Positions 1 to 64,000 of a stretch of 64,000 nucleotides of DNA are shown here, in pieces; position 1 is the stretch's first letter, and each line of letters opens with the position of its first letter. The translations under genes and the position numbers were made by a program. The notes beneath the pieces were generated by a model, which was given only the letters and a program-made list of their open reading frames with translations, was not told the origin of the DNA and made no database searches. This DNA comes from Candidatus Kapaibacterium sp. GTDB taxonomy: Bacteria; Bacteroidota; Ignavibacteria; Kapaibacteriales; Kapaibacteriaceae. Location of the stretch: positions 25,452 to 89,451 of the forward strand of contig JBIJAX010000001.1 in the NCBI GenBank assembly GCA_044345485.1, given 5' to 3'.

Positions 1-1051
1 ATATGTTAAGCTGACGCGATTTACAAGCACTACTCGAGATGAGCTTCTGAAGGCAGTCGATACGCTGCAGCGGGATGGACCGCTATCCGGGCTTATACTG
101 GACCTTCGGGACAACCCAGGAGGACTTCTTGAGGCGGCGATTGAGGTTTCAGAGTTGTTCGTCCCCCAGGGCAGTGCGATTGTTTCTACACGAGGCAGGG
201 CATATGAAGAATCCCGTTTGTATGCTTCGACGAATCCACCGCGTTTTGGCGATCTTCCACTAGCCGTTCTGATCAATGAGCAAAGTGCCAGTGCAAGCGA
301 GGTGGTCGCGGGTGCCATCCAAGACCTAGACAGAGGTGTCATTATCGGCAAGCGATCATACGGCAAGGGCTTTGTACAGTCCATGCTACCTCTATCCTCC
401 GGGTCAACTGCCCTTAAGCTTACAACAGCGCGGTACTACACACCGTCTGGGCGCTGCATACAGCGAGTCGACAAGCGTAACGGCGACTCAATCACAGCAC
501 AACAGTATACAACGCTGCGGGGACGCCGTGTTTCAGCGCGTCACGGAATCGACCCAGATACCGTCATCACGGATTCAGTGCTTCCAACGATCCTGTACAA
601 TCTCGAACAGTCGGGTGCCATCTCGTCGTTTGCCACACGATTTGCTGCGCCATATAGGTCTCTTCCATTCGATCTAGCCGATCGTAAGACAATTGTTGAT
701 GAATTCGTAAAGTATCTCGCATCTGTAGCATCATCGAAACACGACCCGCTCTTTCGCACCCTAGCGTCTCTGCAGAGCGAGCTCGAGAGGACCACCGTGA
801 ACTCTACAGCACGATCTGCCATGCAGGCTCTTCAGCAGCAGGTAGAGCGTGATTACCTTATCCAGCTTAGGAAGCATAGTGCCCAGCTGCGAGAAATGCT
901 CATGTATGAGATCCAGCTCCGTTTTTCTACCGGGAGAGCACAATATCGCAGCGTCCTGCTCGACATACCATCGGTGCGGACGGCTCATAGCGTGCTGCGC
1001 AGCCCAAAATATGGCGCGCTGTTAGCACCAATATTGCCGTCAGATCAGTAA
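1..1051 (+). CDS. ctpA: C-terminal processing peptidase (S41 family), 5'-truncated by window edge
   Basis: The frame starting at nt 2 gives ...[23 protein letters not shown]... (S41 hallmark) and runs without a stop into the 155..1051 ORF ([40 protein letters not shown]). The N-terminus lies upstream of the window. Confidence 0.85.
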
Positions 1052-1097
1052 CTTTGCAGTCTTTCCCCGAAAACGTGTCATAAATAGGTCCCTGTCC

Positions 1098-1961
1098 ATG
1101 AGGATTACGAAACAGTATACAAACCGCGAGAGCCAGTCACTTGACAAGTATCTCCAGGAGATTGGTCGCGTTGACCTACTAACCGGCGATGACGAAATCG
1201 TGCTCGCCCAGGCAATTAAGCGCGGCGGCTTTGAGGGATCAATTGCTCTCGAACGGCTCGTTAAAGCCAACCTGCGGTTCGTGGTTTCGGTTGCCAAGCA
1301 GTACCAAAATCAGGGCCTCTCCCTTGGTGACCTTATTAACGAAGGTAACCTTGGTCTCATTAAGGCAGCAAAGCGTTTCGATGAGACACGGGGCTTTAAG
1401 TTTATCTCGTATGCCGTCTGGTGGATTCGTCAGTCGATTCTTCAGGCACTTGCCGAGCAGTCACGTATCGTCCGACTGCCCCTTAACCGGGTTGGCGCAC
1501 TCAACAAGATCGGCAAGAAGTTTTCTGAACTTGAACAGCAGTACGAGCGCGAACCAACCGCGGCTGAACTAGCCGAGCAGCTTGAGATGTCGATTGCCGA
1601 GATCTCCGAGACGATCAAAATTTCCGGACGACACCTTTCGGTGGACGCTCCGTTTGTTCAGGGCGAAGACAACCGACTTCTCGATATTCTTCCAAACGAT
1701 CAGCAGCCCCCTCCAGACAGTGAACTTATGCGCGAGTCCTTGCGCGTTGAGGTACAGCAGGTTCTGAACACACTAAGCGAGCGTGAAGCCGAAGTTATTC
1801 GGCTCTATTTCGGCTTGGATGATCAGCAGGCTCTCACGCTTGAAGAGATTGGCGAAAAGTTCAACCTTACTCGCGAGCGTGTTCGTCAGATCAAGGAAAA
1901 GGCTATTCGCCGTCTCCGCCACGCCTCACGTTCAAAAGCACTGCGCACGTACCTAGGGTAA
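1098..1961 (+). CDS. rpoD: RNA polymerase primary sigma factor (sigma-70 family, short Bacteroidetes-type)
   Basis: Region 2 motifs [37 protein letters not shown] and [10 protein letters not shown] are present, with a region 4 HTH at the C-terminus. The 287-aa length is typical of FCB-group SigA. Confidence 0.9.
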
Positions 1962-1973
1962 TCGAGAATCGAC

Positions 1974-2525
1974 ATGGCTTCCATGCAATCGGAGTACATC
2001 GGTGTGCTTGGAAGAGTTCATGGTCTTGACGGCACGTTTGTGCTATCAGATGCGGTTCCCCTGCCGCAGGGCATCTCACCGGGCACAAGCATTTCGATCG
2101 GATTCTCGCGCGACTTCACGAAACCCTACTGCGTTGAGTCATTCGTTCAGAATGAACACCGCACTCTGCTGAAGGTAAGGGAGATTGCAAGTTCTGAAGC
2201 AGCAACCCAGCTGTTGGATAATGCGGTGTTTGCCAGCTCCGATGCACTAGGTGCACCCTTTCACGATCGATTCCGTATCGGCGATATTGAAGGTTCGAGC
2301 GTAGTTGATGAATCCGGCAATCTTCTCGGGACGATTACCGACGTATGGATTCTGCCGGCAAATGACGTTTGGGTAGTAACCACACCTTCGAAGAGTACCA
2401 TCCCTCTTCCTGTTATCGACCAGGTTATCCTACACGTAGACGTAGAGAAGAAACAAATTACCGCAAGATTGCTAGACGGCCTGGAACAGGTAGATACACA
2501 CGAGGATCTCGAACCAGATGCCTAA
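1974..2525 (+). CDS. rimM: 16S rRNA processing protein RimM
   Basis: Size is about 180 aa, it has an N-terminal GxxHGLxG motif, and it sits in the conserved position immediately upstream of trmD. Confidence 0.7.
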   Translation: MASMQSEYIGVLGRVHGLDGTFVLSDAVPLPQGISPGTSISIGFSRDFTKPYCVESFVQNEHRTLLKVREIASSEAATQLLDNAVFASSDALGAPFHDRFRIGDIEGSSVVDESGNLLGTITDVWILPANDVWVVTTPSKSTIPLPVIDQVILHVDVEKKQITARLLDGLEQVDTHEDLEPDA

Positions 2526-3222
2526 CTCAGCCATTCGCATCGACATCGTATGCGTCGTTCCTCAGGTGCTGGAATCGGTCATCTCTACCTCGATTCTGAA
2601 GCGTGCTCAGGACAAGGGGCTTGTTGAGATCCATCTGCATAACCTACATGACTTCGCAACCGACACCTACCGTCACATAGACGACACGCCTTACGGTGGG
2701 GGCGCAGGCATGGTGATTCAGTGCGAACCCGTTTTTGCGTGCATCGAGGGATTATTGCGTGATCGTTCCTACGATGAGGTTATCTACCTTAGTCCAGACG
2801 GCGAGGTTCTTAACCAACAGATGTGCAATTCTCTATCTCTTAAACAGAACATCATTCTGTTGTGTGGACACTACAAAGGCATTGACCAACGTATTCGAGA
2901 TGTACTGGTGACAAAGGAGATTTCCGTTGGCGACTACGTTCTCACTGGCGGCGAGATTGCCGCTGGCGTGCTAGCCGACGCCATTGTGCGACTCGTACCC
3001 GGAGTTGTTGGCGATGCAGAAAGTGTGCTCGAAGATTCATTTATGAACGGTGTTCTTGATGCACCTCAGTACACGAAGCCTGCTTTGTTTCGTGACATGA
3101 GCGTACCAGATGTTCTGCTCTCTGGAAATCATGCTAAAATCCGTCAATGGAGGCATGACCAAGCTCTCGCAAAAACAATTCAACGCAGACCGGATCTGCT
3201 AGAACCGGGAGCATCTGAATGA
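2518..3222 (+). CDS. trmD: tRNA (guanine37-N1)-methyltransferase
   Basis: TrmD motifs are IDIVCVVP, YGGGAGMV, LLCGHYKGIDQRI and GDYVLTGGE. It overlaps the rimM stop. Confidence 0.9.
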   Translation: MPNSAIRIDIVCVVPQVLESVISTSILKRAQDKGLVEIHLHNLHDFATDTYRHIDDTPYGGGAGMVIQCEPVFACIEGLLRDRSYDEVIYLSPDGEVLNQQMCNSLSLKQNIILLCGHYKGIDQRIRDVLVTKEISVGDYVLTGGEIAAGVLADAIVRLVPGVVGDAESVLEDSFMNGVLDAPQYTKPALFRDMSVPDVLLSGNHAKIRQWRHDQALAKTIQRRPDLLEPGASE

Positions 3223-4079
3223 TCATTGCCGAACAGGAAATCACGATAACTAATCGGCACGGCGATGCGATCAATTCAACGCTTACTCTGCCGCCCCATG
3301 GGGCCGCTGGTGGCATGCCCTTGCTACTAGTGCTGCATGGTTTTAAGGGCTTTCGTAATTACAGCTTTTTGCCTTGGATTGCCCAGCATGGTGCATCACA
3401 TGGGATGGCAGTACTGCGGATGTGTTTTTCGCTCAACGGCATGCGGAACACGTCGTGGCTTGTGCAGTCAACCGACGATTTTGCACGGAACACGATATCA
3501 CGTGAATGCGATGATGTGGCAGACATGCTTGCCGCACTGACGTCAGAGAACTGCTTCGACAATCTGCGTGCGGTCTGGGACAACACGATTAGCCTTCTAG
3601 GGCATTCCCGCGGAGGGGGTGTAGCACTTGTCGCAGCCAGAGAACTGGTGGAGACTAATCCCACAGCGCTGCGCAAGGTAGCAGTGTGGAATTCCGTAGG
3701 CACATGGAATCGCTGGACGTCCAGACAGGCTGATGCCTGGAAAGCTGCGGGTACGTTCGAGATGCAGAACCAGCGAACACTGCAGATGCTCAATATGCAT
3801 TCTACCTACCTTGAGGACATTGAGAACAACAGCGCAAGGCTCGATCTCATATATGCGTTAAAAGCGCTCAATAACAGAGTGAGGTTCGTTCATGCGCAGC
3901 ATGACCTCACCGTGCCACTGCGTGAAATTGAAGATGTAGCTCGCGCTGCAACCTTGGTAGATTCAATTCGTGTTGTTCCAAACACAACTCATACGTTCGG
4001 CATGGAACACCCTGTTCACCGGATAACAGCTGGCCTTGTTGAAGCACTTGATAACACCTTCCCGTGGATCGCACAATGA
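3219..4079 (+). CDS. alpha/beta-fold hydrolase
   Basis: LLLVLHGFKGF and the GHSRGGG nucleophile elbow (GxSxG) identify the fold. It shares an ATGA overlap with trmD. Confidence 0.6.
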   Translation: MIIAEQEITITNRHGDAINSTLTLPPHGAAGGMPLLLVLHGFKGFRNYSFLPWIAQHGASHGMAVLRMCFSLNGMRNTSWLVQSTDDFARNTISRECDDVADMLAALTSENCFDNLRAVWDNTISLLGHSRGGGVALVAARELVETNPTALRKVAVWNSVGTWNRWTSRQADAWKAAGTFEMQNQRTLQMLNMHSTYLEDIENNSARLDLIYALKALNNRVRFVHAQHDLTVPLREIEDVARAATLVDSIRVVPNTTHTFGMEHPVHRITAGLVEALDNTFPWIAQ

Positions 4080-4510
4080 ACCGTGTGAATAGTAGGATAG
4101 CTTTTCTGTGTGCTGTAGCTGCGTTAACTGGCTGCGAGGTTTTCGTGGTTGGTACACCCTCAAAGCCGAAGATGGTGATTGAACGCAGCCAGCGTTCTTC
4201 ACCTGGCGTTGTTCACCTGTTTAAGGCAGAGCTGGACTCCGGGAATACGATCGCCGCTACAGAATTGATGGTCTCATCCAGCGGACGACCCCTTCTGGCG
4301 GTTGAGAAACATGAGCTTGCAGATGATCTTACTCGCTGGAAGTCCGTGATGGCAGGAGAGCCAATTTCGGATACCCGGATTGACACTGTTAATGCTGAAA
4401 CACACGAGGTTGTTATCACACTCGACTACGTGAGGAAAATGAACTTCAGCACTATACGGCGTAACGGGGCGTGGTGGGTAACAAAGGTGACCGATCCGCA
4501 ACGGAAGTAA
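4076..4510 (+). CDS. hypothetical lipoprotein
   Basis: A signal peptide with the lipobox LTGC is present. The start was chosen at an internal ATG forming an ATGA overlap with the upstream stop. I recognise no conserved domain. Confidence 0.45.
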   Translation: MNRVNSRIAFLCAVAALTGCEVFVVGTPSKPKMVIERSQRSSPGVVHLFKAELDSGNTIAATELMVSSSGRPLLAVEKHELADDLTRWKSVMAGEPISDTRIDTVNAETHEVVITLDYVRKMNFSTIRRNGAWWVTKVTDPQRK

Positions 4511-4521
4511 CAACCGTTAGC

Positions 4522-5865
4522 TTAGTCAGCCTTGACGAACATCTTCGTTACTGTACGGCCGCCCGTGTTGGCAACAATTGTGTAGGTGCCGGGAACTAGC
4601 GCTTCTGTGTTCAACATGACGTTCACAGAGCCGCCAGCTATTCCTGTGAGCTCAAGTGAAGGAAGCACAGCAACACCCGACAACGAATAGACATTCACTG
4701 TAGCTGCGCTATTGGCAATTCCACTGAGTACTAACATTGTGTTGTCGCGAACTGGATTAGGGCGTGCATCTATTGAAGTAACGTCAGCGAATTCTTGAAC
4801 ACTCGAACTTGGATCCAAATGCCGGTGGACAAAGGTGCCTTTAGGTGCGACAAACACATGGTTGTCCTTCGTGACAACAACTCCGTTTGCAGATCCATCG
4901 ACTGATTCGAGTCCCTCGCGCACTAGAGTCCAGCTTGCCCCGTAATTCGTGCTGTGGAATGGGCCAGAAATCTTCTCTGTTGTGGCCCACATTTCTCCGT
5001 TCTTGCCTAGGGTAATTCCGGAAACTCGGTTATTGGTGATGTCGGTATTGTCCCACCCAGTCTTGAGGTAGCTCCAAGATTCGCCATCGTTCGTAGACTT
5101 CATGACGATTGCGTTCTTGCTTTGTGCAGAGCTAGGAAGAGCATTGCGTCCAACATAGAGGTGCCCCTTCTCGTCATGGGTCATAACTCTAAAGTTATCA
5201 TCGCTTTCACCTGAGGTTGGGTCGGAATCTATACGCGTCCATGAAGCCCCCTTATTCGATGTGCGGTACAACCCTTTGTTGTATGCAACAAGAACAAAGA
5301 GCTTATCTGAATTCGGAGACTGAAACACTTCAAACAGTGCGGAGGAAGCCCCTGGGATGTTTGAACGAGGTATCGCAACGAATGAATCGCCATTGTTCGC
5401 TGAGAAGCTCATCCGCAGATCTGCCGGCCCGTTGTCATAACCAACAAAGACGCTAGTGATTCCAGATGGCAGCACTTTCGTGTTTACACATACTCGACTT
5501 GAAGGCGATACAGCGAATCCTAGATCCAGCTTCTTCCAGGTACGTCCGTCGTCTGTCGAGCGCACAACCCCAACACCATTCACGGATGCGAAGAGCACAT
5601 CATTCGCTCCAATCTTTACTCCGCTAATCGTAACAAAGTTTATTCCATCGTCGATGCCACTATCGGAGAAATCCCATGTTTCACCACGATCCGTCGTTCG
5701 GTATACTTTGCTATAGTCCGTACCAGCGAACACGTGCCCCTTACTGTTCGTCGCAAGACATGTAGCGGCTGCTGCCGGACCCGAAGTTACCTGCCAAAAC
5801 TGACCATAACTGGTAGCGCTGGAAAAAAGCAGAACAACGATGCAAAAGAGTTGCAGAATGCGCAT
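4522..5865 (-). CDS. secreted BNR/Asp-box repeat protein with T9SS C-terminal sorting domain
   Basis: There is an N-terminal signal peptide and five SxDxGxTW Asp-box repeats (TTDRGETW, STDDGRTW, TSNKGASW, STNDGESW, STNYGASW). The C-terminal roughly 80 aa end ...GTYTIVANTGGRTVTKMFVKAD, which is typical of T9SS type-A CTDs. Confidence 0.7.
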   Translation of the reverse strand: MRILQLFCIVVLLFSSATSYGQFWQVTSGPAAAATCLATNSKGHVFAGTDYSKVYRTTDRGETWDFSDSGIDDGINFVTISGVKIGANDVLFASVNGVGVVRSTDDGRTWKKLDLGFAVSPSSRVCVNTKVLPSGITSVFVGYDNGPADLRMSFSANNGDSFVAIPRSNIPGASSALFEVFQSPNSDKLFVLVAYNKGLYRTSNKGASWTRIDSDPTSGESDDNFRVMTHDEKGHLYVGRNALPSSAQSKNAIVMKSTNDGESWSYLKTGWDNTDITNNRVSGITLGKNGEMWATTEKISGPFHSTNYGASWTLVREGLESVDGSANGVVVTKDNHVFVAPKGTFVHRHLDPSSSVQEFADVTSIDARPNPVRDNTMLVLSGIANSAATVNVYSLSGVAVLPSLELTGIAGGSVNVMLNTEALVPGTYTIVANTGGRTVTKMFVKAD

Positions 5866-5931
5866 GGGTGTCTCGTTCTATCTTTGTAGTACGTACACAA
5901 GATACCACATTTCACGTAAGGCAGTGGCACT

Positions 5932-7362
5932 ATGCATATACATTTCATCGGTATCGGCGGAACGGCCATGGGCTCTGTGGCGGTTGCATGTCGGATGCAG
6001 GGACATACCGTTACTGGCAGCGATGGTCCTGTGTACGAGCCAATGAATGGCGTATTGTCTAGGGCCGGGATTGAACGGTACGAGGGCTATAGCAGCAGCA
6101 AGCTGCTGTCCCTATGCCCAGACTTGACGGTAATTGGGAATGCAATCAGCCGTGGAAATGAGGAACTCGAGTTCATTCTCAATGAGCGCTGGCCCTACAC
6201 ATCAATGGCCGAACTCGTTGGGAAACTCTTCATAGATCGCAATACATCAATCGTCTGTGCGGGTACGCATGGCAAGACTACAACGTCGAGTATTACTGCA
6301 TGGCTATTGGAACATGCAGGATACCGGCCAGGATACCTCATTGGGGGTGTACCCCAGAATTTCGATGTAGGCTGCAGGCCGGTTCCAGAGGACGTGCACA
6401 ACACGCGTGCCGGTGTATTTGTATCTGAGGGAGACGAATACGACACAGCGTTTTTTGATAAGCGTAGCAAGTTTGTGCATTACCGTCCGACAATTGCCGT
6501 AATCAACAATCTCGAATTCGACCATGCAGACATTTTCCCGTCCGTAGAAGCAATCATCCAGTCGTTTCGCCAGATGATTCGCATTATTCCACAAAACGGC
6601 GTTGCGCTGGTTAATGCGGATGACGCCAATGCTCTGGCAGCTGCAGCTCAAGCACCCTGTCGTGTAGAAACTGTTGGCATCTCTGCCGATGCCCTATGGC
6701 GCATTCACGATGTTACCGAATGCGGCGGTAATACAGAGTGGACAATCGAATACAACGGCAGTGAATGCGGTCGATTTACGCTCCCAATGCCAGGCATCCA
6801 TAACGTAAGAAATGCCACGATGGCAATTGCATCGACACATCACTCAGGATTGACCATTCAGGAGCAGCAGGCGGCCATGCCCCTTTTCATGCCGCCAAAG
6901 AGACGTCTCGAAGAGCTATGCGCATGGAATGGCGCTATTGTGATTGATGACTTTGCACATCATCCTACTGCAATTGCACTCACGATCACTGCCTTGCGCC
7001 AGAAGTATGCGGGATCACGCCTCCATGTTGTTTTCGAGCCACGCTCCAACACGACCACACGCAACTTTTTTCAATCTGAGCTCGCCACATGTTTTAATGG
7101 TGCAGCCAGCGTGTGTTTGGGTCCTGTAAATCGTCCAGAACGATACGCCCCAGAAGAGCGACTCGACACCGAGCAGCTTATGTCTGATATCCGCGCCTAT
7201 GGAATAGACGCGCTCTCGATTGATCCCCTTCATGCTACTGATGCTCAATGGGGTAGGCTGGTTGCCAATTATCTGGAGACTCGAGTTCAACCCGGTGATG
7301 TAATCGCGATTCTCAGCAATGGAGATGTTGGCGGCTTACGCCGAATGCTTACCGCTGAATGA
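5932..7362 (+). CDS. mpl: UDP-N-acetylmuramate:L-alanyl-gamma-D-glutamyl-meso-diaminopimelate ligase
   Basis: MHIHFIGIGGTAMGS..., GTHGKTTT and DEYDTAFFDKRSKFVHY match Mpl closely and distinguish it from MurC. Confidence 0.8.
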   Translation: MHIHFIGIGGTAMGSVAVACRMQGHTVTGSDGPVYEPMNGVLSRAGIERYEGYSSSKLLSLCPDLTVIGNAISRGNEELEFILNERWPYTSMAELVGKLFIDRNTSIVCAGTHGKTTTSSITAWLLEHAGYRPGYLIGGVPQNFDVGCRPVPEDVHNTRAGVFVSEGDEYDTAFFDKRSKFVHYRPTIAVINNLEFDHADIFPSVEAIIQSFRQMIRIIPQNGVALVNADDANALAAAAQAPCRVETVGISADALWRIHDVTECGGNTEWTIEYNGSECGRFTLPMPGIHNVRNATMAIASTHHSGLTIQEQQAAMPLFMPPKRRLEELCAWNGAIVIDDFAHHPTAIALTITALRQKYAGSRLHVVFEPRSNTTTRNFFQSELATCFNGAASVCLGPVNRPERYAPEERLDTEQLMSDIRAYGIDALSIDPLHATDAQWGRLVANYLETRVQPGDVIAILSNGDVGGLRRMLTAE

Positions 7363-10300
7363 GCAACTTTTTCATCGGCCATGTTGTCATTGAGCCGTCG
7401 GCATTCTGTCCAGTGATTACATAGAAGTACATGCCTGGCGCAACAACGCGATCATCCTGAGCCCGCAGGTTCCAACGTAGACCGCCGTTACCATCGGCGC
7501 TGCGAAGCCGAATTACGTGGTTCATCTTGTCGTCCAATACTTCAACATCTGCAATCGCCGGAAGTCCTGCAAACACTAGTGCATCATGCACTTGCATCTT
7601 GAGTGGCTGTGGGTAGGTATAGGCGTCAGACTCTTCACTGCCGTAAACGCTAAATGCGATTGTATTGCCAGCCCCTTGCGCAATAGCATGAGATGTGTCG
7701 TATTTCACGTTGCGTGCAGAAACCGCATACGTCACGCCCTTGGCGCGAAGTGGATATGCGGGATCTAACTCCAATGCGACCGATGCTGAGTCGATACGCC
7801 GAACGCCGACAACGGATCCCTCCGGACGCAGAGTATAGGCAGCCACTTGTAGCGCTGATTCATCAACCTGATGCGAATACCGAAGGTGAAGTGTGATTGG
7901 TGATACAACGTCGACACCCGAGAGTGTAATCACTGTTCGCTGCTCTGGTGCAGGGGGCTCATTCACGACACGGATCGTAAAGGACCTTGCCACAAAAAGA
8001 TCTCGACTCATTGGCAGATCCACATGCAGGGTTATTGAATCGCCAGAATACTCTACCTCAGGAAACACAAACTGCACTGTCTGGCCGCTAGGTGTTCGAG
8101 CAATTCTAGCATGCACCTGAAAAGCAGTATCCGCTACATCACGAAGAATCTGTCTCGGCAGTGCAAGCCCCTTTGCATCTATCTCACCTGCACATGTGAG
8201 CTGCAGAACTAGTCCACTGCGTAGTTCACGTCTCGACACAACAGATCGTTCAAGCTGTATGCCAAAGATCACGGGGCGAGCATCTACAACAACACGGTTT
8301 GAGGATCTTCCAGGGCGAGGACTTTGTTCACTTGAAAGTGCTTGTACAACAAAAGACACGATCGAATCAGCCAGCCCCCTCATCTGATAACGATACGCAG
8401 TGGCTTGTACCTCTGCTACCACGGAATCACTGGCTGCAACGCGCCGCACGATGCGATAGGCAGACGCACCGTCAACTGGATACCAAGACAGACGCACGCT
8501 ACCGAGAGTTGTATCTGCACGATCGTGATACGCCCTTAGTGAACTTGGCGCCGGCATTGACTTACTCGCACTTTGCTGCACAAACGTAAAGCCCGTCATA
8601 GCTCCGATCTCAGGGACAGTCGTTCCAATGCCTAGTTCGCGCACACCATCTTTGTTCCAATCAAACGTTAGCACGCGCGGGGTAGCAACATCATTGAAAA
8701 AGCCCTTTGGCGCGACATTGCCTGCTGCACTGAGACCAAAGAGATAGAGGCGCGGGAATGCACTCAGGATGATCTCATCACCAGGAACGCTGTCAATGTT
8801 TGCAAGTGCAACACCATTTCGGTAGCCGATTCCGTATCGTACGCCCGCCACATGGTCCTGCCATGTGACAGTATATCCGGAATCGTTACTGTACGAGAAG
8901 CAACGATACGTCCATGCCTGACGTCCATATTCGCCCTGCTCATCTGCCTCTATTCTATCGGGCACACCATGCAGAATATCTGGGCGGCCGTCGGCGTTAA
9001 CATCTCCAGCGGCAACGAATCCCGAGCCCCCTGCCCCTGGTCCTTGAAAGACATACTTCTCTTCAAAAGATGAACCGTTCCACTCGTGAATCAGCAGATC
9101 GCCATCGGTATCAGAGAATGCGATCTCCATTCTGCCATTGCCATTGAAGTCGCCGGCGCCAACGCTGATTTCGTCTACACGATTGGTACCGCTCTTCGTG
9201 GGCGGACTTGAGGAGTTCTTCGCAATGCCTAACAACGAGAATATGTCTCCCTTGCAGGTATATACGTAGCATGCATTGTCTGCAAGTGCAAGAATCTCTT
9301 CCCGTCCATCGCCATCGATATCGGCAGCCCCTGCAGCGTTGACCACTGTTGTAGAATCTGCAAATAGAATACTCGAAAACAAACTCTGTGTTGGCGACTG
9401 CTGTTCAAACAGCACCGTTCTGCCTACAACGTGACACAGCAGTTCATACCGTCCGTTACCATTTACATCAGTAATTGCACGAGGGATGTAGACGTCGTTC
9501 AGCGAATCACGTACCGCCCAGTTACCATTATCGTACTGGACGATCACTGTCCGGCCAAACCCACCATCAGATAGATCGTTCATTGCAAAGCACTTACTGC
9601 CGTCGCGATAGAGATCTCGAACGTCGTCGAGAACATATCCTGCCCACGGGGCCGAGGCAACTATATCCCAGCCAGTTGTAGGTGCAGCCTCATCTGCAGG
9701 CGTTTGGAGTTCGATAGTCGAGTCCGCAGCTCTTCCCAGCATCGGACTGCATGTCACATGAACCTTGCGCAGTTTTGATGCGTACCCTGCGCTGTCTGGC
9801 AACACGACGCTATGCGTTGATGCATACTTTCTCGGCGTAGAAAACACGTCGTAGTCTGCTGGCACGCTTTCGGTAACTGCACAAACCGCTGGACGATTGG
9901 TGCTGACGGTGATGATGTGAGTCTTGCGATCCGTGAACCATGCAGACACCTGCTCCAGTGATGTGATCCTACACGAATCAGCATCAATGATGCGCACACG
10001 CATATGGCAGTCATGATGCCTGCCATCGGAACCGTAGGAACGCACTCGAAGCGTGTAGAGGCCGCTTTCGAACGACAAAGTGGGAACGGCACCGATGTAT
10101 CCCTCTATCACAGAATTCCAGCTCGTTGAAACGGTCTCCCACTCAATGGGTTCTATTCCCCTTCCAAATGCGATCTCACTCCGGAGAAAGTTGATGACGT
10201 GATTTGAGCCAAAGATCTGAATACTCGGTGTTGTGCGTAGATCAAACTCCTCTTCAGTTAGTGGTCGTGTGATCGATACACGGCTGAGACCCATTGCCGA

Positions 10301-11647
10301 AAGTGCGGCATCTGCTCGAAGCCGACCAGATCCGAACAGCGGATCCCATCCGATCTGTCCGAGATCTTTTGATGAAGCCATCAGCGTTCCGCGAATCTCC
10401 TCAGCTGTGATACCCGGATTTTTCTCGATCATCATCGCGGCAACAGCGGCTGTATAGGGGGCTGAGAATGATGTGCCGCTGACGGATCGATACCGCGAAT
10501 TGACAGACGTTGTAAGGATGCTCTGCCCTGGAGCAGAAAGTGAAACCACTGGGCCCGTTGAAGAAAATGGCGCTCGTTGGTCGTTTCGATTCGTAGCAGC
10601 CACAACGATTACACCATTATAGCTGGCAGGATATTGCGTAGATGTCACGCCACTGTTACCAGCTGAAGCAACAAGAACACACCCACGTGATTGAGCATAC
10701 CGAATGGCATCCTGTAGCAACGGAGAGTTAACACCGTCTCCGAAACTCATGTTGATTACATCAACACCAGTTAGGGCCGCATAGACTACAGCCGAAGCAA
10801 TGTCATCCTCCTCGGCAGCCCCTGTAGCATCAAACGCACGCATCACTCGCAGTCGAGCATTACAGGCCAATCCAGCGATACCCTTTCCGTTGTTGCGCGT
10901 TGCTGCTATCACACCGGCAACGAGTGTGCCATGACCATGTTCATCGAACGGGACAGCGTCATAGCGGGAATCATCTCCGAGGTTCCGAAACTCCTGGTCT
11001 ACGAAGTCAGCGCCGATTACATCATCGATCACGCCGTTATCGTCATCGTCCTCACCGTTGAGATCGCCAGGGATGCCCAATCGTTCCTCATCGTTCGGCC
11101 ATGCATCGAACGCTCCATTTGCATTCAAATCTTCTTTAGGAGAGATAGCTAAAGCATCTCGAAGGTCTTCATGATTCCAATCAATCCCTGTATCGATGAT
11201 TCCTACGACAACTCCCTGCCCTGTTGCATGCTGCCAAGCTTCGCGTGCACCCACAATCTCGAGTGCATATTGTTCCGATACCAACGAGTCGTTGCTGATA
11301 GGCAATTCTTCGGAGGTTACGGCATCAAGCGTAAAGGATTGCACCTCCCACGCTGCAGCAACACCAGAGATACTTCGAATGGAGTCTAGGTTGATATCTT
11401 TAGCTGTAACGCGGACGTACCGTCCTAGTCTGTCGAGCAGCGCATTGGCCTGGGCAGAACTCTGGGCATTCTCTGGAAGCTTTGCAGTGTTCAAGAACGG
11501 TAGCGCTCGCCGCACAGCATAGGGTTGCAGCTCCTTAGGTATCTGCCTGCCCGAAAGCAGTACAAGAACATCTCGCGACTTTCCAATACCTGGCATCACA
11601 CAGCAGACAAGGCCAGCGAGCAGTATGATGGTAGACAGAAATTTCAT
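7349..11647 (-). CDS. giant secreted subtilisin-like (S8) serine protease with FG-GAP/VCBS-like repeats and T9SS CTD
   Basis: It has a signal peptide and the S8 catalytic triad contexts VVGIIDTGID (Asp), HGTLVAGVIAA (His) and SGTSFSAPYTAAVAAMM (Ser). Several DxDGDGxxE/DxNGNGxxE calcium-binding repeats follow. The C-terminus ...APGMYFYVITGQNADGSMTTWPMKKLLIQR matches the T9SS type-A CTD pattern. Confidence 0.8.
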   Translation of the reverse strand: MKFLSTIILLAGLVCCVMPGIGKSRDVLVLLSGRQIPKELQPYAVRRALPFLNTAKLPENAQSSAQANALLDRLGRYVRVTAKDINLDSIRSISGVAAAWEVQSFTLDAVTSEELPISNDSLVSEQYALEIVGAREAWQHATGQGVVVGIIDTGIDWNHEDLRDALAISPKEDLNANGAFDAWPNDEERLGIPGDLNGEDDDDNGVIDDVIGADFVDQEFRNLGDDSRYDAVPFDEHGHGTLVAGVIAATRNNGKGIAGLACNARLRVMRAFDATGAAEEDDIASAVVYAALTGVDVINMSFGDGVNSPLLQDAIRYAQSRGCVLVASAGNSGVTSTQYPASYNGVIVVAATNRNDQRAPFSSTGPVVSLSAPGQSILTTSVNSRYRSVSGTSFSAPYTAAVAAMMIEKNPGITAEEIRGTLMASSKDLGQIGWDPLFGSGRLRADAALSAMGLSRVSITRPLTEEEFDLRTTPSIQIFGSNHVINFLRSEIAFGRGIEPIEWETVSTSWNSVIEGYIGAVPTLSFESGLYTLRVRSYGSDGRHHDCHMRVRIIDADSCRITSLEQVSAWFTDRKTHIITVSTNRPAVCAVTESVPADYDVFSTPRKYASTHSVVLPDSAGYASKLRKVHVTCSPMLGRAADSTIELQTPADEAAPTTGWDIVASAPWAGYVLDDVRDLYRDGSKCFAMNDLSDGGFGRTVIVQYDNGNWAVRDSLNDVYIPRAITDVNGNGRYELLCHVVGRTVLFEQQSPTQSLFSSILFADSTTVVNAAGAADIDGDGREEILALADNACYVYTCKGDIFSLLGIAKNSSSPPTKSGTNRVDEISVGAGDFNGNGRMEIAFSDTDGDLLIHEWNGSSFEEKYVFQGPGAGGSGFVAAGDVNADGRPDILHGVPDRIEADEQGEYGRQAWTYRCFSYSNDSGYTVTWQDHVAGVRYGIGYRNGVALANIDSVPGDEIILSAFPRLYLFGLSAAGNVAPKGFFNDVATPRVLTFDWNKDGVRELGIGTTVPEIGAMTGFTFVQQSASKSMPAPSSLRAYHDRADTTLGSVRLSWYPVDGASAYRIVRRVAASDSVVAEVQATAYRYQMRGLADSIVSFVVQALSSEQSPRPGRSSNRVVVDARPVIFGIQLERSVVSRRELRSGLVLQLTCAGEIDAKGLALPRQILRDVADTAFQVHARIARTPSGQTVQFVFPEVEYSGDSITLHVDLPMSRDLFVARSFTIRVVNEPPAPEQRTVITLSGVDVVSPITLHLRYSHQVDESALQVAAYTLRPEGSVVGVRRIDSASVALELDPAYPLRAKGVTYAVSARNVKYDTSHAIAQGAGNTIAFSVYGSEESDAYTYPQPLKMQVHDALVFAGLPAIADVEVLDDKMNHVIRLRSADGNGGLRWNLRAQDDRVVAPGMYFYVITGQNADGSMTTWPMKKLLIQR

Positions 11648-14310
11648 GCAGGCTCTGCCTCCGAGTAGAGATCCCGTCTGGCAAATGCTAACGCCAGGCG
11701 AAGTTCCGGTACTGATGGCTCTCCACCAATGTGCTGCCTTACGTCTCTCAGTTTAGCATAGCGGTGATATCGAACATATTCGAGCACTGATGTGAAGAGT
11801 GATTCATCAACCAATGATCCACGGGTAATGTGAATTCCCGATTCAATTCCGCGCTGAAGAAGTTCTACGATCGAGGGTTTGGACATCTGAAGGTCTCGGG
11901 ACAGTCGATCAAGCGTGGTGGTTTCGTGGATTGCGCCGACAATGCGCTCTATGTCGGGCGCGAATGAAACGACGCGTCTCTCAGCGTCTTGTTGTCTCGA
12001 CGCCTGAATGCACGTCAGGATCTCCTGCGCATGCTGTGTAAGAAATATCGAGCTTCCATGACGGCCTGGTACGAATTCCTTCAGGGACATTGGCATGTCG
12101 TGTGCGAGCATCGCTATCTCATCGTTTGAGCACAACGAGTGCTCCGGTACTCCACGCTGCGAGGCAATACGTTCTCGCATAGCAACGAGCATTGCATAGA
12201 CGTTGCGGAATGCGGCGTCATCCGCAACGGACGCATCTGAAGTACTTCGCTGTAAGGTAATCTGTTTTGGTAGCGAACCTGCATATTCTTTGCCTTCGCC
12301 TGTGACACCAATCGTAGGATAAAGATCAGCAGTCTTTACAAGCCATCCTGCATCAAGCGCAACATCGATGGTCTCGAGCAGCTCAGCTTTTGTTCTACTA
12401 GGCAATACTCCGAATGCTGTACTTCTGTCGAGCCTGTACTCCTTGACCTTTGGAGAATGCACACCACGGATGATATCAACGATAACGTGACGACCAAACC
12501 TGCCCCTAGTCTGCCAGGCTGCTACGATCGCTGCGTTGATGTTCTCAGCCATTCGTTGTGAAATGTGCTTCTGCGTTCCTGTGGCTGATACGCAACTGGA
12601 GCAAGTACCGCAGCTACCAGAGCAACTCTGATCGCCGAAGTAGGACAAGATTACGTTGCGCTTACACTGACGTGATTCTGCATATCCGATCATGACAGAG
12701 AGCTTCTGCTTCGCACGATCTCGGCGCTGTTGCAGTGCACTGAAATCAATCTCAAGAGCATTGGTCCTAACTCGCGGACCAAGTAGAAGAATGCCGCCCC
12801 CGCTGTTTGGCGGATTGTATCGGATCAGAGTGCCAAGCTGAAGTGCCGAAAGTGCCCTCGACAATTCAGCAGATGTGACATCAGACCTGCGCAACAACTC
12901 AACCACCGGAAAATCTGTTTCTTCTCCCGGAATTCGACCGTTGAGGTGTCTGCTGATAAGCTGCACAGCTAAACGAAACTCAGGGGGCGCCTGCTCGGCA
13001 AACTGCGCTATGCGTTCTCGAGATGTGCGCAACGTAATGCGGGCATTGCCATGCGCAGTGGTAGAGAGCAGAACCCCGCTGCGTTCGAGTAGGGCCATGA
13101 CTCCACGAATGCTAGCTTCAGTTGTATGCAGCGCAGAAGCTATGCTTGCGCTATCAGCCATGATCGGTGTCTGTGAAGATTCGCCGGTCTGCAATCCCGC
13201 ACGGGAGCACAGGTAGTCGTATACAGCCCCAATCTCGTCTTGTTCAGGATACGTCGTCGATACATAAAAATCCATCAGACGCTTGTCTTCAGATTGATAC
13301 AGCAGTGTGCAGGTCGCCGGATTACCGTCGCGTCCAGCTCTGCCGGCCTCCTGATAATACGCTTCAAGCGTCAGCGTAAGATCCGTATGAATCACCTGTC
13401 GAACATCTGACTTGTCTACACCCATGCCGAATGCATTTGTAGCAGCAAGGATGCGAACATTGTCGTTCAGAAAGGCATCCTGCGTTGCAGCCCTTTGTTG
13501 ATGTGTCATTCCGCCATGATATCCCACGGAGTGAACCCCGCGCTTGTTGAGTTCTTCTACCAATGTGTCTACGCGCCTCCGCGATGCGCAGTAGATAATC
13601 ATGGACCCATACTGCAGTTCTCTTGCGGCACGTGTTACGTACTCAACCTTTGCTGCCGTCTGTTCAACCTTCAGGGTAAGATTGGACCTTGCAAAACCGC
13701 GGACAATTTCAACAGGTGATCGTAGCTGCAACGCAGCAATCACGTCTCTGCGCACATCAGGTGTTGCCGTAGCGGTAACTGCAACAACAGGTACTCTCTG
13801 CCGCGATTCAAACAGTGAGAGAATGGTGCGGTAACTTGGACGAAAGTCATGCCCCCATTCACTGATACAATGCGCTTCATCAACCGCAAGTAGGCTTAAA
13901 GGCACCATCTGCAGTTGATTGCGAAATGTTCGCGATTCCAACCTCTCCGGTGCAACATACAGGAGCTTGACCTTTCCCATGGATGCACGGTGGATGATGT
14001 CGTTCACCTCTCCATGCCCCATTCCGCTGTGCAGGGAGTATGCCTCTACACCTATCGATCGAAGGCGCTCTGTTTGGTCCTGCATAAGTGCAATAAGCGG
14101 CGAAACAACTAACGTTAGCTTTGGGAACACTAATGCAGGCACTTGATAGCAAAGTGATTTACCACCGCCTGTGGGCAACACACCGAGAACGTCGCGTCCG
14201 CTGAGTACGGCCGAAACAATATCCTGCTGACCAGGCCGAAATGCAGGAAAGCCGAACGTGTCACGCAGGACACGTTCGGCTTGCTGCATCATTGATATCG
14301 GCGTGGACAT
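11644..14310 (-). CDS. recQ: ATP-dependent DNA helicase RecQ (long form with extended C-terminal HRDC/HTH region)
   Basis: RecQ signatures include FGFPAFRPGQQDIV, LPTGGGKSLCYQVPAL, DEAHCISEWGHDFRP and a Zn-binding Cys cluster (SCSGSCGTCSSC). The 888-aa length is well above the ~600 aa of typical RecQ. An ATGA overlap links it to the downstream protease gene. Confidence 0.85.
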   Translation of the reverse strand: MSTPISMMQQAERVLRDTFGFPAFRPGQQDIVSAVLSGRDVLGVLPTGGGKSLCYQVPALVFPKLTLVVSPLIALMQDQTERLRSIGVEAYSLHSGMGHGEVNDIIHRASMGKVKLLYVAPERLESRTFRNQLQMVPLSLLAVDEAHCISEWGHDFRPSYRTILSLFESRQRVPVVAVTATATPDVRRDVIAALQLRSPVEIVRGFARSNLTLKVEQTAAKVEYVTRAARELQYGSMIIYCASRRRVDTLVEELNKRGVHSVGYHGGMTHQQRAATQDAFLNDNVRILAATNAFGMGVDKSDVRQVIHTDLTLTLEAYYQEAGRAGRDGNPATCTLLYQSEDKRLMDFYVSTTYPEQDEIGAVYDYLCSRAGLQTGESSQTPIMADSASIASALHTTEASIRGVMALLERSGVLLSTTAHGNARITLRTSRERIAQFAEQAPPEFRLAVQLISRHLNGRIPGEETDFPVVELLRRSDVTSAELSRALSALQLGTLIRYNPPNSGGGILLLGPRVRTNALEIDFSALQQRRDRAKQKLSVMIGYAESRQCKRNVILSYFGDQSCSGSCGTCSSCVSATGTQKHISQRMAENINAAIVAAWQTRGRFGRHVIVDIIRGVHSPKVKEYRLDRSTAFGVLPSRTKAELLETIDVALDAGWLVKTADLYPTIGVTGEGKEYAGSLPKQITLQRSTSDASVADDAAFRNVYAMLVAMRERIASQRGVPEHSLCSNDEIAMLAHDMPMSLKEFVPGRHGSSIFLTQHAQEILTCIQASRQQDAERRVVSFAPDIERIVGAIHETTTLDRLSRDLQMSKPSIVELLQRGIESGIHITRGSLVDESLFTSVLEYVRYHRYAKLRDVRQHIGGEPSVPELRLALAFARRDLYSEAEPA

Positions 14311-14316
14311 TATGTT

Positions 14317-15306
14317 TTACGAGGCAACGACAGCCCCAACATGGAATGGGTTGTGCTCTGCAAGTATTGACATAATTGAGTCTGCATCTTCCTCATGAGC
14401 TACAACAATCATTCCAACCCCGAGGTTGAACACGTGCTGCATTTCGGAATCGCTGATTGATCCAGCTGACTTGATCAAGTCAAAAATCGGTGGCACATCC
14501 CACGAGCCCCATGCGATTTCTAGACCAAGCCCGTCTGCCAGAATCCTAGAGGTATTGCCAATAATCCCTCCACCAGTAATGTGAGACAGGCCTCTAGCTA
14601 TACCTGCATCAAGAACAGGAGACAGTGCATGGAGGTAGGATTTATGGACCTTCAGCAGTGCTTGCCCAACTGTAGAGCCCAGCGCTTCAACATATTGATC
14701 TACAGAATAGCTTGGAAACAACGCGGCACGCGCAAGGGAGTAACCATTCGTATGAAGCCCCTCCGACGGAAGTCCTATCAGCACATCGCCTTTGCGTATC
14801 TGAGATCCGTTGATGATACGGGGCTTATCTACCACACCAACAATCGTACCGGCAACGTCATAGTCGCCATCGGCATAGATAGAGGGCATCTCAGCAGTTT
14901 CGCCACCAAGTAGAGCGGCACCGTTTTCTCCGCAAGCCTGAGCAATGCCCTTTATCACGTCCCGCGCAACTCCACGCTCCAGGCGCCCGGTGGCAAAGTA
15001 GTCCAGAAAGAAAAGTGGCCGTGCACCGCAAGCCAGAATATCATTCACGCAGTGATTCACAAGACACTGGCCTACAGTATCGTGAACCCCTGCCATAACT
15101 GCAACCTTGAGTTTGGTGCCAACACCATCGGTACTTGCAACAAGTACTGGATGTTCGTGTTGTGGAAACCGCGCGTCGAAGAAGCCGCCAAAGAGACCGA
15201 TCTCACTGAGCACGCCTGGGGTGCGAGTAGCTTTCACAAACGGCTTGATATCATCGACGAGTTCTTCACCAGCCTTGATATCTACACCGGCAAGTTTGTA
15301 GTCCAT
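14317..15306 (-). CDS. purM: phosphoribosylformylglycinamidine cyclo-ligase (AIR synthetase)
   Basis: MDYKLAGVDIKAGEE, GGFFDA and LVASTDGVGTKLKVA identify PurM. Confidence 0.9.
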   Translation of the reverse strand: MDYKLAGVDIKAGEELVDDIKPFVKATRTPGVLSEIGLFGGFFDARFPQHEHPVLVASTDGVGTKLKVAVMAGVHDTVGQCLVNHCVNDILACGARPLFFLDYFATGRLERGVARDVIKGIAQACGENGAALLGGETAEMPSIYADGDYDVAGTIVGVVDKPRIINGSQIRKGDVLIGLPSEGLHTNGYSLARAALFPSYSVDQYVEALGSTVGQALLKVHKSYLHALSPVLDAGIARGLSHITGGGIIGNTSRILADGLGLEIAWGSWDVPPIFDLIKSAGSISDSEMQHVFNLGVGMIVVAHEEDADSIMSILAEHNPFHVGAVVAS

Positions 15307-15327
15307 TGTTGTTTTTTGAAAGGATAA

Positions 15328-16020
15328 TTACCGAACAGGCTCCCATTCATCAGAAGATGAACGGCCGGTGAACATAACGCTGAGGGCGTTGAGAGTCCAC
15401 GATCCGAGCACGCGAAGATACCCAAACTTGCGGAACCTTCTCGGCGACTCAATCACGTGCAGCTCATGTGCAAACAGAACGCGCCCTCGCAGTCCAATTC
15501 GGGCAAACAGATCAAAGTCCTCGCCAGCAACGAGCTCCTTGCGGTAACCGCCTACGCGCTCAAACATTTCTCGGCGCACCACCTGGCACTCTCCCCTGCC
15601 GGCCCCAACTCGGAGCATGGAGAGCAGGCGCACATATGAATTGTAGACAATGTGAAACACCCTGTCACGCAACTTTTGCTCTGAGGGTGCAAAGCTTACC
15701 GGACATGCAAGGGCCGAAGCCCTGGCATAGCGTCCATTGCGCGTCGCAAATGCCAACAGGCATGCAGTAAACACATCAAGATCTTTGGGAACTGTATCGC
15801 CGTTGATAAAGACCAATACATCACCCTGAGCTCTGCTAGCCCCTTGATTACGGCCCTCAGCAATGGTCTGGCGTCTTGGCACTTCATGCAGCACAACAAT
15901 ATCCGCATGCTTCCTGGCAATATCTAGAGTAGCGTCGGTGCTGCCACCATCGCTTACAATAAGCTCTGCATTATTCAGTATCCGCCACTCACGGGTAAAC
16001 ACCTTGAGGGTATTCTCCAA
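15328..16020 (-). CDS. family 2 glycosyltransferase
   Basis: The GT-A fold is indicated by LIVSDGGSTDATLDIA, a DxD-like motif and GRNQGASRAQGDVLVFINGDT. Confidence 0.65.
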   Translation of the reverse strand: MENTLKVFTREWRILNNAELIVSDGGSTDATLDIARKHADIVVLHEVPRRQTIAEGRNQGASRAQGDVLVFINGDTVPKDLDVFTACLLAFATRNGRYARASALACPVSFAPSEQKLRDRVFHIVYNSYVRLLSMLRVGAGRGECQVVRREMFERVGGYRKELVAGEDFDLFARIGLRGRVLFAHELHVIESPRRFRKFGYLRVLGSWTLNALSVMFTGRSSSDEWEPVR

Positions 16021-16061
16021 GAGCTTTTCCTCTTGGTAAGTGGGAACAATAACGCTGATTT

Positions 16062-17093
16062 TCAGAAGGGCACCACAATTGCAAAGGGATAGAATAAGCC
16101 AAATCGAACACCATCATCTCCGAACTCAAGTGTAGGGCCAGGCAGACGCACGTAGTTCAATCCTTGTCGAAGATAATTCAAGAAGCCCATTGATGTTGCC
16201 TCAGGCAGGATCTTTACCCAATTATAGTCGATTCCAAGCAAGAATCGCCTTTTTATGGGAAGGGGCGTGGAAGACCGCGTACCATCAGGACTAGACGGAA
16301 AGACTTCATAATTCCGAATGCCATACCCAGCAGAGATCATCATCCAGTCTGGCCAGTACTTCTTAAGATTTTCAGGTAGAAGATTATGCACATTGCATGC
16401 AAGCCAAAATGTGGTAGCGTTGTAATCATCCAGCACCGTTACTTCACGTCCGTTTGTTGGCTGATCACCGACAACATGCGCTGGCATATACGACCATCTG
16501 GGCATAAAGTTCTGCGCAAAAGGAGAGAGATTTCGCGCAACATATATCGCTGCACCGGCTGTATTTGCTAGGGCATCTGAGGGTGAGAATCCCCAATTGG
16601 CACCATGGCCGTCCTGGTACTCTACATACGTCATGTATCCGAGCCCCATTGCTGCTCCCAGCCACGTAGATGTGGTATAATCAAATCCACACTCCATCAA
16701 CAGATCGCCACAGACGGTGCTAGACACATATCCAGTATAAGCATGTCCAAACTTGTCAGCGTACTGTGCATAATCACCGTCCTCGATCACACGAAAGCCC
16801 ACGCTGCGCTGCCACCATGAATTGCTCATGTGGTAGTTCAAAAGCACAAACAACCCGCTGTATGCTGTTCCCAGCGCAAGTGCAGAAACTGGTTGCACCT
16901 GAGTGTGGCGTCTTGGAGTGCCACCAGAAAGCGTATACCGTTGATCGTCTGCGAAACGAAACTCTTCGCGTGCTACGTACGTGCTGTCGGCTGCATCCTG
17001 GGCATTGCAGGTGAGAACCGCAACGACCACAGCAACTGCAAGTAGACTAGATCTCATCGACGACCACTCGCATATCCACAACCTTTCTGTCAA
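16062..17093 (-). CDS. secreted DUF2279-like protein (predicted periplasmic lipoprotein family)
   Basis: A signal peptide is present (true start is probably an internal Met near 17057). The YADKFGHAYTGY motif resembles the conserved DKxxH of DUF2279. I have no functional assignment. Confidence 0.35.
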   Translation of the reverse strand: MTERLWICEWSSMRSSLLAVAVVVAVLTCNAQDAADSTYVAREEFRFADDQRYTLSGGTPRRHTQVQPVSALALGTAYSGLFVLLNYHMSNSWWQRSVGFRVIEDGDYAQYADKFGHAYTGYVSSTVCGDLLMECGFDYTTSTWLGAAMGLGYMTYVEYQDGHGANWGFSPSDALANTAGAAIYVARNLSPFAQNFMPRWSYMPAHVVGDQPTNGREVTVLDDYNATTFWLACNVHNLLPENLKKYWPDWMMISAGYGIRNYEVFPSSPDGTRSSTPLPIKRRFLLGIDYNWVKILPEATSMGFLNYLRQGLNYVRLPGPTLEFGDDGVRFGLFYPFAIVVPF

Positions 17094-18441
17094 GTAAGGC
17101 CGGGAAGTATGCTACCACATCGGTTGCCTTTGGACGACCGCCCGAAAAGCCTGTAACACTCGGCGGTCCGGTCAGGATAAGGGGGGCGATCTCTTTTGCA
17201 AAACGCTCAATATCTTTTTTGTCCTTGCCACGGACACCGATGCGCATCATCACCTCGTTTGGCTCAGTCACTGCCGCAATGGGACCATGGCATGCATTCA
17301 TACCGACGTACTCGGTCCGCACTTCATCAAACGTAAGTCCAAGCCGATCTAACCGTTTGCGCAGAACAGTGTCTGCAGCGCGAGCTTTCTCAAATGCATC
17401 AGGTGCCGAATAGGTCAATGAGCCAAAAGCTACATAACCGTCGAGATATGATGCACTTACTTTGAGCGTAGGTGTGTTAGGACGCCCCTTGATACCGTGT
17501 ACACGAACACGGTCGTTTCCAAGGTCTTCGAGCTGAATCGTTGAAAAATCAGCGATGCAGTCCGGCGTGATATATGATGCAGGATCACCGATTTCGTACA
17601 TCAGCTGTTCGCTTACGGTTTCACGGGATACAATGCCACCTGTTCCCTCGTGCTTCGTCACAACGAAGCTACCGTCTGGGAAGGCCTCAATAATCGGAAA
17701 TCCAATATCGTCCATGTTGGGCACGGAGCGCCAGTCGCCAAGGAAGTTGCCACCGCTCGCTTGAGCACCACATTCATTGATGTGGCCGGCTACTGTGCCC
17801 GCCGCCAGCTTGTCCCAGTCATCTTCTTTCCAGCCAAACTCATGGATCATGGGTGCTAGTGTAAGCCCCGTATCCGTTGTACGGCCGGTGATGATAATCT
17901 GCGCTCCCGAGCGCAGAGCCTCGACGATTGGCCAGGCGCCTGTATAGACATTAGCGCTGAGAAGCTTGTGCTTGACTGAGGAGATAGGCACACCTGTTTC
18001 CATGTGCTTCATCTCGTGTCCATGATCGATTAGTCCATCAATTTGGGACAGGATATCATCTCCAATTACCACACCAATCTTGAGTCCGCGTATGCCGAGA
18101 CTTCTCGCTACCTCAAAAATCTTGTCTCTGGCAGCAAGCGGATTGACCCCTCCGCCATTGGTGATGAGCGTTATTCCCTTTTCAACGATATGCGGCAGGA
18201 TCTCTTCGCACACGTCTATGAGGTCTCGAGCATAGCCGAGTTCTGGATTTCGCATTTTCTGCTTCTGCAGAATGGACATTGTGACTTCGGCTAGGTAGTC
18301 CATCATCAGATAGTCAATCTGCCCACGTGTTACTTGTTCGAAGGGGGCACGTTGTAGATCGCCCCAAAAACCCTGGCCGGAGGCAATACGAATTGAAGAT
18401 TTCATGGCATGTATGTCAAGATGATGGTTTATGCTCGTCAT
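17047..18441 (-). CDS. AtuA-like acyclic terpene utilisation family protein (DUF1446)
   Basis: The N-terminal ..IRIASGQGFWGD.. motif and the ~460-aa size fit the DUF1446/AtuA family. The start is ambiguous between 18441 and 18405. Confidence 0.5.
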   Translation of the reverse strand: MTSINHHLDIHAMKSSIRIASGQGFWGDLQRAPFEQVTRGQIDYLMMDYLAEVTMSILQKQKMRNPELGYARDLIDVCEEILPHIVEKGITLITNGGGVNPLAARDKIFEVARSLGIRGLKIGVVIGDDILSQIDGLIDHGHEMKHMETGVPISSVKHKLLSANVYTGAWPIVEALRSGAQIIITGRTTDTGLTLAPMIHEFGWKEDDWDKLAAGTVAGHINECGAQASGGNFLGDWRSVPNMDDIGFPIIEAFPDGSFVVTKHEGTGGIVSRETVSEQLMYEIGDPASYITPDCIADFSTIQLEDLGNDRVRVHGIKGRPNTPTLKVSASYLDGYVAFGSLTYSAPDAFEKARAADTVLRKRLDRLGLTFDEVRTEYVGMNACHGPIAAVTEPNEVMMRIGVRGKDKKDIERFAKEIAPLILTGPPSVTGFSGGRPKATDVVAYFPALLDRKVVDMRVVVDEI

Positions 18442-18982
18442 GAACCAGCGCTTCCACTCCCGAGAGTGCTTGAACTCTCTGCAGAATTACAGCTTCAGAC
18501 AGCGGAAAAATACGAAAGGAAGACGCCTTATTGTTCCTGTGATAGATTGTTATCGTGCTCCACAGCATACTCCGCTGCGTGACAATCCGCTCGATCTCGT
18601 CAAAGCGAATGACTACGCATCCGGAGCGCAGCATGAACCGTATGACTATAGCACGTGTGCGCAAACGCAGGCGTTGAAAGTACAGTCGCAGAGAAAGCTG
18701 AATAATCTGTACCATGCCTATCAATGGCAGGGCATACTTCCATATTGTTGGGCTTGCTGTCCCATAACACATCCAGCCAATTGGGATCAATAGCAACCCA
18801 AACACAATGAGAATTAGAGCCCCAGGAGCACTCAGAAAAAGGTCTAGGTCTTCTCCTGTTTGCTCGGCGCGAAGATCAAGCATATCTATGATCTGCCGAT
18901 AGGCCAATCCACCAAACATGATACACGCAAAGGCAAAGGCCACATATGCCCCATATGGAAAGATCGACCAGTTCATGAGCAT
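18416..18982 (-). CDS. membrane protein with bacterial PH (bPH_2/DUF304-like) domain
   Basis: Two predicted TM helices are followed by a basic stretch and a small beta-rich domain (IRFDEIERIVTQRSMLWSTITIY), which is the topology of YdbT-like bPH proteins. Confidence 0.4.
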   Translation of the reverse strand: MLMNWSIFPYGAYVAFAFACIMFGGLAYRQIIDMLDLRAEQTGEDLDLFLSAPGALILIVFGLLLIPIGWMCYGTASPTIWKYALPLIGMVQIIQLSLRLYFQRLRLRTRAIVIRFMLRSGCVVIRFDEIERIVTQRSMLWSTITIYHRNNKASSFRIFPLSEAVILQRVQALSGVEALVHDEHKPSS

Positions 18983-19072
18983 CTCCCTAAAGTCTACATT
19001 TTTACTTTTTTACTCTACCGCATTTGGGACATATTTGCGGTAAGATAGTTTTTATCGTTACCTGAGCACCGT

Positions 19073-19927
19073 ATGGATCCACTTGCTGAGCGACTGCGCA
19101 AAGAAAGAGTGGCCCGTGGTTTATCCACCTCTGAACTCGCGAACATTACAAAAGTCCGCGAACCTTACATTGTTGCCCTGGAACGTGGAATGTATAACGT
19201 GCTACCTGCTGTTTACGTTCGCTCGTTTATAAAAACCTTGGCAAGTGCGCTTCAGATACCATCACATGATGTACAAAAGCTCATTCAGCAGGTTCTCGAT
19301 AATCAGGACTCCGACTCATCAGCGTCACGATACTATCAGGACAGTGCACAGTCAACCGCGTTCACTACCTCCGAGAATATTGAGCGTACGTCTGACACGC
19401 TATCAAATTTGATTGAACAATCAAAAAGCAGCGTCCAGGGTGTGTATGCCGCCATGTTTCGCAAAAAACAATCACCGGCAAAACGCTATGGGGCAATAGC
19501 TGCAGTCGTAGTTGGCATTGCAGTTCTCGTTTACGTCATTGTAAAGAATTCATCAGGAGAGAGCGTTAGCATCGGTGGACCACCTGTTGTAGAAATCAGT
19601 GAGCAGGACTCATTGCGACTACTAGCGATAACCATGGATACCAGTGAGTTCACTATTACTATTGACAACAAACGCAATGAAAAGGTGTTACTACTTCCCA
19701 ACAATGAGTATACATGGGGAGCGATGGACCGATTCGTGATTAACAATATCTTTAATGCTGGAGCCATACGATTCTCACGCAATGGAGAACCGTTCCGTCA
19801 GTTTGCCAAACCAAACGAAGTTTTGCGCGAACTAACTATTACGAGGAAAGACATCATCGCGTCCAACGCCCCTGTGCGTAACACAAATGGCAGTCCACGT
19901 CCAGACTCCAGCAAGACTGCCCGGTAA
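19073..19927 (+). CDS. rodZ: RodZ-like cytoskeleton protein (XRE HTH - TM - DUF4115 architecture)
   Basis: The N-terminal HTH LRKERVARGLSTSELANITKVREPYIVALERG is followed by a central TM segment (AIAAVVVGIAVLVYVIV) and a C-terminal beta domain that matches the RodZ layout. Confidence 0.6.
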   Translation: MDPLAERLRKERVARGLSTSELANITKVREPYIVALERGMYNVLPAVYVRSFIKTLASALQIPSHDVQKLIQQVLDNQDSDSSASRYYQDSAQSTAFTTSENIERTSDTLSNLIEQSKSSVQGVYAAMFRKKQSPAKRYGAIAAVVVGIAVLVYVIVKNSSGESVSIGGPPVVEISEQDSLRLLAITMDTSEFTITIDNKRNEKVLLLPNNEYTWGAMDRFVINNIFNAGAIRFSRNGEPFRQFAKPNEVLRELTITRKDIIASNAPVRNTNGSPRPDSSKTAR

Positions 19928-19942
19928 TCTTACTGCCCTACC

Positions 19943-20920
19943 CTACACCGTGTATGACACAACGTCATGCAAGTGAATAACTCCCAGCAAGACACCTTCA
20001 CCGTCTACAACTGGCAGTACTGAGATTTTACTGGATCTGTCTTCCATTAACTGCAGTGCTTCATGCAACGTTGCTGTCTCCCGCACCGTAACTGGTTGCA
20101 ATGTTGCAACAACTTCGAAGTCGAGTGAAGATAGATCTTCCCCCGTTTGCACAACTCTTCGAACGTCTCCATCAGTTAATATTCCGGTAAGCCGATTTTC
20201 ACCATTAACGCCGCAAACTATACCCCGAGCATGTTCATGAAGCACGGTAACCGCATCCATAAGTGAGCATGGAGTAGACACAGCAGGAGACATAGGAAGA
20301 GCAGGAAGGAGATCAGCCACAGCTGTTGTCACGAGCTTACCTATCGTCCCTTGAGGATGGGTTAACTGGAGAATGGATGATGCTGAGTCTAGCAAGGACG
20401 CTACAGAGGCTATGATGAGATCTGCTGCTGCCATTGAGGTTGTTGTGCTTGCCGTTGGAAGCAAGTTGTCGGAGTCATACTCCGACACTACAGGCAAGAC
20501 TACAACAATATCGTTTTCGCGGGCAATTGTTGCCTGTGCGTTTGCTGTGACAATGATTCTGAGAACCGATTGCAACGGACCAATGTCAAGAAGCTTCCGC
20601 AGTTCATCGGTCTGACCGCTTTTGCTAAAAACGATCAAAATGGAATTGTCACGTACAATACCGATGTCACCATGCAGCGCATCTGTTGGATGCAAATATC
20701 TCGCCTCAATCCCGATACTAATCAGAGACGCCGCCATCTTTTGTGCAATGAACGATGACTTACCGACTCCGGTGATGATAACTCGTTCATGCGATACAAT
20801 ACTGCGAGCAGATCGTATCAAATTGGTAAGTGGACCTGCAGCAATGCGATCCAGCACTGATATTTGAGCCGCTATAGCAGAGCGAATCAACACTTCCATA
20901 CTTTGATCAGTCATCATCAC
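19943..20920 (-). CDS. kdsD: arabinose-5-phosphate isomerase (SIS + tandem CBS domains), KdsD/KpsF family
   Basis: The SIS motif VIITGVGKSSFIAQKMAASL is followed by two C-terminal CBS domains (VLPVVDGEGVLLGVIHLHDVV). Confidence 0.8.
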   Translation of the reverse strand: MMMTDQSMEVLIRSAIAAQISVLDRIAAGPLTNLIRSARSIVSHERVIITGVGKSSFIAQKMAASLISIGIEARYLHPTDALHGDIGIVRDNSILIVFSKSGQTDELRKLLDIGPLQSVLRIIVTANAQATIARENDIVVVLPVVSEYDSDNLLPTASTTTSMAAADLIIASVASLLDSASSILQLTHPQGTIGKLVTTAVADLLPALPMSPAVSTPCSLMDAVTVLHEHARGIVCGVNGENRLTGILTDGDVRRVVQTGEDLSSLDFEVVATLQPVTVRETATLHEALQLMEDRSSKISVLPVVDGEGVLLGVIHLHDVVSYTV

Positions 20921-20946
20921 GCAACTTACGGATTAGCAATAAAGAA

Positions 20947-20978
20947 AGAGCCCCTGGAGCAAAAGCACCAGGGGCTCT
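20947..20978 (-). terminator. intrinsic terminator downstream of giant T9SS gene
   Basis: A 10-11 bp GC-rich stem (agagcccctgg / ccaggggctct) with a 10-nt loop is followed on the minus strand by cuuucuuuauu. Confidence 0.55.
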
Positions 20979-21000
20979 GGATAATCAATATTACGGCTGA

Positions 21001-24000
21001 TTACCGAACGATCGTGAGAGTCTTTGAGAGAACCTCGTCACCAACCGTCAGCTTGTACATGTATGATCCCGATGCAACATCAGTACCATCATTGTGACGA
21101 CCATCCCACTCAACTGCATATGCATTCGACTGACCAGCAACCATGTTGTCGTACACAGTCTTCACAACGTTACCCATGAGGTCATATACCTCGAGCTTAA
21201 CGCGTGAGCTAAATGGCACAGTGAATGTAAATGTTGTCTTGCCATTCGTTGGGTTCGGGAAGTTGTTATCAAGAGCTACGTCCGCTGCGTTGCCAAATTC
21301 GACGTTGACAACGTTTGAGAATGATTGTGCTCCAGACACGTCAACCTGACGAAGACGATACTCATACTTCGTTCCAACAGCAACGTTGTTATCGAAATAC
21401 TTGTAGTTCGATGTCTTTGCCGAGTTACCAACACCATTGACAAAACCAACAGCAACCCATGGATTTTCTACACTGCTAGTGCGGTCGACACATGAGAGCA
21501 TTGTCTTGCCTGTTGTGAGGTTAGTGATCTCCTTCGTTGCGCGACGCTCAACATGGAAACCAGCGTTGTTCTTTTCTTGAGCTGTTTCCCAGAAAACATC
21601 GATACCTGTTGCACGTGCCTTCGCATCGAAGTACGATAGTTCAACTGGAATACCGCACTCAACAAAGATTGGAGGGCTCGAGAATGAACGATTGCCGAAG
21701 TATGGACGGAGCAACGGAATCCATGAACCACGTGTGAATGTAGGATAGCCAAGGCTAGAACCTAGAGCATTGAGGTGTGGATATCCAGGATTGCCGATTG
21801 TTGGAGTAAACGGCGCCCAGTCGCCCGAGAAACGTGTCAACTCAAATGCAAAGCGGTTGTCATTCAAGAGAGCTCCTGAACGGTTGCGCACACGGAAGTT
21901 CTTGTCGATAAGAAGCGTACGGTTACCAATTCCGAAAACAGGAATGTCAGAGTATAGTGTTGTTACCATACCCATGCGTGACTCTGATGCACCGAGTTCA
22001 TAACCTTCCGTACCCATCTGAGCAACAGATGCCCAGTATTCGCCTGGAGGTATAACAACAGGCTGGCTAAGAAGATATGTTACGTACTTGCCGAACTGTG
22101 GTTCGTTGAATGCACCAGTTTCGTCCTCTCCACGACGGCGAAGAATTGTCGAATTCGCAATTCGCTCATCACCCGGCAGACCACCTTGGTCACGATACAA
22201 CGAGAACGAGATGTTCAACACGTCCTGGTTCAGTTCAGCCCAGTATGCCTGATATCCAGCAACTGTGTCCTGAGAGAACAATGTGAAGCGCATAGCGATC
22301 TGGCCCGATGAGTTACCAGCGTCTGCACCGTATGAATCATTCGCTGTAACACCAGCAGGGATTTGACCCCATGAGCTACCCGATGAATACTGTGCACCTG
22401 CACCTGCAAGCTGTCCCCATGAGGCACCGTTGCCACCACCGTTACCACCACGGTGATTTAGACCCTTACCTGTAACGCCAGAGAACTGGAGCTTAGGAAC
22501 GTCGTTTGTTGAGTTATTTGGATTGGTTTCGTAGGCAAACGCCGGTCCAAAAGTCATGCGGAACATCGAGAACGTTGAATCGTTCAACGTATCGAGGTCA
22601 TTACCAGGGAAGAAGATGCGACCGGTAACCTTATACTGACCCGGTGTGGTTGTACGGAAGTTAGCGTCTGGGAATGGAAGAAGTACTTCACGGTTTCCAG
22701 CAAGTGTTGGAACTGTGATTGTACGGCAATAGATCTGCTGTGCTTCGTTTCCGTCAGGCTTGATTTGCACACGAACGGAGAACGCTGGAGCAGCAATATT
22801 CGTGTTGTTCGAAATCTTAACGCGTACAGGTACGCGAGTTGCCTGCGAAGCAGGAGCCATCGTATAAGGCCAGATCAGCTGAATATTTGAGAACTCAACG
22901 TCTGTCACTTCGTCTGGGTACAGAATCTTTACGTTGTCAACATAGAAGTTGTCTTCGTCGTCTGCAGGAAGTGGTGGTGTTGAGTTATTCAAACAGCGAG
23001 CACGCAGACGGAAACGGAAGTTGCGAGCACCTTCGTTTACCCAGTTGATCACAGTATCAGGGATCGGAATAGTAACCTTGTAGTACTCATTATCCTTACC
23101 GTCATCGTACAAGTCTTCGCGGAAACCACCGAGAGGTGGGTTAGGTGAAGCTGTCTGCTGAAGGTTGTAGTCAGCAAGATCATAGCCACGAGCAAAACCA
23201 CCACCACCCCAAACTCGGAATGGCTGGAGGTACAGCGTACCACGAGCTTGTGGGTCAAGTACCCAGTTCTGAATGTTTGTGATACCATTCAACTGATCAT
23301 TGCTTGGACGTGCGAATTCAACCCATACTTCGTCTGGATTGCGGTAGCCAGGTGTGAAACCGTTTACGGCCAACATGTTAACACGGTGCTCAGGTCCGAT
23401 AAGACGGTTGTCTGAGAAACCACGGCTGATAGATGTAAGCTTGCCAGTACGTTGATACGAGATCGAGAGTACCGCACGCTTCTTGCGAGTAAGGTTGATC
23501 GGGAAAGAACGGAGTTCGTCGCCACCATATGTACCTACCGCAGGGATATCCACGTTACCGAGATTAACACGGTTGAGGCGGATTACTGGAGACTTGAGGC
23601 GATAGATATCAGAGTTTGCAGCAGCATACTCACCACGCGGAGGTGGCGGGTTGTTCGTTACTTCATCACCGTCCACAACGTCTGTTTCGATGTTCACCCA
23701 CTTCAATACAGATGGCATAGCGGCACCACCAACAAGATGGTATTCCGTTACGTCGTCATTGAATGATGTAAGGCGACGCATAGAGAAGATGCGGATGCTT
23801 GTTGTATCGTCGAATGGCCACTGATCGCCAAGGGGCTGGTTCAGGGAGTCCTTTGGTTCGGCAATAACCGTTGTCAGAAGACGACCAATTTGGTCATCAA
23901 TGAACGGGTTAGGCTCGAATGGAGGGAAAACAACCTTGATGAATTCATACGGAAGTACGAATGTATTTGCTGGCTGATATGCTTGATTGTTGCCGTTAAT

Positions 24001-25719
24001 ATCGCAGCGATACACACCAGAAAGGAGCGTGTCACGCAGAGCAGCATCTGTCACAGACTTCGATGTGTTGTAAACAATCTTGCCTGTAGCTTCGTTACGG
24101 ATCAGGAAGCGAACCTTGAAGTTTACACCCTGGCGAACGTAGTTAACACCCTGAGGGCCTTGAATGTCATTCGTCAAGCTCTGTACGATAGCAACTGGCT
24201 GAATAGCACCTAGACGCTCTTCGCCGGCAAGGAGTTCGTAGTTGTTCGCTTGAGCTGTTGGCACAACAACAGAAAACGCCAGGTTAGCATTGTTGTTCAG
24301 CTGACGAACACGGTATGACACGTTGATAACGCGCATAATGTTCTTGTACTGCTTGAACTTGATTGCCAAGAAGTCCTTCGGTACTGTGTTGTCATCGTTA
24401 CGCGAGCTTACAGCACGAACAGTTCCACCAACGTCTACGTTGTGGAGATACTCTGTGTACTGCGTGTACTTGACTGCGTTGAAATCAAGCATCGTGTTTG
24501 CTGGCATTGTTGAGGTTGGGAAACCACTCCAGTTCAAACGACGTGCTGGACCTGTAACACCAACTGTTGAGTTACAACGCATCCATACAGTTGCAGGGTG
24601 TGGAGACAGTGCACCGCGAGGTGCAATACCTGAGAAACGCTCGTACTGAACAACCACTGAGCTGTCTGAACGGTTCAGCGTTACCTGCATCGAGAAGCGA
24701 TAGTGCTCACCACCACTGCTTGGACGGTTGTTAGGGTTAAACGTCACGTTGTGAGTAACACCGCCAACTGTTGCTGTCTTCGCGCCAACCGGAGTAAGAT
24801 TGACGTAATAGATCACAAGCTTATCGTTAGAAGGCGAGCGCTTGTAGTAAACGCGAGAGAAGTCGTCTACAGCGTTATCAGCTGTATTGTACACAGACAC
24901 CTGAAGATCATCCCAAGCAGCTGCAATAAGCTGTGGTTGCGTCGCACCCCAGATACCACTTATCGAGGCCTGATCGAGGGTACGGTTTGCACCGCTGCGA
25001 AGACCACCTGTTGCTGTCGCGGTATTACCACCGCAGGCTACGTTCAGGAAGCCATGGTTATCAGGCGTTGCATCCGTCATGCCGTCACCAGTACGGGTAC
25101 GAATGTCATCTGATGATGGGTCATAGGCTGAGAAGTTCCCTGGTGTTACTTCCAGACGTGCACGTACAGTTGGATACCCGTACTGATCGTACTCATAGAA
25201 ATAACGACGGTTTGTTAGGCCGATGATACCGTTCGTTGACACATAGAACGAATCCTGACGAACACCGTTGAAGTAGAACGGAAATCCGATTGAGATAGGT
25301 CCCGCAAACGCATCGTTTGTCGAGTCGTTTACATTGCCTGGGTTACGGAAGAACGCCCAACCACCGTAAAGGTTCTGTGTTGGGTCAGTCCAATACGAGC
25401 TCGGGAGCTGACGTGGACCTGACACGATTCGACGCCATGTGCCCGGCTCCGTCAATGTATCGACGAATTGCGACGGATCTGGACGCCAAAAATCTGGCGC
25501 TTCATCGTCAGAATCGACGAAATAGTAGCCAGTCGAAATAGCTGGACTTGTGCGCGCATTCGCAGCTGTGATTGTAAATGGAAGCGGGTACGACGCAACG
25601 GGCGTACGCGGTCCACTTTTGCGCAACACGTCTTCGCCATCTTTCCCGTCTCCAGCAGTTGCGAGCGTTGCGCTCATCAACCCTGTCATGAGTACAAGAA
25701 GTAGCAGTCTGCGGCTCAT
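21001..25719 (-). CDS. giant (1572 aa) secreted protein of unknown function with T9SS C-terminal sorting domain
   Basis: It has the signal peptide MSRRLLLLVLMTGLMSATLATA and a long N/T/G-rich beta-type sequence. A canonical T9SS CTD sits at the C-terminus (...NNFPNPTNGKTTFTFTV...KLEVYDLMGNVV...GSYMYKLTVGDEVLSKTLTIVR). I recognise no catalytic motif. Confidence 0.75.
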   Translation of the reverse strand: MSRRLLLLVLMTGLMSATLATAGDGKDGEDVLRKSGPRTPVASYPLPFTITAANARTSPAISTGYYFVDSDDEAPDFWRPDPSQFVDTLTEPGTWRRIVSGPRQLPSSYWTDPTQNLYGGWAFFRNPGNVNDSTNDAFAGPISIGFPFYFNGVRQDSFYVSTNGIIGLTNRRYFYEYDQYGYPTVRARLEVTPGNFSAYDPSSDDIRTRTGDGMTDATPDNHGFLNVACGGNTATATGGLRSGANRTLDQASISGIWGATQPQLIAAAWDDLQVSVYNTADNAVDDFSRVYYKRSPSNDKLVIYYVNLTPVGAKTATVGGVTHNVTFNPNNRPSSGGEHYRFSMQVTLNRSDSSVVVQYERFSGIAPRGALSPHPATVWMRCNSTVGVTGPARRLNWSGFPTSTMPANTMLDFNAVKYTQYTEYLHNVDVGGTVRAVSSRNDDNTVPKDFLAIKFKQYKNIMRVINVSYRVRQLNNNANLAFSVVVPTAQANNYELLAGEERLGAIQPVAIVQSLTNDIQGPQGVNYVRQGVNFKVRFLIRNEATGKIVYNTSKSVTDAALRDTLLSGVYRCDINGNNQAYQPANTFVLPYEFIKVVFPPFEPNPFIDDQIGRLLTTVIAEPKDSLNQPLGDQWPFDDTTSIRIFSMRRLTSFNDDVTEYHLVGGAAMPSVLKWVNIETDVVDGDEVTNNPPPPRGEYAAANSDIYRLKSPVIRLNRVNLGNVDIPAVGTYGGDELRSFPINLTRKKRAVLSISYQRTGKLTSISRGFSDNRLIGPEHRVNMLAVNGFTPGYRNPDEVWVEFARPSNDQLNGITNIQNWVLDPQARGTLYLQPFRVWGGGGFARGYDLADYNLQQTASPNPPLGGFREDLYDDGKDNEYYKVTIPIPDTVINWVNEGARNFRFRLRARCLNNSTPPLPADDEDNFYVDNVKILYPDEVTDVEFSNIQLIWPYTMAPASQATRVPVRVKISNNTNIAAPAFSVRVQIKPDGNEAQQIYCRTITVPTLAGNREVLLPFPDANFRTTTPGQYKVTGRIFFPGNDLDTLNDSTFSMFRMTFGPAFAYETNPNNSTNDVPKLQFSGVTGKGLNHRGGNGGGNGASWGQLAGAGAQYSSGSSWGQIPAGVTANDSYGADAGNSSGQIAMRFTLFSQDTVAGYQAYWAELNQDVLNISFSLYRDQGGLPGDERIANSTILRRRGEDETGAFNEPQFGKYVTYLLSQPVVIPPGEYWASVAQMGTEGYELGASESRMGMVTTLYSDIPVFGIGNRTLLIDKNFRVRNRSGALLNDNRFAFELTRFSGDWAPFTPTIGNPGYPHLNALGSSLGYPTFTRGSWIPLLRPYFGNRSFSSPPIFVECGIPVELSYFDAKARATGIDVFWETAQEKNNAGFHVERRATKEITNLTTGKTMLSCVDRTSSVENPWVAVGFVNGVGNSAKTSNYKYFDNNVAVGTKYEYRLRQVDVSGAQSFSNVVNVEFGNAADVALDNNFPNPTNGKTTFTFTVPFSSRVKLEVYDLMGNVVKTVYDNMVAGQSNAYAVEWDGRHNDGTDVASGSYMYKLTVGDEVLSKTLTIVR

Positions 25720-25924
25720 GCAAACCTCATTAAAACAGTGAACAAGTATGTGCTTTTAATTACCATCAGTTTCGTTGTTGTTTTGGTGTATACACACCTA
25801 TCCCGAGGGACGATTTGCCAAGATTGTGATTTCGATCGAAATAGTCAAACAAAATCTCTACACATAGGTAGAAATAGCCGTGAAAGTATCCACATTCCCC
25901 ATCAACGGGGTCTTCAGACAAAAG

Positions 25925-26503
25925 TTACTGATTGCGTAGATATACGGAAATAGTTCTCGGGTATAAATCGTGCTCAATCTTCTTGACGATCAGCTGAAGT
26001 TGATGAGCATCAATTCCATCGGGAATCTCTGCTTCTGCTCTTGCCAGCACTGCCCCTTCATCATATTGTGCTGAAACGAGATGGACTGTTGCTCCAGTAA
26101 CCTGAACCCCTGCTGCCAATACTGCTGTGTGAACATGCAGCCCGTACATTCCTTTGCCACCAAAGGAAGGAAGCAATGCCGGATGAACGTTGAAAACGTT
26201 GCCGCTCAGTCGTGAAATGATGCCGTGAGGCAACAACCTCAAAAAACCTGCAAGTGCAAGGGCGTCAATCGAATATGTTTGGAGTAATTGTTCAAGTTCT
26301 GCCGACAAATCAGCACCGCGAGGAATCACTGCAAGGGGCACGCGGTACTTGGCCGCCACTTGACAGATACCCGCTTCTGCAGATGTTGCAATGATCAACG
26401 CTGGGACGTAGCTGCAATCCTGCCTCTGTGCATACGCGCAGAGTGCATCGGCATTTGTGCCCGTCCCAGAGCCCATGATGGCAAGAGATTTTTTCATGTT
26501 CAC
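25925..26503 (-). CDS. purN: phosphoribosylglycinamide formyltransferase
   Basis: GSGTGTNADAL and NVHPALLPSFGGKGMYG are PurN motifs. Confidence 0.85.
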   Translation of the reverse strand: MNMKKSLAIMGSGTGTNADALCAYAQRQDCSYVPALIIATSAEAGICQVAAKYRVPLAVIPRGADLSAELEQLLQTYSIDALALAGFLRLLPHGIISRLSGNVFNVHPALLPSFGGKGMYGLHVHTAVLAAGVQVTGATVHLVSAQYDEGAVLARAEAEIPDGIDAHQLQLIVKKIEHDLYPRTISVYLRNQ

Positions 26504-26519
26504 CGCGCTTCCCTAGTGT

Positions 26520-29500
26520 TTACAGCAGCGGGGCCAACCAACGCTCTGCTTCCTGAAGCGTCCACCCCTTCCGCTGAGCATATTCATGAAGCTGATCTTG
26601 TTGTATCGATGTAATGGCAAAGTACGTTGACTGCGGATGGGCGAAATACCATCCGCTTACGCTCGAGGCAGGACTCATTGCCATTGACTCCGTGAGTGAA
26701 ACGCCAATGTGCTCTTGTGCATTGAGAAGTCTAAACAAGGTTATCTTCTCAGTATGATCAGGGCATGCGGGATAGCCAGGAGCTGGACGAATTCCTTTGT
26801 AAGACTCTGCTATAAGGTCTTGATTGGTTAGCTGCTCATCTCGATCATAGCCCCATTGCGTTGTCCGAACATATTGGTGCAGCCACTCTGCGGCTGCCTC
26901 GGCAAGCCTGTCGGCAATGGCCTTGACCATGATCGATGAATAATCGTCATGTTGTCGTTCAAACGTTGCACAAAGCTCATCTACTCCGTCGCCGGCTGTT
27001 ACTACGAACGCGCCGATGTGATCTGTTTGTCCATCAGGGATCTCACCGTTTCCGCGAATGAAATCCGCAAGCGAGAGGTTGGGTAGCCCCGGAGCTTTTA
27101 CTGTCTGCTGTCGGAGAAAATGGAGGCGCTCAGAGTCTCCAATGCAAACATCATCACCGTCCCGCAATGCCGGGAACACACCGCTTACTGCGTGCACACG
27201 AATGGCTGATGTTTCGACAATGGTGTCGAGCAGGGCATTGGCATCTTCAAACAATTTGGAAGCTTCTGCACCCACAACGGGGTCATGAAAGATCTCTGGA
27301 TACCTACCTCGTAGCTCCCAAGACAAAAAGAACGGCGTCCAATCGATATAGTCTCGAAGGGTCTGGAGAGGAATGTTACGCTGGACCTGGACCTCAGGGT
27401 GTGCGGGCACCACCATTGGTGTGTCATCTAGCACGAGGGCGTTCGCCCTCGATTCGGCAAGCGTGCGATAGGACTTGGATGCAGATCGACGCGCGTAATC
27501 GTCGCGCAATGTCTCATATTCACGAGAAACATCATTGATGAACGTGCCAGCCCCTTCACTGTGAAGCAATGCCCCTACCACAGGCACTGCTTTTGATGCA
27601 TCGAGAACGTGAATGACCGGGAAGTTCACCGTCGGGGCAATTTTTACTGCTGTGTGGATGCGCGAGGTGGTAGCCCCACCAATGAGCAATGGTTTTGTTA
27701 CGCCACGCCTAGCGAGCTCCTTCGCTACATGCACCATCTCGTCGAGAGACGGCGTGATAAGGCCGGAAAGTCCGATAACATCAACGTTCTCGCGAATTGC
27801 AGCGTCAACAATTGCATCCGCTGGCACCATCACTCCTAGGTCGATAACCCGGTAGTTGTTGCATCCCAACACAACTCCGACAATGTTCTTTCCGATGTCG
27901 TGAACGTCGCCCTTCACCGTAGCCATAAGGACCACTCCAGCATCGCTGGCCGTACTCCCGCTCAGACGTTTTTCCTCTTCCATGTATGGCGTGAGCACGG
28001 CAACAGCCTTCTTCATCACGCGGGCACTTTTTACAACCTGTGGAAGGAACATCTTGCCTTCCCCGAAGAGATCACCTACGACGTTCATACCCGACATCAG
28101 CGGACCTTCGATGATCGAAAGGGGCGACGGATACTGCTGCCGAGCTTCCTCTACATCCTGATCGATAAACTCAGTGATTCCTTTAATCAGTGCATGCTGA
28201 AGTCGAGCAGCAACGTCTGCATTTCTCCACTCTTCAACCTTTTCCGCATTTGCTTCCTGAACCTTGAATTGCTCGGCAAGCACAAGCAGCCTATCCGTTG
28301 CATCTGCTCTGCGGTTCAAGAGCACATCTTCTACGTGCTCTAGCAACTGGGGATCTATCTGATCATAGACATCAATCTGCCCGGCATTCACGATTCCCAT
28401 ATCCATACCAGCCTTGATGGCATGATACAGGAAGGCAGTATGCATGGCACGCCGAACAGGTTCGTTACCCCGGAACGAGAACGAAATATTGCTCACACCG
28501 CCACTGACGCGTGCCTGTGGCAGATTGTTCTTAATCCAAGCCGTTGCGTTGATAAAGTCTACTGCATATCCATTGTGCTCTTCAATTCCAGTACCAACGG
28601 TAAGAATGTTCGGATCGAAGATGATATCACTGGCAAGAAATCCTACCTGATTTACAAGAATGTCATAAGCTCTCTTGCAGACATCAATGCGTCGTTGCAG
28701 TGTGTCTGCCTGACCAGATTCATCAAACGCCATCACAATGACTGCCGCACCATAATCGCGGCAGCTAACGGCTCGTTTGATAAACTCCGATTCGCCGTCT
28801 TTGAGAGAAATCGAGTTTACGATTCCTTTGCCCTGAATACACTGCAGACCTGCTTCCAGAACCGACCATTTTGATGAATCAATCATGATCGGAACGCGCG
28901 AGATGTCGGGCTCTGCTGCAATGAGGTTCAGGAACTCCTTCATCACGGCCTCGGAATCCAGCAATCCCTCGTCCATGTTGATGTCGATTACCTGGGCTCC
29001 ATTCTCCACCTGCTGACGCGCAACATCGAGTGCTTTCTCATAAGCCCCCTGCTGGATAAGCTTGGCAAATGCACGTGATCCAGTAACATTCGTACGCTCC
29101 CCAACATTCACGAAGTTGGTTTCGGGGCGCACTTCCAGCATTTCCAGACCACTCAAACGCAGGTATGGACGCGGCGAGGGTATCGTGCGAGGTGCTACAT
29201 CGCGGACAGCATCTGCAATAGCGGCAATATGTTCTGGCGTTGTTCCACAACAGCCACCTAGGATATTGACGAAGCCAGCCTCGGCGTATTCCCTTGCCTG
29301 CTCAGCCATATATGCAGCGGTCTCGTCATACCCACCCATAGCATTTGGGAGACCAGCATTCGGATACAACGACACGTATGCCGAAGAAACACTTGAAATC
29401 TCCTCAATGAAGGGGCGCATCATGCTCGAACCAAGAGCGCAATTCAATCCTACCGATAGAAGATTCCGGGTATGGCAGATAGACGTCCAGAACGCAGCTG

Positions 29501-30170
29501 GAGTCTGTCCCGAGAGTGTTCGTCCAGACATATCAGTGATTGTTCCACTGATCATCACCGGTACCTGTGTATGAATCTCGTCACAGAGCTCCGCATAGGC
29601 TTTGATTGCCGCCTTTGCATTGAGGGTGTCGGTTATCGTTTCGATCAACAGGAGATCAGCTCCACCCTCAAGCAGGCCCAGCATCTGTTCGCGAAACGAG
29701 AGTTTCATCTCGTTGAACGTAACAGCTCTGTAGCCCGGATTATTAACATCGGGCGACATGGACAACATCTTCGTTGTTGGACCGATTGATCCAGCAACAA
29801 AGCGGGGCCGCGACGGATCGCGGCGCATCATCTCAGCTACAGCCTCTCGGGCTAGGCGAGCCCCTTCCCGGCTAATCTCACGTGCAAGAGCAGAAAGTCC
29901 ATACTCTGCCTGACCGATCGGCGTGCTTGAAAACGTATTGGTTTCAAGAATGTCTGCACCAGCCTGCAGATACGAGAGATGGATGTCTCTAATCGCATCA
30001 GGCTGCGTCAGCACCAGAAGGTCGTTATTACCCCGGAGAGATTGCTCATGGTCGGCAAAACGCTTGCCGCGGTAATCCTCTTCTGTGAGTTGAAGGCGCT
30101 GAATCATGGTGCCCATGGCACCATCCAGCATAAGAATTCTGCTATCAAGCAGAGAGCGGATGTCTGTCAT
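26520..30170 (-). CDS. metH: cobalamin-dependent methionine synthase
   Basis: A full-length MetH of about 1217 aa is present, with the N-terminal Hcy-binding motif [13 protein letters not shown] and pterin, B12 and AdoMet domains. The start is taken at the internal Met (MTDIRSLL), which abuts the tsaA stop. Confidence 0.9.
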
Positions 30171-30172
30171 TT

Positions 30173-30847
30173 TCACAAAACTACGTGTGATCCAAGAATG
30201 CGGATGCACGAATCGTCAATGAGGTACTCAATTCTGTATTCTCGTACGGAAATCACATAGACTCCATCGGCCTTCTGCTCGATCCGCCGGTACGGATGTG
30301 GAAACGGATCGGCACGCAGTACCCGTACAACATGATCACACACATCCGTTGGAAGTTCGGTAAGAGCATCCATCTGAATATCAAATGAAGCGGTTGATAG
30401 GTTTTCAATCCACGATACTCGAGCCTCAGGGAACGCATCGGCATACGCGAGGTATGGTTTGATATCTAATACGGGCGTTTGGTCGATCAGATCCGTCCCA
30501 CGAACACGCAGGGTTCGTCCACGCACCTCCAGAAGCTCACAGCACGTTAGTCCAATTGGATTGGGTCTATGAGGGGAGCGAGTTGCAAACACACCACGCT
30601 TGGTTCTGCCACGCGGAGGTAGCACCTTCGGTTTCCATGCACCAGAGCCGTGGAAGTACACAACGAGCCAAATCCTTTCACAGCCTTCAAGGTCGTGCAG
30701 TGCCTGCTCGTAATTCCTGCCCGGAAGAAGCTCAACTCTGGAGTCGTCAATTATCTGGTCCACTCCAGGCTGCCGTGGAGTGTCGTAAAAGCGCTTGTAG
30801 GGCGTATGGACAAAGCCTATTGGCTCAATGGTATACACTGCTGACAC
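30173..30847 (-). CDS. tsaA: tRNA (adenine37-N6)-methyltransferase TsaA (YaeB/UPF0066 family)
   Basis: [12 protein letters not shown] ... [16 protein letters not shown] ... TPVLDIKPY are TsaA/YaeB motifs. Confidence 0.75.
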
Positions 30848-31630
30848 CTACCAATTTGAACCAATTGACAGCGTTATGAAAAGCCCGTTAAAGTTGGTCA
30901 TTGGCAGATTACGGAGACTTTCAACGCCTGGCTCACCATATGGAATGATGAAGTAGCGAACACTTACACCAAATGCACTTCCCTTTTCGAGGCTTCCAAA
31001 ATTCGAGCCAATACCTACAAAGCCGCCAGGACGATAGGACGTTGATGCATGCGCGAACGACTCAAAGAACTCATAATACCGGTACTCATACGTTGACGCG
31101 TCGATCTGCAAGTATGGTGTTACCATGACGGCAGTTGCCGTGGCCCCCGCAGTTAGAAATGGCCTAAAAGACTCCTGCAACGACTCTTCGAACAGTCTAT
31201 ATCGCAGCGATAGACTCAACGGCACGTTAAACACCCTATTGACCTTCTCGCTTACAACTGGGATGTTGTTGAAATACACGTCTTCAAACTCATCCGCATT
31301 GCGTCGCGTGGTAAAGAAAGCGTCGATACTCACCGAAAACGACGCCCCCAAGTCCTTCGTGTAGAAGCCGCCAACCGCCCATCCGCTGCCCGAGAACAGG
31401 AGATTTACACCAGCCCCCTGACTGGCAAGTACAGTCCTAGCCTCTTCACCGATCAGTGGGACTACTGGAGTGAACGTAATTGTGGAATCCTGCACCACAG
31501 GCCCACCGCCAGCCACTTGCGCTGTAAGAACCGATGGGAAGGGGCTTTGTAGGCATATCACCAGAAGCAAAAAGCCTATTCCGCGGATGTATTTACGGTG
31601 TTGGGACATTTTCAGTACAAAGCTACGCAC
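30848..31630 (-). CDS. outer-membrane beta-barrel protein (hypothetical)
   Basis: It has a signal peptide, alternating amphipathic strands and a C-terminal aromatic residue (…LSIGSNW). Confidence 0.45.
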   Translation of the reverse strand: MRSFVLKMSQHRKYIRGIGFLLLVICLQSPFPSVLTAQVAGGGPVVQDSTITFTPVVPLIGEEARTVLASQGAGVNLLFSGSGWAVGGFYTKDLGASFSVSIDAFFTTRRNADEFEDVYFNNIPVVSEKVNRVFNVPLSLSLRYRLFEESLQESFRPFLTAGATATAVMVTPYLQIDASTYEYRYYEFFESFAHASTSYRPGGFVGIGSNFGSLEKGSAFGVSVRYFIIPYGEPGVESLRNLPMTNFNGLFITLSIGSNW

Positions 31631-31685
31631 GATGTCGATGTGGATAACATTGCTAATCCTTTCAATTTCTGTAGTTTAGCCGTTC

Positions 31686-32492
31686 ATGACCCTTCCCGAA
31701 TTTCTCCATCGCGTCCAGCAGATCCTCCCGCCAGCAACAGCCATGCCGGGAGATCCCATTGGTACGCAAGTGGCCTCATCGACCGGAAACGTGTCTGTGG
31801 TCCTGACCTGCATGGAGATTACCGATAGCGTCATTGATGAAGCTTTGAGCCTGGGCTGCGATGCTATCGTAACGTTTCACCCGCTGATTTATGCTCCATT
31901 AACGGCAATAGCAGGTCAAGACAGGGTGGCGCGACTCATCGCACGGCTTGTGCGCGCAGACATTTCCGTAGTATCTGTGCATACAACCTTTGACGCGTTC
32001 CCGCAGGGTACGAATGCCATTCTTGCGAACAAACTGGGCCTTACGATTGACCGTCCCCTGCAGGCAGTCCCCACTTCTACCGACATTAACCGGGCTGAGG
32101 AATATGGGATTGGACTGTTAACGTCCTGCAGCATGGAGTTCCAAGAGTTACTCGAACGTATTGCTGGCATTACCGGTGCACCTGTTCGGTTTTCCAAGCC
32201 AACTAGCAACACAGTATCCCGTGTGGCTATCGTTGCAGGTAGCGGAATGTCGTTCTATCCCCTCGCCGTCCAATCCAAAGCAGATGTGTTTGTCACGGCT
32301 GACGTGAAGTATCACGACTTTCATGCCGCAACTGGCACGATCGGATTGATTGATCCCGGACATTTTGAGATGGAACAGTTTGTTCCAGATGGAATACTAG
32401 AATCCTTACACTCATTGCGTGAGTCTTGTACATTGATTGCAAGCAGCGTTCGCACCTCACCAGTTGAGTACTATACCCCAACGAACAATTGA
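31686..32492 (+). CDS. Nif3-family dinuclear metal center protein (GTP cyclohydrolase 1 type 2 homolog)
   Basis: It has the NIF3 N-terminal motifs and the expected length. The COG1579 zinc-ribbon partner gene lies immediately downstream. Confidence 0.75.
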   Translation: MTLPEFLHRVQQILPPATAMPGDPIGTQVASSTGNVSVVLTCMEITDSVIDEALSLGCDAIVTFHPLIYAPLTAIAGQDRVARLIARLVRADISVVSVHTTFDAFPQGTNAILANKLGLTIDRPLQAVPTSTDINRAEEYGIGLLTSCSMEFQELLERIAGITGAPVRFSKPTSNTVSRVAIVAGSGMSFYPLAVQSKADVFVTADVKYHDFHAATGTIGLIDPGHFEMEQFVPDGILESLHSLRESCTLIASSVRTSPVEYYTPTNN

Positions 32493-32525
32493 GAAACAAA
32501 CCGGTTTAACTACGAAGGGACTTCC

Positions 32526-33269
32526 ATGGAACAACAAATTCAGCTTTTGGCACAACTTGCAGCCGTAGACTCGCAACTTGATGAACTGCACGACGAACTT
32601 GGCGACCTCCCACAGGAAGTGAAGAAACTCGAGGGCCTTGTTAAGGAACGCCTTACCGACGTAGAAACCACGCAGCAGGCCATCGCTGACTTGGATCATC
32701 TCCGAGGCACAGCACATGTCACGATGCAAGAAAGTCAGGACAAGGAACAGCGCCTTGCAAAGCAGCAGTTCCAGGTGAAGAACAATCGTGAATTTGATGC
32801 CATTACGAAAGAGATCGAGCACCTCAAGCATGAACGCGCAACACTCGAGGAACGCCTTCGCACAGCAGGTGTTCGCGAAGAGAACCTTCGTCAGACGCTC
32901 GCCCAGCAAGAGACACTCCTAACTGATGCACAGTCAAAGCTCACCGATAAGGAGCAAGAGCTCGCAGATCTCAGTGGAGATCATAACGATGAGATGAGAA
33001 AGTACATTGATGTTCGCCTCAAGCTCATCGCCAAGCTCGATGACTCAATCGAAGTTGAATATGAGCGCATCCGACAGTTTCATTCAAATGCTGCCGTAGC
33101 TATACGCCGCAATTCCTGCAGTGGTTGTTATTCGGCAATCCCATCGCAGCGGATCATGGAGATGAAGTACCAGCGTGATAAAATGTACACATGCGAAAAC
33201 TGCGGACGAATTCTGTTTACAGATGATGTCGAAGCAGAGATCGATGCAGTCATGGAAGAACACAGTTAA
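32526..33269 (+). CDS. coiled-coil C4 zinc-ribbon protein (COG1579 family)
   Basis: A long coiled coil is followed by the C-terminal zinc ribbon CSGC...17 aa...CENC. This is the classic nif3 neighbour. Confidence 0.7.
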   Translation: MEQQIQLLAQLAAVDSQLDELHDELGDLPQEVKKLEGLVKERLTDVETTQQAIADLDHLRGTAHVTMQESQDKEQRLAKQQFQVKNNREFDAITKEIEHLKHERATLEERLRTAGVREENLRQTLAQQETLLTDAQSKLTDKEQELADLSGDHNDEMRKYIDVRLKLIAKLDDSIEVEYERIRQFHSNAAVAIRRNSCSGCYSAIPSQRIMEMKYQRDKMYTCENCGRILFTDDVEAEIDAVMEEHS

Positions 33270-33279
33270 GTAAAAAGGT

Positions 33280-33665
33280 CAGCGATCAGCGTGGATTGTT
33301 TTTCGGGGATGCCGGGCAGTTGCCTTGAGAACTATCTCAGGGAGGAAAGTCCGAACTCCACAGAACAGTGCGCTTCCTAACAGGAAGGTGGTAAGGGGCG
33401 GAGCGATCCGTTTCGAGCCAACGGAAAGTGCAACAGAAAGATACCGCCTTGGGCTCTGCATGCAGGGCCTGAGGTAAGGGTGAAATGGCAGGGTAAGAGC
33501 CTACCATCGATTAGGCAACTAATCGGATCGGCAAACCCCGCACGGAGCAAGACCAAGCAGGGCAAGGAACACTCGTGTTAACGTGCTGTTCGTGCGTTTA
33601 CCCCCAGGGGTAACCTTGTTCGGGTAGGTTGCTAGAGGTCAGCGGCGACGCTGATCCCAGATAAA
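33280..33665 (+). ncRNA. rnpB: RNase P RNA (bacterial type A)
   Basis: The universally conserved GGAAAGUCCG-AACUCC (P4 5' strand) and ACAGAAA motifs are present. The P1 helix is formed by 5' GAUCAGCG (33286-93) and 3' CGCUGAUC (33650-57). The region lies in a 540-nt gap with no ORF. Confidence 0.8.
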
Positions 33666-33812
33666 TAACTGCCTCCTCGCTCTGCGAGAAGACAGAATTC
33701 GGCTTACAGGCATCTCCGATTACAATCACGCAGTCGCGCAGTAGTTTTGCAGGAACGTCGGAACCATTCGGGACCGCATGGCGTATGCACTGACACACTT
33801 GGAGAGCGCTTC

Positions 33813-34301
33813 ATGAAACGAATCATTGCCCCATTGTTGCTCACATTCATCCTGGGAGCCATCTGCGCTGCTGCTCAAGCGCGTATCGCCGTACTTCCGT
33901 TCAGAAACATGGACCACGACATCAAGTACAACGTCTGGTGCATTCAGTTTTCAGACTCACTTCGCAGTGCTTTGTTGGCGCAAGACCCTGATGCGGCCAA
34001 GTACTACATTGTGCCGGCTGATAGTGTCGAGATGGCAATTGCGGCCCTCAATTTGGACCCCACAAATCCTCAGTACGAATCGGACATGTGGAAAGCCGTG
34101 CGTGGCCTAGGTGTAAAAAAGGCTGTACAGGGTAACTTTCAGTTACGTGGCGAGCGAGTACTGATTAATTGCTACGTCTATGACATGGAATCGATGTTAG
34201 CAGACCAAACGAATCAGGCAAAAGATCTCTACAAGATGCCAACAACATATCTCGAGGCAATACGACCTATCGTCAAACGAATCACCCCAGCACTTCAATA
34301 G
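33813..34301 (+). CDS. hypothetical secreted protein
   Basis: A signal peptide MKRIIAPLLLTFILGAICAAAQA is followed by a mature protein of about 140 aa. I recognise no domain. Confidence 0.4.
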   Translation: MKRIIAPLLLTFILGAICAAAQARIAVLPFRNMDHDIKYNVWCIQFSDSLRSALLAQDPDAAKYYIVPADSVEMAIAALNLDPTNPQYESDMWKAVRGLGVKKAVQGNFQLRGERVLINCYVYDMESMLADQTNQAKDLYKMPTTYLEAIRPIVKRITPALQ

Positions 34302-34328
34302 CACTTAACCTCGGAAACAAACCAGTTT

Positions 34329-35204
34329 ATGATACTCGACCTGCCTGTTATCACCCCGCAAGAGCAACAAGCCAGACGTCCAGAATGGCTCAAGGTACGT
34401 GCACCCGGCGGTGAAGATTACGCCCGCATCAAGTCGATGATGCGCTCAAAGGCATTACACACGGTATGCGAAGAAGCACGCTGCCCAAATATCACAGAAT
34501 GTTGGAATGCAGGTACTGCCACGTTCATGATTCACGGCGACACCTGCACAAGATCATGTGGCTTCTGTGCTGTAAAAACTGGCCGCCCCCTACCGGTTGA
34601 TTACGATGAGCCCAGACGGGTTGCCGAAGCTATTGCTTCCATGAATCTCAAGCACGCTGTAATTACGTCTGTAAACAGAGACGAGTTAAAAGACGGCGGC
34701 TCCACAATTTGGGCTGAGACGATTGTGCTCTCTCGCGAATTGTCTCCAGAAACAACCATCGAAGTACTAGTTCCCGATTTCAAGGGGAACATGGCCAACC
34801 TTCAACGAATCATTGATGCTAGGCCTGACATTCTGAATCACAATACAGAAACCGTTCCTCGCTTGTATAAGCATGTACGTCCGCAAGGTCGGTTTCAGTG
34901 GACGTTAGACGTACTTGCCGAATCAAAGCGGCAAGGAATGAGAACGAAGACTGGCATCATGCTTGGACTTGGAGAAACTCCCGCTGAGATCATGGAAGTG
35001 ATGAACGAGCTCGCCGCTGTGAAGGTTGATGTCCTCACACTAGGCCAGTATCTTCAACCAACAAAGAACCATCTGCCTGTTGATCGTTTCGTGCATCCTG
35101 ATGAGTTCAAACACTACGAGATAGAAGGCCTTACCATGGGATTCAATATCGTAGAGTCTGGTCCACTTGTGCGTAGCTCCTATCACGCCGAACGCCACGT
35201 ATGA
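34329..35204 (+). CDS. lipA: lipoyl synthase
   Basis: CEEARCPNITEC and the radical-SAM motif CTRSCGFC identify LipA. Confidence 0.9.
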   Translation: MILDLPVITPQEQQARRPEWLKVRAPGGEDYARIKSMMRSKALHTVCEEARCPNITECWNAGTATFMIHGDTCTRSCGFCAVKTGRPLPVDYDEPRRVAEAIASMNLKHAVITSVNRDELKDGGSTIWAETIVLSRELSPETTIEVLVPDFKGNMANLQRIIDARPDILNHNTETVPRLYKHVRPQGRFQWTLDVLAESKRQGMRTKTGIMLGLGETPAEIMEVMNELAAVKVDVLTLGQYLQPTKNHLPVDRFVHPDEFKHYEIEGLTMGFNIVESGPLVRSSYHAERHV

Positions 35205-35974
35205 TGCGTTTTACGGTGCTTGGCAGCGGAACCTCCACTGGAGTTCCAACTGTGGCATGTGAGTGTGCTACCTGCACGAGCAGTGACAAGCGAGATTCAC
35301 GATTACGCACATCGTTGATGGTAAGCTCGGAGGCGGCCACGATAGTCGTTGACACGTCTGCCGATTTCCGTCAGCAAATGCTCGCGAACAACGTTCTTGA
35401 TATCGACGCCGTTGTGTATACGCATCACCATTTCGATCACATCGGTGGATTTGACGATCTGCGCCCATACGGTTTTCGAAGTGGGAAGCCGGTAGAGATC
35501 TATGCTATGAACGAAACAGCAAACGTTTTGCGCAGCACGTTCCCCTATGCCTTCGGACTCGTGGAATCAACCGGTGCGTCGGTACCGAGCGTAATGATAC
35601 ATGAAATTGACATGGACCCATTTCATGTCTCAGATATTCAGGTGGTGCCGGTTCCATTGCGGCACGGGCGGCATCTACGTGTGAATGGCTATCGCTTTGG
35701 ATCGGTTGCCTATTGCACGGACACCAACCACATCCCCGAAACGTCAATCGAAGAACTTCGAGACCTAGACGTATTGATCATTGATGGCTTGCGTTGGGAA
35801 CCACACCCAACACACTTTACGATCGACGAATCTCTGGCATTAGTTGAAATACTACGTCCAAAACGTACGTACCTCACGCATATCGCGCATCAAATCCTGC
35901 ACGAACGAGACAGCAAGCTTTTGCCAGAAGGGGTGAGCTTTGCCTATGACGGACTCGTCATTGAATCTGATTGA
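35201..35974 (+). CDS. MBL-fold metallo-hydrolase, PhnP-like (N-terminal Cys-x-Cys-x2-Cys zinc site)
   Basis: ACECATC and HTHHHFDHIGG are the PhnP-like signatures. It shares an ATGA overlap with lipA. Confidence 0.65.
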   Translation: MMRFTVLGSGTSTGVPTVACECATCTSSDKRDSRLRTSLMVSSEAATIVVDTSADFRQQMLANNVLDIDAVVYTHHHFDHIGGFDDLRPYGFRSGKPVEIYAMNETANVLRSTFPYAFGLVESTGASVPSVMIHEIDMDPFHVSDIQVVPVPLRHGRHLRVNGYRFGSVAYCTDTNHIPETSIEELRDLDVLIIDGLRWEPHPTHFTIDESLALVEILRPKRTYLTHIAHQILHERDSKLLPEGVSFAYDGLVIESD

Positions 35975-36837
35975 TCTTCATCTTCAGAGGCTTGCTCCCA
36001 GTATGCGCCTGATGTAGCCTCACTCACAGGATCTTCTTGAGAAGGCGCATGCTCCCCATCGAGAAGCAATGCAAGCTGCTTGCGGAGCGTTCTGTGATCC
36101 GTCTGGATGGAGATTGTCTCATCCATGTCAATCATTGTTGTTGTTGTCTTGAGCAGGTCATCAATCTCACGCAGCTTAGGCAGGTCCGACAACGAATTCA
36201 ACCCAAATACTCGAAGAAACTCTTCTGTGGTTCCATAGAGAAGGGGCTTCCCTGGGGTTTCTGCTCTGCCAACCATTGCAACAAGCTGTTTCTCAACAAG
36301 TGAGTTCACAACCTCGCCAGCATTTACGCCACGAATAGCGTCGATCTCACCCTTTGTGATAGGCTGCCTGTACGCAATAATTGCAATTGTCTCCATTGCA
36401 GCTTGCGTAAGGCGTTTGCGGTTCTTCGCCTTAAGAAGCCTCTGAACAAGGTTACCGTGCTGCGGCGTCGTTGCGAACTGAAAGCCCCCTGCAATCTTAA
36501 CGACTCGATACGGACGAGATGAACGTTCTAGGTCGTCGTTGATCTCATCTACGAGCTCTTCAAAAAAGCCCTTCGGTACATCGAATGTTGGCACAACAAC
36601 TTCAGGCACAGCTGGTGCATCTCCATCAAGCGGCAGCTGCTGTTGTCCGGGATCCTGTTGCGTAGGATCTTCCAAGACAAGTAAGCGGTGCAGTGACCGA
36701 TTTGATAGCGGCTCTTCACTTGCAAAAATCAGTGCTTCAAGCGCACGTATCTGTTCACTGCGGTCAAGGGTAAAAAAGTACGGCAGCTCGCGGGTAGCTA
36801 CGTCTTGTTCAAACTTTTCTTGTTCTAAATCTGTCAT
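35944..36837 (-). CDS. scpB: segregation and condensation protein B (with acidic C-terminal extension)
   Basis: The winged-helix motifs EALIFASEEPL and AYRQPITKGEIDAIRGVNAGEVV are present, and it lies immediately downstream of scpA. Confidence 0.8.
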   Translation of the reverse strand: MTDLEQEKFEQDVATRELPYFFTLDRSEQIRALEALIFASEEPLSNRSLHRLLVLEDPTQQDPGQQQLPLDGDAPAVPEVVVPTFDVPKGFFEELVDEINDDLERSSRPYRVVKIAGGFQFATTPQHGNLVQRLLKAKNRKRLTQAAMETIAIIAYRQPITKGEIDAIRGVNAGEVVNSLVEKQLVAMVGRAETPGKPLLYGTTEEFLRVFGLNSLSDLPKLREIDDLLKTTTTMIDMDETISIQTDHRTLRKQLALLLDGEHAPSQEDPVSEATSGAYWEQASEDEDQSDSMTSPS

Positions 36838-37619
36838 GGTTGGGTCTCCGAGTCCGAAGCAGACTCTTCATTTGATACTTCTTGTGATTGCTCATCCTCT
36901 TTACGCTCAACGATAACAATATCGTCAAACCGGAGGTCTTGCTGAACGCGAATACGTTGGAGCTTAGCAAGTTCTAACAGCGCCAGGAACGTTACCACGA
37001 TGTGCATCTTGGCGAGTCCGGAAACAAGCTCAAAGAACCGGGCTGCAGTTTTTGACTTGAGGATATGGAGAATTTCTTCAGACTTTTCCTCAACAGTGAT
37101 TGGGAATCGCGTTACAACATGCGGTTCGGCTTTTTCAGGAGCTTTCTCAATCGCACGTTTGAGTGCTTTCAATAGGTCAAAGAGTGTTGCGTTCCTGTAG
37201 GAGCCACTTTCTGATGCATGGATTTCTTCTGCCTCAAATACCTGACGATAGAGAACATACTTCTGGTTCTCCGCAGAAAGCGTTAACGAGTCTGATGCTT
37301 CGCGGTAGCGTTTGTACTCGAGCAGACGTCTAACAAGTTCAGCTCGCGGGTCGTCATCATCAATTGTCCCTGGTGCAACGCCCTGTTTTTCCTCACGTGG
37401 AAGCAGCATCTGCGCCTTGATCTGCACTAGCATCGAGGCCATAACGATGAATTCACCGGCTAACTCGAGATCCAGCATCTCAAGCACCTTTACATACTCA
37501 AGAAACTCTTGAGTAATCGAAGCAATTGGGATGTCATAGATATCGAGCTCGTCTCTCTTGATGAAGAAGAGCAGGAGATCGAGTGGACCTTCAAAATTTT
37601 CAAGGCGTACGCTATACAT
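36834..37619 (-). CDS. scpA: segregation and condensation protein A
   Basis: The N-terminus FEGPLDLLLFFIKRDELDIYDIPIA identifies the ScpA kleisin. Confidence 0.85.
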   Translation of the reverse strand: MYSVRLENFEGPLDLLLFFIKRDELDIYDIPIASITQEFLEYVKVLEMLDLELAGEFIVMASMLVQIKAQMLLPREEKQGVAPGTIDDDDPRAELVRRLLEYKRYREASDSLTLSAENQKYVLYRQVFEAEEIHASESGSYRNATLFDLLKALKRAIEKAPEKAEPHVVTRFPITVEEKSEEILHILKSKTAARFFELVSGLAKMHIVVTFLALLELAKLQRIRVQQDLRFDDIVIVERKEDEQSQEVSNEESASDSETQP

Positions 37620-38796
37620 TCGGCAACTCTGTTATTGTGTTCGTTGGCCCCAGTGTTCCACCTTGATACACCCTCGGCACTCGGGCTGTAATAGCCGTAA
37701 GAATCTCATAGGGGATCGTACCAGCCTTTTCAGCGAGCTCGATTGCATCAATGGCTGCGAATTCCCCGCTTACACCAGATTGTGCTCCGAGTAAAACCAC
37801 TTCCTGGCCAAGCGGAAAATCATCAGCTCCAATATTAACCATTAGCTCGTCCATACAGATAGCCCCAACAACAGGGTACCGTCTGCCATTGATAATACAC
37901 TCAGCATGCCCAGTTAAGCCACGCAGGTATCCATCTCCGTACCCCACAGGAATCGTTACAATCGTACACTCTTCGGACACAACATAGCGCTGTCCGTAAC
38001 TAATCGATTCTCCAGGCCATGCCTTTCGTTTGGAGTTGATTGTTGACCTCAACGACAGCACGGGCCTAAGTGTCGCATCTGGTTCTGCACCAAGAGCATA
38101 GCCGTACAATGACAACCCTGTCCGCACCATCGAAAAGTGCGTCGAACGTTCCATCCACAGCGCCCCAGAATTGGCGGCATGGACATATTCGAATGAGAAT
38201 CCAGCCTCATGCAAGTTTTCTACAACCGACTCAAACGTGCTGAGCTGGTGGCGCAGGAAGGGGCTCGAGGGGTCGTCTGCTGTGGCAAAATGTGTACAGA
38301 CTCCTACAAGTCGCAGACCCGCCATAACTGCAATCTGCTCTGCTGCTGCAAGAGCATGAGTGGGCCGAAACCCCTCACGCATCATACCGGTATCAATATA
38401 GAGATGAACTGGAATAGTAGCCCCCTGACCACTTGCAGCGCGAGAAAGATCTCGCATCTGTTCAACATCACAGGCTACGACATGAAACTGGTGCTTGGCC
38501 ACATCTTCTACCTCATGTGACTCTGTTGGCGTAAGAATGATCACTTCGGTGTCAATTCCGCCATTCCGAAGTTCAACAGCCTCACCAACGAAGGCCGTCC
38601 CCAGCATATGTACACCCAAATCTGTAAGCGCCCGCGCGATGGGGATAATCCCATGCCCGTACGCATTGGCCTTGACCATGCCGAGCATACGTTTCCCACC
38701 TGTTCGCCGTTGAACAGTCTCAACATTCCACTGCAGTGCAGTAAGATCGATGTGGGCTTGCGTGCTTCTCATGATGGTGCTTGGGCGTTTGTCCAT
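37612..38796 (-). CDS. alr: alanine racemase
   Basis: The PLP-Lys motif VKANAYGHG is present and the protein is about 390 aa. Confidence 0.85.
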   Translation of the reverse strand: MDKRPSTIMRSTQAHIDLTALQWNVETVQRRTGGKRMLGMVKANAYGHGIIPIARALTDLGVHMLGTAFVGEAVELRNGGIDTEVIILTPTESHEVEDVAKHQFHVVACDVEQMRDLSRAASGQGATIPVHLYIDTGMMREGFRPTHALAAAEQIAVMAGLRLVGVCTHFATADDPSSPFLRHQLSTFESVVENLHEAGFSFEYVHAANSGALWMERSTHFSMVRTGLSLYGYALGAEPDATLRPVLSLRSTINSKRKAWPGESISYGQRYVVSEECTIVTIPVGYGDGYLRGLTGHAECIINGRRYPVVGAICMDELMVNIGADDFPLGQEVVLLGAQSGVSGEFAAIDAIELAEKAGTIPYEILTAITARVPRVYQGGTLGPTNTITELPNV

Positions 38797-39797
38797 TCGA
38801 AAATCTCTCGCAATTGCGGTGGCACCATCCCAGCTCCGAGAGCACAGAGCAGCTTTATTCTGGCTTTTTGTCCGTTTAAGTAATCAGCAAAAACAACGCC
38901 TGCCTCATAGAGGTGACGCCCAGCACCTTCGTATGCATACATATGCTCTACCCTACCAACCGGACACCTCGAAACAAGAACAACAGGAATTCCAGACGTC
39001 AGGACATCGCGTATTGCATAGAACACGCTTGGTGTGACGTTCCCTACACCAAATGCTTCGATAACGAACCCGTTAGCCCCTTGCTCACGACACATAGAGA
39101 TCAATTGTCCGTCCATTCCGGCGTAGAGTTTAAGAAGCGGCACGAATGTGGGTAGTTGCGCAACACGAAAGACCTGCCGATGCTGCGGTTTCCTGTGCAC
39201 GAACACCACGCCATTGGTCACTCGGCCGAGCGGACCGAAATCGAAACTTGCGAATGTAGATAAGTCTTCAGTGTTCGTCTTCGATGTTTCGGAAGCCGCA
39301 GTGATGACCCCGCCAAGACACACAACTACACCTAGGCCATGGAGAAGCGCGGAAGAAGCGGCAGTTACTGCATCGCGCAAGTTTCGAGGACCGTCCCAGT
39401 CGGGTTCACTGCTGTTTCGCATGGCACCGACAACAACAACCGGTTTCGTGGTCTCTACCGTAGAGTCAAGGAAATACGCGGTTTCTTCAAGCGTATCCGT
39501 CCCGTGCGTTACGATCACCCCGTCTGTTAAAGGATCGTCAACATACGTCTGGACGATTCGTGACAGCTCGAGCATATGATTCGGCGTAATGTGCGGTCCT
39601 GGGAAGGATCCAAACTCATGCACTGTAACATGCGCCAGCTGTTGTATCTCCGGGATTCGAACGAGAATCTCACCACCCGACATGCTGGGCACAACTCCGC
39701 CCCACTCTTTGTCGAGCGTAGACGCAATCGTACCGCCGGTAAAAACAATAACGAGATGTGGTTTAGTCTGTTCCAACGAAGCGCAACTTTCAAGCAC
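38769..39797 (-). CDS. L-asparaginase (type I)
   Basis: VIVFTGGTIAS and VVTHGTDTLEETAYFL are asparaginase motifs. The start appears to be GTG. Confidence 0.75.
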   Translation of the reverse strand: MLESCASLEQTKPHLVIVFTGGTIASTLDKEWGGVVPSMSGGEILVRIPEIQQLAHVTVHEFGSFPGPHITPNHMLELSRIVQTYVDDPLTDGVIVTHGTDTLEETAYFLDSTVETTKPVVVVGAMRNSSEPDWDGPRNLRDAVTAASSALLHGLGVVVCLGGVITAASETSKTNTEDLSTFASFDFGPLGRVTNGVVFVHRKPQHRQVFRVAQLPTFVPLLKLYAGMDGQLISMCREQGANGFVIEAFGVGNVTPSVFYAIRDVLTSGIPVVLVSRCPVGRVEHMYAYEGAGRHLYEAGVVFADYLNGQKARIKLLCALGAGMVPPQLREIFEWTNAQAPS

Positions 39798-39896
39798 TGG
39801 TGACCGCGAAGATAGAGATGTGCTTCGTAGTTTTGTAAGAATTGGTTGCCCTCAGCGCGGCAACATTATCAACATCGAATACAAAGGATCAATGAC

Positions 39897-41027
39897 ATGA
39901 GCTCCGAAACACTTGATGCACCAAGCGTTGCCGTAGCTGATGACTTCCTGCCGATCAACGGTACGGATTACATCGAGATCTACTGCGGCAATGCTAAGCA
40001 GTCATCGTATTTCTACCGTGCTGCATTTGGATTTCAATTGGTCGCATATGCAGGACCCGAAACTGGACTCCGTGATCGTGCATCGTACGTTCTTCAGCAA
40101 GGTAAGATTCGACTTGTATTAACAACACCACTTCACTCAAACAGCCCCATTACAGACCATATCGCTAAACATGGCGATGGTGTAAAGGTGCTTGCTCTGT
40201 GGGTAGATAGTGCCACAGCCGCATGGGAAGCTACCACACAGCGTGGAGCGGTTGGTGTGCAAGAACCTACCGTTCTTACTGATGAGCACGGAGAGATCGT
40301 TGTTGCATCAATCAAAACATACGGCGACACGATCCACACGTTCGTTGAACGAAAGAACTATCGCGGCGTTTTCATGCCTGGTTATCAACCTGCCAATGAT
40401 GGTTTCATCACTGAACCAATAGGCTTACTACACGTTGATCACTGTGTTGGCAACGTGGAGCTCGGCCAAATGAACAATTGGGTAAAGTTCTATGAAGACG
40501 TCATGGGGTTCAAGCTGCTACTCACATTCGACGACAGTGACATCTCGACTGAATATTCTTCTCTGATGTCAAAAGTTGTTTCCAACGGCAGTGGTTATAT
40601 CAAGTTCCCTATCAACGAGCCTGCTTCTGGAAAAAAGAAGAGTCAAATCGAAGAATTCATTGAGTTCTACAATGGTCCGGGAGTTCAACACATCGCTGTT
40701 GCAACAAATGATATTCTCCACACAGTCTCGGAACTTCGCCGCAGGGGTGTGCAGTTTCTCACTGTGCCAGACACCTACTACACGGATCTACTTGACCGCG
40801 TCGGGGCAATTGAAGAAGACATCAATGTCCTGCGTAGCCTAAATATCCTCGTAGATCGCGACGATGAAGGGTATCTTCTTCAGATATTCACGAAGCCGAT
40901 CGAGGATCGACCGACGATGTTCTTCGAGATCATTCAACGGCGCGGGGCAAAATCATTCGGCAAAGGAAACTTTAAGGCGTTGTTCGAGTCGATTGAACGC
41001 GAACAAGCCCTTCGAGGTAATCTCTAA
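39897..41027 (+). CDS. hppD: 4-hydroxyphenylpyruvate dioxygenase
   Basis: Two VOC domains are present, with the HPPD C-terminal motif ...GNFKALFESIEREQALRGNL. I take the start at an internal ATG preceded by AAAGGA. Confidence 0.85.
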   Translation: MSSETLDAPSVAVADDFLPINGTDYIEIYCGNAKQSSYFYRAAFGFQLVAYAGPETGLRDRASYVLQQGKIRLVLTTPLHSNSPITDHIAKHGDGVKVLALWVDSATAAWEATTQRGAVGVQEPTVLTDEHGEIVVASIKTYGDTIHTFVERKNYRGVFMPGYQPANDGFITEPIGLLHVDHCVGNVELGQMNNWVKFYEDVMGFKLLLTFDDSDISTEYSSLMSKVVSNGSGYIKFPINEPASGKKKSQIEEFIEFYNGPGVQHIAVATNDILHTVSELRRRGVQFLTVPDTYYTDLLDRVGAIEEDINVLRSLNILVDRDDEGYLLQIFTKPIEDRPTMFFEIIQRRGAKSFGKGNFKALFESIEREQALRGNL

Positions 41028-41058
41028 CAAACTTTTGTTTCACCTACACAGCCGGCAT

Positions 41059-42513
41059 ATGGCTTCATCAGCAAAAAAGAGCAGCGCTTCAGCCGCACTC
41101 TTCCACGGACACAACCCATTTTTAGAGTCCGTAAACGCGTACTTTGACAAGGCAGCGGCAATCATGGAGCACCCTAAGGGGCTACTCGATCAGATCCGGG
41201 CATGTAATTCAGTGTACTACATGCAGTTCCCTGTCCGCATCAAGGGTGGTATCCAGGTAATTCAAGCTTGGCGTGCAGAACACAGCCACCACAAGCTTCC
41301 TACCAAGGGTGGTATCCGCTACGCCTTGTCAGTAGACCAAGAGGAAGTACAAGCACTGGCAGCGCTCATGACATATAAGTGTGCTGTTGTTGACGTACCT
41401 TTTGGTGGTGGTAAGGGCGGCATTCGTATTGATCCAAAGCAGTACACTGTGGAGGAGCTCGAACGCATCACCCGTCGATACACAGTTGAACTGATCAAGA
41501 AGAACTTTATCGGACCGTCAGTAGACGTTCCAGCACCTGATTACGGTACCGGCCCTCGCGAAATGGCGTGGATTGCCGACACGTATCAGGCAATGGCAAA
41601 GGACGATATCAACGCTCTTGGCTGTGTAACAGGTAAGCCTGTTGGTCAGGGTGGCGTGCGCGGGCGCACTGCTGCTACCGGTCGTGGTCTGTACTTCTCA
41701 GTCCGCGAAGCCGTTAATGATCCAAAGCTCATGAAGAAGCTGAAGATGACAACTGGTCTATCAGACAAGAAGGTTATCGTTCAAGGCTTCGGAAACGTTG
41801 GTTATCATGCCGCGAAGTTTCTCATGGAGGCTGGTGCTGCTGTTGTTGGCATCATTGAATGGGATGGCGCGGTAGTCAATCCTAAGGGGATTGACGTTGA
41901 AGCTCTCAACGCACACCGCAACAAGAAGGGCTCAATTACAGGTTTTGCCGGTGGCAAGACCATTAAGGACGGTAATAGCGTGCTCGAACACGAATGCGAC
42001 ATTCTCGTTCCAGCTGCACTTGAATCCCAGATCCACAAGGGCAACGCATCGAAGATCAAGGCTAAGATCATAGCCGAAGGCGCTAACGGACCTATCACAT
42101 CTGAGGCGGAGCCAATTCTTCTCAAGAAGGGTATTCTCGTGATGCCAGACATGTACGTCAATGCCGGCGGTGTTGTCGTGTCGTATTTCGAGTGGCTCAA
42201 AAATCTCTCGCACGTTCGTTTTGGCCGCATGGACAAGCGATTTGATGAAGGTTCAAATTCCCGCATCATATCAACAGTTGAGCAGCTTACCGGAAAGTCA
42301 TTGAGCGCTGCAGAGCGTGCAATGATCGCTCGCGGAGCCGACGAAGAGGATCTTGTAAACTCAGGCCTTGAAGACACGATGATCTCATCATATCACACGA
42401 TCATGGAACACTACTACGGTAATCCAAAGGTCAAGGATATGCGTACCGCTGCATTTGTGAGTTCTGTAGACAAGATCGCACAGTCATATCTGTCACTTGG
42501 CATCTTCCCGTAA
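41059..42513 (+). CDS. gdhA: Glu/Leu/Phe/Val dehydrogenase family protein (probable glutamate dehydrogenase)
   Basis: KGGIRY...VDVPFGGGKGGIRIDP and the NAD(P) Rossmann motif VIVQGFGNVGY identify the family. The start is set at the internal Met after the hppD stop. Confidence 0.8.
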   Translation: MASSAKKSSASAALFHGHNPFLESVNAYFDKAAAIMEHPKGLLDQIRACNSVYYMQFPVRIKGGIQVIQAWRAEHSHHKLPTKGGIRYALSVDQEEVQALAALMTYKCAVVDVPFGGGKGGIRIDPKQYTVEELERITRRYTVELIKKNFIGPSVDVPAPDYGTGPREMAWIADTYQAMAKDDINALGCVTGKPVGQGGVRGRTAATGRGLYFSVREAVNDPKLMKKLKMTTGLSDKKVIVQGFGNVGYHAAKFLMEAGAAVVGIIEWDGAVVNPKGIDVEALNAHRNKKGSITGFAGGKTIKDGNSVLEHECDILVPAALESQIHKGNASKIKAKIIAEGANGPITSEAEPILLKKGILVMPDMYVNAGGVVVSYFEWLKNLSHVRFGRMDKRFDEGSNSRIISTVEQLTGKSLSAAERAMIARGADEEDLVNSGLEDTMISSYHTIMEHYYGNPKVKDMRTAAFVSSVDKIAQSYLSLGIFP

Positions 42514-42539
42514 CAGCAACACATAGATCCTAAACAGAA

Positions 42540-42575
42540 GCGCCGCAATAGATACTATTGCGGCGCTTTTCGTTT
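42540..42575. terminator. bidirectional intrinsic terminator between convergent gdh and Ig-repeat genes
   Basis: The stem gcgccgcaat / attgcggcgc has a 7-nt loop, followed by uuuucguuuc on the plus strand and a U-rich tail on the minus strand. Confidence 0.6.
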
Positions 42576-42599
42576 CTGTCAAGGGACTTGAAGACTGGT

Positions 42600-45029
42600 T
42601 TATCGAACAACAACCTTGTGCACGGTCCTTCCAGCTTTGCGCTCAACAACGAGCAGATACAGGCCACTCGGAACGATATCGCCCCTTGAGTCATGACGTG
42701 ACCATACAACCTCACCCATTCCGCGAAAACCCGCTACTACGGATCCTGAAACAGTCATGATCTGACATGTAAGCGCCTCATCGTCAGACCCGCGAATGAT
42801 TAGGTCGTCGCTCATAGGATTTGGGAACACCAGTAGTCCACTGCTTGCTTCACGTTCATCAACATTGCTTATGGTACGACGCGAGAGCACAAACGTTGCA
42901 TCTCCTACATCCGTTGTCACAGTTACCGTTGCATCTGCCCCTGCCTCTGCAATTGATTCAAAGCAGAGCTCTGTCTGCTGCCCAGAAGTGAGTTGAATTG
43001 GAAGAGTAATGTCCCCACTTTGCTTCCATGTAGCTGCGCCTTCTCCTGTGATACGGATGCGTGTGATTGAGGCAGATGAGCATGGGAGCGGCAGTGTAGG
43101 ATTGCATTTCTTCACAGTAGCAGAGCCGGCTGGGAACACGAGTGTGTCCTGCGCTAAGCTAACGCCGGAAACAGCATCACCACCGATACGGAAGGTCTGA
43201 TTGCCGCTGGAGGCAAAGAACGTAACCGAGGCTTCAATTGGTCCAAGCTTCTTCGGTGTTACAACGATCCGTACATCTCGGCGTTCATTGACGTCAAGGA
43301 CGAACGGCGCAGTAAGTCCGAGTACTTCAATGTTTGCAATCGGCTCAGCAGAAACTGAAGTAATGGTTACTGGTGCTCCACCTTCATTTACAAGTAGTCC
43401 TGACACGAGGGTATCGACTTTACCGCAGGCAGCTACATTGCCAAGATCAAGCGTTGGGGTAGACAACACAAAGCGTCCGGGACCAGCAACAGATGTTATG
43501 CGTACGGTGGATCGCCTCGTAGACACAGTATCACAACTATTGCGTACTTCGCATGAGTACAGTCCACTGTCGGCCTTGGCAACTTTGACAACCCTATAGA
43601 TCGACGATGTTGCATTCGGGATAGGTGTACCGTCCTTGAACCATTGGTAGGTAAGAAGTTCGCCGGAGGCAACAACAGCAATTGAGAGCGTATCGCCCTC
43701 CTTGAGAGATCTATCTACAGGCTCGGTTCGAACCTTAGGCTTTTCTGTAACAGAAAGCTTCGCAACAACAGTTGTCGCAGAAGGCCCGCATGCTCCTTCG
43801 ATAAGGCATGTATAATCGCCTTCATCGAGAAGTGTTGCGGCATCGATCGTAAGAGTTGGCTCCGTACCGCCGGAGACGATTCCGTTGTTCTTTTTCCATG
43901 TGTAGGTGAGATCCGTTCCAGTTGCCGCAACTGTGAATGATACACTACCACCTTCGCACACAGTAGCAGCCTTGGGCTGCGATGTGATTTCAGGTTTGAC
44001 GCCGACAGTCACGTCGACCGCATTAGACGTAACGCTCGTGTTACATCCGAAAACGACACAGTCGTACTTACCGGCCTCATTCGTAGTAACCGTGTTGATT
44101 GTCAAAATCGGTTTTGTTCCGCCGGCTATGTCTACACCATTGCGCCTCCAACGATACTGCAGGGCAGTCCCCGTTGCTGAAACCGACAAATTGAGCGGCT
44201 TACCGCTGCACACAAAGGTAGGCTCTGGCTGCAGGTTGATAGATGGTCCAGCGTTGATCACGATTGACTGAACGGTACTGACCACTTCTCCCGAAGCCAC
44301 ATCAACCATGCGCAGGGCGTAGGTGCCTTGTTCAAAAGTTGGGGGTATTGCATGCGTATAGGCAAGGGTATTAGCCTGCACTGTAGCGACTGTAGTGATA
44401 GTTTGGAAGTTATCTTTCGACAGTTCAAGACGAATCTGTCCAAGTCCCTGCTGCGTCCAGGTGATATTCATCGGCTGACCGGTGCAAAATGTTGAAGCCG
44501 TGGCTGGAGCAGTGATGGCGCCACCGATCACGGTGATCTGCACTGCACCTGCTACTTTCCAGTCATCTGCATCTGTGGCACGTCCGTCATTATTTACCGC
44601 GTTACCGGCTGCTGTAAGCGTGTAGGTACCGGCAACGGTTGGAGCAGTCCAACTGAATTCAAACCGAGCACCACCGTTAACAAACTGCGTGCTATTGGCA
44701 TGAGTTAGCTCGCCCCCCTGCACTTTGCAATTGGCGACCGCCTGCAGTGATCCCGCGTTTGCATTACCATTCTTTATGGCAGCATTAAATCCAGCGAACT
44801 GATTGTTCGCATGAGCCACTACTACGGCAAAATCTTTGGTCTGACCTGTGAGAACCGTCCGAGGACCCTCGACAACAACGGACGTCGCCGCCGACTGTCC
44901 ACCGTGACAGCCTCCACAGCCAACTGTGGAGCTTCCCGTTTTACCGTCTGATCCAGCTATCGCCTGCGAAACCAGCCAAAGCTGCAGACACAGCGCACTT
45001 ACGACTACTCTAGAAAAAGAAAACTTCAT
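42600..45029 (-). CDS. secreted Ig-like repeat protein with T9SS CTD
   Basis: A signal peptide is followed by repeated I-set-like modules with paired Cys (YDCVVFGCNTS, YTCLIEGACG, YSCEVRNSCD). The T9SS CTD reads LLVFPNPMSDDLII...GLYLLVVERKAGRTVHKVVVR. A CGGCH motif sits near the N-terminus. Confidence 0.7.
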   Translation of the reverse strand: MKFSFSRVVVSALCLQLWLVSQAIAGSDGKTGSSTVGCGGCHGGQSAATSVVVEGPRTVLTGQTKDFAVVVAHANNQFAGFNAAIKNGNANAGSLQAVANCKVQGGELTHANSTQFVNGGARFEFSWTAPTVAGTYTLTAAGNAVNNDGRATDADDWKVAGAVQITVIGGAITAPATASTFCTGQPMNITWTQQGLGQIRLELSKDNFQTITTVATVQANTLAYTHAIPPTFEQGTYALRMVDVASGEVVSTVQSIVINAGPSINLQPEPTFVCSGKPLNLSVSATGTALQYRWRRNGVDIAGGTKPILTINTVTTNEAGKYDCVVFGCNTSVTSNAVDVTVGVKPEITSQPKAATVCEGGSVSFTVAATGTDLTYTWKKNNGIVSGGTEPTLTIDAATLLDEGDYTCLIEGACGPSATTVVAKLSVTEKPKVRTEPVDRSLKEGDTLSIAVVASGELLTYQWFKDGTPIPNATSSIYRVVKVAKADSGLYSCEVRNSCDTVSTRRSTVRITSVAGPGRFVLSTPTLDLGNVAACGKVDTLVSGLLVNEGGAPVTITSVSAEPIANIEVLGLTAPFVLDVNERRDVRIVVTPKKLGPIEASVTFFASSGNQTFRIGGDAVSGVSLAQDTLVFPAGSATVKKCNPTLPLPCSSASITRIRITGEGAATWKQSGDITLPIQLTSGQQTELCFESIAEAGADATVTVTTDVGDATFVLSRRTISNVDEREASSGLLVFPNPMSDDLIIRGSDDEALTCQIMTVSGSVVAGFRGMGEVVWSRHDSRGDIVPSGLYLLVVERKAGRTVHKVVVR

Positions 45030-45052
45030 GTTTTGGCTCCATTAATTCAATG

Positions 45053-45094
45053 GCGGAAAATACGAAGGGGGCACGCGTGGTAACGCATGCCCCC
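45053..45094 (-). terminator. intrinsic terminator after yceI-like gene
   Basis: A roughly 12-bp GC-rich stem (gggggcacgcgt / acgcatgccccc, one mismatch) with a ggua loop is followed on the minus strand by a cguauuuucc tract. Confidence 0.5.
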
Positions 45095-45122
45095 TGACGA
45101 AAATTCCTGGTCAACGCAACTG

Positions 45123-45764
45123 CTAGGAATTGGCGAACAGCTTTGCTTTAACTGCAATTGTTTCGCCAACACTCTTCCCTACTACACCAGCCTTGCCCTT
45201 GATGCCGTGGTCTGCCAACTTTACGTTGAAGGTTGCCTCGATCATCGCGAGGTTTCCAGATGCGCGCTTCTTTGTTTCCGCAGATTCTGGTAGGTATGTA
45301 ATCGTGATGTCGGCACCGGAGTTAACAGCAACTCCGTGGCATGAAAACGAGCCTACGGCTTTTGCAGTTACAACATTGCGGCCGTCCTTCGTGGTTACCT
45401 TGACGTCCTTCAGGGACTTTACAGCAAAGGTGATAGTCGGGTACTTTGCAGCATCGAGCCACATCGCGTCGTACATATGCTCATCGCGCTTCGAGTTTGC
45501 GGTCTTCATGCTAAGCACGGAAACTTCAATGATTCCGGTAGTGGCTTCGAGATTCGCCGCATCGAGTGAAAACGTACCAGTTACACCTTCCGAGGTTCCA
45601 TTGATTGTCTCGGCAGGCGCGTCAGAGACGAATTCGATGTTGTTCTTTCCGACACCGTTGTTCAGATTAAACTTCTTGCCCCCTCCTTGCACACCCGGAA
45701 TCCCAGTGGCATATACCGATAACGCTGCAGTGAATGTCAATGCTGTTGCAACTAGAGTTTTCAT
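45123..45764 (-). CDS. YceI-family periplasmic protein
   Basis: The signal peptide MKTLVATALTFTAALSVYA is followed by a roughly 190-aa lipocalin-like YceI domain. The upstream ORF extension overlaps iscS and is rejected. Confidence 0.6.
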   Translation of the reverse strand: MKTLVATALTFTAALSVYATGIPGVQGGGKKFNLNNGVGKNNIEFVSDAPAETINGTSEGVTGTFSLDAANLEATTGIIEVSVLSMKTANSKRDEHMYDAMWLDAAKYPTITFAVKSLKDVKVTTKDGRNVVTAKAVGSFSCHGVAVNSGADITITYLPESAETKKRASGNLAMIEATFNVKLADHGIKGKAGVVGKSVGETIAVKAKLFANS

Positions 45765-45798
45765 GATAATCTCCGTGTGGTAAATAATCGGTGTGTGT

Positions 45799-46929
45799 TT
45801 ACACACGCATATTACGGATAATGCCCGATAATAGTGCACAGGCCGCTTCGATTTCATCAAACGTTGTGTCCTTTGAGACGGAAATCCGGACCGCTGCGCG
45901 GGCTTCGGCGTCAGGCAGGCCCATGGCCTTAAGTACGTGAGATGGCTGCAGGCTTCCCGAAACACAGGCGCTTCCATTAGAGACGGCAACACCAGCCATA
46001 TCCATCGCCTGAAGAATTGACTCGCCGTCGAGCCGGGATGCATCGAGAAAGGAGACATTCAGAATATTGGGCAACGAACCTGCATGGGGCGTATTAAATC
46101 GGATGTCAGGAATGTTCGCACCAATCAAGCCGCGGGCATGATCAATGCACGCACGCATATGCTGGCTTCGAGATTGCATGTTGCCAATCGCCAACCGAAC
46201 GGCCGTTACCATTCCGATGATCAGTGCAACCGGCTCGGTACCTGCCCTGCGGTTGCGCTCTTGGCCGCCCCCCTGTTGGTGAGCCTTGAAATCAATTCCC
46301 TTGCGAATGAACATCGCACCTATGCCCTTTGGTCCGTGGATCTTATGAGCAGAAAAGCTCATAAAGTCAACTGGCAGCTCAGAGATATCGATTGGAATCT
46401 TTCCGAGCGTCTGCACAGCATCAGTGTGAAGTAGAGCAGAACCAACACTCTGGCGAACAAGGTCGAGGTGCTGTATCACTCCTGTTTCGTTGTTCGCGTG
46501 CATTACGCTAACGAGAGCCCCCTCCAATAAACTCGACCTCAGGGATTGAATTGATATGCGACCTTCGGAGTCAACAGGAACATGCTCGACGTGTATCCCG
46601 TGTTGGCGCAGTGACTCTGCTGGATGAATCACTGCATGGTGCTCTGTTGACGAATAGAAAACGGATGTAGCTAAACCAGAATCGACTGTCGCACTTTTGA
46701 GGATAGCATTGTTTGACTCAGTACCACCACTGGTAAAGATAATCTCTGCTGGATGAGCACCAAGTAGTTGCGCTAAATCTGTCCGCGCACGTTCGATGGC
46801 AACCCGCGATTCGCGGCCAAGTTGATAAACACTAGACGCATTGCCGTAGCCGCTCTGCAACCACGGCATCATTGCATCGAGCACCTCAGAATCTAGTGCA
46901 GTAGTAGCGCTATTATCGAGATAGATCAC
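45799..46929 (-). CDS. iscS: cysteine desulfurase (class I, IscS/NifS-like)
   Basis: The N-terminus MIYLDNSATTALD and the PLP-Lys region SFSAHKIHGPKGIGAMFIR are characteristic. Confidence 0.85.
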   Translation of the reverse strand: MIYLDNSATTALDSEVLDAMMPWLQSGYGNASSVYQLGRESRVAIERARTDLAQLLGAHPAEIIFTSGGTESNNAILKSATVDSGLATSVFYSSTEHHAVIHPAESLRQHGIHVEHVPVDSEGRISIQSLRSSLLEGALVSVMHANNETGVIQHLDLVRQSVGSALLHTDAVQTLGKIPIDISELPVDFMSFSAHKIHGPKGIGAMFIRKGIDFKAHQQGGGQERNRRAGTEPVALIIGMVTAVRLAIGNMQSRSQHMRACIDHARGLIGANIPDIRFNTPHAGSLPNILNVSFLDASRLDGESILQAMDMAGVAVSNGSACVSGSLQPSHVLKAMGLPDAEARAAVRISVSKDTTFDEIEAACALLSGIIRNMRV

Positions 46930-47204
46930 GAGATCTTCCCCAGACCCTTGTAGAGATCGTACTTGGCACTATAGAGCACAATATTCAACTCTGAATCCCT
47001 AAGCGTCCCCCCCGACGGCGACAAATAAAACGTCGCCGTTGCTTCTGTCTCAACCTTGGCAAGGTTGCCTTCATCGTCGACAAAGAACGTAAGGATCTTG
47101 TATCCAAGATGCTCCTTCGCGTCGCGTGCCTGGGTTATGACATTTTCCGGACTGTAAACAAAGAGACCAGATTCTGAATCCGCCGAGCTGATATTCTCAG
47201 TCAT
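46926..47204 (-). CDS. hypothetical small protein (92 aa) translationally coupled to cysteine desulfurase
   Basis: It shares an ATGA overlap with iscS. There is no signal peptide and no Cys, and I recognise no domain. Confidence 0.35.
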   Translation of the reverse strand: MTENISSADSESGLFVYSPENVITQARDAKEHLGYKILTFFVDDEGNLAKVETEATATFYLSPSGGTLRDSELNIVLYSAKYDLYKGLGKIS

Positions 47205-47223
47205 TTGATGATTTCCACGAGTG

Positions 47224-47250
47224 TTGCCACAAAATTAACCAGTAATTTTG
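47224..47250 (+). promoter_or_regulatory. candidate FCB-type sigma-A promoter for secA (-33 TTG / -7 TAnnTTTG)
   Basis: TTG at 47224-26 is followed 16 nt later by TAATTTTG at 47243-50, about 35 nt upstream of the secA ATG. Confidence 0.35.
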
Positions 47251-47284
47251 GCGTCTATGCCACTTCACAACTTTTAACGACTCC

Positions 47285-50200
47285 ATGCTCAAGTTTTTAC
47301 AGTCTCTGCTCGGCGGTTCGAAACACGAAAAAGACGTCAAGCTCATGATGCCCATCATTGATGAGATCAATTCAATCTATGCCGGGCTGTCTTCACTAAC
47401 CGACGAACAACTTCGTGGAAAGACGCAAGAATTCAAGGATCGGGTAGAGGCCTCGGTTGAGTCCCTTCGGGCAGAGGTAGAGTCGATTCGTGAACGACTT
47501 CGTACTGACACGAGCATAGAACATGCCGAGCGTTCTGATCTCTATGCTCGTATTACTGCAAATGAGCGGGAGCAGTTTGAGACAATTCAGGCCGCCCTTG
47601 ACGACGTTCTTCCCGAAGCGTTTGCAGTTGTCAAAGAAGCCTGCCGCAGGTTGGTTGGCCACAGGTACAACGTGGTAGGCAACGAACATGTCTGGGACAT
47701 GGTCCCGTATGATGTGCAGCTTATTGGTGGTATGGTACTGCATCAAGGCAAGATCGCAGAGATGAGCACTGGAGAAGGTAAAACACTTGTCTCCACACTA
47801 CCGCTGTATCTCAATGCACTCGCAGGACGCGGCGTACACCTGGTTACGGTGAACGATTACCTTGCTCGACGAGATAGAGAGTGGATGCGGCCAATCTTTG
47901 ATTTCCTTGGAATTGCGACAGGCTGCATACAGTCGGATATGCGTCCGGATGAGCGTAAGGCTCAGTATGGGGCTGATATCACCTGGGGAACCAACAACGA
48001 GTTTGGCTTTGACTATCTACGCGACAACATGGTAACCGATGCATCGGATATGGTGCAGCGCGGACATTGGTTTGCCGTTGTTGACGAGGTAGACTCTGTT
48101 TTGATTGACGAAGCGCGTACGCCCCTTATCATTTCAGGCCCAGTTACTGCCGGCTCCACCGAAGCAGCATTCATCGACATGCGTCCGCGTGTTCAGCGCC
48201 TTGTAGACGCCCAGGCAAAACTTGTCAATGGGATCGTAGCCGAGGCAGACAAGCTTCTGGCAACAGGGTTCAAGGATGACCGCACACAGGCTGGGGTTAA
48301 TCTTCTCCGTGCTAACCGTGGCATGCCAAAACAGAGCAGGCTTCTGAAGATGCTTCAGGAGCCAGACATTATGAAGCTTCTCCGTGATTCGGAACTAGAT
48401 TACCTGCGCGATCAGGGTCAGCGGATGCACGAGATTGACGACGAGCTCTACTTCACCGTCGACGAGAAAAATCATCAGATCGACATCTCTGAAAAGGGGC
48501 GCTCCCTGCTGGCATCGGCACAGGAAGACGCAGAAATGTTCGTGATTCCTGATATCGCTGCTCAAATGAGTGCGTTGGAGGGAGACGCCACAATCGCTGC
48601 AGATGAAAAGGCTCTCCGCAGAGATGAATATATGCGCGTGTTCTCAGATCGCTCAGATCGCATCCACATCATCAACCAGCTCCTGCGTGCCTACACGTTG
48701 TATGTGCGAGACGATGAGTACGTGGTGCAGGATGGCAAGATCAAGATCGTTGACGAGTTTACTGGACGTATTCTTGAGGGACGCAGATATTCCGACGGAC
48801 TTCACCAGGCAATCGAAGCTAAAGAAGGGGTCTTTGTTGAGCAGGACACACAGACCTTTGCAACGGTCACGCTTCAGAATTACTTCCGTCTCTATCATAA
48901 GCTTGCTGGCATGACGGGAACGGCTGAGACCGAAGCTGGTGAATTCTGGCAGATCTATGAACTGGATGTGGTTGTTATCCCGACAAACCGTCCAATACAA
49001 CGTAAAGATCTTGATGACTTTATCTACCGTACGAAACGCGAGAAGTATAACGCAGTTGTCGATGCGGTAAAAGCAGAGCTTGAAGCAGGACGTGCCGTTC
49101 TCGTTGGAACAACGAGTGTTGAGGTTTCCGAGCTCCTCTCGAAAATGCTCAAGCGCGCCAACGTAAACCACAACGTGCTGAATGCAAAACAGCATCAGCG
49201 CGAAGCTGAAATCGTGGCCAATGCTGGTAAAAAGGGGGCGGTAATGATCGCCACCAACATGGCTGGCCGTGGAACAGATATCAAGCTCGACAACGACGTG
49301 AAGGCCAAGGGTGGTCTTGCGATCATCGGCACTGAACGCCACGAGGCACGCCGAATCGATAGGCAGCTTCGCGGTCGCGCAGGCCGTCAAGGAGATCCGG
49401 GTTCGTCGCAGTTTTTTATCTCGCTTGAAGACGACCTCATGCGTCTGTTCGGCGGAGAACGTATAGCATCTGCTATGCAAAGAATGAAGGTGCCGGATGG
49501 AGAGCCAATCCAGAGTTCGCTCGTAACCAAGGCTGTAGAAAACGCTCAGAAGAAGGTAGAAGGCAACAACTTCGGCATTCGTAAGCGTCTTCTTGAGTAC
49601 GACAACGTGATGAATCAGCAGCGTGAAGTTATCTACGACCGTCGCAGGCATGCACTCATGGGTGAGCGCCTGCGCAGCGAAGTGCTTGAATACGTTTCAG
49701 AACTTGCTGAAGGCTGGTACAATGAACATCATGCCGAGCAGGATTATGATGGTTTTGCCAATGAGTTCCGCGTAAAGATGCTGTGCGAGCCTGGAATCAG
49801 CGAACAGGAGTTTTCGACGCTTAGCAAGGAGTCTGTTCTCGAACGCGGTGTTGCAGCGGCTACAGAATTCTATGACCGCAAGGAACAGATGCTCGGACCA
49901 GAGTTCATGGCGCAGCTTGAACGGGTCGCTGCGCTTCGGGCGATAGACGATGAATGGCGTGAGCATCTGCGAGTTATGGACGACCTCAAGGAGGGCATCT
50001 ACCTGCGTGCTTATGGTCAGAAAGATCCAATCCTGGAATACAAGCAGGAAGCTTATCGTGTGTTTCTCGAATTGATCACACAGATCAACGAAGCAACTGT
50101 CTCATTTGCGTTTAAGTACTTTCCACAAGTAGTTGAACGAGCAGCGCAACGTCCAGCAGAGCCTGCACCTGGTCCAGCGCAATCAGCTCCACGAAGCGCT

Positions 50201-50452
50201 TCTACAGCTGGACTTCCTTCACTACAGACATCAGTAAGTTCGTCGCGCCAGCTCCAGTTCTCTCATCCGAGTGCCACAACCACTTCAATGGGTTCAGATC
50301 CTAATGCTAATCCGGCTGATTCGCGGTCTGTAACACAGACGGTTCGTAACACCGGACGTGAAGTTGGACGTAATGAGCAGTGTCCGTGCGGCTCAGGTAA
50401 AAAGTTCAAACACTGCCATGGCGTAACAGGTGCTAAAACGTATGGCGGCTAA
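47285..50452 (+). CDS. secA: preprotein translocase ATPase SecA
   Basis: A full-length SecA is present, with Walker A and DEVD motifs and the C-terminal zinc-binding CPCGSGKKFKHCHG. Confidence 0.95.
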   Translation: MLKFLQSLLGGSKHEKDVKLMMPIIDEINSIYAGLSSLTDEQLRGKTQEFKDRVEASVESLRAEVESIRERLRTDTSIEHAERSDLYARITANEREQFETIQAALDDVLPEAFAVVKEACRRLVGHRYNVVGNEHVWDMVPYDVQLIGGMVLHQGKIAEMSTGEGKTLVSTLPLYLNALAGRGVHLVTVNDYLARRDREWMRPIFDFLGIATGCIQSDMRPDERKAQYGADITWGTNNEFGFDYLRDNMVTDASDMVQRGHWFAVVDEVDSVLIDEARTPLIISGPVTAGSTEAAFIDMRPRVQRLVDAQAKLVNGIVAEADKLLATGFKDDRTQAGVNLLRANRGMPKQSRLLKMLQEPDIMKLLRDSELDYLRDQGQRMHEIDDELYFTVDEKNHQIDISEKGRSLLASAQEDAEMFVIPDIAAQMSALEGDATIAADEKALRRDEYMRVFSDRSDRIHIINQLLRAYTLYVRDDEYVVQDGKIKIVDEFTGRILEGRRYSDGLHQAIEAKEGVFVEQDTQTFATVTLQNYFRLYHKLAGMTGTAETEAGEFWQIYELDVVVIPTNRPIQRKDLDDFIYRTKREKYNAVVDAVKAELEAGRAVLVGTTSVEVSELLSKMLKRANVNHNVLNAKQHQREAEIVANAGKKGAVMIATNMAGRGTDIKLDNDVKAKGGLAIIGTERHEARRIDRQLRGRAGRQGDPGSSQFFISLEDDLMRLFGGERIASAMQRMKVPDGEPIQSSLVTKAVENAQKKVEGNNFGIRKRLLEYDNVMNQQREVIYDRRRHALMGERLRSEVLEYVSELAEGWYNEHHAEQDYDGFANEFRVKMLCEPGISEQEFSTLSKESVLERGVAAATEFYDRKEQMLGPEFMAQLERVAALRAIDDEWREHLRVMDDLKEGIYLRAYGQKDPILEYKQEAYRVFLELITQINEATVSFAFKYFPQVVERAAQRPAEPAPGPAQSAPRSASTAGLPSLQTSVSSSRQLQFSHPSATTTSMGSDPNANPADSRSVTQTVRNTGREVGRNEQCPCGSGKKFKHCHGVTGAKTYGG

Positions 50453-50459
50453 CGCTAAA

Positions 50460-51620
50460 TCAGTCAACTCTTGATACTCTCGAATCTGTTTGTAGGGACG
50501 ACGGTGGGTTAACTATCACCGTCGTCCCTTTTTTTATTCCCTCGTGTATCTCAACGAAGTTCTTTGAGCGGCGTCCAAGCTTCACTGATTTCTGCACTGC
50601 CCTACCTTCATCTACAACAAACACCGATGTATCTGCACCTCGAACGGCAATGGCGTTCGAAGGAATCCGTAGCACACGATCAGCTTTCCACAACGTAATC
50701 TCTATCCTCACCTTGTATGCATCACCAAGCCGAACAGGCCACTGCGACACAATGACAATGTTGACACGTTGTTCTTCAATTCCAAGAGCAGACAACTTTG
50801 TGAAAGCGGCCGGTTCAATGCGCTGAACGGATGCCGAGATACTTCCAGCTGCACCAATATCAATGGATGCACTCATTCCAGCTCGTATCAATGCCGCATC
50901 TGCACTCAACAATTCAGCTACAATTTCAACAGAGTCAAATGTACCTAGCTCGTAGAGGGTTTGTCCAAGCGGAAGGATACGCTCCTGCTCAACAAACTTG
51001 CGCAACACTACTCCCTTAGCTGGACTGCGGATGGGGAGACCTGTCGACAAAAACGTGTTCAACATCGATGCTAGTGCCTGACTCTCATACTCGGACTGCA
51101 GAACGCGGAGTTCTGCTGAACGGAGTTCTGTTGCGGCTTGATTGTATCTCAAAAAGGCCTGCTCCCAAGAAGATTGCGCTACCGCGCCTATTCGAACAAG
51201 TCGCTGCTGCCTGTCTGCATCCAGCTTCAACTGCTCCACTTGAGGTTTGAGTCCATCTCGAGTTGTCCTTGCAACCTCCACAAGCTTGCCAAGAGCTAGG
51301 ACTTTATTCAGGAGTTCGTGTTCTGTGCGCTCATCCAAGCTAACTGGCTTGTACCTGCCCATGACGTCACCACGATGAACTGGATCACCTGGCTCTATCG
51401 CAGACGGGGTATAAACGCTAGCGACGGGAAGTGAGATGAGAACTTTCTGTCGTAATCGAACTTTGCCGTCACATGTTATCACACTCTCGATCACGCCAAG
51501 GTCTGCAGTTATGGTTTCAACGTCCACGGCGGCAGGCCTGGCAAGCAGATACACAATACCTGTAGTGAGCAGCGTCATTACTCCCCATACAGCGTACCTT
51601 GTTGCTATTGACGATTTCAT
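50460..51620 (-). CDS. HlyD-family periplasmic adaptor (membrane fusion protein) of ABC efflux system
   Basis: An N-terminal TM anchor, coiled coil and lipoyl/beta-barrel domains are present. It lies downstream of the permease and ATPase genes. Confidence 0.75.
   Translation of the reverse strand: MKSSIATRYAVWGVMTLLTTGIVYLLARPAAVDVETITADLGVIESVITCDGKVRLRQKVLISLPVASVYTPSAIEPGDPVHRGDVMGRYKPVSLDERTEHELLNKVLALGKLVEVARTTRDGLKPQVEQLKLDADRQQRLVRIGAVAQSSWEQAFLRYNQAATELRSAELRVLQSEYESQALASMLNTFLSTGLPIRSPAKGVVLRKFVEQERILPLGQTLYELGTFDSVEIVAELLSADAALIRAGMSASIDIGAAGSISASVQRIEPAAFTKLSALGIEEQRVNIVIVSQWPVRLGDAYKVRIEITLWKADRVLRIPSNAIAVRGADTSVFVVDEGRAVQKSVKLGRRSKNFVEIHEGIKKGTTVIVNPPSSLQTDSRVSRVD
50495..50535 (+). 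terminator. strong intrinsic terminator of secA, located inside the 3' end of the convergent hlyD-like CDS
   Basis: A perfect 12-bp stem gggacgacggtg / caccgtcgtccc has a 10-nt loop and is followed by seven T residues on the plus strand. Confidence 0.7.
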
Positions 51621-53986
51621 ATGCGTTCCTTCAGTACAGCAACAAGATCAAGCCGTTGCAGCATGAAGTAGATCCTAAGGGCTACAAAAGCCGATACGAC
51701 TATAATCACTGATGCCGATATGAGAACAGTCATACGCGACACGACAAACGGAATTCGGAGGAAGTCGGCTTCAACTGAGGTAGAGATCATATAGCTTAGA
51801 GCAATGCCTATGGCAACTCCGACTGGGATACCAACAACAGTTACGATGTACTGTTCACCAAGAATGATACGCGCGACCTCTCCAACTGTAAATCCCTGAA
51901 TCCGCATTGATGCCAGTTCAGCAGAGCGGTCTGCAATCACTATCCTGGCGTTGTTGTACAGTACGCCGATTGCAACTAAACATGCGAGCAGAAGCAGGTA
52001 TAGTGCAACTACCAGTACGTTCCCACCGTACACTTCAGTGAAACTTGCAATTGCTACATCGCGAAAGAGTACGCCAATAACGGCAGGACGATCTTTGAGC
52101 TTCGATTGGATCTGAACGGTTTGCTTCGGATCAGATTCGATGAAAGCACCATTGGCAAGGGGCTCTTCATGGCACAATGCTGAGAGTTCCTCTATGGTCG
52201 CATAGCACTGCGCCCCAAGCGCTTCCCGAGGCGTGCTGGCAAGTACCATGCTAACGGTGTCTCGCCGGTACTCAAGAAGAGCAATGCGCACAGTATCACC
52301 GATGTGCATTCCGAGCCGCTTCGCCAGATATTCTGTCATCGCCATACCTGCAAGCGGCACAGGCTGACGAATTCCATCGCCGTCGACGATCCGTATGAGA
52401 CGCGAATCAGGATTTCTACTCGAAAGTGTTGTACGATAGATTTCACTCGACGCAAGAACATCAACAGCGATAGATCTGAAAGGCTCTGATCGAGTAATTC
52501 CATCTATTGACTCTAACTCACGCGCCGCAGCAAATGGCACAGCTCGATTGAAGGTAACGGTTGCGCTGGCGAGCTTCGATTTGTCGTACTCAACATGCAT
52601 CATGTGATCCATAGCATCATCAATGTACCGAGCCAAGAGAATGATCGACGTTGCAAGTGCGATCATCGCCAGCACCACAATCGAAGGCAAAAGGCGTCTA
52701 TCAATATTCTGCAGCATTAGCCTCGTGGTCGTCTTGACATGACATACGGTACTGATGTGAGTCAGCGGTCCAGGATGAAATGTCTTTGGTGCTGGAGGCT
52801 TCATTGCTTCTGCCGGCTGCATGTTAAACACAGATCGAATGGCTCCTGCCGTACCTGCAACGGCAGCAAGCACAGCAAGGCCGACCGCAATCAGCATTGC
52901 ATCATTGGGGATGGCAAAGATCAACCGTGGAAAACGATAGAACTCCATATACCAATCAGCTAGCCGGATGCCCCCTGCATATCCGATAGCAGTACCGATG
53001 ATTGTTCCGAGTGCAACAACAACCATGGCCATAACGACATAGTGTCCGGCAATCGCACCGCGTGAGTATCCAAACGCACGAAGAACAGCGATGATACTGC
53101 GCTGAGACACCACCAGTCGGCTGATTGAGATGTTTAGTAAGAATATTGCAACACCGTAGATGATGCTCGGAATGATCAATGCGGATACTTCATTCTGCCG
53201 TATTTCATCTGTGATAAATCGGTGAGACAACTGGTCATTTCGCAATGATGTACCGAAGGAGCCGAATGGTCGAACAATTTCATCAAGAACGGGTCTCAGT
53301 CTAGACGGGCTTACGCCAGAACGCACTCGCAGTGCAGCTGAATTCCATCCGCCGATCATATTGAATCTCGTAGCCAGCACATCATCATGCATCCACAAGA
53401 CACCGTTACGTCTGTTGTCGAGCATCAACGTGCCCGGACTCATGATAATGAGATACTCCGGAGATATAGCCGTGCCAGCGATCCTGAGGCGAGTTCGAAT
53501 CCCATTGAGCAACACCGAAATGGAATCTCCAACGCTGAGGTTGTTCGCCTCTGCAAAAGGGGCATAGAGTACCACGGCTGCTACAGATCCCGCATCAGGC
53601 GCTGATCCACGCACATAGTGCAGGGAAGACAAAGAGGAACTATCATCGGTGGGTAGCGATACAACTTCAGCCGATGCAACCTCTTCAAGTCCGGGAATGT
53701 CAACAGAAACGCGGTGTCGCAGCCGAAGGCGCACATCCGAAACTCCATCAACTTGAGACAGGGCCTTATGCATACTATTCGGGGCCTGCTTTACATCAAT
53801 AAATATGTCTGGGTACCCTTGAGCCTGGTAATACGTCTGCAGACTAATCATCAATGAAGAATGCATGCTTCGCATCATGATGAACGTTGCACTTCCTGCT
53901 GCAACAAGCAGAATGATGGCCACTAGCTGACCGCGCAGCAGGCGCATGTCTCGCAGAGCCTTGCGCATAAGCGCAGGGATCACCAC
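51617..53986 (-). CDS. ABC transporter permease with two FtsX domains (MacB/YbbP-like, 789 aa)
   Basis: Two repeats each carry a large periplasmic loop and a four-TM FtsX module. It shows translational coupling overlaps with its neighbours. Confidence 0.75.
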   Translation of the reverse strand: MVIPALMRKALRDMRLLRGQLVAIILLVAAGSATFIMMRSMHSSLMISLQTYYQAQGYPDIFIDVKQAPNSMHKALSQVDGVSDVRLRLRHRVSVDIPGLEEVASAEVVSLPTDDSSSLSSLHYVRGSAPDAGSVAAVVLYAPFAEANNLSVGDSISVLLNGIRTRLRIAGTAISPEYLIIMSPGTLMLDNRRNGVLWMHDDVLATRFNMIGGWNSAALRVRSGVSPSRLRPVLDEIVRPFGSFGTSLRNDQLSHRFITDEIRQNEVSALIIPSIIYGVAIFLLNISISRLVVSQRSIIAVLRAFGYSRGAIAGHYVVMAMVVVALGTIIGTAIGYAGGIRLADWYMEFYRFPRLIFAIPNDAMLIAVGLAVLAAVAGTAGAIRSVFNMQPAEAMKPPAPKTFHPGPLTHISTVCHVKTTTRLMLQNIDRRLLPSIVVLAMIALATSIILLARYIDDAMDHMMHVEYDKSKLASATVTFNRAVPFAAARELESIDGITRSEPFRSIAVDVLASSEIYRTTLSSRNPDSRLIRIVDGDGIRQPVPLAGMAMTEYLAKRLGMHIGDTVRIALLEYRRDTVSMVLASTPREALGAQCYATIEELSALCHEEPLANGAFIESDPKQTVQIQSKLKDRPAVIGVLFRDVAIASFTEVYGGNVLVVALYLLLLACLVAIGVLYNNARIVIADRSAELASMRIQGFTVGEVARIILGEQYIVTVVGIPVGVAIGIALSYMISTSVEADFLRIPFVVSRMTVLISASVIIVVSAFVALRIYFMLQRLDLVAVLKERI

Positions 53987-54705
53987 ACGAGGTCCTTCGG
54001 TGCAGTTCGCTTCTCTACGGAATAGGTATCAACAATCTCACCACTGCGCATCAGGACAACTCGATCCGCCATCTTCGCTATTGATGCATTATGCGTGATG
54101 AGCACAACTGTTGTGTCGAATCTCTGATGTATCTGTTCGATCACATCGAGTACTACGATCCCCGTTGCAAGGTCCAGTGCACCGGTAGGTTCGTCGCAAA
54201 GTAGCACGTCTGGCCGCTTTGCAATTGCACGGGCAATTGCAACACGTTGCTGTTCGCCCCCTGAAAGCTGAGATGGGAAGTGGTCCATTCTATCGGCAAG
54301 CCCCACAAGCCCCAACATTTCTTCAACGTCAAGAGGGTCTTCTGTCAGATCTGTTACTAACTGAACATTCTCACGGGCCGTGAGAGATGGTATCAGATTG
54401 TAGAACTGGAATACAAAGCCAATTGAACATCTGCGATATGACGTGCGCTGCGTGTCTGAAGCAGATGTGAGGTCGGTCGTTCTGAATCGGATTGCGCCTG
54501 TCGTCGGTACATCGAGTCCACCAATGATGTTCATTAATGTAGACTTTCCGCTGCCTGACGCTCCCAGAATTACAACAAGCTCTCCCCTGCGTATCGTGAT
54601 ATTGATGTTCTTCAGAGCAACAACATCCACTTCACCCATCCTGTATGACTTTCCCAAATTCTCCAGGACATAGAGTGCTTCCAGATCATCGTGGCTGCCA
54701 TGCAT
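53980..54705 (-). CDS. ABC transporter ATP-binding protein (MacB/LolD-type)
   Basis: It has Walker [11 protein letters not shown], the signature [14 protein letters not shown] and Walker [12 protein letters not shown]. Confidence 0.9.
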
Positions 54706-54733
54706 GTGTATTGTGAAGCGAATTCGCTACGTA

Positions 54734-55513
54734 CTACGCTTCTTGCACTATGATGTCTGCATCATGAGTAACAACGACGTAGTGTGATGGTTTGTCGGTC
54801 CAGGAACCACTATTCACATAACGCACTCCATCCTGCATGACATCCATTGCATGATGTGTATGCCCGGCAAAGACAACCGATGCATCATGCACCGTGCGGC
54901 CATGCCGAGATGCCTCATCGGCAACCTTGGCACTCATGCGGAGGAACTTCTTGCTAGTTCTCTTCACGAAGCGTGATGCTTTATGTTTTGGATCAACCTT
55001 CTGGAAGAAGTAGTAGAAACCTGACGCTATTGATGTAATCACGGGGTGCGTTGTAACCCACTTATCAAACTGATGCCCGTGAATGGCTAGAAATTTCTTG
55101 CCGTTCATCTCCCACGTATACTCTTCGAAGACTGGTACTCCCAGCAGATGGGACAGGATTTCTGCTACCCCACCGTCGTGATTTCCAACGACCCACACAA
55201 CATCAACCGCAGTGCGAGGGTTAGATAGTTTTCGAAGAAACGAGAGGAATTTCCAGTCATCTTTCGATAATCGCTTGAAGTTCAGACCGTCAAATACATC
55301 ACCGTTCAGGATTAGTCTTCGGTATTCATGCGTGCGCAGAAGCTGCACAAGTGGCTTAGCACGAGACACTTCTGAACCAAGATGTATATCTGATACGATT
55401 ATCGTATCGACACTCATTCTCTCTACGTGAGTAAGGGGCTGGAGCTCAGGATCGGCAAACTCCGGCCCCAGCTCGTTATTGATTTCGATCTGAACGTCTG
55501 AATGCATAGACAT
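54734..55513 (-). CDS. calcineurin-like metallophosphoesterase
   Basis: VSDIHLG ... NGDVFD ... GNHD ... GHTH are the phosphoesterase motifs. The start is ambiguous between 55513 and 55417. Confidence 0.65.
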   Translation of the reverse strand: MSMHSDVQIEINNELGPEFADPELQPLTHVERMSVDTIIVSDIHLGSEVSRAKPLVQLLRTHEYRRLILNGDVFDGLNFKRLSKDDWKFLSFLRKLSNPRTAVDVVWVVGNHDGGVAEILSHLLGVPVFEEYTWEMNGKKFLAIHGHQFDKWVTTHPVITSIASGFYYFFQKVDPKHKASRFVKRTSKKFLRMSAKVADEASRHGRTVHDASVVFAGHTHHAMDVMQDGVRYVNSGSWTDKPSHYVVVTHDADIIVQEA

Positions 55514-56252
55514 GCTGCTTGAAATAATTTTGCGGATACTCGATGCCGATGCCGTAAGCACTCGGTTTAGAATCGGTTGGACGAAACGCAGTACCGAACA
55601 TCCAGTCCCATATAGCGAGTTTGGTCGAGAAGTTCTTGTTGTGGGCAGCCCCATCCCGAGCATGATGCCAACGATGCATCTCGGGTCCGTTAATGATGTA
55701 CTGCAGCCAACCTGTTCTCACATTGATGTTCGAATGGATGTACATGCCCCAGGCGGCATCGACAGCCCCCTTCACGACGGCAATCTCGGGAGAGGCAAGG
55801 AGCAGTATTGGCGCGAACTCTACCGTTTGATTCACGAGAATCTCGAGAGAATGCGAGCGGCTGCCGCTTAGCCAGTCAACGTCAACTGTTGAATGATGAG
55901 CTTCGTGAAGTCTCCACAGGTAAGGGTTCGAATGCTGCCACCGGTGGAACCAGTAAATGTAGAAGTCGTGTATTACGAAGAACAGGGCAAACTGTGCAGT
56001 GAAAGGCAACCCACGAACTGCATGCCATCGCTCAAAGCTCGTATGATCGTCGATCACATTGATCAGATACGAGATCACCAATCCCATAATGTAACTCTGC
56101 AGGAGTGCATACATGACGAGATCTGTGGCAAACCCTTTACGTGTAAAGCTCTGCGATTGGTATGGATACCTGCGCTCCAATGCGATGAGCACTAGAGCAC
56201 AGAGCACTATTGACAGCGCTGAGAAGACTCGTATCATATCAATCGCATCCAC
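55476..56252 (-). CDS. fatty acid hydroxylase / sterol desaturase superfamily membrane protein
   Basis: Multiple TM segments carry His boxes HRWQH, HEAHH and HRWHHARD. Confidence 0.7.
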   Translation of the reverse strand: MDAIDMIRVFSALSIVLCALVLIALERRYPYQSQSFTRKGFATDLVMYALLQSYIMGLVISYLINVIDDHTSFERWHAVRGLPFTAQFALFFVIHDFYIYWFHRWQHSNPYLWRLHEAHHSTVDVDWLSGSRSHSLEILVNQTVEFAPILLLASPEIAVVKGAVDAAWGMYIHSNINVRTGWLQYIINGPEMHRWHHARDGAAHNKNFSTKLAIWDWMFGTAFRPTDSKPSAYGIGIEYPQNYFKQHVYAFRRSDRNQ

Positions 56253-56256
56253 AGAA

Positions 56257-57153
56257 TTACGCTCCGATCTCAGTGGAGATTACCTTACGCAGTTTCGCCC
56301 GCGGCCCCAGTTCACTTTCATAGACTCTCTTGACTCCGTCTCCAAGTGAAGCTTCTACATCACGAATGTCTCTGATCAGCCGCGCCAGTCCACCGAGCTC
56401 GACACTTGCAGCCTGATCTGTACCCCACATCGCGCGATCAAGGGTAATGTGGCGCTCAACAAACGATGCTCCTAATGCAACAGCAGCTGCTGTTGTTGTA
56501 AGCCCCACTTCGTGACCTGAATATCCAATTGGTACTCCTGGGTATCGTCCCTTGAGTGTCTCGATCATTCGAAGATTCAGTTCCTCTGGCTTACACGGAT
56601 ACGTTGATGTTGCGTGGGCGATCATCAAGTTTTCCGTACCAATCTCATCGACGGCAGCCCCGATTTCTTCCATCGTAGACATACCAGTTGATATGATCAA
56701 TGGTCTACCTGTGGCGATCATGGTATTGAGCAGATCAAGATCTGTAAGTGATGCACTTGCAGCTTTGTAGAACGGCACATTAAAGTTCTCTTCCATAAAT
56801 GCCACAGCCTCGATATCCCAGCACGATACAGTCCAATCAATACCGCGACGCTTGCAGTATTCATCGATCACTGTGTAATCATCGGCATCGAACTCAACCT
56901 TATGACGGTAATCGATGTACGTCATGCGGCCCCACGGCGTATCCCGCTCGAGGTGCCACTGATCTTTGGGCACGCATAGCTCGGGCGTCCTTTTTTGAAA
57001 CTTCACACAGTTTGCACCAGCCTGCACTGCACCGTCTATCATCGCGAGTGCATTGTCAAGCGACCCATTATGGTTGATACCAATCTCTGCGATCACGTAG
57101 ACAGGATGGCCATCCCCAATCACTGCCGAACCGATGTTTCGAATACGTTTCAT
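56257..57153 (-). CDS. NeuB-family PEP-condensing sugar synthase lacking the C-terminal SAF domain
   Basis: VIAEIGINHNG, KFQK, ISTGMS, GYSGHEVG and ERHITLD match the sialic acid synthase TIM barrel. It is only about 300 aa and shows no AFP/SAF-like C-terminus. Confidence 0.7.
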   Translation of the reverse strand: MKRIRNIGSAVIGDGHPVYVIAEIGINHNGSLDNALAMIDGAVQAGANCVKFQKRTPELCVPKDQWHLERDTPWGRMTYIDYRHKVEFDADDYTVIDEYCKRRGIDWTVSCWDIEAVAFMEENFNVPFYKAASASLTDLDLLNTMIATGRPLIISTGMSTMEEIGAAVDEIGTENLMIAHATSTYPCKPEELNLRMIETLKGRYPGVPIGYSGHEVGLTTTAAAVALGASFVERHITLDRAMWGTDQAASVELGGLARLIRDIRDVEASLGDGVKRVYESELGPRAKLRKVISTEIGA

Positions 57154-57184
57154 TTGCCCACTCCTCATTGTGTTGTACAGATAA

Positions 57185-57988
57185 TTACCAAGCAGTCCAT
57201 CCACCGTCTACAATCAGATTGTGTCCTGTCATGTACGCGCTTGCATCGCTTGCGAGAAACACGAGCGCTCCCTCATAGTCACTTGGGGATGCCATCCTTC
57301 CCATAGGTGTACGCTGCGAGTACTTCTCTTGGAATGTGTCTGAATGACCGTTTTGCACTCCTCCAGGCGAGAGTGTGTTTGCGCGCACCCCTGCCGTGCC
57401 CCAATAGGTCGCAAGAAACTTGGTGAGCATCAGCACTGCACCCTTACTGGCTGGATAGGCTGAACTCTTATACATCTGTTGAACACCGTTTGAGTCTTGG
57501 TACAGTCGCTGATCGGGAGCAACCACACCGTAGGTAGAGCCAATGTTGATGATCGAGCCACCGCCCTGCTGGGCCATTATGGATCCAAGAACCTGGCACA
57601 TAAGAAAGGTGCCGGTAACGTTTACCTCCATGACTCGCCGAAACAGTTGGACCGGATACTGTTCAAATGCTGATTGTTCAGCAGATGACAAGGGGCTCTC
57701 AACAGCGTCATTCATTGCTGCGTTGTTCACCAGGATATCAATTCGACCATGCTCATTCAAGATCATGTCACGCAGTTCCATGACACTTTCTTGATCAGTC
57801 ACGTCCACGTAGGCGCCAGCATGCTGTGGTCCAAGGTGTTCTGCGATCCTGCGCGCCTGAGCAGCTTGATTATCGCAGGCATAGACAATTGCTCCCGCGT
57901 TTGCTAACGCTGCACAGTGCCTCCTGCCAAGTAGTCCCGAGGCTCCAGTTACAACAGCCACGCGATCATGTAGCGAGAAATCCATCAC
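57185..57988 (-). CDS. SDR-family oxidoreductase
   Basis: The TGASGLLG Rossmann motif and YxxxK (YPASK) are present. Confidence 0.8.
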   Translation of the reverse strand: MMDFSLHDRVAVVTGASGLLGRRHCAALANAGAIVYACDNQAAQARRIAEHLGPQHAGAYVDVTDQESVMELRDMILNEHGRIDILVNNAAMNDAVESPLSSAEQSAFEQYPVQLFRRVMEVNVTGTFLMCQVLGSIMAQQGGGSIINIGSTYGVVAPDQRLYQDSNGVQQMYKSSAYPASKGAVLMLTKFLATYWGTAGVRANTLSPGGVQNGHSDTFQEKYSQRTPMGRMASPSDYEGALVFLASDASAYMTGHNLIVDGGWTAW

Positions 57989-59322
57989 GGCTGGAGTACT
58001 CCTCGGTTGTGTCGAGGCTTCGTATTGAAATTTGATGTTTTACGAAAGACGGGTTCTACAGGCTTGCCCCGGAGCGCAGCCGCCAGTGTTCCAGAATCAA
58101 CATGCTCTTTCAGGCTGGGCAGAATGTCACTATATGCCTCGATCGTGTGATCAACATCGTGCTGCGTATGTGCAGCTGAGATGTTGTGCGTTCCCGACCA
58201 GAGAACTCCACGAATAAGGAGCTCTTGCTGCAGATACGACTTCATTACGAGTGGATCTCCGTATGCGGAGTTAAAGTTGATCATCGTGCGCATGCCGAGA
58301 CCCTGACATGACATAAAGTCACATCCGTATCGTCCGATAGCATTGTTGATACCATCCTTGAGTGTTGTGCCAATTGCATGAATACGAACTGGGATACTCT
58401 CATCTCGAATGATCTTCATTGTGGCTTTCGCAGCCGCAAGCGACAGTGCCTCTCCGCCAAATGTGGTAAAGAAGAATACATCGTGCTCGAGATGGCGCAT
58501 GATCTCTGCCTTACCGGCAAGAACCGAGAGTGGCATGCCATTAGCAATCGCTTTTGAATAGCAGACTAAGTCAGCTTCCACACCATAGTATTCTTGTGCG
58601 CCCCCTCCGGCAATACGAAAGCCAGTCCACATCTCATCGAAGATCAAGACGATGCCACGTTCATAGCACAGTTCGCGCAGGTCCTCGAGAAACCCATGCT
58701 GAGGTTCTTCAAACACAACTGGCTCGAGAATGATCGCAGCTGTATCATCGTCCACGGCATCGATCACGCTCTGGATGTTGTTATATGTGAACGTATATGT
58801 AAGGTTCTTTACGGCCTCGGGAATACCAGCAGACCGATCCGTAACTGCGATGTACCAATCATGCCATCCATGATAACCACAGCAAAGTATAGTGTTACGT
58901 CCTGTATGCGCGCGTGCAAGCCGCACAGCAGCCGACGTAACATCACAACCAGTCTTTGAGTATCGAACACATTCGACAGAAGGTATCATTTCTCGTAGGA
59001 GTTCTGCTACTTCAACCTCAAGCGGATGCATGAGTGAAAACGTAATTCCGTCGTGAAGCTGCTCTTCGATGGCTCTGTTGATTACAGGGTGTGAGTAGCC
59101 AAGAACAATAGGTCCCACCCCCATTGTATAGTCCAGATAGCGATTATCATCTACGTCCCACAGATATGCCCCCTTACCACGTTGTGCATAGGATGGAGCA
59201 ACACCTTGAACATACTGCTGAGGTCCTTTGGCAAGAGTCTGTGTAAATGCTGGTATGATACCTTCTGCTCGCTGTAGCAGTTCCTGAGAACGACGAATCG
59301 GAGGAAGTGTGTGATTATTCAT
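57985..59322 (-). CDS. class-III (GSA-aminomutase-like) PLP-dependent aminotransferase
   Basis: Fold-type-I class III motifs are present (GAYLWDVDDNRYLDY, the DEMWTGFR PLP region, and a Lys in YSKAIANG). Confidence 0.75.
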   Translation of the reverse strand: MNNHTLPPIRRSQELLQRAEGIIPAFTQTLAKGPQQYVQGVAPSYAQRGKGAYLWDVDDNRYLDYTMGVGPIVLGYSHPVINRAIEEQLHDGITFSLMHPLEVEVAELLREMIPSVECVRYSKTGCDVTSAAVRLARAHTGRNTILCCGYHGWHDWYIAVTDRSAGIPEAVKNLTYTFTYNNIQSVIDAVDDDTAAIILEPVVFEEPQHGFLEDLRELCYERGIVLIFDEMWTGFRIAGGGAQEYYGVEADLVCYSKAIANGMPLSVLAGKAEIMRHLEHDVFFFTTFGGEALSLAAAKATMKIIRDESIPVRIHAIGTTLKDGINNAIGRYGCDFMSCQGLGMRTMINFNSAYGDPLVMKSYLQQELLIRGVLWSGTHNISAAHTQHDVDHTIEAYSDILPSLKEHVDSGTLAAALRGKPVEPVFRKTSNFNTKPRHNRGVLQP

Positions 59323-60262
59323 AGGTCTGCTCCTCGTGGATATGTGTGGTGATAAACGTCTCTATCCGCGCCGCGATAGTTATCGGATCCATTCCCTCGT
59401 GAGCCAACACCTCCTGAAGCCTGCCTGGCTTGAACCATGAGGACAGTGCAATTGGGAGCACGCGAGCATGATGTTCTAGATGATGACGAAGCAGCACTTC
59501 TCCCACGATCGAGAAGAGTCCACCGGTCACAAGATGATCCTCGAGCGTCACAACAACACTTGCATGTTGTAGTTCTTCGACAATACGTCGTTCGTCAACT
59601 GGTTTCAATGTTCGCATGTTGATAAGCCGTACGCGGATATCTTTTGCCTCGAGGAGTGGGATGACTGCGTGTGCAATCCTGCACATGTATCCATATGTAA
59701 GGATAGTTACATCTATTGCAGCCGAATCGGATGAATGAAGCACCTCTGCAACGCCAGGGATAAATGGCTCGGCATGCACAAAGCTTGCAGGCATGCCGAT
59801 GTAGCGGACGTAGTAGGGCTTTCCTTCAGTGATCAAATAGTCCATACCTTCGACGAATTCGTCGATATCACACGGACAGAACACACCGATGTTTGGTATA
59901 CCCCTCATGATAGCCACGTCTTCAATGGCTTGGTGTGTTGGCCCATTACCGTCACTAAGGACTCCAGGCACCATACCAACCATGATCACTGATGCATTTG
60001 GGATTCCGACGTCATCGCGGATAAACTCATACGATCGCATAGTAATGAAGGCTGCAAGAGCATGCGTAACAACTGTCCTGCCTCGCATTGCCATACCTGC
60101 AGCCATGCCTATCATCGTCTGCTCTGCAATGCCGACATCGATAAATCGCTCACCAAGAAGCGGCGGTACGGTTCGCAGATGGCCCCTATTTTCTGCGGTG
60201 AGAACCATGAGTTCGTTAGAATTCTGACAATGTCGCAGCAGCAGTTCCTCATATGGATTCAT
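59315..60262 (-). CDS. transketolase, C-terminal (pyrimidine-binding) subunit
   Basis: The motif IDVGIAEQTMIGMAAGMA is present. Split TK organisation. Confidence 0.8.
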   Translation of the reverse strand: MNPYEELLLRHCQNSNELMVLTAENRGHLRTVPPLLGERFIDVGIAEQTMIGMAAGMAMRGRTVVTHALAAFITMRSYEFIRDDVGIPNASVIMVGMVPGVLSDGNGPTHQAIEDVAIMRGIPNIGVFCPCDIDEFVEGMDYLITEGKPYYVRYIGMPASFVHAEPFIPGVAEVLHSSDSAAIDVTILTYGYMCRIAHAVIPLLEAKDIRVRLINMRTLKPVDERRIVEELQHASVVVTLEDHLVTGGLFSIVGEVLLRHHLEHHARVLPIALSSWFKPGRLQEVLAHEGMDPITIAARIETFITTHIHEEQTYE

Positions 60263-61116
60263 CGTACCACCATAGTTTCAGATGTAAGTTCGGCCGTGGA
60301 CTTGCCGTTGAGTTCATCGATGAGCTCAACGATTTCTTGCAATGAAAAATCGCAGAACCATCTGTCTGCCCTGTCGGCAATGGATGGTACTCCCTTTCCT
60401 CGTTGCGTGTTGGCGATCACAACATTCGGTCTACCCTGACCTGTCATGAGTGCTGTAAACGTCTGATCAAGGTCATCAAAGTCATGTCCGTCTGCCTGAT
60501 GTACGAACCATCCGAACGAACGGAACTTGTCCGTAAGGGGCTCTAAAGGAACAAGTTCTTCAGTCCTCATGTTGGCTTGAAACCCATTGCGGTCTACGAC
60601 CATGATCAGGTTATCAACCTTATTAGCGGCGGCGGTGAGAGCCCCCTCCCAGATTGATCCTTCATTCAGTTCACCGTCACCAACAATCACCACCACTCGT
60701 GTTGGCAGTCCCTTCATACGAGCGTCAATAGCCATGCCGATCCCAACACTTAGCAAGTGACCAAGAGAACCCGAGTGGAATTCGACACCTGGTATGTCAC
60801 GATTGGGATGCCAATAGATCGAATCGTTGGTAGACAAGTGATGCTGCAGTCTGGCCGGTTCGATGTATCCCAGTTCAGCAAACACGCCATATAGCGCCGG
60901 AACGTCGTGACCCTTGGAAAGCAGCAGGATGTCGCGGTATTCATCACGCACCATCGCAGGGCTAATTCGTAGATACCGCGAATAGAGATAGACAAGGAGG
61001 TCGGCACAGGACAATGAGGCTCCGGTAAACGCGCCGCCATTTGTAGACATCCGTAGGATATGTTCGCGCACATTGCGTGCAGTTCGCTCAAGTGTTTGTG
61101 CGTCGTCTAGATTCAT
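60259..61116 (-). CDS. transketolase, N-terminal (TPP-binding) subunit
   Basis: LSKGHDVPALY, GSLGHLLSVGIGMA and GDGELNEGSIWE identify the TPP-binding half. Confidence 0.8.
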   Translation of the reverse strand: MNLDDAQTLERTARNVREHILRMSTNGGAFTGASLSCADLLVYLYSRYLRISPAMVRDEYRDILLLSKGHDVPALYGVFAELGYIEPARLQHHLSTNDSIYWHPNRDIPGVEFHSGSLGHLLSVGIGMAIDARMKGLPTRVVVIVGDGELNEGSIWEGALTAAANKVDNLIMVVDRNGFQANMRTEELVPLEPLTDKFRSFGWFVHQADGHDFDDLDQTFTALMTGQGRPNVVIANTQRGKGVPSIADRADRWFCDFSLQEIVELIDELNGKSTAELTSETMVVR

Positions 61117-61952
61117 GCGGCCTCCGATGATGAAGATGTTTCGCCGGCCCAGAATCGCGTTTCAGAGGGATGGATAGTTCGGAGAACATCAAGGTGATGT
61201 CGATACCAGTTCACCCCACAGAGATGAGCATTTAACATTGCCACCTCTGGATGCTGTTCAATGTGATCTATGATATCAGCAAAGGAAAACTCTGGGTTAT
61301 CAGGGTACAGTGCCTCATAGACTGATCGAATGAGCTTATAATCATCGTGATAATCAATTGTCCATCGATGACTCATGCTTAAGTCTGCACCGTTTGGATT
61401 AGTCACATTGCAGCACTGTATGCTGGTGTTGCCATCCCACAACCATGGTGTGGTGTGCTCGCGCTCATGGGGTGCTTTGGCTGTAACGAAGGCTCTTCGT
61501 AGCACGTCGATCGACATCACTTCGACGTCATTACCGTCAGGCCATGTTGCAGGGTGAAGATTACTCGTGTATTCAACGTCCGGGTATCGCTCAAGGAACC
61601 GTTCTACAACTAAGTCGATGATGTCAGGATCGATGAGCGGACAATCCGACGGCACCTTCACAACAATGTCTGCGTCATGCGTAACCGCAGCATGGTAGGT
61701 TCTATCAAGTAGATCTGTTGTGTGCCCGCGATACCAGTTCCAGCCATGAGCATCACACATCTTCACGATTGCGCCGTCCTCCGTACGCATTGTTGTAGCC
61801 ACTACAACGTCATGCGCATACTTCGCCCTTGAAACACGTTCAACAAATCGCTGAAGCAAGGGGGCTCCAGCAAGAGGCAGCATAACTTTGCCGGGCAAAC
61901 GCGTCGAGCCCATTCGTGCCTGGCAAACCAACACAACATGCGGAGTACTCAT
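61113..61952 (-). CDS. cytidylyltransferase (SpsF/NeuA/PseF family)
   Basis: VVLVCQARMGSTRLPGKV is the CMP-sugar synthetase N-terminal signature. It shares an ATGA overlap with the upstream gene. Confidence 0.7.
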   Translation of the reverse strand: MSTPHVVLVCQARMGSTRLPGKVMLPLAGAPLLQRFVERVSRAKYAHDVVVATTMRTEDGAIVKMCDAHGWNWYRGHTTDLLDRTYHAAVTHDADIVVKVPSDCPLIDPDIIDLVVERFLERYPDVEYTSNLHPATWPDGNDVEVMSIDVLRRAFVTAKAPHEREHTTPWLWDGNTSIQCCNVTNPNGADLSMSHRWTIDYHDDYKLIRSVYEALYPDNPEFSFADIIDHIEQHPEVAMLNAHLCGVNWYRHHLDVLRTIHPSETRFWAGETSSSSEAA

Positions 61953-62968
61953 GATGCCCTCCGAGAAACTGTGACGTCTTTGAGAGGATAGACGTTGCAT
62001 GTTGGTCTACTTAGTAGATCGACACATTCATCAGCAATTGCTCTTGCCGATGTTCCTCCGTTCTGTATCGGACAAAGTCTGCGTAGCTCCTCCATTGGGA
62101 AGTCGCTGTATACATCCTTGCCAAGGGCGATACCAACATAGACGCATGAGCTGTATTTCGTTATCAATACATCGCAGTCTGCAATAAGTGCATCAATACT
62201 GCAGCTATGGTACACTTTTGCATCTGGAGCATATCGTTCGATTTCACGTGTAGCTCTTGCAACGTTCTCATTTGGATGCAGCTTAAAGACGAGTTTACGC
62301 CCAGCTGCAATGCGCACTGCATGTTCAATCGTCTTGCGTCGATTCTCGTACTTAAACGTCTCCCGTGCATCGCTTGTTGCAACAAGTACATAGCCCGATG
62401 CTTGCGGCAGAGTGGACGCCACAAATGAACTACAGTTGTCGAAGTTTGGAATACCTGTTACGACAATCTTTGCAGGGTTGGCCCCCTTCCTAACGAATAA
62501 CTTCTTATACCCCTCCGATGCAACACACATGCGTTCATAAGCATGAGAGAGACCAAATGTGGACGTTGATGCAAGGTAGCGTGGGAGCCGGAGTAACTTT
62601 ACGACGTGATACATGACCGTTTCTGGATCCGTCATGCCCTCCTGCACTAGCACAATGCGTTTCTTGCGAATGTTGCTAGGAAGGAATAGATCGCTGCATG
62701 TCACAACCAAATCGTAGTCATGCTGACGTCCAGCAAAGTCGATGTTGAGATTGTGTTTACGCAACAGATCAGCTGCTCTTTGCTGATGGCCCTTACCAAC
62801 GATGGTCCACTCCAGAAGACCATTGCGTTCTAGCATACCCAGCAATCCGTCAGTATAGTGCGGCGTAAACCAACACTCATACATCGGCAGGTGTTCAGCG
62901 ATCTTCATCATCATCGTGGTCTGATTAACAGAGCCGCAGATGAAGAGGATTCTCTTATAGTTTATCAT
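61949..62968 (-). CDS. putative GT-B-like glycosyl/ulosonate transferase (KpsC/KpsS or TagF-like HP motif)
   Basis: A Rossmann-like N-terminus (RILFICGS) and a VFKLHPNE motif suggest this fold. The call is family-level only. Confidence 0.35.
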   Translation of the reverse strand: MINYKRILFICGSVNQTTMMMKIAEHLPMYECWFTPHYTDGLLGMLERNGLLEWTIVGKGHQQRAADLLRKHNLNIDFAGRQHDYDLVVTCSDLFLPSNIRKKRIVLVQEGMTDPETVMYHVVKLLRLPRYLASTSTFGLSHAYERMCVASEGYKKLFVRKGANPAKIVVTGIPNFDNCSSFVASTLPQASGYVLVATSDARETFKYENRRKTIEHAVRIAAGRKLVFKLHPNENVARATREIERYAPDAKVYHSCSIDALIADCDVLITKYSSCVYVGIALGKDVYSDFPMEELRRLCPIQNGGTSARAIADECVDLLSRPTCNVYPLKDVTVSRRAS

Positions 62969-63083
62969 TGCCCCACACAGAACGATTGCAGAAGGAAGAA
63001 CTCCCGCAAATCTCATGTGTGGCTGTCATGTAATCGTTACGACAATATTTCTTTTGCGTAACTGGGGTGATGGAGCCGTAATA

Positions 63084-64000
63084 CTACGGTTTCTGCCATT
63101 GCGGATTTCGCACTGCTGTTGAATCTGTTAACGATTTCATAAACGCAACAAGAGCAGCTTTTTCAGTATCAGTGAGATTAAGTTTCTTCACGCGCCTGTC
63201 TCTATTCGGGAACGGGAGGCCACCATCATTGTAATGATCAACAACCTGCTCAAGAGTATTCATCGGCCCCTTCTCAGCATCGCCACTTGCCATATACGGC
63301 GGTGTTAGAGCAATGTTCCGCAAGGTCGGCGTCTTGAATAGTCCTTCGTCCTTCGGATCCTTGGTCACGTTGTATCGGCCACGGTCGAAGTAGTGGCTGA
63401 ATAACCCAATGTTCTGGAACTGATCATTGGTAAAGTCCTGCCCACCGTGACATGAACCGCACATCGTTTTGTTACTGAAGAACAGATTCATGCCTTCGCG
63501 CTCTTGCGCTGTTAACGCCGACGTGTTACCGAGCACGTACTGATCATAACGACTGTTAGCACTTACGATGGTGCGTTCAAAACTTGCTATAGCCTTCATG
63601 ACGCGGCTCATGGTAACGGCAGTGTCGCCGAATGCATTCAGCCACGTCTTGGCGTAATCAGATGTTCGCATCAATGCTGCAACCGCAACTGTGTCTGCAT
63701 CCATCTCGACCGAACTCAAGAACGCAGCCATGGCTTGTTGTTCAAGCGTCGATGCTCTGCCGTCCCAGAAGAACGACGTTCGGTAAGCAGCGTTAACAAT
63801 AGTTGGACTGTTGCGCTGTCCGCGAGCCCCATTTACTCCTCTGCTAACTTGATTCGGGGCATCGGAAAATGCAAGCTGTGGACTGTGACATGAAGCGCAT
63901 GCAACTGTTCCGTCTCCCGAGAGTCTGGTGTCATAGAATAGCTGACGTCCCAACTCAACTTTAGCAGGTGTCAGAGGATTATCCGCTGGTACTGGCACTC
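63084..64000 (-). CDS. di-heme cytochrome c peroxidase (CCP/MauG family), 5' end beyond window
   Basis: It has a first CxxCH (CASCHSP) and a second (CGSCHGG), plus the family motif LFYDTRLS. The N-terminal signal peptide is not seen in the window. Confidence 0.8.
   Translation of the reverse strand, partial: VPVPADNPLTPAKVELGRQLFYDTRLSGDGTVACASCHSPQLAFSDAPNQVSRGVNGARGQRNSPTIVNAAYRTSFFWDGRASTLEQQAMAAFLSSVEMDADTVAVAALMRTSDYAKTWLNAFGDTAVTMSRVMKAIASFERTIVSANSRYDQYVLGNTSALTAQEREGMNLFFSNKTMCGSCHGGQDFTNDQFQNIGLFSHYFDRGRYNVTKDPKDEGLFKTPTLRNIALTPPYMASGDAEKGPMNTLEQVVDHYNDGGLPFPNRDRRVKKLNLTDTEKAALVAFMKSLTDSTAVRNPQWQKP

Follow-up and report, generated by a model that had tools for sequence, protein, structure and literature searches.

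The window, a stretch of 64,000 nucleotides from a contig of Candidatus Kapaibacterium sp., carries nine open reading frames (ORFs) at positions 54734 to 63016, all on the minus strand in the ORF list and translations, and an independent round of gene calling for this contig gave the identical nine genes. In transcriptional order, they encode a GT-B-fold protein, a cytidylyltransferase, the N- and C-terminal subunits (TK-N and TK-C) of a split transketolase (TK)-like ThDP enzyme, a class III aminotransferase, an SDR, a NeuB-like synthase, a membrane protein of the FA_hydroxylase family, and a metallophosphoesterase. The domain assignments of a first-pass annotation all hold in Pfam and NCBIfam profile searches. 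The same annotation had described nine coupled genes overlapping by 4 to 8 nt; the genes lie where it placed them, but such overlaps occur at only five of the eight junctions. When starts are chosen to agree with the gene caller and with homolog lengths, the genes from GT-B to SDR overlap at each of their five junctions, by 4, 4, 4, 8, and 4 nt (in the first, the cytidylyltransferase start overlaps the upstream stop as ATGA). They are followed by a gap of about 31 nt between the SDR and NeuB genes, a gap of 4 to 19 nt between the NeuB and FA-hydroxylase genes, and an overlap of about 32 nt between the FA-hydroxylase and metallophosphoesterase genes.

The same-strand block runs on past position 54734 into three ABC-exporter genes (50460 to 54705), which the Pfam labels of the gene call on this contig identify as an ABC ATPase (53980 to 54705), a double-FtsX permease (51617 to 53986), and an HlyD-like adaptor (50460 to 51620), all on the minus strand. 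These genes begin 28 nt past the metallophosphoesterase gene, overlap one another by 7 and 4 nt, and are possibly cotranscribed with the nine genes. The trio is syntenic in two other loci (L002 and L088) and is outside the module core; of 46 clusters, only 5 have ABC-type genes at their flanks. The module's neighbors in the window are housekeeping genes, such as those for SecA, alanine racemase, ScpAB, and MetH. Base composition did not differ between the nine-gene block and the rest of the window, and promoter-like and terminator-like matches were at chance level only.

The gene order GTB-CTP-TKN-TKC-AT3-SDR-(HAD)-NeuB-FAH is syntenic in dozens of contigs, with carriers in Ignavibacteria, Bacteroidota, Kapabacteria, a deltaproteobacterial MAG, an Oligoflexia MAG, and Methylomagnum, and with variable flanks. 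With the same order seen in dozens of contigs unrelated to one another, the arrangement lies far beyond chance. In a set of loci found by using TK-N as the sole query and counted over informative contigs only, linkage was observed for the cytidylyltransferase (57/57), NeuB (28/32), the aminotransferase (35/39), and the SDR (33/38); the conserved association of the TK halves with a NeuB-like gene, which the first-pass annotation had proposed to look for, is thus present. The TK-like enzyme is co-inherited in 45 of 50 informative loci, and the only recurring families among the flanking ORFs of 46 loci are the nine module families. The simplest reading of such a block would be an ordinary, strain-variable O-antigen or capsule sialic acid locus beside a chance pentose phosphate transketolase paralog, and a NeuB, a cytidylyltransferase, and a transferase are indeed typical of such loci. 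However, the cross-phylum order with variable flanks, the housekeeping neighbors, the uniform base composition, and the invariant, noncanonical signature of the TK-like enzyme (described below) speak against it, and no Wzx/Wzy, DegT, or acetyltransferase genes were found in the block by Pfam search. Synteny and active-site data have already largely refuted this reading, and we consider it extremely unlikely.

The NeuB-like synthase (56257 to 57153, minus strand; 298 aa from the ATG at 57153) matches PF03102 with 250 bits, lacks a SAF domain in Pfam, and scores below the NCBIfam equivalog cutoffs for Neu5Ac synthase and PseI. It belongs to a tight orthologous group (61 to 75% identity) that spans many phyla and includes a Streptomyces NeuB, to which the window protein is about 68% (67 to 70%) identical. 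The Streptomyces gene lies in a GT2/DUF6716/NeuA-HAD/NeuB context matching SCO4878-81, the teichulosonic acid cluster (PMC3479208, PMC13011467), and is tied to Kdn only by genetics and context. This one group serves the TK-less Streptomyces Kdn operon as well as TK-less Chlorobi loci: of 111 positions conserved in TK-type NeuBs, 105 are identical in Streptomyces and 111 in Chlorobi, and in an NJ tree, which has no support values and consists mostly of sequences from metagenome bins, the NeuBs of TK-less contexts nest among TK-type NeuBs. A module without TK genes (L030) has an equally conserved NeuB, and in another locus (L005) a bifunctional PGI/PMI gene is directly upstream of NeuB. The usual neighbor of NeuB in relatives (24 of 34 clusters) is a HAD protein whose best match is the Bacteroides thetaiotaomicron Kdn-9-P phosphatase model (154 to 160 bits; cutoff, 180). 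The route from mannose-6-P through Kdn-9-P and Kdn to CMP-Kdn is biochemically established (PMC6200933). Because of the orthology to the Streptomyces Kdn operon and the Kdn-9-P-phosphatase-like HAD neighbor, the window NeuB is most likely a Kdn-9-phosphate synthase that uses mannose-6-P.

These observations do not support the first-pass proposal that the transketolase makes a nonstandard aldose phosphate, which NeuB then condenses with PEP. In its fuller, aminoshikimate-like form, the SDR and aminotransferase would make an amino-ketose phosphate, the TK-like enzyme would trim it to an (amino)aldose phosphate, and condensation by NeuB with PEP would be followed by dephosphorylation and CMP activation. 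The enzyme set does parallel the AHBA pathway of rifamycin, with its oxidoreductase, aminotransferase, phosphatase, split transketolase (rif orf15A/B), and PEP-condensing enzyme, and the module phosphatase shows that the NeuB substrate is phosphorylated. In the AHBA pathway, however, the PEP-condensing enzyme is a DAHP-synthase homolog rather than a NeuB homolog, the aminotransferase is AHBA-synthase/DegT-like, and transketolase precedes condensation, an order against which the orthology of the module's NeuB argues. NeuB orthologs cannot be told apart by whether their clusters contain TK, aminotransferase, and SDR genes, plain Kdn is the compound to which the TK-less Streptomyces operon is linked, and the canonical TK phosphate-binding residues are absent; the TK-less L030 and the PMI gene of L005 also count against this order, which we regard as improbable. 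Since NeuBs of TK-less contexts nest among TK-type NeuBs and variants without TK (L030) or aminotransferase (L006 and L114) genes exist, the most likely role of the SDR, the TK-like enzyme, and the aminotransferase is to tailor Kdn once NeuB has acted, not to supply the NeuB substrate. What is new would then be these tailoring enzymes and not the substrate of the condensation.

The Kdn portion of the module is familiar. Like the CMP-Kdn pathway of B. thetaiotaomicron (BT1713/BT1714), Prymnesium parvum, and Streptomyces coelicolor (SCO4879-81), it has a NeuB-family synthase acting on a sugar 6-phosphate, a CTP_transf_3 cytidylyltransferase, a transferase, and, in most relatives, a C0-type HAD phosphatase (PMC6200933; PMC3479208); it adds the TK-like ThDP enzyme, the class III aminotransferase, the SDR, and a membrane di-iron hydroxylase. 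Synteny with a characterized locus, which would have made the cluster ordinary, thus applies to the part that matches the known Kdn-9-P synthase, phosphatase, and CMP-synthetase and stops short of the tailoring enzymes. In the window itself, the HAD is replaced by a calcineurin-like metallophosphoesterase (54734 to 55507, minus strand; the start is uncertain, 55507 or 55513), which matches Metallophos_2 with 46.1 bits and carries DIH, GDVFD, GNHD, GH, and GHTH motifs in its translation. Across loci, 24 have only the HAD, 5 only the metallophosphoesterase, 5 neither, and 0 both; the metallophosphoesterase is restricted to the window's lineage (the window, L002, L004, L088, and L093) and occurs only where the HAD is missing. 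It is probably a lineage-specific stand-in for the HAD and a putative ulosonate-9-phosphate phosphatase. This replacement had been overlooked in the earlier annotation.

The TK-like enzyme is divergent in both subunits. TK-N (60259 to 61116, minus strand) matches Transketolase_N with 79.3 bits, and its best structure match is the split transketolase 6yak (E = 2.8e-51). It retains the GDGELNEG...N cofactor motif and the equivalents of His66 and His100, whereas Phe replaces the equivalents of His26 (91/91 orthologs) and His261 (92/92), and a new invariant His lies within GSLGH. TK-C (59315 to 60262, minus strand; Transket_pyr, 89.9 bits; Transketolase_C, 67.4 bits) retains the cofactor Glu, within IAEQ, and, within PTHQ, the counterpart of His473; all 71 orthologs have Asn at the Asp469 position and V, F, or I at the His461 position, the Arg520 equivalent is missing, and E24, N25, R26, and R30 (TAENRxxxR) are new invariant residues. 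With residue roles taken from PMC11387542, the retained residues are predicted to hold the dihydroxyethyl-ThDP (hydroxymethyl) unit, and Phe and Asn to stand where canonical enzymes bind the open-chain sugar phosphate. As judged from these alignments, the sugar phosphate-binding site is remodeled relative to canonical transketolases, and the enzyme, with its invariant, noncanonical signature, is distinct from pentose phosphate paralogs. The concern that the halves might be an unrelated paralog of that kind is put to rest by the remodeled active site in every ortholog checked.

In one contig (P0200), TK-C is fused to the class III aminotransferase, implying that the two catalyze consecutive steps. 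The aminotransferase (57985 to 59322, minus strand) is a GSA-aminomutase-like PLP enzyme (Aminotran_3, 180 bits) whose best NCBIfam match is the GSA-like PRK06209 (378 bits; cutoff, 486), with HemL TIGR00713 at 257 bits (cutoff, 527); its structural relatives are GSA aminomutases, an aminopentol aminotransferase, and a GenB-type C-6' aminotransferase. The GSA and GenB-type relatives act on aldehydes. The SDR (57185 to 57988, minus strand) is a classical enzyme of the polyol/sugar-acid dehydrogenase type (adh_short_C2, 160.9 bits), with gluconate 5-dehydrogenase, PRK09186, mannonate oxidoreductase, and KduD as best NCBIfam matches, all below cutoff, and gluconate 5-dehydrogenase (1vl8) and galactitol, sorbitol, and polyol dehydrogenases as best structures. 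Dehydrogenases of the gluconate-5-, galactitol-, and sorbitol-type, the closest to this SDR, oxidize the penultimate carbon.

The block is a real, self-contained module shared across phyla; most likely it makes a CMP-activated, amine-bearing derivative of Kdn, a nine-carbon sugar acid, and it probably transfers this product as well. Homology and context suggest that Kdn-9-P arises when the SAF-less NeuB joins PEP to a hexose 6-phosphate, for which mannose-6-P is the most likely candidate, that the HAD (in most relatives) or the metallophosphoesterase (in the window's lineage) removes the 9-phosphate, that the SpsF/KdsB-type cytidylyltransferase forms the CMP-sugar, and that the GT-B protein with its TagF-type donor motif transfers the sugar to an acceptor. 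For the tailoring, we propose that the SDR would act on the Kdn side chain, oxidizing its penultimate hydroxyl (C8-OH) to give a ketol, which seen from the C9 end would be 3S,4R (D-threo), the transketolase donor configuration. The TK-like ThDP enzyme would then remove C8-C9, and the aminotransferase would convert the resulting C7 aldehyde to an amine, giving 7-amino-3,7-dideoxy-heptulosonic acid (C7H13NO6; 207.07 Da), which would then be CMP activated. We consider the general scheme of a tailored Kdn-type ulosonic acid quite probable and give the explanation as a whole about an even chance, and the specific C2-excision chemistry is tentative and rather doubtful. Two clusters (L052 and L129) have TK and aminotransferase genes and no SDR gene, which fits poorly with a scheme in which the SDR has to come first. 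The His-to-Phe positions are residues thought to deprotonate the donor C3-OH, so the loss of both His argues against efficient ketol cleavage; it equally fits a 2-oxoacid-decarboxylating enzyme such as AniP. The anisomycin system (AniP/AniQ/AniO/AniN; PMC11387542) likewise has a TK-family ThDP enzyme, in which phosphate- and sugar-binding residues are not conserved, working alongside an aminotransferase, a glycosyltransferase, and a dehydrogenase. In contrast, AniP is a single 603-aa chain, specific for aromatic 2-oxo acids, in the assembly of a pyrrolidine alkaloid, while the module enzyme is split, belongs to a sugar-acid pathway, and retains the His residues that hold the hydroxymethyl group.

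Amination could instead be direct, without chain shortening: the SDR and aminotransferase would turn one of the secondary hydroxyls of Kdn (at C5, C7, or C8) into an amine, giving neuraminic acid or 8-amino-8-deoxy-Kdn, with the TK-like enzyme acting separately, for example by decarboxylating a 2-oxo acid so that a side group is added or taken away. An SDR-transaminase pair is the standard route to an aminated sugar carbon, related class III enzymes such as the aminopentol aminotransferase also take ketones, and a TK-less module variant exists. A Chlorobium limicola aminoglycosphingolipid was reportedly described by Jensen in 1991 (cited in PMC11762602) as containing neuraminic acid, and Chlorobi bear the HAD-NeuB-FAH triad. 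The lost His26 and His261 equivalents also fit 2-oxoacid donors, as for AniP (PMC11387542). Nevertheless, this route leaves the co-inherited TK-like enzyme without a defined substrate, the TK-C/aminotransferase fusion suggests a shared intermediate, and all residues holding the hydroxymethyl unit are kept; we consider it unlikely, although worth weighing. For the preferred order, in which the ulosonic acid is tailored after condensation, there is a precedent in the Kdo8N pathway of Shewanella (KdnB oxidase and KdnA aminotransferase), where the ulosonic acid is made first, its terminal carbon is oxidized and then aminated, and the resulting amino sugar is used in the form of a CMP-sugar (PMC5125639, citing Gattis et al. 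2013). KdnB, however, belongs to the iron-type alcohol dehydrogenases and oxidizes a primary alcohol, and the module's dehydrogenase is an SDR; the module's aminotransferase is class III, Kdo8N synthesis as described there uses no ThDP enzyme, and Kdo8N is built on the eight-carbon Kdo, not on Kdn.

The cytidylyltransferase (61113 to 61952, minus strand) is a presumed CMP-ulosonate synthetase of the SpsF/KdsB type (PF02348, CTP_transf_3, 86.9 bits); among solved structures, 6oew ("Cytidylyltransferase"; E = 5e-41) ranks first and KdsB structures come next, and no cutoff of the NCBIfam equivalogs was reached. The Streptomyces Kdn operon differs here in having a NeuA-HAD fusion, tblastn with the window protein as query gave no match to the Streptomyces loci, and the module transferase is not DUF6716. 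That transferase, the GT-B-fold protein of the epimerase/TagF lineage (61949 to 63016, minus strand; translation probably begins at Met17, position 62968), shares its fold and C-terminal LIT(D/K)YSS donor-binding motif with the TagF/TarL CDP-alcohol phosphotransferases and the putative NulO transferases of the BFO_1060 family (TIGR04396). In contrast to these, it has only about 340 aa, every family score (including TIGR04396) is far below the curated cutoff, and its top structural neighbors are 2-epimerases; it is probably a transferase with a cytidine-nucleotide donor. Its sole sequence-level structural relative is a TagF-like polymerase with CDP-alcohol donors, and this raises a CDP-aminoalcohol branch, in which the SDR would make a (phospho)hydroxypyruvate-type 2-oxo acid, the TK-like enzyme would decarboxylate it, the aminotransferase would yield an aminoalcohol phosphate such as phosphoethanolamine, the cytidylyltransferase would turn this into a CDP-alcohol, and the TagF-like enzyme would pass the phospho-alcohol on to a Kdn-containing acceptor. 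The lost aldehyde-binding His residues fit a simple decarboxylase, and 2-aminoethylphosphonate synthesis follows the same logic, a ThDP decarboxylase and then a transaminase. Yet the cytidylyltransferase is of the ulosonate-specific CTP_transf_3 family, not TagD, IspD, or LicC, and under this branch nothing in the module would activate the Kdn that NeuB and the phosphatase produce, so we regard it as very improbable.

The legionaminic and pseudaminic acid pathways, including B. subtilis SpsC-G, share with the module a NeuB-family PEP condensation, an SpsF/NeuA-type cytidylyltransferase, and an amino-ulosonic product. In these pathways, unlike in the module, nucleotide-hexose amination precedes condensation, the synthases take nonphosphorylated sugars and have a SAF domain, and DegT-type aminotransferases, 4,6-dehydratases, N-acetyltransferases, and a hydrolyzing epimerase take part, none of which is in the module; the missing DegT-type enzyme agrees with the contrast to known pathways drawn earlier. 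Full-text literature searches found no published description of this gene combination, as the first-pass annotation had supposed.

The membrane di-iron hydroxylase (55476 to 56252, minus strand; gene caller start, 56237) is an OlsE-like member of the FA_hydroxylase family (PF04116, 104.7 bits) with the His boxes HRWQH, HEAHH, and HRWHH in its translation; its sole NCBIfam match is OlsE, nearly full length (124.9 bits; cutoff, 475). It would probably act on a lipid acceptor or a lipid-bound product. Its gene is a core module member, a point missed in the earlier annotation: it lies 3' of NeuB in 20 of 28 informative loci, and in Chlorobiales, where clustering is limited to HAD-NeuB-FAH, it again follows NeuB.

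The nine minus-strand genes proposed by the first-pass annotation are present at 54734-63016 of the window, and gene calling done independently on an identical metagenomic contig recovered them. The overlaps of 4 to 8 nt described for the whole block hold for the first five junctions (4, 4, 4, 8, and 4 nt), but the other three are a 31-nt gap, a gap of 4 to 19 nt, and an overlap of ~32 nt. Eight of the nine domain assignments scored above curated thresholds in Pfam and NCBIfam, namely, a CTP_transf_3 cytidylyltransferase; the two subunits of a split transketolase (TK)-like ThDP enzyme, TK-N (Transketolase_N) and TK-C (Transket_pyr plus Transketolase_C); a class III aminotransferase (Aminotran_3) whose best match is GSA-like PRK06209; a classical SDR; a NeuB homolog with a NeuB domain and no SAF domain; an FA_hydroxylase protein whose sole NCBIfam match is OlsE; and a calcineurin-like metallophosphoesterase. 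The surrounding genes are housekeeping genes (SecA, alanine racemase, ScpAB, lipoyl synthase, and MetH), and base composition is flat across the module relative to the window; on these grounds a variable O-antigen island was rejected.

The co-directional block runs on past the module into genes for an ABC ATPase, a 789-aa double-FtsX permease, and an HlyD-like adaptor (50460-54705, minus strand), which lie 28 nt past the metallophosphoesterase gene and overlap one another by 7 and 4 nt. This arrangement is syntenic in two relatives (L002 and L088) and could encode an exporter of the module product or be unrelated to it. On the same strand, a gene for a di-haem cytochrome c peroxidase (CCP_MauG; 63084-63998) precedes the module by 67 nt; because it is syntenic in L002 and in a further relative, L089, it may share a promoter with the module in the window's lineage. 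Promoter and terminator scans of the block gave matches no better than chance, and an Rfam scan of the window revealed no regulatory RNA for the operon.

A NeuB alignment was used to retrieve related loci from representative genomes and a TK-N alignment to retrieve them from metagenomes, and all window proteins were mapped onto them by tblastn; nearly all sequences compared are metagenome derived. The gene order GT-B protein, cytidylyltransferase, TK-N, TK-C, aminotransferase, SDR, (HAD), NeuB, and FA-hydroxylase, where HAD denotes a Kdn-9-P-phosphatase-like gene, recurs in Ignavibacteria and Melioribacter-like MAGs, Chitinophagales and other Bacteroidota, Kapabacteria, one delta-proteobacterial MAG, one Oligoflexia MAG, and the cultured methanotroph Methylomagnum ishizawai. 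Among loci fetched via TK-N alone, counting only contigs long enough to be informative, the cytidylyltransferase was linked in 57/57, the GT-B protein in 42/43, TK-C in 45/50, the aminotransferase in 35/39, the SDR in 33/38, NeuB in 28/32, HAD in 24/36, and the FA-hydroxylase in 20/28, so that the linkage between the transketolase halves and NeuB, the lack of which would have counted against the first-pass annotation, is conserved. All-against-all clustering of every ORF from 46 loci yielded no further family recurring in more than five of them; therefore, the module moves as a unit, between flanks that differ from locus to locus. Homologs are numerous, with at least ~7,000 to 8,000 returned by each of the NeuB, aminotransferase, and GT-B searches.

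Variants of the module occur without the TK-like enzyme (L030), without the aminotransferase (L006 and L114), or without the SDR (L052 and L129). In three other loci (L096 and L119, 8100-10860, and L094), the module ends after TK-N, with unrelated opposite-strand genes beyond, and these may be split or decayed copies. TK-N and TK-C are separated by a gene for a 710-aa TPR-histidine kinase in an Ignavibacteria MAG (L003, 4663-6795) and by a 1.3-kb stretch devoid of any ORF of ≥80 aa in L129. Extra ORFs in or near variant clusters, namely, the TPR-histidine kinase and a GNAT protein of L003, have no relation to the pathway.

The NeuB homolog matches PF03102 over profile positions 1 to 241 of 241 (250 bits; cut-off, 22.1) and falls below the cut-offs for both Neu5Ac synthase (TIGR03569, 238.1 versus 399.65 bits) and pseudaminic acid synthase (TIGR03586, 189.6 versus 340.25 bits). 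It is 298 aa long and stops just past the NeuB domain, with no antifreeze-like (SAF) domain, and it is unusually conserved, at 61 to 75% identity across phyla. Orthologs with 67 to 70% identity occur in dozens of Streptomyces genomes, where NeuB is accompanied by a divergent GT2, DUF6716, and a NeuA-HAD fusion, a context that agrees with the account published for SCO4878-SCO4881. These genes lie in the SCO4873-82 cluster, which is activated by PhoP and is the cluster for teichulosonic acid, a polymer of Kdn, as described in PMC3479208 and in the passage of PMC13011467 that cites Ostash et al. 2014; the link to Kdn is provided by published genetics for S. coelicolor and by similarity of context in other species.

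In most non-Streptomyces clusters (24/34), a 170-aa HAD directly adjoins NeuB. Its best NCBIfam match is the model of the Bacteroides thetaiotaomicron Kdn-9-P phosphatase (NF058599, 154 to 160 bits; cut-off, 180), with KdsC as the second or third match. In addition, the NeuB ortholog of a Thermochlorobacter MAG is immediately preceded by a gene for a bifunctional phosphoglucose/phosphomannose isomerase (bact-PGI_C; L005, 8784-9842). Biochemical work on B. thetaiotaomicron and Prymnesium has established the route from Man-6-P and PEP through Kdn-9-P and Kdn to CMP-Kdn (PMC6200933). Judged by the orthology with the Streptomyces Kdn operon, the adjoining HAD, and the isomerase neighbor in L005, the NeuB product is most likely a 9-phosphorylated ulosonic acid, with Kdn-9-P favored. 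The core of NeuB, phosphatase, and CTP_transf_3 cytidylyltransferase, which the module has in common with the CMP-Kdn pathway, probably represents that pathway. The same Thermochlorobacter locus carries, 6 kb downstream, an SDR 58% identical to that of the window, and in L104, another retrieved locus, the NeuB match is split into two adjacent pieces (6316-6804 and 6810-7166, within 6316-7166), pointing to a pseudogene, a frameshift, or a fault in the assembly.

Whereas the CMP-Kdn pathway has a Kdn-9-P-type HAD, neither the window module nor its close relatives (L002, L004, L088, and L093) contain a HAD gene; in all five, a metallophosphoesterase gene placed after the hydroxylase gene stands in its stead. 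The two phosphatase types are mutually exclusive among 34 clusters (HAD only, 24; metallophosphoesterase only, 5; neither, 5; both, 0). From this context, we infer that the metallophosphoesterase is the phosphatase of the window module. The five metallophosphoesterase cases belong to one lineage and are therefore counted as a single replacement event. Assignment of this protein as LpxH was ruled out, as it matched no LpxH model in NCBIfam.

The first-pass annotation suggested that the TK-like enzyme could supply the aldose phosphate that NeuB condenses with PEP. If it acted upstream of NeuB in this way, a difference would be expected between the NeuBs of clusters with TK and those of Kdn loci without it, and no such difference is seen. 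In a neighbor-joining tree, computed without support values, the Streptomyces and Chlorobi NeuBs nest among the TK-type NeuBs. At 111 positions conserved in at least 95% of 44 TK-type NeuBs, the Streptomyces consensus is identical at 105, with six conservative differences, and the Chlorobi NeuB is identical at all 111. NeuB is likewise unchanged in the variants lacking the TK-like enzyme, the aminotransferase, or the SDR wherever it can be observed (the L114 contig ends before NeuB). This constancy disfavors the order of steps first proposed and favors a scheme in which the SDR, TK-like enzyme, and aminotransferase would tailor the ulosonate after condensation. That the module makes a tailored Kdn-type ulosonic acid is, in our judgment, likely.

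The TK-like subunits were aligned to the Carboxydothermus split TK and to human TK, with residue roles taken from the AniP paper (PMC11387542) and E. coli numbering. The ThDP/Mg motif GDGELNEG...N of TK-N and the cofactor-activating Glu (IAEQ) of TK-C are both invariant, and the equivalents of His66, His100, and His473 are kept. In contrast, the residues that bind sugar hydroxyls in canonical TK are replaced, with Phe for His26 in 91/91 orthologs, Phe for His261 in 92/92, and Asn for Asp469 in 71/71. The phosphate-binding residues are also altered: His461 is Val, Phe, or Ile in 71/71 orthologs, Ser385 is variable (H or A), and Arg520 is missing, with a shortened Y(V/I)RY segment. New invariant residues include the His of GSLGH and E24, N25, R26, and R30 in TAENRxxxR. 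Judged by the kept and changed residues, the hydroxymethyl (dihydroxyethyl-ThDP) pocket is retained and the open-chain sugar-phosphate site has been rebuilt, and the TK-like enzyme forms a distinct family. Synteny and these active-site residues rule out a paralog of the pentose-phosphate TK. In L086 (10001-12250), TK-C (Transket_pyr plus Transketolase_C) is fused to the class III aminotransferase in a single 749-aa ORF, P0200, which argues that the two enzymes act on the same intermediate.

The SDR has as its nearest characterized relatives gluconate 5-dehydrogenase, KduD, and galactitol, sorbitol, and polyol dehydrogenases, which oxidize the carbon adjoining a terminal CH2OH. The aminotransferase falls below the cut-offs for HemL (TIGR00713, 256.9 versus 527.3 bits) and PRK06209 (377.8 versus 486 bits); it is encoded within a sugar-acid module and not among genes of haem synthesis, and its relatives include enzymes acting on GSA and on an aminoglycoside 6'-aldehyde. 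The cytidylyltransferase (PF02348, 86.9 bits) reached no equivalog cut-off.

One possible chemistry would begin with oxidation by the SDR of the glycerol-like side chain of Kdn to give 8-keto-Kdn. Seen from C9, this compound would read HOCH2-CO-CHOH-, and a Fischer projection would place the C7 hydroxyl to the left and O6 to the right; as derived here from the D-glycero-D-galacto configuration, this end is D-threo (3S,4R), as TK donors require. The TK-like enzyme would then remove C8-C9 to leave a C7 aldehyde on the pyranose ring, and the aminotransferase would aminate this aldehyde to yield 7-amino-3,7-dideoxy-heptulosonic acid (C7H13NO6), which would be CMP activated and transferred. Kdo8N synthesis, in which a complete ulosonic acid is first oxidized at its distal end and the same end is then aminated, provides a precedent, as described in the passage of PMC5125639 that cites Gattis 2013. 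We speculate that the Phe/Phe/Asn substitutions make room for a pyranose ring in place of a linear chain. The same substitutions remove the presumed base for deprotonation of the C3 hydroxyl, and this is the main argument against C2 excision, which we regard as tentative and rather doubtful.

The first protein of the block gave only subthreshold Pfam and NCBIfam matches, and its family is annotated solely as "hypothetical protein." An AlphaFold model from 24 homologs (pLDDT, 84.7) has the GT-B two-Rossmann fold, and structural comparison gave scores of 15.7 for PglA, 14.8 for TagF, 14.5 for TarL, and 14.2 for polysialyltransferase. The family profile matches only one solved protein, a TagF-like capsule polymerase (E value, 1.5e-4), in which CDLLITDYSS aligns with CDVLITKYSS of the GT-B protein. 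An epimerase-like hydrolase is a possible alternative to a transferase for this protein.

In ~70% of clusters, NeuB is followed by the FA-hydroxylase gene, whose product matches OlsE (NF052566) over nearly its full length at 124.9 bits, below the cut-off of 475, with the three His boxes of the FA_hydroxylase superfamily of membrane di-iron enzymes. By analogy with such enzymes, which act on lipids, the acceptor is likely a lipid or the product lipid bound. In the Chlorobiales, only the HAD-NeuB-FA-hydroxylase triad is clustered (L084, 9405-11754; also L085 and L021), and the other module genes are not nearby. The Chlorobium aminoglycosphingolipid that Jensen reportedly described in 1991 is said to contain neuraminic acid, and the triad may be linked to it. 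A Glyco_transf_21 (ceramide-glucosyltransferase-like) GT2 gene lies 2.7 kb upstream of the triad in L084.

Several lipid-related genes adjoin the module in some clusters. The GT-B gene is directly preceded by a gene for a membrane protein of the LPG_synthase_TM (MprF flippase-domain-like) family in L033 (2768-3688), L087 (5228-6286), and L086 (7286-8365), as well as in L095, L100, L110, and L157, which are clusters of different lineages. Pairs of OlsB-like (Acetyltransf_5) and OlsA-like (Acyltransferase) genes adjoin the module in Methylomagnum ishizawai and a Bacteroidota MAG (L082, 13042-14572, and L087, 3472-5006), though the two pairs differ in orientation and in the side of the module on which they lie; taken with the OlsE-like hydroxylase, they hint at a link to acyloxyacyl aminolipids. 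MacB/FtsX-type ABC systems occur near the module in the window lineage, L087, and L110. Among the 46 clustered loci, OlsB/OlsA pairs occur in 2, LPG_synthase_TM in ~7, and ABC/FtsX systems in ~5, so that no lipid gene is a core associate, and these neighbors are suggestive of a lipid acceptor.

Legionaminic and pseudaminic acid loci encode a DegT-type aminotransferase, an NDP-sugar 4,6-dehydratase, and an N-acetyltransferase, none of which is matched by the nine module proteins in Pfam or NCBIfam. The Neu5Ac, Kdn, Kdo, Kdo8N, legionaminic, and pseudaminic pathways have no counterpart to the added ThDP enzyme, class III aminotransferase, SDR, and di-iron hydroxylase, and the systems closest in their logic are Kdo8N, the aminoshikimate pathway, and, from anisomycin biosynthesis, the AniP/AniQ pair. 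No published description of this gene set was found in the openly searchable full-text literature. What is new here is the set of tailoring genes added to a Kdn-type core. It is quite unlikely that every step holds of a widespread pathway to seven-carbon amino-ulosonic acids, running from C8 oxidation through excision of C8-C9 by a Phe/Phe/Asn ThDP enzyme, amination, and CMP activation to transfer by a TagF-like GT-B enzyme to a lipid prepared or modified by an OlsE-like hydroxylase.

If true, tailoring by a conserved ThDP-dependent step would be a new type of reaction in the biosynthesis of sugar acids, as none of the known ulosonic acid pathways (Kdo, Neu5Ac, Kdn, legionaminic, pseudaminic, and Kdo8N) uses a thiamine enzyme, and the TK-like enzyme would be a new functional family of the transketolase superfamily, recognizable by its invariant residue signature. 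Assignment of the product would name thousands of genes of a module abundant in environmental genomes and provide a concrete mass for mass-spectrometric surveys of microbial sugar acids. It would also predict a new cell envelope component in the FCB group, some methanotrophs, and delta-proteobacteria-like and Oligoflexia MAGs. For Ignavibacteria, Bacteroidota, Chlorobi relatives, and some proteobacteria, the full seven-carbon pathway would define a new ulosonic acid glycolipid or aminolipid. The exchange of HAD for metallophosphoesterase offers a testable example of nonorthologous phosphatase replacement.

Elsewhere, the 64-kb window contains no tRNA genes and a single Rfam family, a bacterial RNase P RNA of class A (33304-33722, plus strand; 271.9 bits). 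It also carries three very large minus-strand ORFs of 1432, 888, and 1572 aa (7349-14310 and 21001-25719) and a gene for an 809-aa Ig-repeat protein (42600-45029).
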